Source: Octopus sinensis (Eukaryota). Taken from it: 64,000 nucleotides of DNA. The notes under the pieces were generated by a model that did not search any database, had not been told where the DNA came from, and worked only from the letters and a program-made list of their open reading frames with translations. Position numbers and translations under genes: made by a program. Below are positions 1-64,000 of the stretch, piece after piece. The stretch covers positions 98,828,001 through 98,892,000 of the forward strand of contig NC_043001.1 in assembly GCF_006345805.1 (NCBI RefSeq), written 5' to 3'. Position 1 is the first letter of the stretch. The number at the start of each line of letters is the position of its first letter.

Positions 1-640
1 TGCCCGAGAGTGTGTGTGTGTGCTGAGTTCGCCTTTCTGCTTACTATAACTTTGGTCTTTGCTACGTTTACTCTAAGGCCCTTTGATTCTAACTCTTGCT
101 TCCACACCCAAAATTTCTTTTCTAGTGCCGGTGGTGATTCTGCTATGAGAGCCAGGTCATCAGCATAGAGAAACTCCCAGGGGCAACCTGTTTTGAATTC
201 CTCTGTTATTGCCTGGAGGACTACGATGAATAAAAGGGGACTGAGGGCTGAGCCTTGGTGTACACCTACTTCTACCCGGAATTCTTCACTATATTCGTTG
301 CCAATTCTAACCTTGCTGACAGCCTCTCTGTATAGGGCCTGTACAGTCCTTATTAGCCATTCGTCAATCTCCAGTTTCCACATCGACCACCAGATAAGGG
401 ATCGGGGAACCCTGTCAAAGGCTTTCTCTAAGTCCACAAAAGCTATGTAGAGGGGTTTATCTTTAGCTAGGTACTTCTCCTGCAGTTGTCAGAGCAGGAA
501 TATAGCATCAGTGGTGCTTCTACCTGGCACAAAACCGAACTGCATCTCATCTAAGCAAATCCTCTCCCTAATGAGATGGGCTATGACCCTCTCTGAGACC
601 TTCATCACCTGATCCAACAGTTTAATAACCCTGTAGTTAT
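1..640 (-). mobile_element. RTE-clade non-LTR retrotransposon, RT fragment
   Basis: Minus strand reads AFVDLEKAFDRVPR...GVHQGSALSPLLF...LYADDL (RT motifs). ORF 193..450(+) is its antisense. Confidence 0.9.
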
Positions 641-1487
641 TTCTATCTAGTAGCTTATCTATTGACCTTGAAAGAATTTGACTTCAGCTGGATTTGATCT
701 CAGAACATAGAGAACCGCAACAATTACTGCAAAGCTGTCAATTGGCTATCGTGAAGACCCGATAGAAAAAGCAGCTAAACCTCACTCAGCTCATGCCCTA
801 CTGTTATAAGAAAGAAAGGCTATTGTAGATAATATAATTTCAACATTCCTCATAGCCAAAAGACAGGATGGTCATGGATAAAACGTCTTTAAGCAAATGA
901 TTTCTGGATTAGAGATGATCTGGGAGCTGGACAACAACATCTAAAATTAGAACTCACTAGAATTAAATGTTCACTAGAGATAGCACAAGAGGTAGACGTG
1001 GCCGCATTTCCCGCGACACACATCGAACCCGTGCTCTATGGTGTCAGCTTGATGCAGTCATATGTATATCAGGGACAATATATGTGTGGCTGCAATTCAG
1101 CCATTTGATCAGGTAACTGGAAGAGAGAGCAACAACAATAATAGTACCAACAATATCAGATACACACACACACACAAACACAAAACACCACCACCACCAG
1201 CAACAAGATAATCATCGTTAATTTTAGAGAGGATCACTTTTTTTAAATTAACGAGAATAATGAACACACCTGGCGTAATTTCATATCGTCAACCAATAGT
1301 GCCACACCTGAGATGTTAGTCACGTTGTGATTGAGAAATCGGTCAACATAAATATTACTTTACATACTCTGCTATCCTGTTTCATTTTTTTGAGTTCGTT
1401 TCAAATATTAAAAAAAATTTTTATCCTGATTTCAAATGTCAGACAAAACACTGAATTGGAAAACTGATACGTCTGAAACTGGTGGTG

Positions 1488-1910
1488 CATATGTATGTGT
1501 GTATATATGTGTATGTATGTATGTTTGCATGCATGTATGAATCTGCATGTATGTGCATATGTATTTATGTATGCATGTATATATGTATGTGTGTGTGTAT
1601 GTTTGTATGTATGTGTTTGTAAGCATGCAAATATATATGCATGTATGTATGTATGGATGTATGCATGCATGCATGTATGTATGTATGCATGCATGCATGC
1701 ATGTATGTATGCATGCATGTATGTATGTACGTATGTATGTATGCATGCATGTATGTGTGTATGCATGTATGTGTGTATGCATGTATGTATGTAAATATGT
1801 ATGTATGTCTGTATGTATGCATGTATGTATGTCTGTATGTATGTGTTTGTAAGTATGCAAATATATATGTATGTATGTATGTATGTATCTATGTATGTCT
1901 GTCTGTATGT
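1488..1910. repeat. Degenerate (TATG)n/(TGCA)n microsatellite
   Basis: Simple 4-mer repeats. They explain the six overlapping M/Y/V/C and H/T/Y/I ORFs at 1.4-2.0 kb. Confidence 0.95.
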
Positions 1911-1914
1911 CAGG

Positions 1915-2830
1915 TCACTTACAAGGCTTTCATAATTGTGGCTGGTAACATGGAATCCAGTACAACCAGTTGCATGGTTGGGTTGTCAGCAACTAAACTG
2001 GCAATCACAAACGCCTTCAGGTAGATGGCCCTGCTCGATCTGTAAAAAATGCGTAGGTAGAAACTCTATAAGGTGCACCAAGTGTAAGCTATGGACACAT
2101 AAGAGGTGTAGTAATGTCAAAGGAAGACTAACTAGGAAAATAGTTTTTATCTGTGGAAGATGCTCAGGAGCAATAAACTCTGAAAATATGCAGAGACCAA
2201 CTTCTACCACGTTCCAGAGAGAAAAACTAGAAGTAGTTGATAGCTTCCGCTACCTAGGTGACCAAGTCAGTAGCGGGGGTGGGTGTGCTGAAAGAGTAAC
2301 TACTAGAGTAAGAATAGCCTGGGCAAAGTTTAGAGAGCTCTTACCCCTGCTGGTGACAAAAGGCCTCTCGCTCAGAGTAAAAGGCAGACTGTATGATTCA
2401 TGTGTACGTACAGCCATGCTACATGGTAGTGAAACATGGGCTGTGACTGCTGAGGATTTGCGTAAGCTCGCAAGAAATGAAGCCAGTATGCTCCGATGGA
2501 TGTGTAATGTCAGTGTTCATAATCGACAGAGTGTAAGTACCTTGAGAGAAAAGTTGGACCTATCAAGCATCAGTTGTGGTGTGCAAGAGAGACGTTTGCG
2601 CTGGTATGGTCATGTGACGAGAATGGCTGAAGATAGTTGTGTGCGAAAGTGCCACACCCTAGCAGTTGAGAGAACCTGTGGAAGAGGTAGACCCAGGAAA
2701 ACATGGGACGAGGTGGTGAAGCACGACCTTTGAACTTTAGGTCTCACCAAGGAAATGACTAGAGACCGAGACCTATGGAAGTATGCTGTGCGTGAGAAGA
2801 CCCGGCAAGACCAGTGAGAACATAACCTGT
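1915..2830 (+). mobile_element. RTE-clade LINE, 5'-truncated: PHD-like Cys/His finger plus RT C-terminal region
   Basis: ORF 1936..2733 has CSICKKCVGRNSIRCTKCKLWTHKRC...CGRC, then FRYLG...RIAWAKFRELLPLL...LHGSETW...RLRWYGHV...GRGRPRKTW. Confidence 0.9.
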
Positions 2831-3470
2831 GGCCTACATACCTTTCTCCACTTGTGAAGACCCATTGAGACAAGTGAAAATCAAAATCAAATCAAAATCA
2901 AAATCAAACCAAATAAAATCAGATATCAGAAAGCAGATCCAAAATCGAAGTTGATCAACATCAATGGAAATTGCAGCTGTGGTTAAGCGAACCATCCGAT
3001 TGTGGCCGTTGCCAGCGCTGCCCCGACTGGCCTCCGTGCCGGTGGCACGTAAAAGCACCATCCGTTCGTGTCCGTTGCCAGCCTCGCCTGGCCCCCGTGC
3101 CGGTGGCACGTAGCACCATCCGTTCGTGTCCGTTGCCAGCCTCGCCTGGCCCCCGTGCCGGTGGCACGTAGCACCATCCGTTCATGGCCGTTGCCAGCCT
3201 CGCCTGGCCCCCGTGCCGGTGGCACGTAAAAGCACCATCCGTTCGTGGCCGTTTGCCAGCACCATCTGGCACCTGTGCGGGTGGCACGTAAAAAGCACCC
3301 ACTACACTCACGGAGTGGTTGGCGTTAGGAAGGGCATCCAGCCGTAGAAACACTGCCAGATCAGACTGGGCTTGATGCAGCCTTCTGGCTTCACAGACCC
3401 CAGTTGAACCGTCCAACCCATGCTAGCATGGAAAGCGGATGCTAAATGATGATGATGATGATGATGATGA
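2830..3470 (+). repeat. RTE 3' UTR with (AAATC)n, ~58-62 bp GGTGGCACGTA minisatellite and (GAT)n tail
   Basis: About four tandem units at 3030-3240. The same tail recurs at 20500-20830(+), 52452-53070(+), 60361-60890(-) and 13640-13800(-). Confidence 0.85.
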
Positions 3471-3847
3471 TACACATTTTATCTATTTTGGTTATAATAT
3501 CATTTTTAATAATCTTAAATTTTATCTTTATACAACATAATATTGTTTATATACAATCACCCATAGTACCACATGATAATTTCCTCTGTATTAACATCAT
3601 AGGTTTTTATTAGCATTTTGCCCCTTTAACTGGGGTAAAGATGAAATGATTGCATTATTCAATTAAATGGAGCCACTTGAAATGGTCGTGCTGCATCACC
3701 TCTTGATATCCTGTTGCTTATTTTGATTGTATCCACCTTACTTTGAGTTGTATGGATAATACCACACTGATTTGGTGCTTCAACTTAAGTACCTAATTCA
3801 TTTTAATCTCAATTATTTCTTACAGATATATATATATATAATATATA

Positions 3848-3892
<45 letters not shown>

Positions 3893-3895
3893 TAC

Positions 3896-3931
<36 letters not shown>

Positions 3932-4016
3932 CCTAAGTGTATCATATATCTGACAAAGAAGCATGCACTAAAGCATAGAGCAGTAATGTATCTATATGCA
4001 GTTGAGTATATGTCCA

Positions 4017-4086
4017 GTCATAGAGTGACTAATGATTTCGCATCTGTAAAGGGCTTAGCCCTATGGACGACTCATCAGACTCTGAC
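4017..4086 (-). ncRNA. Candidate type I hammerhead ribozyme (weak stem III)
   Basis: Minus strand: GUCAGAGU CUGAUGA G(U)CGUC..AGGGC-UAA-GCCCU..GAUGC GAAA UCAUUAG UC^ACUCUAUGAC. Stem I is 5+3 bp, core intact, GUC cleavage between 4027 and 4026. Confidence 0.55.
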
Positions 4087-4999
4087 AGAGGGCCATATGG
4101 CCCTGGATAAAAAGATTGTTTGAAGTGGTGCACATATTTTATTTATTAAGAAAAAGGAGATAGTCAGAATTTTGGATAATTATTTACTAAGCACTTTCAT
4201 CCCATTTCAGAAATTCATCAGGAATGATTTTTTTAACGAAAATTTATGTCTTTTATATATGTGTGAGTTAGTTGAAATAATCAGGAGCTGAATTGGGAAG
4301 AGAATGTTCTTCGTTATTTTGAATCTATATGTGTGTATATAAGTATGTGTGTGAGGGAAATTTTTGGAGGCTTGGTTAGAGGTAGAAAGAAAGAATGGGG
4401 TCTTTTTCTGAGATTGTTGAAATTGCATTATATTCATTGGTCTGTTATCATGCTACCCAACTGTAGAAAAGGGACTGTTCAAGATTTTCGTTTTTTTTTT
4501 CTTTTTTGTCAGTTGTGAGGTTATCCACTTGTAGAAAATAGACTCTGTCAAAAGTGTTTTGGAAGGTAATTAAAAATGAATGTGTGTTTGAGTATATGTG
4601 TGTGAAAGAGAGTGTGTGTGTGTGTTGTATGTTGGTTGCTGACGTGAATTTTTCCAGTTACTTTAGTAAGTCATCATCCTCATCATCATCATTTAATGTC
4701 TGCCTTCAATGCTGGGTTGGATGGTTTGACAGGAACTGGCCAGGTAGAAGATTACACCAGGCTTCTGTGTCTGTTTTGGCATGGTTTTCATGGCTGGAAG
4801 CCCTTCCTAACACCAACCACTCCATGAGAATATTTTAACAAGGATTTCCCATGTACCTTTTACTTGTTTCAGCCATTCAATGGCGGTCATGCTGGAGCAT
4901 GTACATGAAGGGTTTTAGTTGAACAAATCAACCCCAGAACTTATTCTTTTTTATTCGTTTAGTTTAGTAAGAATTTTTTGATAAAATGCAATTCCATTG

Positions 5000-7300
5000 T
5001 CTTCCAGTACTTTGGGTCATCACTTGAACATATGTAGAAGGAAAAGATCTTGAGTCTGCTGTTTCTACATATTTCCAGATGCTTGTTCAGCAGAGTTTTG
5101 TGTAATCCTTTTTGTCTGATAATTTGTCTGTAGATTCTTGCACTTTAGCAAAGGGAATTGTTGGTTTTACCAATATAATTATTCTTGCAATTGGAGCAGG
5201 TTAGGCAGTATATTATGAGATTTTGTGTCTCGCAATTCAAATCTGCATTTATCTTGGAGACTCCACTTTTAAATTTTACATGGAAACCAATGTCCAAATA
5301 TTTGAAGTTGTTGTTACATGTACCACATCTATTATCTCTACAATCCTTCACTGAGAATTCAGATTTATCATCTGATATGAATTTTGCCCACTTGAGATGT
5401 TTTTTAAGATTTTTTTGGCTGACATTTACTGTTTTATATAAGGTTTTCATTAACCAGATTTTTCATTTTGAGGCTTTGCATTGGTAGGTTTCTTTTCATA
5501 GTGAGGAAAATATCAGTCACACTAGGATTATATGTATTGATAAATGGAATAGCATTTTCTTTAATTTTTTCTTAGGTATCCTCAATTGTATGACATCCAG
5601 TTTCATCATCTTTATAATTTTAAGGGGTAATTCTGTTTTTTTAATTCTGTTTTTCATCATCTTTATAATTTTAAGGGGTAATTCATTGAGCTGAATTTGA
5701 CATATCACTATTGTACCGATACATCTTTTCATATTATATGGAATGTTCCTTATGATGTGTGAAGGATGGCTAGAATAGAAGTTCAAATACTGATGTGTGT
5801 ATGTTTTTCAGTAAAATATATCCATTGTTAATGTGGAGTTGTGTATTTTTACATGAATGTTTAGGAATAGTAAGTCATTTTGACTGGTTTCTGTTGTGAA
5901 TTTGACAGATAGGTGAAGGATATACAGAATGTTACTGAATATTTGTAGATCATCATTTGATTTCTCCAAAGAAATAAAGTAGTCATAGAAAAAGAATTTC
6001 CACTTTTCAATGACATTTTTCTTTAAATATTGATCTCTCTACCTTCTTGTATAGATGCTCTTTTCAATTCAATTCAATTCAATTTTTATTGGCTCAAAAA
6101 GCAAAAGCAAGGTCATGTAGGGGGACAGGGAGTTATGTACAAGGAGGGTGGTCATACAAAGTGTTCAGGCCATTTCTGGTCAAGAAAGACTTTGAACCGA
6201 GCGGTCGTCGGCATCTTCACTATCTCGTCCGGCAGCTTATTCCACGGATCTGCAACCCGGACGGAGAAAGCCCCTCTCCTTTGATTGAGATGAAATCATT
6301 GTAGATAGAGCTTTTCGGAGTGACCATCCAGCCCACTCTCTGGAGCAGGAGTGAAGAACAGCTCTTTCGAGAGGTTACACTTTCCGCTTATGATGTTGTG
6401 AGCGAGAATAAGGTCGAGAGAATAAAGGTCAAGCATCTTCAGCCTTTCTTCACATGACAAATGCTTGATACTAAGAACCATGCGAGTAGCCAGCTTCTGG
6501 ACTCTTTCAAGATGATGTATGTCTTTGAGGAGATAAGGAGAAGAGGCTTGAATCCCATACTCCGATATGGGTCTCACCAGCGTGACATAGAGCAGTAGGA
6601 ATATGGCTGCTGTGAGCATTCCGAATGACCGTCGAATCAAAAACAGAACTCTGTGTGCTTTGTTGGCAGCATGGACACATTGGGCCGAAGGCAAAAAGGA
6701 AGAATCCACCAAGATACCCAGGTCCTTTACTTGGTCCTTTACTTGGTCGGTCTTCTCCAGCAGCAGACGACCCAGCTCGAAATCAAGTTGAGTTGCAGGA
6801 GAGGAGCCAACAGGCAGATGACAGCATTTTGACACCTTCAGACACAGGTCCCATTCGTTTGACCATCTCCAAACTTGGTGGAGGCATCGATGAAGATCAT
6901 CTATATCACTGTGAGGAGCGACCAGTTTGACATTGTCGGCAAATAGAAGGGTGTGTTGCATGATGTGGGTTCTTATAAAGAACCCATATCAGATTAGCAT
7001 AAGAAGGTGGAAATTTCATTCCCATACCTGTGCCTTTTATTTGTTGATACATTTTACCATCAAAGTTAAAGGTGTTCTCCTCTAGTACCAAGTGTGTGGT
7101 CTTGGTAATGAAATCTGTTTTGAAACATTCATTTATCTTCTCTCTATGTTTTTCTACCTAGTGTTTGATTGCTTCCAGTCCCAAAGTATGAGGTATCTTG
7201 GTATAGAAGTTACTAACATCAAAGCTTATAAGGATAGTCCCTTCAGGGATAGAGGATAGGATGCATTTGAGAAAATCCATGTTGTACCATATATAGCTGC
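5000..7300 (-). pseudogene. Decayed Penelope-like element (RT + GIY-YIG endonuclease), interrupted by a CR1-like fragment
   Basis: ENTFNFDGKMYQQIKGTGMGMKFPPSYANL (PLE RT); FYSSHPSHIIRNIPY (PLE thumb); NCETQNLIIYCLTCSNCKNNYIGKT (GIY-YIG). Confidence 0.85.
6058..6965 (-). mobile_element. CR1/L2-like LINE 3' fragment nested in the Penelope RT
   Basis: ORF 6296..6961: LLFADNVKL...KDLGILVDSS...YVTLVRPISEYG...LERVQKLATRM. (CAATT)n tail at 6064-6082. Confidence 0.85.
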
Positions 7301-8489
7301 TATGTGAGATGACAATAGTTGCAGTAAGGTCAAATGATCAGGAAGCTCATTTCACAACCATGCAATCTGTAGTTCAATCCTGCTGTGAGGAATTTTGGCC
7401 AAATGTCATTTTCTTTAAACTTGCTTTAATTTTGATCAACTAATACCTAACAAGTGAAATAAAACTGGCTGAAACTGTATAGAGGCCCATCAAGTGGATT
7501 GTACCTTGTTACATACTATGCTATGCTGATACTGTCCAAGAATTATATTATGAGTACATGTGACTGTGGACTACTCAGCTGCTAACATGACAATTCAGGA
7601 GCAGGAAATTTAGTTGACCAAACAACTGAATCAACATTGTTGAATAATAAAGATTCACCAGTTGAAAGAAGACATGCAATATATACATTAATACCTTCAC
7701 TATTCAATAACTACCTTGCATCTTTTTTTCTGCTAGTCCAGTTTGTTATAGGTCAACATATAATCTTGTATGACCGGTTATATACTGATTTGCTTTAATT
7801 TTGATGTGATGAGGCTCACAATAGAATATCTAAAATAGCACAAGTTATCATAAAAACATTTTAACAAAATTCCCACTGTAGAGGATGTTGTGGCAGGAGA
7901 AAATGCAAATTAGTAATCAATTAGGTTGGCCCTTTTATTTTGGAACATGAATTATTACCTACTAATGTTATAAGTTGTCACTCATAAATTTACTGCTACC
8001 ATTTGGAAGGAAATCAATGTTAAAAAATCATCTGTGACTATCATCAGCTTACTGTCTTTTTGCATTATGCATTGAATCAAAGTAACAAAATCATAAGGAA
8101 ATGCTTCATGTTTCATGTGGTGGAATGGTAAAAATTACTTGGAATTTTTGATTTTTAAATTTCACAGACTTGACATTCCCAAGAGTCATGTGAGAAAATT
8201 TATTAAGTTTCAGGTCTTCAATATTGAAGTGGTTCTTAGCATTGAAAACTAGACCACTGCTTTTGCTAACAGCTTGACTTTGTGAGAAACAGACAGTGCC
8301 CATCTACTTTTAAATAAATATCATCAATATCCTTGTATTTATTGCATTCCTGAAGGCAGATTACAGGATATTTACTGTACATAAATTACATATAAAGATT
8401 TTAAGTTCACATGTATTAATTTCAGCTCTTTTTATTAATAACTGCATTGTTTCTTTACTGGTAAACTGACATCTGACAGTTCAAAGAAT

Positions 8490-9100
8490 ACTAGAGGTAA
8501 CTTTTCTTGAAAATGGTCAAAATTTTGCATCTGCAAAAAATTAGGTACCTGCAAAAAAAAAAAGGGTTTATCCCCCATGGACGTTCATGCTGACATGGTT
8601 TCTATTTTAGAAGATGATGCTCCAGCTTTATCAACACTGCAAAAGTGGACAGCTGAATTTAGGAGGGGAAGGGAGAGTCTTGAAGATGACCCAACATTTG
8701 GATGTTCTGAAACTGCCACCACTGAGGAAAATAATAATGTTCACCACATGCTGATGAACGACAGGCAATTGACAGTAAATCAAATAACCAATGCTATTAG
8801 AATATCTTGTGAGAGAGTTGAGAACACTCTGTGCATGATGAAGGTTTCTGCTCAGTGAATGCCACGTCTTCTGAGTGCTGATGGATGACAGGTGATGAAC
8901 CGACAATTAATCAAATAAACAATACTATTAGCATTGAGAGAGTTGAGAATATTCTGCACAATGAACTTGGCATGATGAAAATTTATGCTTGGAAGAATTG
9001 TGTGGACTGCAAGGGGAACTGTGTTGAAAAATAAATCTTATTTGGTCACATTCCATGAGATTATCTTGGTCAGCCAATAAACTTTTCAGCCAACCCTTGT
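8490..9100 (+). mobile_element. Degenerate, internally rearranged mariner
   Basis: QKWTAEFRRGRESLEDDP...TTEEN (HTH region). Internal duplication 8757-8880 vs 8897-8990. Right TIR-like CTTTTCAGCCAACCCTTG|TA. Confidence 0.8.
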
Positions 9101-10029
9101 ATGTTGATGTAAAGGTACACAGTATCATTCTTGCAGCTTCAATAGAATTGGGTTAGTTCTTAATTGCACATCCATTGAAAGTAGATTGCCTAAAGGTTAG
9201 GTATTAGGTATAGGGATATAAATAACATCATTGGTTCACTTCCTTGAAGGAGTGGTGCATTGTGACATTCAACAAAGCACATCATAGCACACTACTCCAG
9301 TTTACTTAGCTGAAAATTTGTAACAGCTAACCACTAATGCAGCTTTCTCTCCACTCCAGCGGTAATCTTGTTGATATTCCATTATCTCAAGAGTGAGATG
9401 GCTGAGAGACCCAAAAAAAATTGGAGAAAGTATAGCAATAACCAGGTTATGCACACTAACAAGTGACAGCTAAGCTAGTTGCTGCTGAAGATAACAATCT
9501 TGCTGTCAGCAGAGTGTCTCATATAGAGAACAACAGCAGGTTTGATGATTCAGATTTGTTGGGGTGAGTGGGGAGCTTCTGTGGTAGTAAGGGTGGTGGT
9601 AACAGCAGTGGTGGCAGTTTTTTCTTTTTTTTTTTGTGAATAAATGCATCTGTTCAACTAACCCAGAAACTATGACATTAATCCAAACCTAGATAAGTTA
9701 TCAGGTTTGGATTGATTGTCATAGTTTCGAGGTTAGTGGAATTTACTGGAGTTGTGGCAGTTGAAAGTAAATAGCGGAAGAAAGAAAGAGAGAGAGAGAG
9801 AATATGCCAGGCCAGCTGTTACGTCTGTTTCTTCTGTTAATTGAGGTGATAGTGATTGAGGAAAATTACTTGAATGCCTCTGTTGTCTTAGTAATGTGTA
9901 TAATATTGAGAAAGGACAGAGGCTTGTCATTGTTCAGTGGTTCTCAACCATTTTTTGCCTATTGACCCCTTTCATTCCTATTTCACTCTATTGGATCTCC
10001 ATAGCCATTCGATGTACAAAAAAGATTCC

Positions 10030-10215
10030 TACTGTTCTATATTTAAGAGACGAGGAATTATGTACATTATTTACATTATTTACATTTGACGGATATTTGT
10101 TCTCATCTTGTTTGTTGTTAACACGTTTCGGCTGATATACTCTCCACCTTCATCAGGTATCTTGGGGAAATTTCGAGCCTGGGTTCTCATTCCTAAGGTA
10201 TTTTTCGATGTTGCT
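10030..10215 (-). mobile_element. Penelope-type non-autonomous repeat with decayed hammerhead (10120-10161)
   Basis: Minus strand: AAGAUAC CUGAUGA AGG-UG..UCAGCC GAAA CGUGUU, cleavage triplet lost. Second decayed copy at 20833-20870 (AUGAUGA core); truncated piece at 13380-13437. Confidence 0.6.
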
Positions 10216-10379
10216 GTTGTTGTTGCTGTTATTCTTCTTCTTATTATTATTATTATTACCTGTACTCAGTCTGCTTAAGAGGTTGTTGTGTCCTAGCATA
10301 CATGGTGCTTCTCTTTTAGTTTATGTATTTTCCAGTGGTGTTCTCTGTCTATTATTTTAACTTCATCCCATACGGGGAA

Positions 10380-10645
10380 GTGGTCTCCATTTTTCCATCG
10401 ACGGATGGATGAATGTGCATCCAGGCTCAGCGGTTGCATAGGAAGTCGGGGACAATAAACAGGAAGAAAGAGTGAGAGAAAGTTGGGGCGAAAGAGTACA
10501 ACAGGAGTTGCCACCACCCCCTGCCGGAGCCTCGTGTAGCTTTAGGTGTTTTCGTTCAATAAACACACACAACGCCCAGTCTGGGAATTGAAACTGCAAT
10601 CCTCCAACCGCAAGTCCGCTGCCCTAACCACTGGGCCATTGTGCC
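10380..10645 (-). mobile_element. tRNA-derived SINE
   Basis: Minus strand begins with a tRNA-like head (GCACAATGGCCCAGTGGTTAGGGCAGCGGACT...GGATTGCAGTTTCAATTCCC, A/B boxes). Related copy at 14695-14975. Confidence 0.75.
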
Positions 10646-10859
10646 TCCTGTTGTTTCTCTTGCAGATGTACTTGCTGTTGTTGTTGTTGTTCATTCAGCT
10701 GTTGTTATTGCTGTTTTTGCTACTTGAGCTAATCCGCCAACAAATTTTCCATACTTTTATGCATTTTCGTAAAATTTGTACACCAACTTTGTGAGTTTAT
10801 TAACTCCTCTTTGAGTTTCTGTTAACTCCATGTGAATTAGTTTATCCTCGTCATCACTG

Positions 10860-11200
10860 TTATAAAGTGGTCTTTTGCCACTATTGTATCTGTCTTTTGA
10901 TGACAGATGTTGCTCTGACAGATATTGGTATATTCCGAAGCTGTTTGATAGGATGTTTCTATCTGGCACTGTACGACCACCAGTCATACTGTGTTATTAT
11001 CGTCAAATGGTTGGATCGTTATAAAGTCCATTCAGTATCACAGTATAATTACACTCTCAGCATGGACACAACTATCACTACAGTCTACACGTACTCTTGT
11101 ACTCTCTTGATACTGGCCGATATAACCTTACTTATAGTGACTGGTTCATTCCACTTGTCATGTGGGAGGAGATCTACCATTATTACTAATTCCCTACAAC
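10860..11200. repeat. Dispersed repeat, inverted copy at 21540-21880
   Basis: GACAGATATTG...GATAGGATGTTTCTATCTGGCACTGTAC...CTTACTTATAGTGACTGGTTCATTCC matches the reverse complement of 21540-21880. Confidence 0.8.
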
Positions 11201-11234
11201 AATATATATATATATACTTTATAGAATTAAGGAT

Positions 11235-11810
11235 AAAATCATGTTAATGATTTTATCAAGTGGTCAGCGTGAAATAAAACTTCATAGGTAATTTTGTATA
11301 CTAAATTTATAATTATATACATAATTATATTAAAGGGATCAGGAAAAGCCTTCTCTAGCACACTAAATATAGATACCAAATCACACTAAAAACCACCATA
11401 TGACTCCTACAGCATGGGTTGTAAGTGGGCAAAGGAAAAATAATAAATAAAACTTCACAGTTAATTGTGTATCGGAACCAATTTCATACTTAAAGCTATG
11501 AAAAAAGCTTATTGCTCATCATCAGCACAATATTCATGGTATATAATCACAAATACTTATACATAGCTATACAAAGAACAAAGCCATATGTCCATATACA
11601 AATATTTGCATGTATACACCAGATATTTATATTTTTCATTTCAACCACGTGTTTCTTATCAAAAGAGCCTTGCAGTAAATGCAATTTTGATCTGGAGCCG
11701 AAAAATATTTTATTATTTATTTTCTTCAGAATTAATTATAAAATCACGCTAATGATTTTATCAAGTGGTCAGCATGAAATAAAACCTCATAGGTAATTCT
11801 ATATACTATA
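11235..11810 (-). mobile_element. ~505-bp partial tandem element with a hammerhead-like motif at 11464-11531
   Basis: AAATCA..TAATGATTTTATCAAGTGGTCAGC repeats at 11236 and 11741. Minus strand: AUUGUG CUGAUGA ... GAAA UUGG-UU-CCGA UA^CACAAU. Stems I and III are well formed; the base of stem II is unpaired. Confidence 0.5.
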
Positions 11811-14662
11811 AAAATTACCTACCTTAAAGCCTGCTATAATTATAGTAAGCTTTAACACACACACACACACACACGTGCATGTGTGTGTATCTCTTTGTCT
11901 TGATGCCACTTGATACATGCAAATGAACATCATTATCATCATCATTGTTTAACACCTGTTTTATATGCTGGCATAGGTTGGATGGTTTGACAGGAACCAA
12001 GGAGCCAGAGAACTGCACCAAACTCCAATGTCTGCTTTGGCATAGTTTCTATAGCTGGATGCCCATCCTAACATCAACCACTTTACAGTGTGTACTGGAT
12101 GCTTTTTTACTTGGCACTAGTACTAGTGAAGTCACTGAATAAACCACAAGACAAGGCCTCTCAAGTGAGTAGGTGAGGGGAGAAGCTGGTTTTATGCCAC
12201 GTATTGAGTCAAAGTACGATACACATACAGGCATACACTCTTGCTAAAGATATCCATTAGGCGAGATTTCAAATAAACCAGACTAAATCTGCTGGATTAA
12301 GAGAGTGGCTATCAGTGATGACTTTCAACATCATCTTTATGTGCGAGTTGTATTTCCCTGCAATATCTATCAATATTCCAGAGATTATATGTATCTTTCA
12401 GCCCTATGTTTTACATCTCAACCTCAAAGGAAGACATTCAGCAGAGAGATATGGTGGATATGATTTACTGTGACACCACAAACCAGCAAAACAAGCAATT
12501 CAGTTAGAATTTAAATACATTTACAAGTTATTTTATTGAACTTTTGAAAAACTAGGATTATCTCTATGTATACAACAGCCTTGTTACTAAATTAAAGTCA
12601 GTTAGTATTCTCAAGTGTATACTTTTATTGAAACCTTGAAACTGTAAAATCAGTGGGTGCACAATATCTTCATTACTAAATATTAGATAAAACATAGTAA
12701 ATAAATGTTCTTATTTATTTACACACCAAGAGCAAACTGAAAATGATTCCAAAATAAAAGAAAAAAAACGAAACTAAAAAGCAGAGGAAAAATAAAAATT
12801 AATAAATATTATTACAAAATCCCAAGTGTTGAGCAACACACCTCATACCTTTATGTATGTGCATGTATCATGTGGCATTAAGAGAAGGAGATACACACAT
12901 ACATGTGTGCATGTGTGTGTGTGTGTGTTTGGCTTGATCACTGTCACTGGGTAGAAATGAAAAATAGGACACTGTTATTGATCATTGAATGCAACTGATT
13001 CTTACGGCAATACTTGGCTTGGTGAATAAACAACAACAACCACAGTAACTGCAAGAATAAGAACAAGGACATCAACTACAACAATAGCAGCAACAACAGT
13101 ATTAACAACAAAAACATTAAAAACAACATCAACAACAGCAACAACAACAGAAACAACAATAATATCAACAATTACTACAAAAGAAACATCAAGCACATGT
13201 CTCTAAACCGGTGGTTCTCATCTGAAGTCTATATAGCCCTTGGGGATTCATATAAGATTTTGTTGTTTAAATTTTTGTGCAATAAATTACTTATATTTCT
13301 ACAATACACAAAATATTATATGTTTTTTTAAAACAATTCCTAATAATATTTAATCGTAAAAATACAGCAGGAATTTTCATTATTTACATTATTTACAATT
13401 AACGGATATTTGTCCTCATCTTGTTTATTGTTAACGTGGTTGAAAAAATCTTATGAATTCAAGCCATATTCATTATTCAATAGAAATCTAATCTGTTTCT
13501 CCTCTAAATATTTAACTTTCTATGTAAAGCGACAACGTGACTTAACTATGAAAATGAGAGGGAGAGACTAAGAGAGAGAGGGGGAGGGAGAGCGAGACAG
13601 CGGGTGGGGCGATAAAGCATAGAGCAATATAACAATGCAACAACTCTGAGAGTGTAGTGGGTGCTTTTACGTACGACTGGCACGAGGGCCAGTCAGGCGG
13701 TACTGGCAATGGCCACACTCGAAATGGTGAATTTTACGTGCCACCTGCACAGAAGCCAATCAGCTGCTCTGGTAATGATCATAGTAGATACATTGGTAGT
13801 GCTGGACATGACCAGTGGCGTAAGCCATTCGTTCAAGGGACCGTTCCTTTATACTTCAGAGTAGGTGGGGTAGTCAGAGTTCTTCAGACATCTGGAAGCC
13901 TTCTTAAAAATGCTCCACATCTTAAAGCAAGGAAAGGTCTTTTAAATGAATGCAAGGGCCGTTAGAAGAGAGGGTGCAAAAGCCTTGCATATCTGCTCAG
14001 ATGCTTCCAGCTGTCTCACAAGTACCAAATGGATTACTCGGAGGCACCAATGTGGCCATGGACAAAATAATATATGGTCATCCAGATCGTATCCACGAGG
14101 TGGAGTTAAAAGGTTCACCAATTAGTTATTTTTAATAAAAAATAACTTACCCATCACCTTGAGCAGCAATTTACCCGTTCCACAAATCCACCAGTGTAAT
14201 CTATCTCTATATACATGCATACATTCATATATACACACACAATTTGAGAGGTCTTGGTATCCAGAAGACCTAAATGGCAGGTAAGGCTATGTTGGTGCTA
14301 CAGGAGGACCACTGTTAGACTCCCGGTTCAATAATAGTATGAGCGAAGGGGTCAAACGCGGGTCGTGTGTGAGTATGTATATGTTGAATAAAGTGAGACA
14401 ACAAAGCCAAGGCAGTGAGACATTTTTGGGACATTTATAAAGAGAAAGGTAGTCTTACAGTGATATTCCCCTTGGATTAGATAGATGGAAGAGCATTGTA
14501 GAAAATGAAGGAGGGTATATTTTAGATTAAAATACAACTTTGCTTATCGTAAGTTTGGAAAATAAAAGAAGCATAAAAAAACTCCATTATTTATGGGATG
14601 ACCCGATATATGTGTGTGTGTATATATACATATATATATATACACATATATATACACACGCG

Positions 14663-14693
<31 letters not shown>

Positions 14694-14985
14694 CACGTGA
14701 CCGACCAGACAATCAGATGTTGTTACACATCGCTGGTCACAATGCGTTCGCATGACGCCACCCCGCTGGCTAAGCGAGCAGGCCAACAGAAGAAAGAGTG
14801 GGAGAAAGAGTGGTGAAAGAGTACAGCAGGGATCACCACCCCCTGTCGGAGCCTCGTGGAGCTTTTAGGTGTTTTCGCTCAATAAACACACACAACGCCC
14901 GGTCTGGGAATCGAAACCGCGATCCTGCGACCGCGAGTCCGCTGCCCTAACCACTAGGCCATTGCGCCTCCACATATATATATAT

Positions 14986-15089
<104 letters not shown>

Positions 15090-15289
15090 ATATATATACA
15101 TACATACATTCACACATATGTACATATGTACATAGTATGTTAGTAAAAAGCTCAGAGATGATAGTAGCATTGATCATCAAAGCAGTCTATCATGGACCAA
15201 TAGCCAGGTAACTACCTCCCACTTTGAAGGGTATGTGTTTGCAATCCAGGAACAGGAAATATCGACCTGATGCGCAAAAGGGGTAGAGA

Positions 15290-16090
15290 TGCAGGAGAAG
15301 CAGTAAAATATGGTAACTGACACCTACTTTGTGGAATTAACACTGACGATATCAGCCACATCACATGTCATTGTCCAAAAATGTCATCATGGTTCTCTAC
15401 CAATGAGACATGATGTTGTAGCAAGGACACTCTATAATGAAATCTATCAGAAGGATAACCCTGCGGACAAAGAAATAAGAACCCACAGTACAGTAGAAAC
15501 CATAGCCACTGGTGGAATGTCCCAGTGAAGACCTCAGTAAAATGTAAGCACAAAAGACCTGATATAATGATTTGGGATAGAGGAGAGAAACTGTGTAGAG
15601 TTGTGGAAATTAGCTGCCCAACAGATGTTAACATAAATCTGAAGATGAGTGAAAAAGAGAATACCTACATTGAACTATTGAGAAATCTGCAGTTAATCTA
15701 TCCAGATTACAAGTTCAGGCTTATACCTGTAGTTATTGGGACCCTGTGGATATGGAACATACTGCCTAAATACCAATCTTCAGAAATTAGGCTCCTCAAA
15801 AATCTTTAAAACATGAACTCAGGACGACAAGCGAGAAACTTTGCTATCACATGCAAATTTTTGAACAAGCCAATATCAATTGTGAGTTTGCTTCCAACCC
15901 ACAAGCATTATAGAGAGAGACAAGGAAGGAAAACATTACCATTAAGAAAGTTCCCTCCCGAGAAGCTCTACAATCATTCTGGGGAAAAATTTGGAATGAA
16001 AAGAGGGATTTCAACCTCAATGCATCATGGTTAAATAGAACTGAGAAAGAATACTGTACTAACACTAACAGTAAAACATACAAAATTGAT
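15290..16090 (+). mobile_element. REL-endonuclease non-LTR element (R2/NeSL/R4-like) 3' fragment
   Basis: HVIVQKCHHG..RHDVVARTLY (CCHC/RH region), then KRPDIMIWDRGEKLCRVVEISCP..KENTY..IPVVIGTL (PD-(D/E)xK motif), broken by frameshifts. Confidence 0.85.
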
Positions 16091-16165
16091 GCAGAAACCT
16101 TTGCTATAGCAGTAGGAAATCTCTTAACTGCACAGCCACGCTTGTACCTATTTTATACAGTCACA

Positions 16166-16205
<40 letters not shown>

Positions 16206-17179
16206 AATATATCTATAAATCACTGTAGTGTCCAGATGATCAGCCATTGCTGTGCCCTGCTGGTCACACTGCAATTCTTCACGTTATTCTGAGGACTAAG
16301 GTGTATAAGCGACACAGATCATGATATTCTCCTGAAACAGGGCACCAGTCGATCACAGGGTTATTTATTTACAGCTCAGTTGACGGGAACAATGTGAAAT
16401 GAGGTATTCATCTGAGGGCCTCTAAGCACCACCCTCTGGGATTTGAAATCATGAACACAAGATCGGGAACGCCATAACGTAATCACTAAGCCACACATGT
16501 TTACAATATGTGTGTGTGAGAGAGAGAGAGAGAGAGTGTATGATCATGTTTCCATATAGGTGTTGCCCAATAAAACCAATGATAAAAATTTTAACAAGTT
16601 GTCAAGCTTTTATTTGTTATGAAATAAAAAAGGTTTAAATGGGCTTCATATAATCTCCATACGTAGGTGTGAGTGTGTATGTGTGTACTAAATGAATTGA
16701 ATTAGACTGTGAGAGGATAAGTTGTAAACAACATTCAAGGTCACAGAAATTCAAGTCAGTTAGAGTAGCATGAAATTGAGTGAACGTAATAAAAGAAGAT
16801 AGAATGTATATATAAATATAATTCCACGAAAAACACAATGAATAGCCTTATTGGCTGAGACGACTTACTTCCTGCTTACTACAATTATATAACCTATGAA
16901 TCTCAAATCAGTTTGTTCATACCAGTGAGAGAACTTGAAGATTCATATCTCAAATTTTAAACCTCGGAACAAGCTTACTCAGCTGAAAATCTTAAAACTC
17001 AAACTTATCCAACTGAAAACTTCTGATTCAAGGTAAAGAAAAAATTTTCTCGTCTTAAATCTTGTCATATATATATATAATATTTTATCTTTTACTACTT
17101 AAAGCTGTGGCCATGCTGGGGCACACTATCATTATTGAGAACTTCCTCTGGTATGTGGTATTTGGTGAATAAGGGAGTT

Positions 17180-18570
17180 TGATGTCATTGCCCTTATTTG
17201 TGCCTCCTGCCACAAGGGAGGTTCATCCAGGTTTCTTAACAGGGAGAGGTCCAGTTTTCTTTCGAAAACACATCCACTTTGTGTAGGTCCCTCATGCTTT
17301 TTGGGAGAATATTAAAAAGCTTTGGGCATTTAAAACCCAGGCTGTTGCAGTAATAACTGGTCCTGAAATGTGAAAGCAGTGTTGGAATCTTTGGCTCTGT
17401 GCAGTGGTGACCCGTTCTGGCGTTTGTGTAGCTTTCAAAGCCAAAATTTGGTACATTCCCTTCCAGGATCTTCCAGATGTATATCACTGCATATCTTCCC
17501 CACCTTCACTCTAGGGAGTAAAGTCTTACCTGTTTCAGCCTTCCCCAGTAGTTGAGCTGTTGCAATGAGATGATCTTTTTTTAGTAGCTTCGCTGGATTG
17601 CTTCAAGGTCCACTGTTAATTTTACACTGTGGGGTGACCGTTGTTAGGAGCAGTAGTCCAGGCAGCTGAGGATAAATGTCCTCCAGCGGACCATCAGGGT
17701 TTCTTTGTCCCTGGCTCTGAAGGTTCTCAGGATCCATCCATCCAGCCATCTGCACTTTGTCGTCATCTTGTTAAAGTGCACTTGGAAAGAGGTATCATCA
17801 CTCATGTCGATACCCAGATCACACACGTGATTGTAATTCCCCACTAGGCCAGTATATCCTGTATGTTTTCCGTTCAAATTTGGATGCTGGTAGTGCAGGG
17901 CTTGAAATTTTCCAGCATTAAACTGCATATTATTGTCCTCAGACCATCTGTAAATTGCATCCAGCTACTGCTGCAGGCATGCAACATCACTACGGTTTTG
18001 CATTTTCTGCAAAAATTTTGTGTCGTCTCCGTAGCTAGCAAAGGTATCAGGGCAGCGGAGAGCATATCTCAGAGGGCCACTATGAAAATCAGTGGCCCTA
18101 AGACAGTGCCCTGTGGAACACCACTCACTATTTGTGGTACCGTTGAGGTGGTACCACTGGCTACCACTGCCTGACTTCTGTCTTTCAGAAAGTCATGTAA
18201 TCATTCTCCAAGTTTTCCAGCTTTGCCAAGATCACGTAGTTTGTGGCATATCATATCATGATTAACTTTATCAAAAGCTTTTGCAAAGTATATTACATCC
18301 ACATTTGAGTTGTTAAGTAACTGTTTCAGCACCCAGTCATTGTGCTATAGGAGCTGTGTCAGGCAACTCCTACTTGGTCGAAAACCATGCTATCACTCAG
18401 CAAGTCACTTTCTTCCAGGAATGACTTTGCTTGTGTGTGAAGTCAGAGAGATAGGCCTATAAGTTATGGCACCTGCTCTGCTTCCTCCTTCATGGATTGG
18501 GCATATCATTCCCTTCTAAAGTTTGCTTGGCAGCTTGCCATTCACAAGAAAACTCTGGAGGAAAATCTGT
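17180..18570 (-). mobile_element. Decayed CR1-like LINE (RT and 3' end)
   Basis: Minus strand: YFAKAFDKVNHDM, GVPQGTVLGPLIFIVAL, MQFNAGKFQALHY, CDLGIDMSDD, IYIWKILEGNVPN. Confidence 0.85.
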
Positions 18571-18616
18571 AGTGGTTTTTCCTGGGCATATATATGTATA
18601 TACATTATATATATTA

Positions 18617-19410
18617 TAAATATTGATCATAGAACAGACATCAAATTCGAGTCGGCGACTTTATATATAACACCGTAACATTTCATCATATATAAGTGTT
18701 GCCATGACTCTTAGACATAAAAAGTATACATATATAAAATACACAGAAGATAAAAAATATATACGCGAATAAGGACACAGATATGTAGAGCGGCCTATCA
18801 GGATGGTATATGCGGTTGGCTGGGAATTCTAAAGCGTGTCTTGCTGCTAAAAATCCAATTAAACTAAAATAAAATATCAATCGACTAAACAAAGAATTTG
18901 TTGAGATTCCTGTTCATCATGATGTGGGGGTCATTGCCAAGATGCGCTTTAACTCGTAATCGAACTGCGGCAATGAACTCCCGAAATGGCCATAGGTGTG
19001 TTTCACTTGATTTTGTGGAACTCTTTTTGCTCCTGGACTCTAACCTACCATGGGTTTTATGAAACAAACTTTTTTGACGTACTCTTTCATTTGAGGGGAG
19101 TAAGAAAATTTTTCTTTTAAGTCGATATTTTATTTGGATTTTTAGTAGCATGACACGCTTTGGAATTCTTGGTCGATTGTGTATGCCTTCTTGATGGGCC
19201 ATTCTATACACCTGCATTTTTATTCGCATATATATCTTTACCTTTGATGATTTTTATGTCTACTTTATATACTTTTTTTTTTTATATATGTATACTCTGT
19301 GTTTGGGAGCCATGGTGGTATTTATATATGATGAAATGTTTGGAGATACGGTGTTATATATAAGGTCATTGACTCGAATTTGATGTTTATTTTATGATCA
19401 ATGTTTCTTT
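18617..19410. repeat. ~270-bp degenerate inverted repeat around a core carrying a decayed hammerhead (18915-18998, +)
   Basis: ATTGATCATAGAACAGACATCAAATTCGAGTC...ACACCGTA is the reverse complement of TACGGTGT...GACTCGAATTTGATGTTTATTTTATGATCAAT. Core: CAUC AUGAUG-U GGGGGUCAUUGCC...GGCAAUGAACUCCC GAAA UGGCCA UA^GGUG. Confidence 0.75.
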
Positions 19411-22036
19411 ATCTCTGTCTCAGTTACATTTGAGCACTTCTCTTTTTTTGCAGTCCTATAAACCCTTTGTTTCCATAAAAAGGAGACAGAAATTATTTCT
19501 TGTCGTATACATATATATATATATGTAAAAGGGCACCATTCGAGCGTGATCGTTACCAACGTCGCCTTACTGGCACCTGTGCCAGTGGCATGTGTAAAAA
19601 GGGGTGGGGAAGGGTATCTTTTTTTCTTCGCAAATGTAAATAAACCCAATCTGTTTCTTAAACGAGGGACATATTCATACAGCACGGAATGTTTTCACCC
19701 CAAATAGACTCCAGCGATTGGTTAAAATTGCTGAAATGCTCGATTTTAAAGTGGAAATATCTTACGAACTACAGAATTTTCTCAATAAAGCCAAGAAAAA
19801 ATGATGTTTTATAAACACATTCTACCAGTATACGAAGTTTAAAAGTGTTTAGTTAACTAGAAATTGTGTTGACATGTGCCGTTCAAAAGGAAAAGATCCA
19901 AAATACATATAAAAAAATAAGTAATAAAAGTAAAACACATCTATATACACATATGCACATACACACACACATCTCTATATGCGCATACCCGCATGTCTAT
20001 ATACGCACGCACACACACAAAGGTTCATACACACATGTAGAAGAAAAAACGGCTAAAGGCAAAATAGAGGAAAATGGGCAAAAAAATGTGTAAAAACGAC
20101 AAAGACTAAAACACATCTATATACACACATACTCGCATGTCCACGTACAAGCTTTTTATCTCTCTATACTTTTTACTTATATTTCTTTATATTTTTTATA
20201 TATCCATTGCTAAGAGCATTTTTAAGCCAGCCCGTCAAGTTCAACCTTCGCATATTCCCGGTGCACCCGCCCTTGCCCACCCCCACCACCAATACCGGAT
20301 ATCTCTATATTTTTGCTCCATCTATACCGGATGTCGCTTCTCCCACCACCATTATAGGTGTCTACTCTTCGAACCCCCTCTTCAATACGCTATTTCACCA
20401 TGCATTACCCCTCTCGTGATATCCTACGTTCTACTTGTCTAGAACCTGTCATCGTTTCTCCGAACACCCCTCCCCACTGGTGCTCCCCTATATTTCTGCA
20501 CCCTCCCCCCACATAAAAAGCACCATCCGAACGTGGCCGATGCCAGCACCGCCCCGACTGGCTTTTGTGCAGGTGGCACATAAAAAGCACCAACTGACCG
20601 TGGCCGATGCCAGACCCCTCTGGCACCTGTGCAGGTGGCACGTAAAAAGCACCCACTACACTCGTGGAGTGGTTGGCGTTAGGAAGGGCATCCAGCTGTA
20701 GAAACACTGCCAGACCAGACTGGAGCCTGGGGCAGCCCCTGGCTCCCCAGACCCCGGTCGAAACCGTCCAACCCGTGCTAGCGCGGAAAACGGACGTTAA
20801 ACGATGATGATGATGATGATGATGATGATAATGTTTCAGCTGATATACCTTCCAGCCTTCATCATGTGTCTTGGGGAAATATCGAAACTGGGTTCTATTT
20901 TTCAACGTGAGTGGTGGCAGTAGCAGCAGCAGCAGCATCTTCATCATCGCTGTCATCGTCATGCAGGTCACTGCCTGGAATCGAACTCAGAATCTTGGGG
21001 TTAGTAGCCTACGCTCTTAACCACTACACCATATGCCCGAGGAGTGCAATTGTGGAGTGAATTTTAGGGCTTATAAATCTAATATTCTCCTATCCTTCCT
21101 TAATACTAGTTCCCATATGCCATTCATAAATTGGTGATAAGGTGTATATGAGGACATACAAAACTGAAAAGTAGAACTGGGAAGAGGGTAAAATTACCAA
21201 ATACATAGGTAAAATGATGTATTGGGTAAAAAGTAGAAAAGGCATACAAAAGAGTCTCAAGAACTAACTGAAAAAGAGATTCGTGGAGAGTGAACCAAAG
21301 AAGCTGAAGGAACCAATAGAATAGTTATACGATACGTTCCAAATAACAATGCCACTGCAGGTGATTGAACCCAGGCATTCAAGTGAAAGGAAAAGAAAAC
21401 ATACAGCGGTCCTGAAAATATATGCCATGAGAAAAAACTATTAAATTGCACAAAAAAAAATCTCAAAAAAGGGAGGTGAACTGAATAAAAAAAATTATTG
21501 CTAAATAAAATGAGACTGCTAAAGAAAAACTTAAAAGGGAAGAGGTTGTAGGGAATCAGTAATAATGGGACATTCCTCCCACATGACAAATGGAATGAAC
21601 CAGTCACTATAAGTAAGGTGATATCAGCTGGTGTCGAGAGAGTACGTAGAGTATAAGAGTACGTGTAGACTGTGTTGATAGTTGTGTCTGTGTGGATATA
21701 GTAATTATACTGTGATACTGAGTGGATGTTATAATGATTCAAACTTTTGAGGACAATAACACTGTACGACTGGGAGTTGTACAGTGCCAGATAGAAACAT
21801 CCTATCAGCAACTTCAGAATATAACAATATCTGTCAGAGCAACAACCGTCATCAAAAGACAGATACATCAGTGGCAAAAGAATGCTTTATAGCATATATA
21901 TATATATATATATATATGTCCCACCCATGCCAGTATGGAAGGTGAACGTTAAACGATGATGATGATGATGATAATGATGATGATACACACACACACACAC
22001 ACACTCAGACTGGACCAAAAGTCATATTTATGTATA

Positions 22037-22950
22037 CTAGCTGATCGATTCTGCTAGTACATGTCTAAACTCCTGTTCGTAGTATGATAGTAAAAAGTGA
22101 AACTTACTAGAATTTTCTTAAAGAATTTCCTTATAAACAATGTTGTCAGTGTAGATTCCTTTGGACTCTGAGTCCAAAGCCAATATATGCACATTGTTCC
22201 CAGAACCAACACTGTTGTTGGTAGCATAGAACTGGCCATGACTGAACATAGGTATTGGCAGGTAAATCCCAACTTGCTCTAAGGTCTGGCCCTGAGATTT
22301 GCTTGATATCATTCCAAAAGCCAGCTTCACAGAAAACTGCTTTCTGGAAAATGAGAATGGATAGTCTTCAGTAGTGGTCAGTAGAATTTGCGGTATCATT
22401 ATTCGGATTCCAGCATGTATCCCATTGACCACTTCTGCTTCAATAAGGTGGTTTTGCAGATTCAAGACTATATATATCATGTTCTGTTGCAATGTCTTCC
22501 TGCTGGATCAAGGTTTCTGAGCAGCACAATGGAAGAGTGCTTCTTCAAAACCAAAATGTGTAGGGGAAAACTTAATGGATTGAGATCAATGATCAGTTCC
22601 AGCAGGAACATAATCTCATTTTCGTGTAAAGTGTTACAGCTTCGATAAGTTTTACTATCTCCTTGAAAAAGTTTCGACATGACAACTGTATTCACTTCTT
22701 CAGCAGTCTTGTTTGTAGGAGTAATGATGGCTCTACTCCTTATCCATAGTCCCTCTCTATATTTCTCAATACCCCTAAGACCACTTCACAAAGGTCCTGT
22801 AGTCTTGTAGGGTCAATCAAATGCAGTGGAGGAATAGATATTTTGTATTCACCAATTTCTTGATTGGTAGGAAATGTTCCATTCCCCAGCTGGACGCGAT
22901 AACAGTGTCATCACCGCCAGAATTTTAAACTCTCATATTGATAGACAATT
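22037..22950 (-). mobile_element. Helitron PIF1 helicase C-terminal fragment with 3' end
   Basis: PLHILVLKKHSSIVLLRNLDP..CNRT; RKQFSVKLAFGMISSKSQGQTLEQVGIYL..FSHGQFY. Minus strand ends CTAG|T at 22037. Confidence 0.85.
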
Positions 22951-23149
22951 GCAGGCTTTGGACATAGTTCCAAATATATGACTGTTTTAATGTAACAGGA
23001 ATAATCTGGGCTCTGGAACCTCTTTGCACCATGGGCAAGATCTGCCGAACACATAGAAAATCCAGCAACACATGCTATGTGTTCGGCATGTTGGTCGCCT
23101 TGGGTACTTAAGTCAATTTACAATGGATCTAGAGTACCTGTTGGTTTTC

Positions 23150-23930
23150 AATATATCTAGGACACAGATTTATGCCAATGGGTAAATGTTGTGTATAGAA
23201 TACGATGTAACAAATGCAACAAGTTCTATGTGGGTAGCACAACAAGGCTGTTACACGTCCACATCAAAGAACATCTGAATACGAGAGCCTCCTCCTTCAG
23301 AAAACATCTAGACAGATGCCAGAACACTGACAAAAGCATAATGGTCACAATTGAGAACAGTCACAATGAAAGAAATTTGGGTAATTTAAAAATTAAGGAA
23401 GCTATACTCATACACAGACTTGTTCCCCAAATTAACAACAGGCTGGAGGTTGGTAATCAATATATTATTTAGCTACATCTGGATACATGTAGGTTCATTT
23501 TTGATAACATGCTCATGTATTGTTTATAATAAAAAAAAAAGAAAAGGAGAAAGGAAAAAAGAAGGAAGCTGCACGTATAATACATAACTTAGAAGCAGTG
23601 CTACGGATGTGCCAGCACACACGAGCTTCAGACATGGCCGACCTTACACACTTCTCAAGAGGAATTCTGGAAGGAGCTTCATGAGACCACTGCTGAGATG
23701 CTTCTGAAAAAAAGAAGCCGTTGGAAAACTAATTTTAACAGTGACTCCATCAATTCTTAGGGATATCTGAAGAAGGAATTTTTATTCCGAAATATCATAT
23801 CAGACTATGGATGATTAAATTACAACAGTTATTATAGACCATTGTTTGTATTATAGTGCATTGTTGTGCCATTCAAAACACTTTGTTCTTTACAAACAAT
23901 ACACAGTGCTTCGAGCAAACTACAATACTC
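23150..23930 (+). mobile_element. Penelope-like element 3' end: GIY-YIG endonuclease plus pLTR
   Basis: ORF 23191..23472: VVYRIRCNKCNKFYVGSTTRLLHVHIKEH...LKIKEAILIH...PQIN, followed by a hammerhead in the 3' region. Confidence 0.9.
23763..23803 (+). ncRNA. Minimal type I hammerhead ribozyme (Penelope pLTR type), intact
   Basis: GAUAU CUGAAGA A GGAAU-UUUUU-AUUCC GAAA UA UC^AUAUC. 5-bp stem I, 5-bp stem II, palindromic AUAU stem III (dimer type), cleavage after C23798. Confidence 0.85.
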
Positions 23931-25857
23931 TCATATATATATGTATATTAGGCATTACAAGTGTGTTAAGAGTACTTGAGTAGAGCTGGTTGGTTTGATA
24001 CTACTTCTTCTCATAGACATCATGGAAAATGAACAGAATCTGTTTTACAAATTTGTAGATGCCAGCAAGAACCCAGACAATAGCCTGTTTCTCCAGAACA
24101 ATCACAAAAACTTTTTCAATTTATATAATCTGTATTTTCTTCTCATTATAAAATGTGATCTCTTATTAAAACAACACACATCCACTCTCTTTTTCATAAC
24201 TTAATGTATCTACTTTTCACGCCTTTTGAGAAGAGAATGAGGGTAAATAACAAGCAACCAGCCCAATAATCATACAAAATTTGATTTTTCCACAAAATAT
24301 ACTTGTAAAATAGGTGTGCATCTTATGCATCAGCAAATATCATAATTCTAGATGAAGTTATAATATTTTGCATTACCTGTGAGAAGTCCATTGGTTATTT
24401 TGAAAACTACTTGAGTGTTGACATTGGGAGGTTATAGAGAACCCTGAAATTCATGTATGCTACTGATTTTCCAACAACTGATAATTTGATGCCTATTTTA
24501 ATGCAGATATAATGGACTCTTAAATTTCCTGCAAACATTATTGGTTTCAAATTTTGGCACAAGGCCAGCAATTTTGAGGGTGAGGGATTGTTGATTACAT
24601 TGACCCTAGTGCCTTAACTGATACTTATTTTAACAACCTTGAAATGATGAAAGGTAATGTCAACCTTTGCAGAATTTGAACTCAGAACCTAAAGATGAAC
24701 AGAATGCCACTAAGCATTTTGCCTGATGTGCAATCGATTCTGCCAGCTCACTATCTTGTTTCCTGCAAATGTTATTCATTACATTTTAACTACCAAGATT
24801 TTATGACACACATTTGCTTATTCAGTTATACCATCAAGGAGGAAACATTCTCCCTATACTCAATAATATGATATAAAGATCAAATGTTTAAAACTAAACC
24901 TAACATCACATGTTAACTCCCTAAAGGCCTGCTTTCTGTGAAGAGCAAGTTAATAGATAACTTACCATCACAGTGGAGAATATGGTGTACCAGCATGAAA
25001 ATGATAAAGATAAATATACTCCCTTTCACAGTTACATTTCAAGACAGGGTCCAATGGTAAGAAAGCTAGTACATGGTATAAATTTTATTTAAAATACTTT
25101 CATACTCTCTCCCAACAGTAACTACTCTGTTGCTCTGCCACTGTTACCTTCTGAAGACAATAAATCTGTCCCTTTCATCATACTCTACCCACTCTCTTCA
25201 CTGTGTCAAAAGGTATTACTGTGTTTCTTCTATTCTCCTTTCAGTAATGGAGGTTTTTTTAATCTTGTCTTTTACAAAGACACCTCATTAGTACTGATGC
25301 CATGAGAAAAGCATCAACTACACTCTGTAAAGTGGTTGATATTAAGAAGGGTATCCGGCCACTGAAACCATGCCAAAACTAAGACACTGAGACAGGATGC
25401 TGGCTTCCAACCTATCAGATTTCGTTGAACTGTCCAACATGGAAAGAGGCTGTAAAATGATGCTGATGGTGATTATGATGATAATATGTATTTTAGCTGT
25501 ATAATAAATTCAGTTTAATATAACTGAAAAATATATTCATTGAATTAATTTTATGTAACATAAAGTTGTTATGGAAAAATGAGAAAACACTACACAGGGT
25601 CATTATTTGCTGATCTAACATGTAAATTACACACTTGGCAATAAAATTATCTCAACAAGTATCACTTATTGTTTTACTCTCAGTATTACAATTAATCTCT
25701 TAGTTGTGAGAGGTGCTAGACCCAATATTACAATGGATGTGGTGGAGTACTGAACTAAATGCGTTATTGTAATTAACTTATTGGTGGCCATATTTCTAAG
25801 ATCACAATTCTCTGCCTTTACATTTGAATTTTCAATATGATTAAAGATGACAATAGT

Positions 25858-25996
25858 TTTAAGCTTGCTTCCCAACCACATGGTTCCATGTTCAATCCCA
25901 CAACATGGCATTTTAGGCAAGTGTCTTCTACTATAGCCTCAGGCCAACCAAAGCCTTGTGAGTGGATTTGGTAGATGGAAACTGAAAGAAACCTGT

Positions 25997-25998
<2 letters not shown>
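25858..25998 (-). mobile_element. tRNA-derived SINE (abundant family)
   Basis: tRNA-like head with B box (GGTTCCATGTTCAATCCCACA) plus body CCAAAGCCTTGTGAGTGGATTTGGTAGA read on +. Further copies at 28475-28625, 45225-45310 and 45590-45755; orientation assignment is tentative. Confidence 0.7.
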
Positions 25999-26056
<58 letters not shown>

Positions 26057-26159
26057 TGTATGTATGTATGTATGTATGTATGTATGTATGTATGTATGTA
26101 TGTATGTATGTATGTATGTATGTGTGCATGTGTGTGTGTGTGTCTCACTCATGTGTGAA

Positions 26160-26960
26160 ACTGTTGAAAGCGTGCACTCATTCAAAATGGTAGAAGTGTA
26201 TAGTATAAATAATATAGGTAGCCCATTAGCAATTCAAACCTAAAGGCAAATTTATAAACAAGGATACAAAATAGTACCAGTATTGATAGAAACGAGAGTC
26301 AAAAACAACTCAAAAAGCCACAAAAACCACTAACTCAATAAGTTGATGGAAGAGAAGAAGCAAGACAGCTCTTTACCGTAGTGAGACAAACTCACACAAG
26401 AAGTAGTAGATATATCTATATCACATGATTTCAAACTGTGAATCATTTCATCTTAGCTCTCATCAGTGGATCTTACTGTGTTGTCAACTTATTGAGTTAG
26501 TGCTTCTTGTGACTTTTTGAGTTGTTTTTTACTCTTGTTTTTAGCGATGTTGGCACTATTTTGTACCCTTGTTTATAAATTTGTCTTTAGATTTGAATTG
26601 CTAACAGGCCACCTATATTATTTATACTATACACTTTTACCGTTTTGAATTAGTGCATGCTTTCAACGATATTTCTCATGAGTTGACGAGGTGAGTTATG
26701 CTACAACCCTAGGTGCAGTAAGATCCACTAACAAGAGTTAAGATGAAATGATACAGAGTTCGAAATCACATGATAAGGATATATCTGCTACTTTTTGTCT
26801 CACCACAGTAAGGATCTTTCTTGCTTCCTCTTTTTTGTTGACTTATTGAGTTAGTGCTTTTGTGGATTTTTGAATCATTTTTGAATCATGCTGGTACTAC
26901 TTTCTACCCTTATTTATAAATTTGCCTTTAGGTTTAAATTGTTAACAGGCCACATGTATT
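26160..26960. mobile_element. Older hammerhead-bearing element: ~315-bp inverted copy plus ~1.4 tandem units of ~355 bp
   Basis: 26163-26478 is the reverse complement of the + strand units. ACTTATTGAGTTAGTG repeats at ~26487 and ~26841. HHR on - at 26414-26471 (CUGAUGA, GAAA, AUA^); decayed + copy at 26723-26780 (CUAACAA). Confidence 0.8.
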
Positions 26961-26971
26961 ATATATATATA

Positions 26972-28379
<1,408 letters not shown>

Positions 28380-29689
28380 TACATATATGGATACATATAT
28401 GTATGTATATGTGTGTGAGTGTGTGTATGTATGTATGTATGTATGTATGTATGTATGTATGTATGTATACAATGGGCTTCCTTCAGCTTCTGTCTACCAA
28501 ATCTACTCACAAGGCTTTGGTTTGCTGAAGCTTTTGTAGAAGACACTTGCCCAAAATGCCATACAGTGGGACTGAACCCAGAACCATAGGGCTGAGAAGC
28601 AAACTTCTAACCACACAGCCATGCCTGCACTTTAGCTTTCACATTATAGCAATTTTTCAGTTCAAGATTTTAAATTTAGATTTTAAGATATTAATAAATT
28701 TTAAGATATTAATAAAAGTATTTTCAGGTGGCTTAATGCTTAAAGAGATAACTTCTATTTCCCTTTAAATTCTGTGTTCAATCTTAAGTTGAAGAGAGAA
28801 AGACTATCCTTCTTCCAAGTAAGGTTGAAAATGAAGCACATAACAATTATACTAGGATAGGCTGAGTCAATAAGCATGTATACATTCACACACACATACA
28901 CATATGCGTGCATACATGCAAAAAGCACAAACACAGTTGGGGAAACCCAACTAAAACAACAATAAATATCTAATTGACCTTAAAAAAGATTTGAACACAG
29001 AATAATAGGACTAGTCTTTCAAGTTGTAATGTATGTTGGATGAAATAAGTATTTATAGCATGAAAACTGACAAAAATTTTGGGGTCAAATTCAAAAGCTC
29101 AGACTGACAAGATATAAAGTGGGCATTAAAAGATGATGATGACATATACATGGAAACATACATATACTCATACCTACATAGATATGTATAGTTAGCAGAA
29201 GCAGAGTGACTCAAGGGCCAAGAATATTGTGTGTTAGTTTTACTTTTCCTGTTTATCATTTATCATCCATTGTCCATGATGGCATAGGCTAGATGGTTTG
29301 ACCCGGGCTGGTAAGCTGGGGTGGGGGGTGGGGGGCTGTACTAAATTCCAGTCTGATTTGGCATGGTTTCTATGGCTGGATGTTCTTCCTAACACCAACT
29401 GCTTTTATGTGCCACCAGCACAAGTGCCAGTTGTGTGATGCCAGTATCTGCCACAACTATGATTTCACTTGGTTTGATGGGTCTTCTTCTCAAACACAGC
29501 ATATTGCCAAAGGTCTTTGTCATTTGTCATTGCTCCATGAGGCCCAACACTCAAAAGGTGCTTTTTACATGGAACCAGCATGGCTGCTAGTTATGCAACA
29601 AGGCATTAGCCACATTGTCTCCGTAAGGCCCAGTGCTCGAAAGGTGCTTTTTATGTGCCAGTTATGTGACACCAACAACAGCCACAATT

Positions 29690-30530
29690 ATGATTTCACT
29701 TGGTTTGATGAATCTTCTCAAGCATGGCATATCACCAAAAGTCTCAGTCACTAGTCATTGCCTCTGTGAGGCCCAACATTCGAAGATCATGCTTCACCAC
29801 CTCATCCCATGTCTTCCTGGGTCTCCCTCTTCCACAGCTTCTTTCACTGGTAGAGATTGACATTTCTTCACACAGATGTCCACATCCATATGTGTCACAT
29901 GACCATACCAGTGCAGTTGTCCCTCTTGCAGATCACATCTGATGCCTCTTATGCCTAACTTTTCTCTCAAGACATTTACACTCTGATGTACATGCACAGA
30001 CATTGCACATCCAGTGAATCATACTAACTTCATTTCTTTCAAACCTACACATGTCCTCTGTAGTCCCAACCCATGTTTCATTGCCATGTAGCATGACTGT
30101 TTGCACACAGCCATCATACAATCTGCCTTTCACTCTGAGGGAGAGACCCTTTGTTATCAACAAAGATAGGAGCTCTCTGAACTTTGCCCAACCTATTCTT
30201 ATTCTCGCAGCTATACTCTCAGAGATTCCACCCCCTTCTACTGACTTGGTCACCAAGGTAAAAGAAGCTAGCAACTATTTCTACTTTTTTCCCCTGGCAT
30301 TTGATGGATTCTATTTTCTGTGCATTTTTAGTGTTAATTATACCTGTGCACCTTCCGTACACAAAAACTAGTTTCCCTGTTAACCTTCCTCTGATATTGC
30401 TGCATCTCTTATGTGTCCATAGCTTACACTCAATACATTTTATGGAATTTCTACCTATGCCTTTCCTACAGATTGAGAAGGGTCCTCTACCTGAGGGGAT
30501 TTGTGATTTGTCTGCTTTTCTACTCACTAA
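29690..30530 (-). mobile_element. Decayed RTE LINE 3' portion (same family as 1915-2830)
   Basis: CRKGIGRNSIKCIECKLWTHKRC, WAKFRELLSLL, LHGNETW, LHWYGHV. Confidence 0.85.
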
Positions 30531-30597
30531 GACTTTGATTATACATACATACATACATACATACATACATACATACATACATACATACATACATACT

Positions 30598-30629
<32 letters not shown>

Positions 30630-30699
30630 TATGAGTTCAGCAAAAATTTAGATTCCGATGAATATGGTACGTAAGTTGAGGCATACATACCCATACATA

Positions 30700-31580
30700 C
30701 ATACATACCCATATATGCATGTATATATACATGTAGAGGTAGGTACATACATATATGTATGTATATATGCATATGTTTTATTTATTACTTTATTATATGA
30801 CGGAATGCACGCATCCATTTCTAAGTAAGATTGTTCTTGATATTAATAATGATGCGCACTCTTGACCTTTCTGTCCCCTCCCTTTCTCAGCCTTCATTCT
30901 TTCTGGTTTCCTTTTCTTCTACCTTACTGTCTCTCCCTCTCTCTCTCATTCTTTCTGGTTTCCTCACAACCATTCCCTTTTTTTCTCTCCCTTTCTCTTG
31001 CTCCTCCTCCTCCCTCCCGTCATTGACCCACGACGAGAGCTCTGCTACTGCCTTTCTGGCCTGGCGTCCTTGAAGTGTAGACGGCATTTTCTGTTGCTCC
31101 TTCGCCGTTCTCAAAAATAGCGTTTGTAACACTATCTCGTTCGGCTTAACAGCCCTTCTTGTCTTGTTATTCTCCTTGTCCTGTCTTTTACTGTTTATAT
31201 TTTGTACTGTCGTTACTGTCCTGTTTTTGTTACCATTTTTACCCCTCCGCAAAAATGATCTCAGATTTGATTTAATTTGCTTTTCGCGGGAAGGAAAGTT
31301 TCTATCGAAGATGCGTATCGCCTTCACCTTCGAAACGCAGAGTAGATGAAACCATGGCGACTGAAGAAGAGGAATTTTCCTTGTGTTATTTGTCCTGTAC
31401 TCTATTTTTTCGTTGTTTAAGAAAAATGTCCAATTCCTTGGTTTTGTGTTTATGTTTTCGTTTCTCATTGTGTTTGACGGTTTTTTTTGGTGTCCTGTAC
31501 CCATATATGCATGTATATATACATGTAGAGGTAGGTACGTACATATATGTATGTATATATGCATATGTTTTATTTATTAA
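30700..31580. repeat. Element bounded by ~85-bp direct repeats 792 bp apart
   Basis: ACCCATATATGCATGTATATATACATGTAGAGGTAGGTAC...TTTTATTTATTA starts near 30707 and 31499. Confidence 0.7.
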
Positions 31581-31657
31581 TTTATTATATATATATATTT
31601 ACGGAGATGTACTCGCATAGCAAATGATTTGATCTGAGATCGTGTGCTGAAACGAAA

Positions 31658-31781
31658 ACAATTGCAGCGTGGAAGGTGTTTGTAAGCCATTTAAGAAACA
31701 CACAAAAGCCGTTCGAAGTGAATCGAACGGCTTTTGTGTGTTTCTTAAATGGCTTACAAACACCTTCCACGCTGCAATTGT
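31658..31781. repeat. Perfect palindrome: 59-bp arms, 6-nt loop
   Basis: ACAATTGCAGC...GCCGTTCGA | AGTGAA | TCGAACGGC...GCTGCAATTGT. Confidence 0.95.
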
Positions 31782-33369
31782 ATATATATATATATATATA
31801 TATATTGATAAAACGGTAAGATAACAAAAGAAAGAAAGAGACCTCAATATTATGTAAATAGAGGAAATTTATCTATACAATATGTTACATTACTCGGTAG
31901 TCAAGATAAAACTCCACTTCGGCATCTGAAACTCAGAGTTATATATATATATATATATACACACATACACATCTATGTGTGTGTGTCACTGAAGCCATTC
32001 ACACATACACACATGCATACATAACCTCTCTCTCTTTTTCTCTCGCCATTGCTTTTAAGTACCTGGTGCAAGAAAAAGAAAAATAGGTCGGGAAGGGGCA
32101 GAGGAAGGATTTATAAATTTTCAAAAGTTTTTACAAAATGCTTCATCTTACAAACATGGTTTTTGCTTTAGTTCTCGTCTGTCACGATTTCCTTTTAATC
32201 GTTAGGTGTATGTGTAGATGTATATATATATATATGTAAGTGTAAGAGAGACAGATAAACAGCAATAGGAAAAGAGAGAGTGGTACTGTAAAGAGATAAG
32301 TCACACCCGCGCGAAGATTTGAGTGAGCGAGCGTGTGTGTGTTTTCTGTGACACGTACGGAATCACTCAACTATTCAAACGATAACCATAGTAAAGTTAC
32401 AATTCTTCTTCTCCCTTCCTGTTACACCCCAGACAGCGCTTGCTGGTCCGAATCGATTTTTTAGTTCATAAAATTATAATACTCTATAGTTTAATTCTTT
32501 TTGGTTACCACAAAGGCGCGCGCGTGCACGAACACACACACACGCGCGCGCGCGCACACACACATACACACACACACACACACCACACACACACACACAC
32601 ACACACTCACTCACTCACTCATGTTCACATATCCAAAGAATACAGACGTGAATAACGTATTACAGCGCCCCGGGGTTATTCATTGACTAGAGCATATACA
32701 AAATTTGTTAACTTAACAAGCCATCGAATTGGCCTCAATACTTAACGTGATGGAATAAATATCTCACAAGCCAACGAAGTTGCGCAATCCGCTTGAAAAA
32801 CTTCCATATCTCTTTCATAACGCATTTGACTACGTGAAGCAACAAAAGATATACACTGGATATATTCCTAGATTTATTCACTAGGAATTTTATATGTATA
32901 GATAACCAGAGACAGTGAAAGGGTGAAAACATGCAATGGCCGTGGTCGGAATGCTTCTGGTTATAAATCTGTACGACGAGGAACTAAACTACAGAAGCAG
33001 TTACGCAATGTATGTAGATATGTAATAAAACAAAACCTGTCGAAATTCTAGGCCATCCCATCACAAGCGCCCGTGACTTAATATTCATTTGTAAGTAACA
33101 AATTTTTTCCTCGTTCATTTTTTTTTTATTAATATATAATTCGTATATACTAGCATACCCCTGTCGTCAAAATTATCAACTAAATGATAGAAAATGAGAC
33201 GTAGGTAAAGCGCATGTATACTACCCATTTCTGGTGGGTTTTTTTTTTTTTTTTGTTCAAAACCAATTTGGTCACGAAAAAAATATATATTTGGTCACGT
33301 AAAAAAAAAAAAAAAAGACAGCCTACTAGGTGTAAAAAAGAACTGTGTAGAAAACTAATATAAAAACAA

Positions 33370-34020
33370 AAATTTGCGCAATCGAACGGAGTGGGTGCTG
33401 AGAGGACTTTCGGAAATTTCACACGATCCGATTTTTCCCTCATAACTTTTAGAAAAATAAATATATATTGATGAAATTTTATAGAAATACCGTTCAAATG
33501 GTACAAATTACGATTATAAAGAAATTTCTGGGGAATATGTTTTCCGAAGGGGTGGGAAGAGGATTTTGGAAAATTCACGCGATACCTCATAACTTTCAGG
33601 GTCTAGTTTAGCGCCCGGTCACCATAGAGCAAAAAGTCTATGTGTAAAATTTACGCAAACGAACCGGTGGGGAGGGGGAGGACTTTTGGAAAATTCACAA
33701 GATCCGATTTTCCCTCATAACTTTCAGAAAAATAGATATATATTGAAAAAAAAAACCCAACACCCTCCCCTCCCAATTCTATGGTCTTGGCCTTCAAGCA
33801 GGCTATCCACATGCTAGAAATAACAGCCAAATCTCAAATGGACAAGACCATTTTCAGTCCCAGAAACACACGATGTTTTGCTCTGGTCAAATGATTCTCT
33901 TTAATTTCACAATATATATCCATTTTCCCGAAAGTTATGAGGGAAAAATCGGTTCTTGTGAATTTTCCGAAAGTCCTCCCCCACCCAGGTTCGTTTGCGC
34001 AATTTTTTTTCATATTCGTT
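33370..34020. repeat. ~100-bp motif in two direct copies (~277 bp apart) and one inverted copy
   Basis: GGACTTT..GGAAA.TTCAC..GATCCGATTTTTCCCTCATAACTTT at ~33403 and ~33680; reverse complement at 33912-34010. Confidence 0.75.
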
Positions 34021-34462
34021 TTCTACTCTGTTGTTAACGGGTGAGGATCTTTATATTGACCCTTTTCTTTAATTTTCTTTTGCAAACCATTTAATTCGCT
34101 TGACATCACATTTGCACTATCATAAGTTTGAGCCACAAACTTATGACCAATTTTTAACTCTTCTATTTTATCAAACACAATTTTTGACAAACCACTTGCT
34201 GTACGATCTGAACTTACGTTTAAAAATCCTAAAAATTCTTTCTGCAATATTACCGTCACTTAAAACATATCTTACAACAAATGAAAGCTGTGCTACAGTT
34301 CTAATATCAGTTGCTTCATCTAAAATAATAGCCTCACATGTTGAATCATTAATTTCCGATTTAATCTTATCTAAAAGAACTTCGGCTATACTATTTATTA
34401 AATCATTTTGAAATCTGTTTGAAGTGCCAGAAAAAACGCCTGCCTCTTGCAAATGTGATGAT

Positions 34463-34754
34463 TGTGGTGTGTGCACGATTTGAATATAAAGGCACCTACC
34501 TTCTCTTCCTCGTGACAGAGACCCTCCAGTGGTAACTAGTCCTTCGACACAGCCCCGACCCGAACACTAACAATAGCAGCTGCTAGCCCAAGCCCTTAGC
34601 GACGTCCGCACACGTCTTGTCACCTGCACGACCCACATTGGAAAGGCCCAATTGACCGCTGCCTGCGCATGCCTCACAGCTGCCCCATCCGGTTGCCCCA
34701 GCTTCCGGTCAATGCACCCAGCTGCTGACGTCCAGCTGCTAACGTCATCCCACA
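34463..34754 (-). repeat. 3' LTR (292 bp)
   Basis: TGTGGTGTG...ATCCCACA. Purine-rich AAGATCAGGGTGGCG immediately upstream on the minus strand (PPT-like). Confidence 0.95.
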
Positions 34755-34970
34755 CGCCACCCTGATCTTAAAGATCACAATCTCTCCGCTCCATGTCGTA
34801 GTCCACCATCTAACCGGGAGAGCGCCTTGCTCGTCGAGATCTTCTCAAGCTCGGCACCTCGTTCTCCCCCTCTCCAGAATCATCGTCTGTCGAAGTGACA
34901 ATCCTGCGAAGGTCCAAGATGTGTCGTGGTGTTCCATCTACGGATACGTTGTTTCTGGAATTGACCGCCA

Positions 34971-36449
34971 TCACAGTTCCTCTGTCCATTGAGACGTACA
35001 GCGCGCCTTTGGTGGCTTGACCCAAACTTCCTCCCCTATTTTCACGCGAATGGGTCCCTTCTCTTCCTCGTGACCCTCCAGCGCTTTGCTCGGGTGCCTC
35101 CATTCATATTTGAACACAGCTCTCTGCGGCACAGATTCCTCAGCTTGTCCGGATCGGGGAGACAAGTTGTACCAAAAAACTGCTTCAAGCGACGAAATGT
35201 GCCCTCTTTCCGCTATGGCCTTGACTGTCCGATGGTGCCTCTCCACAATCCCGTTACCGCTCGGCCTATATGCTGCTCTGAACAAGCGTCGCACATTCCA
35301 CCAATCAAGCATAACCCTCAATGCTTCCGAACGAAACGCCGCCCCGTTGTCCATCAGTAGTTCTTCCACGGGACCTCTCTCTAAAAATATCCCGTTCAGG
35401 ATCTGCGCGATCTCGTCAGCAATGCCCGATCTCAACTCCCTCCAAATGGCCAGCCGGCCCGGCCTGCAGTCGACCATGGAGAGGTACATTCGCTGACGGT
35501 AGTGTGTCACATCCACAGCTAGCCTTTTCCAGTTCTGCTCCACGGAAAGGCTTCCCTGTTCATGCCCACACAGAGCAGGCTCGATGGACTGACACCTGTC
35601 GCAGCTCCCGACCACCTTCCGGATGCTTCTCCTAGTGACGTCAGCATCAATTTTCTTCGCCAGATACAGTGTCCTGTCCACACCCAGGTGATGCATAGCA
35701 TGCAGTTTCTTCAGTTCAGAGTCATCCAACCGACACGCCGCAGCTATCCCTTTCTGGGCCTCCTCCGGTTCTTCCAACCACGCTCTTTTCACCCTGGTCA
35801 GTACGTCCGCCCTGTTTTTCTCCGAAGGCATGAAAACCACGTTCAGCTTCAGTCCAAACATGGCGATCAATTCACCTAGAACTCCTAGACGGCACTTCAC
35901 TAACATCTCTGCAGCACTTTTCGTCCACACTCTCCTTTCACCGGTGATCACCGATCCTACCCAGCTAAGCACAGTGGCCAAATCCGTCTGGATTTCAATC
36001 GTGCGCAGCCCCCATTTCAAGGCCAAGTTCACCCCTTTCAGCACCGCGTCTAATTCGGCGACATTGATGTGGTTGAAATCATCTGTTTTCCAAAGCCAGG
36101 CCGCGTCCTCCACCGCAGCACCTTCGATTGCCAACACCACCCCTATCGCTATACTGCTAGCATCACACCAGACGGTCCCGCATTCCGTCTTGGGCACGTA
36201 CCAGTTCCCCCTGACCGGGTCTTCCGCTCTCGTCCTCTCTAGGATTTCCTGCATCATCGCCACCGTCCTTTCTCCCACCTTGTCGCCCCACCTCTCCCCT
36301 TCTGCTTGTATCTTGGTGTAACTACACGCCGTGCGCAGCCATCCAGCGATCGGGTAGTGACCGACCAACTTCCCACACACCGAGAACAGCTCTCTCCTGC
36401 TGACGCTGGAACTCAGCTCTGGGATTTCATTTCCTCTCTGGAACACCAA
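34971..36449 (-). CDS. RNase H + integrase part of pol (disrupted)
   Basis: WCDASS (RNase H); HAMHHLGV...CDRC (HHCC); VDVTH, MDNG, NGIVERHHRTVK (DDE). In-frame TGA at 36468-36470; frameshifted tail continues in 34810..35103. Confidence 0.9.
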   Translation of the reverse strand: MVFQRGNEIPELSSSVSRRELFSVCGKLVGHYPIAGWLRTACSYTKIQAEGERWGDKVGERTVAMMQEILERTRAEDPVRGNWYVPKTECGTVWCDASSIAIGVVLAIEGAAVEDAAWLWKTDDFNHINVAELDAVLKGVNLALKWGLRTIEIQTDLATVLSWVGSVITGERRVWTKSAAEMLVKCRLGVLGELIAMFGLKLNVVFMPSEKNRADVLTRVKRAWLEEPEEAQKGIAAACRLDDSELKKLHAMHHLGVDRTLYLAKKIDADVTRRSIRKVVGSCDRCQSIEPALCGHEQGSLSVEQNWKRLAVDVTHYRQRMYLSMVDCRPGRLAIWRELRSGIADEIAQILNGIFLERGPVEELLMDNGAAFRSEALRVMLDWWNVRRLFRAAYRPSGNGIVERHHRTVKAIAERGHISSLEAVFWYNLSPRSGQAEESVPQRAVFKYEWRHPSKALEGHEEEKGPIRVKIGEEVWVKPPKARCTSQWTEEL

Positions 36450-36467
36450 TTCACCCGATCCATCTCT

Positions 36468-37110
36468 TCACAGCTTCAGCCCCAACGCAGCTCCCCCTTC
36501 AATCGACTCTGGTGGCTTGGCAATCAGTCCGAACTTCTCCAGATGTCTAACTACCTTGTCAGCTGGCACTACAGTTTCGTCCACCAAAATGTCGTCAATG
36601 TAGGAGCTGGTGGCCTTTCTAATCTTGCCGTCTTTCCCTAGGACGGACCTAAGCACTGCCGCCATGATCTTCGGAGCGGAATTCAGCCCGAAACCCAGAC
36701 TGGTTAAACAGTACGTCCGGCCCTTGTATCGCACCAGCTGATATTGCCACAGTCTGTCGCTCACATGGAGCTGCAAGTATGCCGATCTCAAGTCGACAAT
36801 CGTCGCTGCCTCGGTCGACTGTCTCCACTTACATAACGCCTCGCCACAAACGTCTGTCGCCTCACCTCCCGTGTGACACGATATGTGCTGGTTTAGCTCC
36901 CTGAAGTCCAGCACCGGTCTGACTTTTCCCTTCGTAGGCTGCACCACCGCCATCAGGGGTAGCACTCCGCCCACTACCTCCTCCTTCCAAGAGACAAGGA
37001 CCCTTTCATCGATCCACCTCTCCACCTCATCTTCAAACTCGACCCTGGTGTGGCCTTTCAGGGTATGCTGGTAACAGCTCACCCTGTTTTCCAGCGTCGG
37101 GGGCTCGCCT
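36468..37110 (-). CDS. Reverse transcriptase part of pol (disrupted)
   Basis: KVRPVLDFRELN, VDLRSAYLQL, LGFGLNSAP, YIDDILV. One-base frameshift relative to the protease near 37108. Confidence 0.9.
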
Positions 37111-37642
37111 TCCATCGCCACTCTATCGTCCACCGCTGACCATCGAACGCCGCCTGAAAGTCTTTGTCCTCGATGGTGTAAGCGGCGCAGTCCCTCGCAG
37201 GGCTCTGCTCTCTCTGGCAATCCTGACTCGCAGTGCATGACGCCCCCACGCTTCCGAACGTGACCTCATTTCCCACAACACTGACGCCACCGAGGCAGTT
37301 GATGGCGTCCATCCCCATCACCACATCAACTCCATCAAAGCGTTCGGCCACAATTGCCTGCAGCCTTAGTGTCGCGTCGCGCACCACTATCTCTACCTTG
37401 CTGCTGCCTCTGCAACGGATTTCGCTGCCGTCGACTGCCCGGACACTACTCACCCCGTTCCATTCCTTCGTCACCCTTGAAGTCACAAGGGTGGTCGTAC
37501 AGCCCGTATCCACGAGGGCCTTGAACGTCTTCCCCTCAGCCTCCACGTCAATCAATGGCAGCGTCTCCAATAGCGCCTCTACTCGTTTGCGGGGAAAGTT
37601 CAAGAGGCAGCAACTTCCCCGCGGTCGTTTCCCTGGTCGCAA
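37079..37642 (-). CDS. Aspartic protease
   Basis: ALVDTGCTTTLV active site, VVMGMD flap. Reading frame is -1 relative to gag. Confidence 0.9.
   Translation of the reverse strand: MRPGKRPRGSCCLLNFPRKRVEALLETLPLIDVEAEGKTFKALVDTGCTTTLVTSRVTKEWNGVSSVRAVDGSEIRCRGSSKVEIVVRDATLRLQAIVAERFDGVDVVMGMDAINCLGGVSVVGNEVTFGSVGASCTASQDCQREQSPARDCAAYTIEDKDFQAAFDGQRWTIEWRWKASPRRWKTG
37589..37633 (-). promoter_or_regulatory. -1 programmed ribosomal frameshift signal (gag/pro)
   Basis: G_GGA_AAC heptamer in gag frame (37633-37627), 4-nt spacer, then stem GCGGGGAAG / CUUUCCCCGC. Confidence 0.85.
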
Positions 37643-38343
37643 TCACGGGCAATGTGCCCTGTCTGCCTGCATTGATAGCAAACAGGCCCCGGCTGCGTAC
37701 AGTCCCGCGCCATGTGCGGTCCCTGGCATCTAAAACACCGTCCTGAGAACATCCGCTCTCGTTGCATGGTAAGCTTCTGTACGTCTTTCTCGGGACGTCG
37801 TCTGTCTTTACGCGCCTCCGTCACCGCCATCGCTATCGCCTTCTGCCCAGAGTGTCTCGTCAACACGCGAGCCTGAGCCACAAGTTCGCTCAGCGGCATC
37901 TTTTTAATCCCAGGCAGTCGTTGTAGGTGAATCCCTACATTGTCAGGGAACCCATTCACAAACGCCAGCCGGGCTGCTCTCTCCAGCCCTTCTCCCGCAA
38001 ACCCAGCCAGAGTCGCTAACCTTCTAACTTCTGATGCATAGTCATCCGCTTGGCCTCCCGTCCACCTGATTGCACCTAGCTTAGCAAAAGCTGTGTATTC
38101 GCATTCCGTGTAGGCATCCCGCAAGCGTCGCTCTATGTTCTCCTCGCTGAGCCGTTCCTCTTCATCCATCCCTAGGTATAGCGTTAAGGCGCTCCCTTCT
38201 AAATACAGCACCATAAGACTCCACACATCGCTTATACCTTGCAGTCTTGCCACCAGCCTGATTTTGCGAATCCAGGCCACTACATCGCCTTCGCCATTAA
38301 AAGGTCTGACGACATCGCTGGCGATCCTAATTTTTGCAGACAT
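37600..38343 (-). CDS. Gag with two zinc knuckles
   Basis: CFRCQGPHMARDC and CYQCRQTGHIARDC; intact 247-aa ORF. Confidence 0.92.
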   Translation of the reverse strand: MSAKIRIASDVVRPFNGEGDVVAWIRKIRLVARLQGISDVWSLMVLYLEGSALTLYLGMDEEERLSEENIERRLRDAYTECEYTAFAKLGAIRWTGGQADDYASEVRRLATLAGFAGEGLERAARLAFVNGFPDNVGIHLQRLPGIKKMPLSELVAQARVLTRHSGQKAIAMAVTEARKDRRRPEKDVQKLTMQRERMFSGRCFRCQGPHMARDCTQPGPVCYQCRQTGHIARDCDQGNDRGEVAAS

Positions 38344-38396
38344 CGTGGCGATGTATCGTGTTGAAATGTAAATGTTTAAGAACAGCCGAAATAGCT

Positions 38397-38672
38397 TGTG
38401 GTGTGTGCACGATTTTAATATAAAGGCACCTACCTTCTCTTATGTGACGGAGACCCTCCAGTGGTAACTAGTCCTTCGACACAGCCTCGACCCGAACACT
38501 AACGATAGCAGCTGCTAGCCCAAGCCCTTAGCGATGTCTGCACATGTCTTGTCACCTGCACAACCCACATTGGAAAGGCGCAATTGATCGCTGCCTGCGC
38601 ACGCCTCACAGCTGCCCCTTCTGGTTGCCCCAGCTTCCGGTCAACGCACCCAGCTGCTGACGTCATCCCACA
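38397..38672 (-). repeat. 5' LTR (276 bp)
   Basis: About 95% identical to 34463-34754 (14 substitutions and 2 indels, hand count). Confidence 0.95.
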
Positions 38673-38919
38673 ATGGTAATAAAGGATCGTATTTTTTACA
38701 GAGGTTGAGTATTTCTCTGTAATTGCCCTTATTATCAGAATCAGCTGACCTCTGGGTGCTAGTTGTTATTCACAAACCACATCAATTAATCGTCTTAAGA
38801 TTTCCCTATTTTCATTATGAGTTTCTATATTCTTTTGATGTTGGCTATTTAATAAAAAATCAATACGTGTTTTTCCGAATCTTGTTAAATCAATCACTGA
38901 TATTAAAAGCTCCCATGAC

Positions 38920-39165
38920 TTTCGGAAACATTTTTTTACGCTAAGATTTGCTAAAGTATGGAACAAACTGCCGGCATCAGTTGTTAGTTGTCGGAGCACT
39001 GCATCCTTCAAAACTTCCATGCTTCCTGATTTTCTCCCCTCCATACACACGCAAGCATGTATCTGACTCATACACTGTTCACTTTCCAGACATTTGTACA
39101 TTACTGCATATGCTTTATACGCACTTTTTGACAAGTTGTGGTGCACTTGAGCACTGTATACAATA
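38920..39165 (+). mobile_element. CR1-like 3'-end fragment inserted in the hAT ORF
   Basis: Plus strand reads FFTLRFAKVWNKLPASVVSCRSTASFK, typical of a LINE RT C-terminus. Boundaries approximate. Confidence 0.65.
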
Positions 39166-40328
39166 GTTTCATTATTATAAGATAGCTTGTGTCTTTTAAT
39201 GGCTTTTTGCAAATTCTTTAAATCAGAAAATCCATATGGATTCCACGTACCGCTTTCGTTGTTATAACAGGTAGGGCCAACAGTAAAATTTATTGAAGCC
39301 AGAACAAGCTGTTAACCACTTTGTCTTCTTATATTGCACTTTGCTAAACTTTCGAATTCAATTTTTTGCTTTACTCGTTAAAGAAACATCAGGCATTGGT
39401 CTACCACTTTGAACAGTACATACTTTTTCAGCGTAAGTTCTTGAAGAAAAACATTACTCAACAAACCTTTCAATCATGCAGTTACATTGACTTGATATGC
39501 AATCACTGTTCACTTCCATTTTATATTAAGGGTGTTCTGTAATTTGAAAAAGTATTAGTTGAATAAACGCAGAAAACAACGTGCGTGTTATCTTTTCACA
39601 GTTTTCCCGAAGGAAGCAGAATGTCAACTTGCTTCCCTTTTCCTATGTGAGATTATAGATATCATAGGTATTGCGAATTGACAGAAACTTAATCTAAACG
39701 TATAAGTATTATTAGAATTTAAAACTATTCCTTATCAGCTCTTACTAGAAAAAAAATTGTCTTTATGGCAATTTCATTAAAAAAATTTTTTAAATATTAC
39801 ACCCGAAAAGGATGCAATAGCTCGTGTTGCTTCCCTTGCACAAATTTTGTGTGTATGTGTGTGGTCTGCCACTACTTGTCATCTCATGCTAATTTCGACA
39901 ATAAAAGTTTGAAGCCCATGATGTCATGTAGTTTATACTAATTTCACTGAACGATCTTATGAAAAATAAGTAATATATATATTTTCAATTTTGTTTCTAC
40001 GATTTTTAAGGGAAGCATTGCTTCCATGGACCGCATCCAGTCACAAAAGTGTAAAAGAACAATAGTGTAATAGGTGCAAAATAATGTGTAGTAAACGAAT
40101 ATGAAAAAAACACCTATTCACAGTTTTTTTTTTTTTTACATTTTTGTGACTGGGTCCTAAACTAGAGATTAACCTATACAGAATACGATTTTGCCCAAAA
40201 ATTACGTTTTCAAAATTTTAATTTCCTCCACCCCACCCCAGTTTCTTAATTTTTAACTTTTTTCGATTTTTTTTAAAAATTCACCATCACAGAGTAGCCA
40301 CCGTGTTTCATTGTTGGCTGCAATCTTT

Positions 40329-40727
40329 TCATGTTAAATTCTTGATCACAAGCCTACAGACCCACACTCGACCACTGTCAGAAATTACAGCATATCTGGA
40401 CTCATGAGAGAATATGACAGTGTCCCAAAATGCTAGTGGCCTCTCCACCATCTCACCGGCCCAATCTTTTCTCCACTTGATATTGGCTGGTTGAAGAAGT
40501 GGCTTCCTTCTTGTTGCTCTGCCATAGTAGCCTAGTTTGTGGAAATACTTCACAGCAGTTCTGGGAATGACATCAACTTGTTCTGCTGTCAGAGGCCTTG
40601 CAATGAGGATTTTCTTCCATACTTCACTTAACAAAGTGAAGGGCCCTGTCAGAGGACCCTGAGGTGAGATGACATGTATTCCTAGGTGAGATGACATGTA
40701 CTCCTTCCCCTTTCTGATGAATTGCAC
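40329..40727 (-). mobile_element. Tc1-like transposase fragment
   Basis: KLGYYGRATRRKPLL..NIKWRKDWA..WDTVIFSHESRY..GRVWV. A possible TIR end CCATACTTCTGGCCACTG|TA lies at ~42185-42204. Confidence 0.75.
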
Positions 40728-43231
40728 ATCATTCTATTAACTGTAGAAAGTGGGATCCCAAGGTTTTCTGAAGTCCACCTTCAGGTTGATCCACAATACA
40801 GCCTCATGGAAATTCAGACAATTTCAAGGCATGATTAAACAGTCACATATAGAACCTAAAGCATAAAAATATCAATAAATAAAAAATATAAACCTTTTCA
40901 AGTTAAGATAAACATAAAACGATGTTTTATGGGGTGTCTATTTTCTTCTGTCATGTCTGTGTATATGTATGGAGCACATGGAGCTTTTTAGCCATGGTAA
41001 GGGCAACTTATCTAGGAGAAGGAAAGCTCTGATATAAAACCAGTTTTGTGGTTGCTGATTTCCCCTTAGTTGATGTGCACTATCAGCATCTACTTACTCA
41101 TAGGGCAGTCTGGGCTCTGTGGCTTTTGAGCAACCAGACTAGGAGAAGGTCATTCTGATCTCAAATCTACGATCAATTTAGCATCTGACACATGGCACAC
41201 TGTGCACCAGTACAGGTAAATGCTTTTTTTCTTTATGGAGAGAGTGTTCATTGTATTGCACAAGCAATGACCACTATAAACAAAACCATGTGCAGGTAGC
41301 TCAGTAAAATGCTGTCAGCAAATACCACCATCGTGTTTTGATAGTGAGAGTGTACCCTACTCCCCACTAAACAAAAAACCTATGACAATGAAAGGGATAG
41401 CAATGGGAACAGGTGAAGGATGTCACTGGAAGTTCTTCGCTTGAACTTTGCACATAGATGATGAAAGATGGCTGCTTTACACAACATCTGCAGGTAATTG
41501 TGTAATTTGTGTCCTTTCACAACAAAGCAACCCTGTTTAGGATAACACTGCTTTCCTCCTATGGAGGAGGGGGTCAAGAAAATGTGACCCAAAAATTGTT
41601 TACTCGCATTGCTCCTTGTCATTAGGTGCAAATGACTGGACACCCAAACCTGCACCAGAAAATTAAGCAAATTGAAAACAGAAAACTTCTTTATTGCAAC
41701 TTGAAATGTAAGAACTCTTCAGGACTGTAAGAAAAATATAGAACATAGGACCACTTTGGTTGCCCATGTTTTGAAGGAAAAAAACATCAAAGTAGAAGTT
41801 CTCAAAGCTATGAGAGAATTCAGATTTATTAATGATCTGTAGGGACACTGTAATTCGTTGAGTTTGTGGCTGATTAATGGGTTGGATGGGTACTGATGAA
41901 GGAGCAAAAACTGAAATATATAATATATGCCTATTACTGATTTTTCATCTTTGATCTCATTGTTGTTTACATCAGGTGTCTCACATATGAAAACATCACA
42001 ACAAAATCAGTGCTGGCTGTGATTTCTATAAAAAATCTGTAGAGATAACCTTGAAGATGTTCAAAACAATGGGAATAAATATGCTTCACATTTGACAGAG
42101 TAATCTGAATGCTAAAGAGTTAAACAGACAGCATTTAGGGCAAATAGAAACATAATTTTTAACATCATTACAATATTCAGGCCACCATACTTCTGGCCAC
42201 TGTATATATTTCTAGTGACTATAGTACCAAAATGTACAGCTTTTATGAAAATTTGTCACAATACCAAATGAACAACAATGTTCCTATTGCAAATAATCAT
42301 TGTCAACTGTCAGTGAGTCCTGTGTTTAATTGCTTCATAGGGTCTTTCAAGCAATTATTTCAAGCAATTATTCCATCTATTCACCTGATTAAGAACCTTA
42401 GACAAAACTGTACTTCAGTGTAACTTAATGAAGATCATTGAGTTGACTTTGCTGACCCCAATGCTGAAGACATTGCTTGACTCCTTGTTGCTGCTTGAAT
42501 CAGCATCAATTTCATGTACTTTCTCAAATTGTTACCTTGAAGACCAGCAGACAAATGTAACATATCAAAAGCAGGAGACTTATCCATATTATGGGTATAA
42601 TCATGTGACCTTTTCTGACATGCATCCGCTGCCAGGTTGGGTGGTGCTTGATGCCATGGAATAAAATAAACAAAGTTTAGATCAGTTCAAAAATGTTTGA
42701 GGCATAATTAGCCTGTAAGACAGCATTTTCACTGTGATTTGCCATGAGGAGAAATTTTTGCTTTAGGCAGCCCCCCCATATATCTTGTTCCAAACTGGCA
42801 GCAGATGCATGAGGTAATATCTGCAGATTTTTAAAAGAAAGTGAAGTCTTCCAATCATTTTGGAGTTGGCTTGCTGGGTATCTTATACTGAAGACAGCTA
42901 AGAAGATAGAAATGCATCCATAGGGTTCACTCTGAACTGACTTTGGTGTTTCTAACACCTTTTACCAAAAGTGAGAATTTTTTTCCATGGCAAACCGTAT
43001 TGAAAATGCCTATTTCTCAAACATATGTGAACTGATCTAAACTTTGTTTATTTTACATCAAGGCTTCAAGCAACACCCATATATAATAAACAATAAGTCA
43101 ACTGAGATTTAAACTATGCAGTGAAAAGCAGAGCTATAAAGCCAACTGGTGAAAGTGAAGGACATATTTCAGTGTTATTAGACCTCCATAGTAAAGCATA
43201 TTCTACTCAGTTGACAAGAATAAGTGTAATC

Positions 43232-43280
<49 letters not shown>

Positions 43281-45155
43281 GCATTCTTAGGCTTCCAACA
43301 CTAACCATTACACAGTCTTTTCTTTTCAAAGTGCTGATCCCCTCGAATTTCATCCCAAGCTGTCAACTTGAAACTTACTCAAGAGAAACATAAATTTTGC
43401 TGACCCTTATTGGTCTTAGAGAGACCTGTGAAAGCTATGACCAGAGCTCCTTCCTCATGAGCATGGAAATAAAAGAGATAAAACAAACAAAAAAGGAGTA
43501 AAAAAGGACAGGATGTCTTTCATTTGTTTTATAACAGTATTGTTGCAGGAGTTTTGTTTGACAATGTCATGTGACCGAAGTCAGCAGTCTTGGGTTGAAG
43601 AGTATTTAAGGAAGCTGCTGCCTTTTCAGGAAAGTCAAGTTTGCTTTGTTTCAATGACAATGTAATAGTGATGCTACTGGCAGGGTTTTGAGAATTTATA
43701 CAGTCTGATACAGGTGGAAAAGCCAATACTCTATAAATATTTTCTCAATTTTGTTTTGTAATAAGCTGCAGTAGGCTGTTTAATTATTGCTAATACAAAC
43801 TGTCAAACTAATTACTATGTTAATTGGTGGAATTATATTCTAATATAATTCACTACTCACAAATGGAATAACATCCTGCAAAGAAACAAGAGGAGTTAAA
43901 TATTTCCTATTTCTCAGAAACAGCAGAGTGCCAGAATAAACGGTAAGCAGAAGTGTGGCTGACTAAATTCTTTTCACAACCAAGGAATCCTTTTATTTAA
44001 AGGTATGATCTACTCAATAAGCTTATTTTGTTAACTAACAACAAACTTGTCTCAGCTCAGTTTCATCGTTTAAGCTGGAAGATATATGAAACTGATTAAT
44101 TCTACATTTTACACTGCAGCATTGTAAAAGTTTTGAACACATTTCACAGACACTCCCACTCTCCCACCATATTACCTCTGTTTGCCCCCCCCCCCCACTG
44201 TATCTGTTAATCCTAAATTAGGAACAGCGGAACAGCTGCTTTACAGTATTAGTCTTGTTTCTCTGTGCTCTGTGTCCAAAACTCACCAGTGCTACTCTTT
44301 CACATTCATGTAGTCAAATCCTGTTTCCTTTATCCCCTAAGGTTAATGATGCATCTGTCAACCCCAACTTTTTCAACTAACAATTTTCACAAACCACACA
44401 TCTCTAGCTTGATTGAATTATTTCTAGTATTCTTCATCTTTACCTTTCAGCTCTGTGTAAAACTTCTTCCAAGTCCTTCTCTTATCCTGTGTAATTGTTT
44501 TCTCTATTGGCATCCCTAGAAGAACGTCATCAGTCACTGAGACAGAGAAATTCCTTCCTTGTCTATTGAAACAGGTAGGTTTGTTTTGCTTTCTCTTGAT
44601 ATTTTCATTGCAAAAAATGTTTTTAATGCAGCAAACCTATTAGCCATATACACAACCACCAACCTGAAAGACTATATATTTTATAATCAGATGAAGCTAA
44701 TTGAGCCAGATTTCTACAGCTGGATGCCTTCCTTGTCACCGACCCTTACCTGCTTCCAAGCAAGATAATGTTTCCCCATAGCCAGTCATGTTTATGCCAA
44801 ATATTGGGAATGAATGACATCCATTTATAAACCTCACGTGATGTCAAGACAAGGAAACACATCTGCGCTCACACATAGATTTATATATATATATATGTGT
44901 TGGAGGAATAAAGGTAGAATGAGGTATTTTTGCCTCTTGACTGAAACAGTTGTAAGTTATTTTCCCAATTTATATTCCTGTATGTTATATTTTAATAATT
45001 ACTGGTATCTTTATATAATAATATATTTTTATATGTAAAGCATAATATGTTATACATGTATATTCTTGTAATTGTCATTTTAGTAAATAAATAAGTTGAC
45101 ATAATATGTCTAGAAGTTGACGAACCACCTATTGATCCCCTCCATTTTCTTATTG

Positions 45156-45196
<41 letters not shown>

Positions 45197-46418
45197 CACA
45201 CAAACACATACATACACACCCAACACATGATAGGTTTCTTTCAGTTTCTATCTACCAAGAAGCTAGACAGTGGGACTGAACCCAAAACCATGCCTTGCTT
45301 GCAGACAAGCTGGTGACACCATTCTTTGTACTTCCTGGAAGGTATCCCACACATACATACAAAATCTACACACACACACACACATCATCAGACCTTGTGC
45401 AGCCTCCTGGCTTGCCAGTCCTCAGTCAGAGTGTCTAACCCATGCCAGCATGGAAAATGATCATTAAACATTGATGATGATGATGTATGTATGTATATAA
45501 GCAAATCAAAAACAAGTGAAAAAGATGTACGCAGTGAATGTATTAGGCAAAGAATAGTCTGAGAAAAGCATGTGTGTGGTTACATGGCTGAAGTGACGTA
45601 TGTGCGTGGCTGTATGGTTGAGAAGTTCATTTCCCAGCCATATGGATTTGGGTTCAATCCTACTGCATAGCTCCTTGGTCAAGTGTTTTCTGTTATAGCC
45701 CTGAGCCGACCAAAGCCTTGTGAGTGGATTTGGTAAACAGAAACTGAAAGAAACATGTCATCTCTCCATCTGTCTGTCTGTCTGTCTGTCTCTCTCATTG
45801 TGTTTTCTTGTCTTGACATCATGTGATTGTTGTAAATGGATGTCATTCATTTCCAATATTCTGCAAAAACATGCTTGACCATAGAGATATATTATTGCCA
45901 ATAATATGCATTCCTAATATCTAGGCATAAAAATCTGAATAAAAAAACAATGTATATCGTACATGAATAAATATGGTATACTTGCATCTCAGTAACCCAA
46001 TCAGTTATATTGCTTGGACACACTGTAAAAACAATTATAACTAATCTCTAAATTAAGTAGAAGGCTACACATTTGAGAGATGGATAAAGACAATCAAATA
46101 GACTCACCTCTCCCTCGGTACTCTCCCAGTATTTATTTTATCAATACTGGAAGGATGAAAGGACAAAACAACTATAGCAGTATTTGAACTCAGAACATAA
46201 AGATATGCAACTGAACGCTGCAAGGCATTTTGTACAATACTGTAACTATTCATTCCAACTAGCACTCTGTAGGGACACTGTATAATTGGTGGGGGTTTGT
46301 ATTAATTTTATTTATGCTTCTTAATTTTAAAAATCATTGAATTAAAATAATTAAAAGATTACCATTTCCTATGTTTGTCTTTGCAGAAACAAACATCAAA
46401 ATAAAGAACATTGTAACC

Positions 46419-47637
46419 ATGAAGCTTTTACTGATAGTTTTTATATGCATTATGTCAATATGCATCGTTAATACTACTTGTCCGGAATCATGCCAGTGCA
46501 ACAAAGAACAAACAGAAGTTTCATGTGAGAGACAATCTCTAACATCAGTCCCTAAATCATTGCCGACAACTACAGAATCTCTCAAATTGGCTTATAATTT
46601 ACTACGAGAAATTACAGCAGAGTCTTTCAAAAATTTAGTTAAACTGAAAAAACTGGTTTTAACATCAAACAAAATTTCAGTTATCAGAAAAAATAGTTTT
46701 AAATACCAATCCAAACTGGTCTCTCTTTACTTGATCAACAATATCATCCATACCATTGAAAATGGTTCTTTTGTTGGGGCCATTTCTTTAGCTAGTATTT
46801 ATCTGAGTTCAAATCAACTAAAAGATGTTCCATGTCTTTATGGTTTAATCTCATTGAAACATCTACTCATAAATACCAATCAAATTTCAGAAGTATTCTT
46901 TCCTGCTGAATATAGGCAAATAAAAAATCTCACTTATATAAATCTTTCTAATAACAAAATAAACCGTCTTACTGTTAATTCTCTTATAAATTTAAATGAG
47001 TCAAATATAAAGAGGATCTCATTTTCAAGAAATCAAATCACAAATATTGAACCAGAAACATTTCGTGTCCTAAGTAACATAAATTCTTTGAATCTTGCAG
47101 AAAACCCTTTCACAGCAGATGTCCTTAAAAACTCTCTCTATGCAATGAGAAATTTTAACCTTCGCTCTTTGGATCTTTCTGGATTAAAAAAGATAAATGT
47201 TCTTGCAGATAACATATTTGAAGCATTACAAAATACTTCCCTTCAAACACTAATCTTAAGTCATAGTAACATCTCACGTGTCAGCAGCAACACATTCAAA
47301 CTATTAGATTCTCTTGAAGTTCTGAAGCTAGATTTTTGTCAAATTGCCAGTTTAGAAGAATCTACATTCACAAATTTGACTCATTTAAGAAGGCTCTTTC
47401 TGAATGGCAATTACATATCTAAGCTAACAGCAGTTTTCCCATCGAAACTACTTTATTTGTACCTGAACAGTAATAAGATTCAGAAAGTCCCAAGCAAAGT
47501 TTTTGATGAGCTGTTTCATTTGATAGAACTTCACCTACAGTACAATAAAATTGTACAGTTCGACAAAGACGCATTTATAGGCCTGGAGAATCTCAAGACT
47601 TTGAAGTTACAACACAATCATATTAATGTTATTCCAG
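46419..47637 (+). CDS. Toll-like receptor, coding exon 1 (signal peptide, LRRNT, ~15 LRRs)
   Basis: ACCATG start, MKLLLIVFICIMSICIVNT signal peptide, CPESCQC..VSC cap, LxxLxLxxN repeats. Donor CAG|GTGAGT at 47637/47638, phase 1. Confidence 0.93.
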
Positions 47638-48923
47638 GTGAGTAATAAAAGTTATCTTTTAAAGCAGACAAATAGCATTATGCTTTATTGAGTCTCAAGA
47701 AAGAGACACAGTTGATTTTGATGGTGGTGTGCCACCCTCCTGGCTGAGGAGTAAAAACAAAATGCCTCAGTAGATATAGTGCTGAACAACTAATCCTTAT
47801 GTTAAAGTATTCTTCAAGCACTTGTGTATTTAGATACAATGCTTGTTTATTTAGGGAGTGCATTTATGTATTTAGGGAATTATACTTGTCTATTTAGGGA
47901 TTTTCTTGTCAATTTAGCACTTAATTTTATATGCCTCGGTATTCAGTATCGTCTGAGAATGCTACTTATCAGAAACTATCTTTTCATCTACTTGGGGCCT
48001 GAAATATGGAGGGCTGCACCATTTAAGCTCTATGAACAGGCTGTATCAAAGGCATACTGCTATAAAAAGTGACAAGAGTAAGAAAGTTAGATGATTTCCT
48101 ATAAAAACTTTAATTAGAGGTATTAGTTAGAGTTTGTGAGGAGAGACTACTGCAATGGGTGTAATTTTCTAGATGAAGAAAAACCCTGTTATTTAATATT
48201 ATAGCATCAGGTCAGTCATGACTGAGCAGAACAATGACTGTTGATGTTCCAGCTTTGAGCAACCTTTCCTTTTAGTGGATATTTCTAGTGCTACATTTGC
48301 CAATGCTTCCTTCTTTTTTAAGACTGGGGGCTTGGAATTTTGAGGAAAGTATCATGGTTTGTGAATACATTATACATGAGGGAGTAAAAGAAAGTAGTAA
48401 AGTTCCTTCCTGAATCATATAGACTCATAGGGATAGTTTCCATGGCATGAATATATTCCCCACCTAGACAGGACACTAGTCTGTTGCAGGATTACTCATT
48501 TTTACCAGCCGAGTGGACTGGAGCAAAATGAAATGAAGTGTTTTGCTCAAGAACACAACGTGTGAGTTGGTCCAGATATCAAAACCACGATTTTACAATT
48601 ATGAGTCCAACACCCTAACCACTATGCCACATGCCTCCACTATGCATGAGGGAAGTAGAACTAAAATCAAGATAAAATAAGTTATTGAAGGGTAAGATAC
48701 ATATGTTTTGGGTTTATAGAACAACTTATTCTTACATCAATGCATAATTGATATATGAAAGAAGTAAGGTGTGAGGAAAAGGTGCCGCCATCGGTCAAGG
48801 CTGCTGCACAACTAATGTGCAATGCCTGGAACTGGGTATGAGGATAATGAAAACATGTACCTGACATTATGATTATAGAACGTTGTGATGTATGATGCAA
48901 TGTTTATCTATTATTTCTTGCAG

Positions 48924-50215
48924 GTGGTTTATTTTCTACATTGGCTGGTCTGTCAGATTTACAACTTGGTTCCAATGACATAACTACTATACCTGAAGAA
49001 ATTTTCATCAGACTAAAATCCCTGAGTTTTCTGGATCTATCCAATAATCATATTTCCAAGATGCCCAAAAGTTTTTCAAAAGAGTTAACTCGAATAAGAA
49101 AATTATATTTAGATTCTAACAAACTTGGGAAATTCTTATCTACTGACAAAAAGGGCTTCCTGCTGAGTGGTCTTAAAAATTTGGAAAGAATTGATTTATC
49201 TTATAATGAAATTCAAGGCCATTTGTCTAAGAAAATCTTTCAAAACAATAAACATCTGAAATATATCTATTTCAGGGGAAATAAAATTACTGGATGGGAA
49301 AACAACACATTTGAGGTAACAAATTTAACACTGATGGAACTTGATGTCAGTAATAACTTCATAATTACTTTTGATAGTGATTCTTTAAAGTATATAAACA
49401 GGAAGAAAAAGTTCAACATTACTTTGAACCCATTTGCATGTGACTGCAATCTTCGTTGGTTCAGGGACTGGTTAAATACTACAACAGTAGATATTGTAGA
49501 CAAAAACGACTTGATGTGCAACAGTCCTCCAGATTGGCAGGGCAAGAAATTACTTGATTTCAGTCGGTCAAAGATAGATTGTACTGACTATACGCTTTAC
49601 TATATCTTAGCTGGTGGAGGTGGAGGTTTTCTCTTAACTGTTGTCATAGTTATATTTGCATACACTAAACGTTGGTACATCAAATTTAAGATGTTTAAAC
49701 TTTATCAGTATGTACAGAAATCAGGCAATGAAAAAGAGTATGAAGCTATACCTGGAGATGACATGTATTTCGATGGGTACATCAGTTACTCTGACAAAGA
49801 TAGTGAATGGGTTGAAAAGTATTTGATGCACACGTTTGATAATGGAGAAAATGGAGAAAATAAGAACAATGGAAACTTTAAACTTTGCTTTCGAAACAGG
49901 GACTTTGCTTATGGAAAATATATTATTGGAATGATAGAAAGTTCTCTGGCTGTGAGTAAGAAAATGATAGTGGTTCTAACACCATATTATAAAAAGGACA
50001 AGAGATGTGAATTTGAATTGCAACTTGGTATTATGAAGCTTAATATAAGGAATGTGATGCCTATTGTGCTCAAAAACTTACAACCAAATCAGATTCCCAA
50101 TAGTCTGAAAGAAATCTTTGAAACAAATAAATTTATTGAATGGGACAATAATGAGTATGCTACAAATTTTATAAAACGTAAACTGGAAAATTTCCTTAAT
50201 GAACAGAACCTCTAA
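48924..50215 (+). CDS. Toll-like receptor, coding exon 2 (~7 LRRs, LRRCT, TM, TIR)
   Basis: Acceptor TTTCTTGCAG|GT, phase 1 and in frame. NPFACDCNLRWF..CNSP..C cap, TM YYILAGGGGGFLLTVVIVIFAY, TIR FDGYISYS..LCFRNRDF..RCEFEL. Spliced product 836 aa. Confidence 0.95.
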
Positions 50216-50588
50216 ATATATATAGTTCATAACTATTAAGTATGTATGTATATATATATATATATATACTCTTTAAGGGTCAGCTTGTAAATTCATGATG
50301 CAATGTAAGCCAGTCACTTCTGTGGTATAAAGACAAATCAAAAGATAACTTAGAGTGAAAACTTTGAAAATCTTGCTGGAAAGAGTGCATTTTTCCAGTT
50401 TCCAAATTTCAAATCTCAAAAGGTACTTCATCCAGAGTAGTTACTGGAAAAGAGGAAAAGAATCAAGAAAACAAAAGTCTTCCTGCAAAGCATCATTGTT
50501 CACATTGTAATTTTCCATTTGCTGTCTTTTTATTTAATCCTGAAAATATTTTATATGTAAAGCATGTACTCATTAATTTTTTACCCAT

Positions 50589-50674
<86 letters not shown>

Positions 50675-50927
50675 GTATATCTATAGTTCATAGATGAGAA
50701 TCAGATATTCCCCATATAGAATACACTTAGTAGTGCTCGAGATTTAAACTTGAGCATGTATAGAAGTAAATGTAGAGAGAAGCGAGTTCGACAGATCAAT
50801 ATATAAAGTATATCAAATACATGAAATACAAAAAAATGTTTATATATGTTTACATACAAAAAGGTCCTACTTACAGAGAATACGAATAACATAGAGAATT
50901 AAAGGTGTTGAAGAAAACTAATACAAA

Positions 50928-51018
50928 TCCAACAGCTGTTTCTGGGGGCTCAGTGGTTCAAAATAATGTTTGTAGATTAATTCCATTGTAGAATGAGACA
51001 AGCCTCCATCTTCAGGGA
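50928..51018 (-). ncRNA. Candidate type I hammerhead with ~50-nt stem II loop
   Basis: Minus strand: UCC CUGAAGA UGGAGGCU..(loop)..AGCCCCCA GAAA CAGCUG UU^GGA. Stem III ACAGCUGU is a perfect palindrome; stem I is only 3 bp. Confidence 0.55.
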
Positions 51019-51625
51019 AGAGATCTTATGTTTGAGGTGTTGGAGGAAAGAAGTTCAAAGATGGAATGATTTTTGTGGAGAGTTAAGTGTATCAGCAGGG
51101 AATTGGGGAGGTATTCAGAGAAAGAATAGTAGAAGGAGAAAATAAATTTCATGTAAACATATGTACATTTTGTATTTCATGTATTTAATATACTTTATAT
51201 ATTCATCTGTCTAACTTATCCCTCCATTTACTTCTATATCTGCTCAAGTTTAAATCTTTTGAGTTCTACTAAGTGTATTCTATATGGGACTATCTGATAC
51301 TCATCTATGAACTGTATATATATATATTTAATTATATATATATATACTCTCTCTCTTTCTCTCTGTACATATATATATATCAACAAGCACATTTCAACTG
51401 TTGCATACAGCAAACACACACACATTAGCCTCACATATACACATGTCCATACACATACTCAGACATCCATACACACACACAGTTGCCCACACATACATAC
51501 TCACAAACTAGCCCCTATTCTACATACACATTCACCCACACCATTATGAGATATACACACGTGCTAGCGCACCTTAGTTTGTTGTGGTCACCATTACTGC
51601 TGTTGTTCTTGTTGTTATCATCGTT

Positions 51626-51674
<49 letters not shown>

Positions 51675-51839
51675 CCATCATCATCATCATCTTCTCCATT
51701 CATTCAGTCTCTTTTTTCCAGTTATCTGGAACACACACATGCACACACACACATATATATACACATTTAATGTCTTATTTCCATTCTGATATGGGTTGGA
51801 TGGTTTGACAGGTGGTGGCTAGGCTTCATATCTGTTTTG

Positions 51840-52400
51840 ACATAGTTTCTAGGCTAGATGCCCATCGTAATGCCAACTACTTTCTAAAGTGTACTGCTTC
51901 CATACCTGAAATTTCTTCTCTAGTTCTGCTAGTGATTCAGCAAGGTCATCAGTGTAGATAAGTTCGCAAAGGCAGCCAGTCATAAATTCCTCTGTTATAG
52001 CCTGGAGGACTATGATAATCAAGAAGGGACTGAGAACCAATCCCTAGTGAAATCCTACTTGCACTCTAAATTCTTTGCTATACTCATTGGCAACTTTCAC
52101 TTTTCTGACAAGGTCTCTGTACATGGCTTTTACAGCTCTCACCAACCATTTATCTATCCCTAGCTTCCACATTGCCCTTCGGATAAGAGAACGGGGTACC
52201 CTGTCAAAAGCTTCCTCCACGTCAACAAAAGCCAGATACAGAGGTTTATTTTTGGCCAAGTACTCCTGCTATTACCTCACCAGGAAGATGACAGTAGTGC
52301 TTCTTCCTGACACAAAACCAAACTGTCTCTTTTAGGCTAACTCTCTTCCTATTAATTGAGCTGTGGTCCACCAGGTCCAGCAATTTGATGCCTCTGTAAT
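51840..52400 (-). mobile_element. RTE RT fragment
   Basis: LAKNKPLYLAFVDVEEAFDRVPRSLI..SPFLIIIVLQAITEEF..YTDDL. Confidence 0.85.
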
Positions 52401-52451
52401 ATACATACTTGTGTGTATGTGTGTATATATATATTTATATATATATATATT

Positions 52452-53068
52452 AGGTCTCACCAAGGAAATGACTAGAGACCGAGACCTATGGAAGTATGCT
52501 GTGCGTGAGAAGACCCGGCAAGACTAGTGAGGCCATAACCCGTGGCCTCTACCTGGGACGTAGTCAGTCCACCTGTGCATACCTTCCTTCTTGTGACACT
52601 TGTGAAGACCTGTTGAGGCAAGTGAAAATCAAACCAAATCAAAATAGATGAACATCAATGGAATTTGTATCTTTGTGGTACCAGTGCCGGTGGCACATAA
52701 GAAAACCATCCGAACGTGGCCATAGCCAGTACCGCATTGACTGGCCTCCGTGCTGTTGGCACGTAACAAACACCATCCGATCGTGGCCGTTCGCCAGCCT
52801 CGTCTGGCACCTGTGTCGGTGGCACATAAAAAACACCATCCGAGCGTGGCTGTCTGCCAGCCTCGTCTGGCACCTGTGTCGGTGGCACATAAAAACACCC
52901 ACTACACTCTCGGAGTGGTTGGTGTTAGGAAGGGCATCCAGCTGTAGAAACACTGCCAGATCTGACTGGCCTGGTGCAGCCTTCGGGCTCCCCAGACCCC
53001 AGTTGAACCGTCCAACCCATGCTAGCATGGAAAGCGGACGTTAAACGATGATGATGATGATGATGATG

Positions 53069-53070
<2 letters not shown>
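52452..53070 (+). mobile_element. RTE 3' UTR-only insertion
   Basis: Near-identical to 2738-2880 plus the minisatellite and (GAT)n tail. Confidence 0.85.
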
Positions 53071-53099
<29 letters not shown>

Positions 53100-53316
53100 T
53101 GTCTTCAAAGCAAAACTGGATCTCTTCTTGTCAAGGATTCTGGATGAGCCTATCTCATGGCAGAATACACAGATGAGGTCAGAATCGTAAGACTCCCTCC
53201 TTCACTAAATGCCTCATATCAAAGGGGGTTTCAAATAGTGAAAATGTTGTAAAACTCGTGGTGGTGTCCCAGCATGACCACAGTTTTTGAGCTGAAATTA
53301 GTTAAAGATTTAAAGA

Positions 53317-53348
<32 letters not shown>

Positions 53349-53452
53349 TCTTTAAATCTTTAACTTTTGCTTTCAACATGTGATCTCTTAAGCACCACCA
53401 GCTCAAATATTTTCTCCTCTGTCTTCCCTCCTTGGGATCTTTCCTTCTCCTT

Positions 53453-53487
53453 GTTTCCGACGAAGAGCTCCGCTCGAAACGTTAAAC
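53453..53487 (+). ncRNA. Minimal type I hammerhead ribozyme (CCGACGA core)
   Basis: GUUU CCGACGA A GAGC-UCC-GCUC GAAA CG UU^AAAC. Palindromic AACGUU stem III, cleavage after 53483. Lies in a ~240-bp element between two (TA)n tracts. Confidence 0.8.
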
Positions 53488-53601
53488 CCTCCTTCCCTTC
53501 TTTCCTGAGCGTCAATAATACTTTAATTGTTCCACGTCCTGCGTTGCTGTGTTTTTTTCTCTTTTTTTTCTCTTTTTTTCTGTGTTTTCTTGTTTGGATT
53601 A

Positions 53602-53639
<38 letters not shown>

Positions 53640-54393
53640 ACAGTGTGTTTGGTGTTAGAAGGGGGCATCCAGCCATAAAAACCCTGCCAAAACAGATACT
53701 GGAGCCTGGTGCAGTCTTCTGCCTAGCCATCTCCTGTCAAATCATCCAACCCACGTTAGCATGGAAAGCAGATGTTAAGCAAATTTGTTCATGTGTGATG
53801 AACCAGTTACAAACACTAATGTCTTTTACTGTCCTCTTGTTAACTTCAGCTATACTGTCCCATTTTTTTTAATTGAATTCCTCCCTTCCTCTAGTTTTTC
53901 TGCTCCTTTCTCTTCCAAATCTTTACCTCTTCCTCTTTCTTCTTTATCCTTCTCCCTTATACTGATGCTTATCTTCATTTCCTGCCCCCATACTTGTACT
54001 ATTCCTTCAGTGTTTTGCCTATCAATGGGCCTAATGAGAAAGCCTATCAATAACGAACCTACTAATGGCTACTGGAAACAGCTGTAAATCAAATTTACTA
54101 CAATAAAGAAAAATATGTAATGACCATTATTTATGCCTTGTCTTTTATATCATTCTGTGTAAAATCAGTATAACTGGAGCACAAACATGGATTTACAATA
54201 TACAATAGTGATGAACTATAACCTCAGACCCTGCCACATGATCACACAGGGTTCTTTACTAATCTCAGCAATATTGTTAGCTTAATGTACTAACAGAGTT
54301 TATAAAGTATTTTGCCCAAAATGATAATCCCCCCACAAACAATATATATATATATTATTTCAGAGGCAAGGAAAAGTAAATGAACAAAAAAAA

Positions 54394-55425
54394 CATTATG
54401 CCCCTTGTTCCATTAGTTGGAACCGAACCAGCACTCCAGTTGTTCAGACAATGGTATTTCCTTTGTCCTGTCAAAGACCACGATTATTAATGGTCGAAGG
54501 CAGTGAACTATGGCCCCCACACAGTTATGGAAAGTTTTAAAAAATTGAAATGCTGGGACAACGTTATAAATATGGCTAGCATTAAGTTAGCTGGTCAGTC
54601 AGCGAGAAACCATGAGAGGGTCAGTGTGAGCGGAGCGGACAAGGGAATGAGCTAGAGATGGTGGAGTCGGTGAGAGGCAGCCACAAAGATGACAGCCAGG
54701 GTCTAGAGAGAGACAGACAGTGAGTGGGCAAGAGACAGGACGAGAGGTAGTAAAGAAGATGACAGTGAAGGGGCAGAGAGAGACATAAAGAAGCCGGACT
54801 ACTATAGTGGGGGTTGTGATGTTCAGGGAGTGTTGCAGGCGTGGAACATGCGGTAATGTTTTTTATTTGTGTTTTGAATTTCGATGTTCAAATAGAGTCG
54901 ATGTGTTGTTGTTTTTAGAAAAAAGCAGTAGAAACTTTGAGAACTGTCGTGTAAAAAAAAAAAAAAGCGTGTTGTTGGCTGTTTTTAAGAGAAAAGAAAA
55001 GAAAGAAAAAAAAGAACTTGGAAATGTTTTAAAAAGGAGAAGGAAACTTTTTGATTGTGAACTTTGTGTTAAATGTAAAATGATGTGTCTTGGAAAAGAA
55101 AATCGAACAGTATTGGGTCAAATGTTAAATGATTTGTTTTTCAAACTCTGTCTTACGTTTAAATGCAATTGATTGTTCTTCAAACTCCGTACATGATTTG
55201 TCAACCTTTGTTTTGGAATGCTTTGATTTTGTTTTGAAAAAAAAAGCTAAATTACGCAACTTCCGCTGTGTCTCTCTCTTTTGTTGTGGTTGTGTTGGTT
55301 CCTGGCTGTGTTTGCCGCCTTCCCCTCCTTTCCGTGGTGGATTTCCGGTTTACTGAGTGTCGCTGTCGCAACTTAGGACCCATGATGGAATCGGAAGGCC
55401 TTGGGCCCTGAGTGGCGGCGTAACA
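54394..55425 (-). mobile_element. Possible solo LTR (~1 kb)
   Basis: Minus strand starts TGTTACGCCGCC and ends ...GGGGCATAAT. No coding similarity and no clear TSD. Confidence 0.3.
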
Positions 55426-55769
55426 ATATATATATAGGTGCAACTTTGGCATGTGGTCTACAAGGGAGATTACTTGGGGTTACTTTTAAATTATTTTGTA
55501 CATACTTGGCATTGTAAATGTATTTAATCAAATTCTTACTATTTTAATAATAAGAAAATCATATAATAATTAAAATAAGTGTGTAAACCACCCACCAAAG
55601 TAAATTTGCTCTTGGAGATAACACGGAAAATAGCACTAGCACAAAGTAAACTAAAAAGTAACCTAAAGTAATCTCCCTTTAAATTGTAGATCCCACGCTT
55701 TTTTTTTCTTACTAAATGATGTGAATTTAGTGCTGATTTCTTGTAAAAATGCAACTGCTTTCATCTTGC

Positions 55770-56090
55770 CATTGATCACATTGTAAAAATCTTTTGCCAA
55801 GATCTTACAATCAACCTTGTCCCATTGCATAATTTAGGAGGATCTAAATATCTTAGAAGCCTAAATAGGACCCTTACCTTCATAAAAATTCTACATGGAG
55901 GAATTCGTAATTCCAGGTGGCTCAGGAGAATCAAGGAACTTTGTTGGGTAATGGACAGCTTGATTTTCATCAAGGACTGAATCAACTGATTTGCACTCTT
56001 TAATGATTGTTGGGATCTTATTTGTTAATCCTTGCAACTGTTTCATTTTTTTGAGCAAGAATTGCCCTTTCACACAACCATTTATGAGAA
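55770..56090 (-). mobile_element. Helitron helicase fragment
   Basis: CKSVDSVLDENQAVHYPTKFLDSPEPPGI; LLRYLDPPKLCNGTRLIV. Confidence 0.85.
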
Positions 56091-56689
56091 CTACAATTAT
56101 TACTTAAGTCTGGAAATACCCTGTTCTTCAATTCAGCTAGGGAATTCACCATGATAGCAATATGAGCCAAGCTGATATCACCATTCCTATCAAATGGTAC
56201 TTTCCCATTTCCTAATTGGAGGAGCCAGGTTGAAAATTGTTCTGCACATTGGTCCCCATGTAATAACGCTCACACATTAGTATTGAAGGAGAATTTTTGT
56301 ATTTTATTCCATAGGTGCAAAGACTTAATGCATGCTTTTATTTCATCAAATCTTTGTCTTGGAATGTCTGGTAATGTCTCTCTGAAGTCTTCTGATGAAA
56401 CTCATGTAACTCCCTCCATAGATTTATTGTTGCCTCTGATGTCCTGTAAGATCTTACCAAGAGCTTCCACTGCACCTCTATGTGACATGGTGCATTCATT
56501 CCAAATGATAAGGTGGCATTGGCACAACACTTTTAGTGAACTGAATCTTTTCTTATGTTACAAAATGGACTGTCATTTGTGACCTGGTTTAACAGTAATT
56601 TAGAAGCAGAATGGGCTGTTCGTCCTCCTGAGAGGAATAGTGGGAGAAAAGCCAAACAATCCTACAGCAACTGCAATTCTTTTTTCTTG

Positions 56690-56790
56690 CCTTACCTTGG
56701 AGAGAAGCAATGTTGTTACAAATGTTTTACCTGTGCCATCAGGAGCATCAAAAAGGAAAATTCCTCTGCTTTTTTCTGGTGATTGTGGAA
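56690..56790 (-). mobile_element. Helitron PIF1 Walker A fragment
   Basis: IFLFDAPDGTGKTFVTTLLLSKVRQEKRIAVAV. Confidence 0.75.
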
Positions 56791-57699
56791 CACCGTATGC
56801 ACACACATAAACACAGACACATATACATACAGTATCAAACATGAGATGAAATGGACATGTGTGTGTGAGTGATAGAGAGCACGAATGAAGGGGTATGTTG
56901 TCATGTATACATAAATAAATAAGCATACATCTTTTTTGTATGTATGTGTGCATGTGAGAGAGCGAATGCCACTTAGACATCACTCACTCTCTCTCTCTCT
57001 ATCTTATGCACACATACATGCAAAAAAGATGTATGCTTATGTATTCATGTAAGTACACATACATGACAACACATCCCTTCACTCTCTCTCTCTCACACAC
57101 ACACATACATAAATGTATACCAACATACATACAAAAACACGTGTGTGTGTGTGTGTGACTGACTACAAATACAAAGAGCTGAACATCACACACAAAAAGT
57201 AAATAAATTTTACGGACATTAATGAAGTGTGCAGGTTCAAGTGAAAGAATGCCCATATTTTTTTTTGGGACGACTCGTGTTGAATTGCAAATTTTAATGT
57301 GATATTTGTGTAATAACGAAATCAAACTTGGAGTGTGTGTGTGAGTGAGAAAGAGAGGGGGAGAGAACATTGCAAACAATGAATGAAATAAGCATAAAAT
57401 GAAAAAAATTGTCTCAATAATAATACATTAAACATATCTTGTACAAAATATTTGAATTTGTGAACTTAGTAAATATTTGTTTCAGTAATTTATTGTAGTT
57501 GTTTCGAAAGAGTAAATTAAAATGGAAAATTTCACAGTTGCTATGTCAAAACTGATGATCCTATTACGTATCCAAGTTTAAATTATTCATGCATCCCAAG
57601 TTTTCTCAGGAAAAGCGAAAATACATACACGTCTTGATTGTTGGCCTATTTTATGTGTGAGGAAGTTTGACAGCACTGCTCTTATCTGTACCATATTGA

Positions 57700-59100
57700 G
57701 CTGTTGGTTTCAGCCGGTATTGTAAAGAGAAGAGTGTCTAGTTGTTTTTTGAACACATCCACATCCACATCATGTAGGGTTCTTAATTTTTGTAGCAGGG
57801 CATTGAAGAGCTGTGGGCTTTCAAACCCTAAGCTATTGCAGTGCCTGGTCCTGAATTTAGATGGAGTGGATGGTATCTTTGGTACAGTATAACAGTATCC
57901 AGTTCAGGTATTTGTGTAACACTCAATGCCAAAATTAGGTACTAGTCCATCCAGAATTTTTCATATGTAAATTATTACAGATCTGTCATGTCTTTGTCTC
58001 AATGAGTAAAGACATAGTTTTTTCGGCCTCTCCCAGTAGCTCATCTGCTGCACTGTTACAATTTTTCTAGTGTAGTAACATTGGACTGCTGCAAGCTCTG
58101 CTGTTAGTTTGGCACTAAGTGGTGACCATAACAGAACAGTAATCCAGGTGGCAAAAAACAAAGATCCTCCACAGGGTCAACATAACTTCTTGAAGGACCT
58201 TAGTAACCGTCCTGCTAGCTGACTGCACTTTATTGCCATCTTGGTAATGTGCATATGAAATGCTGCATCATTACACATACTGATCCCCAAGTCATTATAT
58301 CTCTCTATATATAAACGGCAGTTTGTCTGTCTGTGTGTCTGTCAGGTTGTACCCTCACCCTGACCACGGCTTTCAACTGATTCTGATGAAACTTGACACA
58401 CACATAGCCCAATGTCATAATTCAAAACTAACGCAGCGAAAATTTTGAAAAGTTACCCCAGTTCTGAAAAAAAACGATAAATTCGACATGGGTCGAGAAT
58501 CTAAGCTTTTTATATGCAACACATTTTCAATAAACTGTCTAGGGGACGCAACTCGACCTTTTTAACTCTCGGAACACGTGGGGTAAGTATCCTAAAATGT
58601 ATAAAAATGTACAAAAATGGCAAAAAAGCGGGCAGCAATGTGAGTGACAACAACGAAAAAGTCAAAAGTGACCAAACTGAACAAACGAATGGAAAAGGTT
58701 TTTTGGTGCACACGACAAAAGCGGTTTATAATAAATTTAAGGTAAAACGTTTGGGGTGGTAGTTATAAAGAAAGTGTAAACAAAAAAAGTATTTGAATAA
58801 CTTGCGGCTGCAGCAGCTATTAGCAGAAGTTGGGGGTAAAGTCTCGAATGTAATTTCTTCCTGGTAGGAATTGGTTGGGTTGAATTATCGATAGCTGTTT
58901 GATAGTTATTTGGGAGTGAAGAGAAGACATTGCAACCTACACATGCGCCTTCGTTCCCTAGAGGGAAAGGACTAGATTGGGATTAGTCGTTGCCTACTAG
59001 GGGCTCTTACATACCCGGGCAACGCCGGGCTATGCTGCTAGTATACTATAAAATGATTATATCAGTGGCCTAGGACTGAAAAATGACCATATAGGCAACA
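57700..59100 (-). mobile_element. CR1-like LINE fragment split by a Helitron
   Basis: NDLGISMCNDAAFH..; AELAAVQCYYTRKI..SYWERPKKLCLYSL..; PKLLQ (antisense) 3' region. Sequence is continuous across 58289/59042. Confidence 0.75.
58290..59041 (+). mobile_element. Complete non-autonomous Helitron (752 bp)
   Basis: A|TC 5' end, CCCGGGCAACGCCGGG hairpin, CTAG|T 3' end; no TSD. Confidence 0.9.
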
Positions 59101-59611
59101 TTATTTTTTTTTACATATATAATTATAAAGATTAGCAAGGATATCCAGCGTTGCTCAGGATTAAAATGGCATAGTTTGTGTATAATATATTACAGTTATG
59201 TTGAAACAGGTGGTATGGGAAAGTGCAGCATTGACAACAAAACATTTAAGGAGTTTCTAAATCTCTCGTAGAGAGGTGTACGGTGGTGGAGCGATATAAT
59301 GGTTGTATACTGTCAATCTAACAAGAACGTGACAGTAGGGGGTACACCACAGGATAAAATGTGTCGAAGCTGTCAGGAGGCGTTCGATGCCTCCTAGGGC
59401 TATATAACGGTGGTGTACCCCCTACTGTCACGTTCTTGTTAGATTGACAGTATACAACCATTATATCGCTCCACCACCGTACACCTCTCTACGAGAGATT
59501 TAGAAACTCAATATTTCTTATTTTGATAATCAGTGAATAGACTTCACTGACTATAGATATATACAAATACAAAGTCGAGACAGATATCGCCAGCTGACCG
59601 GTGTCTGCTAC

Positions 59612-59657
59612 TCTAGGCCGATGAAGGACAATGATCCTGAAACACGGTGTCCCTAGA
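59612..59657 (+). ncRNA. Type I hammerhead ribozyme, copy 1
   Basis: UCUAGG CCGAUGA AGGA-CAAUGA-UCCU GAAA CAC-G-GUG UC^CCUAGA. Cleavage after 59651. Stem I extends through a UAC/U internal loop into CUGC/GCAG, CCGG/CCGG and CCAGCUG/CGGUUGG. Confidence 0.88.
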
Positions 59658-59975
59658 TGCAGTTCCGGCGGTTGGGGGTGTTTGTCTCCCCTTCGGATGT
59701 GTATATAAGGACACAGGATAAAATGTGTCGAAGCTGTCAGGAGGCGTTCGATGCCTCCTAGGGCTATATAACGGTGGTGTACCCCCTACTGTCACGTTCT
59801 TGTTAGATTGACAGTATACAACCATTATATCGCTCCACCACCGTACACCTCTCTACGAGAGATTTAGAAACTCAATATTTCTTATTTTGATAATCAGTGA
59901 ATAGACTTCACTGACTATAGATATATACAAATACGAAGTCGAGACAGATATCGCCAGCTGACCGGTGTCTGCTAC

Positions 59976-60021
59976 TCTAGGCCGATGAAGGACAATGATC
60001 CTGAAACACGGTGTCCCTAGA
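59976..60021 (+). ncRNA. Type I hammerhead ribozyme, copy 2
   Basis: Identical to copy 1, 364 bp downstream. Cleavage after 60015. Confidence 0.88.
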
Positions 60022-60275
60022 TGCAGTTCCGGCGGTTGGGGGTGTTTGTCTCCCCTTCGTATGTGTATATAAGGACACAGGATAAAATGTGTCGAAGCTG
60101 TCAGGAGGCGTTCGATGCCTCCTAGGGCTGTATAACGGTGGTGTACCCCCTACTGTCACGTTCTTGTTAGATTGACAGTATACAACCATTATATCGCTCC
60201 ACCACCATACACCTCTCTACGAGAGATTTAGAAACTCAATATTTCTTATATATATATATATATATATAATGTATG

Positions 60276-60351
<76 letters not shown>

Positions 60352-60360
60352 TGCATATAT

Positions 60361-60890
60361 CATCATCATTTAGCGTCCGCTTTCCATGCTAGCATGGGTT
60401 GGACGGTTCAACTGGGGTCTGGGAAGCCAGAAGGCTGCACCAGGCCCAATCTTATCTGGCAATGTTTCTACGGCTGGATGGCCTTCCTAACGCCAACCAC
60501 TCTGTGAGTGTAGTGGGTGCTTTTTACATGCTAGACGAGGCTGGCAAACGACCACAATCGGATGGTGCTTTTTACGTGCCACTGGCACAGAGGCCAGTCG
60601 AGGCGGCGCTGGCAACGGCCACGTTCGGATGGTTCTCTTACGTGCCACGGGCACTGGTATCACAGCTTGATTTGATTTGATTTTCACTTGCCTCAACAGG
60701 TCTTTGCAAGTAGAGTTTTGTGTCCCAAGAAGGAAAGGTATGAATAAGTGGACTGGCTACATCCCAGGTAGAGGCCACGGGTTATGGTGTCACTTGTCCT
60801 GCCGGGTCTTCTCACGCACAGCATACTTCCAAAGGTCTCGGTCTCTAGTCATTTCTTCGGTGAGACTTAAAGTTCGAAGGTTGTGCTTAT
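60361..60890 (-). mobile_element. RTE 3' UTR insertion
   Basis: Reverse complement of the 2740-3470 family, including the (CAT)n tail. Confidence 0.85.
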
Positions 60891-60899
60891 ATATATATA

Positions 60900-62170
60900 T
60901 TGGGATTTTTTAAATTTAAACTTTTTAAAAGGTTTAATAAAGAAAAAGAAATAACTAATTAATCAATAATATATCCACCCTTGTTGTTTACAACTTCTTC
61001 CCAACGTTCAACAAGATTTTCAATACCTCGTTGGTAGAAATCACCTGATTTCGACTCAAAAAATTGATCCAACCAAGCTCTCAATTCTGCATCAGTATTG
61101 AACGAAACTCCATTCATAGCATTTGAAAGAGATCAAAAGAGGTTGAAATCCGTTGGTGCCAAATCAGGAGGGTACGGTGGGTGTGGCAGCACTTCCCAGC
61201 CATGCGTTTGAATGGCTTCCTTGGTCATATTGGCAATATGAGGGCGGGCATAATCGTGCAGCATAAGAACTCCATGCTGCCGATTAGGTCTTTTCTCTTG
61301 AACAGCCATGTTGAGTCATTCCATCTGTTGAACATAGAGTTCCACGTTGACTGTTTGGTTCCGTTCAAGCAATTCGTAATGAATAATCCCTTCCCAGTCC
61401 CACCATATGCACAACATCGTTTTATGCGGATGAAGATCTTGTTTCATGCGTGGTGTCGCTTGTTTACTGGGGCTAAGCCATTCCTTATGCTGCTTCATAT
61501 TGATGTACAGGCACCATTTTTCTTCGCGAGTAATGATTCAGTAAAGAAATCGCTGCTTGTGTCCACGAGTTGAGTGGTGACAAGCAAGCAAACCAGCAGA
61601 GATTGTGGCTCATTGATTTTGTTGTTGTCACTTAAAGCATGCGGAAACCCAGCTCCATACTTCTGAACCATCATTGAGTGAAGATGCTTCTCTATAGCAG
61701 TGTGGGAGCATTCCATTTTCTATGCCAGTTCCTTTGTCATTTGACGAGAATTTTCATGCAAAAGTTGGTTTAATAGGTCTTCATCAACAACCACTGGACA
61801 GCCAGAACGAGGTGCATCTTTGAGGTCAAAATTTCCCTTTTTGAACTTGGCATACCAATTACAAGCAGTTCTTTCAGCTACAACACCCTCTCCATACACA
61901 ACACAAATGTCACGAGCAGCTTTTGCGGCCTTAGAACCTTGATTAAAAGCAAAAAGAAGGAGGTGTCGAAAATGCTCATTTTTCTTAACTTGACATTCCA
62001 TTTTAATGATGTGAAAATAAACAAAATTTAACTGAAATTAACTACAAAAAGACAAAATAGATTCCAAAATGATTCAAAAAAGGATTCTCGAAAAAAATAG
62101 ATTCCAAAATTTAAAAACGCAATAAATTCCAAAATTTTAAAAAACAGTGGGAACTTGGTTGCCAACCCAA
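60900..62170 (-). mobile_element. Near full-length inactive mariner (second family)
   Basis: MECQVKKNEHFRHLLLFAF..WYAKFKKGNFDLKDAPRSG; MLCIWWDWEGIIHYELL; HDYARPH..PPDLAPTDF. Right end GCCAACCCAA|TA; left TIR reduced to TA|TTGGG. Confidence 0.9.
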
Positions 62171-62179
62171 TATATATTA

Positions 62180-63020
62180 TATAAGAGTCAATGTCTTTAT
62201 GTGTGTTTGTGTATTGTGTATAGACTCGAAAACTACTAGACCAGTCCTAATGAAATTTGGAATACAAAATCCAAGCCAAGGGAGAAGGGTAATGCTATAT
62301 GTTTCATACAATTTTGAGGTGACATAAAGGGAGCAGAACCTCCATGAAAATTCATATATTCAGATTCTGATGAAATTTGAACCATAAGTATTAGAAATAA
62401 ATTTTAAAATATTCTTAAAATTTCCATTTCTTTGGATGATTCTAAGACCTCTTAACTCCCAAATTTTAGTCATTTTTCATGGACCAAAATTGTTGAATGG
62501 ATCCTTATGATATTTGGAACTTAGATTCAATGCATAAGGGCAGGTATAATGCAGTATGTTTGGTTTGAATTTGAGGAGGCTTAAAGGGAGCAGAACCCCT
62601 CATGAAAATTTATAAATTTCCGATGTTGATGGAACTACAACCATGGGTAATTGGCACAAATCAAGAAGTATTCCCAAAGTTTCCACTTCTCATGAGCATT
62701 CTAAGACCTCCTAATGGGGGCCTTAACTCCCAAATTTTAGTCATTTTTTATGATCCAAAACGAGGTCAAAAGGACTGAATGGATCTTTATGAAATTTGGA
62801 AATTATATTCTATGCATAAGCATGGATGTAATGCAGTATATGTTTGAAAGTGAGGGGGCATAAATGAGGCCATGAAACTTCATATATTTTTGCTGTTGAT
62901 GAAATTTTAATCATAGATATTAGACACAAATGAAGTAATATTCCTAAAATTTCAACTTCTTAGGAAGTTAGTAAGACCTCTTAATGGGGGCTTAACCCCA
63001 ACAATTTAGTCATTTTTCCT
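62180..63020 (+). repeat. ~260-bp tandem repeat (about 3 diverged copies), Helitron-derivative-like
   Basis: GAGCAGAACC at ~62331 and ~62588; TAAGACCTC..AACTCCCAAATTTTAGTCATTTT at ~62441, ~62702 and ~62972. Confidence 0.7.
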
Positions 63021-64000
63021 AAGCCACTGCGAATACAATTGTAGTTTTGGAAGCTGTACAGTCATCTGAGGATACAAGATAAGCATTATTTGTAATTCAA
63101 TGGTACAACAGTGTAAGAGTTTTCTTTGAGATAGACTGTGATTTCTGCAATGAGGTGTATAAATTGTAAAGAAGAAGTATCTTTGCCTCCACTGATTCAG
63201 TTGCAAAGCGTTAATTTGAGTAAAGTTATTTGGTTGCAGACTTCCTTTGAGTCTTTTTATTATCACTGGGTCAGAGATATTTTCTAGATGGTAACATTGA
63301 TTTCAAGGCCTTTCCAAGAAAACTGTACAGACTTTTGTTTGTATGACTGGATGCATATGATGTCAAATAATTTTCAACATCGAAGCCATAGGGAGTGCTA
63401 AAAATAGCTCTGAAGTGGTAGTCCAATACAACAGCTCTACTAAAAACTAGGAGAAATATATATCAAATTTAGGTTTAATCAATTCATGAATATATATCAA
63501 TGAATTTATTTATTCTTTCCAGTATCTAGTAAAAAAAATTTTTTGTGTGAAACTTCATTTTCTTTTTTATGAATTTTAACTTTGGGGGGGAAATTGCCTT
63601 ACTTATAATCATCATTAAAATGTTACCTATCTTCTTAAGTCACTCTAACAATAACTTATGATAGATCTCTGAAACATTATCAGAAGCCAATGTATATTGA
63701 ATGCATTTCTAGCAAAAACAGTTCTCAGAATATTGATCATTGTTTAAACTGCCAGTCATTAAACCTGATGACTTGTGGCCCACTAGAAAATGCATCAACA
63801 AAAATATATCACACACCAACATCAAGAATGTAATCCTAAAACCTATGTCTGTGCATATAACGCTGGCTTTTCTTCAATTAATCAAATATGCTCTGTAACA
63901 TTTGGTATGTGTTTAACCATTTAATATTTTAAACTGGCCATATCCAGTCCAAATATTCTACTTGTTTTATGCTCAATCCAGTCTGATCTAGTCTCTCACA

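Follow-up and report, generated by a model that had tools for sequence, protein, structure and literature searches.

A young 364-bp tandem array with a U4C hammerhead motif in Octopus sinensis: probable insertion of a non-LTR retrozyme-type element

Does a short tandem array in the genome of Octopus sinensis, in which each full unit carries a hammerhead ribozyme motif, represent a retrozyme, and by what route did it reach its present position? Animal retrozymes are non-coding tandem repeats of 150-450 bp with a low GC content and a type I hammerhead (Cervera & de la Pena 2020, PMC7229834). Their RNAs, which are self-paired, occur in linear and in circular form, and the circularisation is most likely carried out by tRNA ligase and not by the ribozyme (PMC7229834). 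The class has been defined recently, and members are known from cnidarians, molluscs, arthropods and amphibians. A preprint by Li et al. (2026) relates retrozymes to the pLTRs of Penelope-like elements (PLEs), and works with the definition that, in an array found by Tandem Repeats Finder, at least two consecutive units must bear a hammerhead. In the open literature we found no description of a retrozyme or a hammerhead from octopus or other cephalopods, and no record of the ribozyme sequence treated here. The repeat paper on Octopus vulgaris, which reports 31 Penelope-like families and 336 recent insertions, makes no mention of ribozymes (PMC13282606). The array was analysed together with the 64-kb stretch of DNA in which it lies, which is called the window below.

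The array and its point of insertion

Tandem Repeats Finder identified positions 59348-60249 as a single tandem array with a period of 364, 2.5 copies, 99% matches and no indels. It is the sole long-period array found by this program across the 64-kb window. Direct comparison of the units showed four substitutions (59571A/59935G, 59696G/60060T, 59766A/60130G and 59843G/60207A), in agreement with the earlier note on this DNA, which had described about 2.5 near-identical 364-bp units with four substitutions. The start of the array, on the other hand, had been placed at 59251, and this had to be corrected: positions 59251-59347 do not belong to a direct unit. The segment 59251-59350 is an inverted copy of 59410-59509, and the array itself starts at 59348. 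The parts of the locus are as follows.

59348-59711, plus strand: direct unit 1, 364 bp, in the register of Tandem Repeats Finder
59712-60075, plus strand: direct unit 2, 364 bp, with 2 differences from unit 1
60076-60249, plus strand: partial unit 3, 174 bp, with 2 differences from unit 2, stopping at the element 3' terminus
59251-59350, minus strand: inverted 5'-truncated unit copy, 100% identical over 100 nt to the reverse complement of 59410-59509 (blastn)
59348-59350, no strand assigned: CAC microhomology at the junction, three bases in which the inverted copy and the direct array overlap, read off the sequence
60238-60249, plus strand: 12-nt 3' extension (AATATTTCTTAT) that the direct array carries and the inverted copy lacks (direct comparison)
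60247-60351, no strand assigned: (TA)27 then (CA)26 microsatellite, adjoining the 3' end of the array (Tandem Repeats Finder)

The order at the locus is therefore an inverted truncated copy, followed by 2.5 head-to-tail units and then by (TA)27(CA)26. In the inverted-repeat search, the inverted copy matched the same segment within units 2 and 3 equally well. Together with direct unit 1 it makes a perfect hairpin of 100 bp, and the RNA fold of 59240-59520 has an energy of -219.3 kcal/mol with a z of -32.6. In unit coordinates, the inverted copy reaches the position that corresponds to 60237, and the direct array continues for 12 nt beyond it, to 60249. The extension at 60238-60249 may correspond to the PLE-type 'tail'. 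The array is very young.

The microsatellite, which is found at the 3' end only, is composed of (TA)27 at 60247-60299 and (CA)26 at 60299-60351. We presume that this tract was the target of the insertion. A SINE-like repeat, at least six further copies of which are present within the window, lies 3' of the microsatellite, and the left flank of the array is unique within the window. No target-site duplication could be recognised on reading the sequence that flanks the insertion, and a blastn search found no further copies of the unit within the 64-kb window. According to Craig et al. (2021, PMC8557442), insertions of PLEs are marked by 5'-truncation, by partial tandems and by a truncated copy that lies inverted at their 5' end. 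PLE insertions also show a one-sided extension of 30-40 bp and a strong bias towards (TA)n/(CA)n microsatellites, which masks target-site duplications (PMC8557442). The partial tandem and the inverted truncated copy of the present locus agree with this pattern, and the microsatellite at its 3' end and the one-sided extension, here of 12 nt, may do so too.

The coding capacity of the unit is small. The longest ORF has 70 aa, no homologue of it was found in the homologue search, and an exact protein look-up of the two 70-aa ORFs of the unit returned nothing. The statement of the earlier note that the unit codes for neither a transposase nor a reverse transcriptase is thus borne out. No PLE reverse transcriptase or endonuclease was present among the ten ORFs scanned against Pfam, a subset of the window's 33 ORFs with a length of 120 aa or more. 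We also considered and rejected a Pol III or tRNA origin of the unit: ARAGORN found no tRNA, there is no A box, and the B-box-like match in each unit does not exceed chance (8 found, 4.3 expected).

As for its other contents, the window is clearly of metazoan character and carries ORFs of the Toll-like receptor type with LRR and TIR domains, an LTR retrotransposon, Tc1/mariner fragments, SINE-like repeats and many microsatellites. An exact look-up of the TIR-domain ORF returned nothing, and its best relatives in the protein collection are just 25-29% identical to it.

The hammerhead motif and its predicted folding

The window was searched for ribozyme motifs with a relaxed type I descriptor, which consisted of CNGANGA, a helix II of at least 3 bp, GAAA, helix III, a UH dinucleotide for the cleavage site and a 6-bp helix I. 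Two motifs, and no others on either strand of the 64 kb, matched this descriptor.

59612-59657, plus strand: type I hammerhead motif, copy 1 (descriptor scan and covariance model R1, described below), with a predicted cut after C17 at 59651
59976-60021, plus strand: type I hammerhead motif, copy 2, identical to copy 1, with a predicted cut after 60015

In each copy, a 6-bp helix I (UCUAGG/CCUAGA) is followed by a core that reads C3 C4 G5 A6 U7 G8 A9 and then G12 A13 A14, A15.1-U16.1 and C17. Helix II (AGGA/UCCU) has 4 bp and is capped by the 6-nt loop CAAUGA. Helix III may form either as ACA(CGG)UGU, with 3 bp and a 3-nt loop, or by pairing between the copies. The segment GAAAC and the cleavage triplet GUC are present in both copies, and the topology is that of type I, in which helix I is open while loops cap helices II and III. 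The sole deviation in the core is at position 4: both copies have C in place of the consensus U (CCGAUGA instead of CUGANGA). The hammerhead string quoted in the earlier note is indeed found at both positions, and the descriptor scan and counting gave the same cut positions, 59651 and 60015, with the same 364-nt interval, 59652-60015. The word 'complete' that the note had applied to the hammerhead, however, does not hold in view of the C at position 4.

The hammerhead fold is far above chance expectation. In 400 dinucleotide-preserving shuffles of the window, no match had a perfect 6-bp helix I, and one match had 5 of the 6 pairs. The descriptor scan of the window found no canonical CUGANGA hammerhead anywhere and no hammerhead on the minus strand. 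Published retrozyme pipelines demand CUGANGA, GAAAY and RUH (PMC7229834; Li et al. 2026). The locus has two consecutive motifs with perfect helices, and yet such a strict descriptor would reject it for its CCGAUGA box.

The Rfam models also failed to recognise the motif. None of the hammerhead families of Rfam 15 matched at gathering score in the whole window, and with segments of 1301, 131 or 71 nt and a threshold of E<=10 neither hammerheads nor other ribozyme families were found, so that the Rfam scoring proposed in the earlier note yielded no family match. The one strong match, to MIR821 with 46.6 bits against a cutoff of 249 bits, was discarded as an artefact of the 100-bp hairpin. Features likely to have contributed to the failure of Rfam to recognise the motif are the C at position 4, the shortness of helix III and the A-U pair at 10.1/11.1. 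An independent test was made with a covariance model, R1, that was built from hammerheads of the coral Amil224, the mussel Mg353 and the axolotl Ax353 and Ax330 retrozymes, all of which were cleaved in vitro; the candidate itself was excluded from the model. The source sequences were those of supplementary Table 2 of PMC7229834, and the whole window was searched with filters off. Both copies scored 27.4 bits with an E of 8.2e-06; all 44 positions were aligned, with no non-standard pairs. The runner-up in the window scored 13.4 bits with an E of 0.15.

In sequence collections that do not include the host genome, the exact ribozyme 24-mer had no match among metagenome contigs or genome contigs. 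A degenerate pattern of the ribozyme gave 27 metagenome matches; none of them had the C-N dinucleotide with the helix I and helix III context, and they were put down to chance.

The replacement of U4 by C 'considerably decreases activity in vitro' (Perreault et al., PMC3088659). According to Ambros & Flores (1998; cited in PMC3088659), a viroid hammerhead with a natural U4C can still function in vivo. It has also been suggested that tertiary contacts offset variants in the hammerhead core (PMC3088659). Since the units stem from one event, the presence of C4 in both of them is uninformative on selection.

The RNA structure around the ribozyme and that of the unit were then predicted in silico. 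The following features were obtained.

59577-59688, plus strand: extended helix I of copy 1 (RNA fold), repeated at 59941-60052
59375-59395, plus strand: internal hairpin AGGAGGC-GUUCGAU-GCCUCCU with the B-box-like sequence CGTTCGATGCC, repeated at 59739-59759 and 60103-60123
59652-60015, plus strand: predicted unit-length RNA of 364 nt, GC 45%, spanning the interval between the predicted cut sites

Beyond the 6-bp helix I, the fold has a UAC/U internal loop and then 28 further predicted pairs. The earlier note had described the loop correctly, but its estimate of about 15 pairs for the longer stem fell short of the number in the minimum free energy (MFE) fold. The MFE of 59575-59690 is -57.3 kcal/mol with a z of -6.38, and the extended helix I recurs in the fold of the circular monomer. 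The motif thus has both a UAC/U loop beyond helix I and a loop 2 of 6 nt, which are candidate elements of a loop 1-loop 2 contact. The circular monomer 59652-60015 has a predicted MFE of -136.3 kcal/mol with a z of -7.4, and 63% of its bases are paired. The hairpin at 59375-59395 is present as had been noted earlier. The four substitutions show no compensatory pattern, and two of them break predicted pairs.

In the lowest-energy fold, C3-C4-G5 is paired with the CGG of the helix III loop, rather than the core being formed. In a single copy, helix III brings no gain in stability (-6.5 kcal/mol, as against -7.2 kcal/mol without helix III). Two helix III strands, in contrast, are predicted to pair with each other at -10.7 kcal/mol, with 4 bp, a G.G mismatch and 4 bp. 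The four validated retrozyme ribozymes give values from -6.0 to -14.8 kcal/mol, and the present one lies between them. The earlier note had called stem III near-palindromic and had suggested a dimer fold; the predicted pairing between strands includes the G.G mismatch.

Origin of the locus and rival explanations

In its sequence the locus agrees with the definition of retrozymes in everything save the strict CUGANGA, and we therefore read it as a recent PLE-dependent insertion of retrozyme type. Our favoured explanation, which we hold with moderate confidence, is that the locus represents one recent insertion of a small non-coding element of the non-LTR retrozyme type, a non-autonomous derivative of PLEs. 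Judging from its sequence, the element probably extends the non-LTR retrozyme class by one member whose core carries U4C. The retrozyme interpretation given in the earlier note remains the best fit, and it has gained an additional signature of PLE insertion; it was, however, overstated in view of the U4C core and the lack of an Rfam match.

On this explanation, a transcript running across both predicted ribozymes would be cut after 59651 and after 60015. The cleavage would probably be slow, because core position 4 is C and not U, and, given the instability of a lone helix III, would probably proceed through helix III pairing of two ribozymes. The 364-nt RNA released in this way would have 5'-OH and 2',3'-cyclic phosphate ends, and would be circularised by a host tRNA ligase of the RtcB type. 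A PLE reverse transcriptase provided in trans would then copy the circle or a multimer. Integration at the microsatellite by the GIY-YIG endonuclease, together with template switching, would produce the tandem-plus-inverted arrangement. The 3' ends that match within 12 nt and the CAC junction would be the expected trace of target-primed reverse transcription with template switching, and the presence of more than one unit would fit a circular or multimeric RNA template.

The main rival explanation is that the element had the same PLE-mobilised origin and yet is dead as a ribozyme, either in this copy or in the whole lineage, by way of U4C. The RNAs would in that case be multimeric, no circle would be made, and the array would derive from uncleaved read-through RNA. 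CCGAUGA is found in both units, U4C strongly cuts the activity in vitro (PMC3088659), and the Rfam models are blind to the motif. Moreover, the 3' end of the insertion (60237-60249) does not coincide with the cleavage site, the DNA retains both ribozyme sites unbroken, and the lowest-energy fold ties C3-C4-G5 to the CGG of the helix III loop. The remaining core positions and the three helices are, however, all intact, and the internal loop of helix I and the 6-nt loop 2 are present, elements that in type I hammerheads provide tertiary stabilisation; contacts of this kind are proposed to offset core variants (PMC3088659). A 3' end off the cleavage site would likewise be obtained from a circular template. 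We consider the loss of ribozyme activity to be possible but doubtful.

Alternatively, replication slippage or fold-back repair beside the microsatellite could have duplicated unique DNA locally, in tandem and in inverted orientation, and the motif would then be fortuitous. In favour of this are the fragile (TA)n(CA)n tract next to the array, the microhomology where the inverted copy is joined, the very young age of the array and the single locus seen in the 64-kb window. Against these facts must be set the hammerhead fold, which is far above chance, and its placement within a 28-bp helix I extension in a rod-like unit, which is typical of retrozymes. The inverted and direct copies, in addition, end at most 12 nt apart in the unit, as is the case for the defined 3' ends of retroelements. 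Because of the chance statistics and the agreement of the 3' ends within 12 nt, a local duplication is very unlikely. An assembly artefact of a complex repeat, affecting the copy number or the inverted arm, is about as unlikely: four distinguishing substitutions between the units and clean junctions speak against it, and the unit and its ribozyme would exist even if the copy number were wrong. The arms at 59251-59350 and 60138-60237, which are 99% complementary over 100 nt, could also be taken as the 100-bp terminal inverted repeats of a MITE or foldback DNA transposon with internal tandem repeats. The supposed right terminal repeat, however, recurs inside every unit, there is no target-site duplication around the arms, the unit encodes no transposase, and the window contains no other copies. 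Since the inverted 5'-truncated copy of PLEs accounts for the same geometry (PMC8557442), we regard the DNA transposon as the least likely of the explanations considered.

Within the favoured explanation of a recent PLE-dependent retrozyme-type insertion, a further proposal can be made. The locus may belong to a living retrozyme family in which C4 is the norm and which would still cleave by means of the helix I/loop 2 contact and pairing between copies, in a lineage, the cephalopods, without described retrozymes. This proposal is tentative, and we think it rather unlikely. Surveys based on descriptors and those based on Rfam would both miss a U4C element. If the C4 family is active, it escapes every CUGANGA-based survey as well as Rfam, and the catalogue of genomic hammerheads and of repeats that produce circular RNA would be biased toward perfect cores. 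If the proposal is true, the inverted copy, the microhomology junction and the microsatellite target would constitute direct structural evidence for the integration of retrozymes by the PLE machinery. The link between retrozymes and PLEs has so far been mainly one of co-occurrence and pLTR similarity (Li et al. 2026), and a fresh insertion with PLE scars would give it mechanistic support. In the same case, double-stranded small RNAs directed against the family could arise from the perfect 100-bp hairpin at the 5' end. With a dead ribozyme, the locus would be simply a young relic of little wider interest.

Comparison with known systems

The locus resembles the non-LTR retrozymes Amil224, Mg353, Ax353 and Ax330 in its tandem units, here of 364 bp with a GC content of 45% (150-450 bp and below 50% in the class), which are non-coding and lack an LTR, PBS and PPT. 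It also resembles them in having one plus-strand type I hammerhead per full unit and a strongly self-paired monomer. The helix III strand is short and palindromic, or nearly so, in both cases, with ACACGGUGU at this locus and ACACGUGU in Ax353, and the retrozyme-built model R1 matches the ribozyme of the locus end to end. The axolotl Ax353, which has nearly the same helix III strand, cleaves far better as a dimer (PMC7229834). Unlike the validated retrozymes, the locus has C4 and not U4 in its core, and its helix II opens with an A-U and not a G-C pair. Its helix I is longer by 28 pairs, and helix III of a dimer would hold a G.G mismatch. The inverted 5'-truncated copy found at this locus is unmentioned for retrozymes in PMC7229834.

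With PLEs and their pLTRs (PMC8557442; review PMC6155905), the locus shares the partial tandem, the inverted truncated copy and the hammerhead within the repeat, and probably also the one-sided extension and the microsatellite target. It differs from PLEs in that there is no ORF for a reverse transcriptase or GIY-YIG endonuclease, the unit has just 364 bp, the type I layout is canonical, and the extension measures 12 nt and not 30-40. The viroid U4C hammerhead shows the same single core deviation, whereas it belongs to an infectious plant RNA and the motif described here to a genomic repeat. The dimeric hammerheads of newt and axolotl satellite 2 likewise have a helix III that is too short alone and that can pair between tandem copies. 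They come from another host lineage, however, and have no sequence kinship with the locus beyond the ribozyme core.

The hammerhead of Schistosoma mansoni Sm-alpha has the canonical core CUGAUGA, and lies within a SINE-like element with a Pol III promoter. The locus, in contrast, has the core CCGAUGA, and carries a B-box-like sequence only, with no A box. Sm-alpha, which has been crystallised as a full-length type I hammerhead, has a helix I of 6 bp, with a UAC bulge opposite a single U, and a helix II of 4 bp with a 6-nt loop that starts with CAA, together with the segment GAAAC and the cleavage triplet GUC. The layout of the motif at the locus is, we presume, that of the Schistosoma Sm-alpha hammerhead.

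Hairpin 5' of the array and B-box-like motifs in the units

The inverted copy of part of the 364-bp unit, which lies 5' of the direct array, forms a perfect 100-bp hairpin with the first unit (59251-59509, 59-nt loop). The minimum free energy of its RNA fold was -219 kcal/mol, with a z of -33. A transcript running through this hairpin would be a long double-stranded RNA, and might serve as a source of small RNAs. An Rfam match to MIR821 (46.6 bits against a cutoff of 249 bits) was rejected as spurious, being produced by the hairpin itself.

Each unit also carries one B-box-like CGTTCGATGCC, located within a T-arm-like hairpin whose stem is 7 bp long:

59381-59391, first unit
59745-59755, second unit
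60109-60119, partial third unit

No A box accompanies these motifs, no tRNA was found at them by ARAGORN, and the frequency of the B-box-like pattern within the window was not above chance.

Solitary hammerhead-like motif

One further motif has the canonical CUGAUGA...GAAA core:

41887-41933 (+), solitary hammerhead-like motif

It is located outside any repeat. Helix I has 6 bp and helix II only 2 bp, and the score was 13.4 bits (E 0.15) against the retrozyme-hammerhead model, a covariance model made from four hammerheads cleaved in vitro. This motif is probably a chance occurrence.

Surrounding repeats and genes

The following features were found elsewhere in the window, where TA, TATG and CA microsatellites are very abundant.

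about 60359-60900, SINE-like repeat 3' of the array
near 2719-3456, 4682-4828, 20516-20811, 45393-45496, 52450-53055 and 53640-53778, related copies
34971-38343 (-), LTR retrotransposon spread across several ORFs
56600-56983 (-), ORF with a GTGKT P-loop
27267-27680 (+), Tc1/mariner-type transposase fragment, without Pfam support
40329-40727 (-), Tc1/mariner-type transposase fragment (HTH_Tnp_Tc3_2, below Pfam's cutoff)
46371-47645 (+), ORF with LRRNT and LRR, Toll-like-receptor-type gene
48941-50215 (+), ORF with LRR and TIR domain, Toll-like-receptor-type gene

The SINE-like copies are 70-84% identical and contain subrepeats of 58-67 bp; paired tRNA-type A and B boxes were found at 14907-14961 (-) and 20977-21031 (-). 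In the LTR retrotransposon, gag has a zinc knuckle and is accompanied by RT, an RNase H-like domain and integrase; one further ORF may be the protease. The P-loop ORF, judged by eye only, resembles a Pif1/Helitron-type helicase fragment. The two ORFs of the Toll-like-receptor-type gene are separated by about 1.3 kb, and the closest relatives of the TIR-domain ORF, taken alone, are just 25-29% identical to it.
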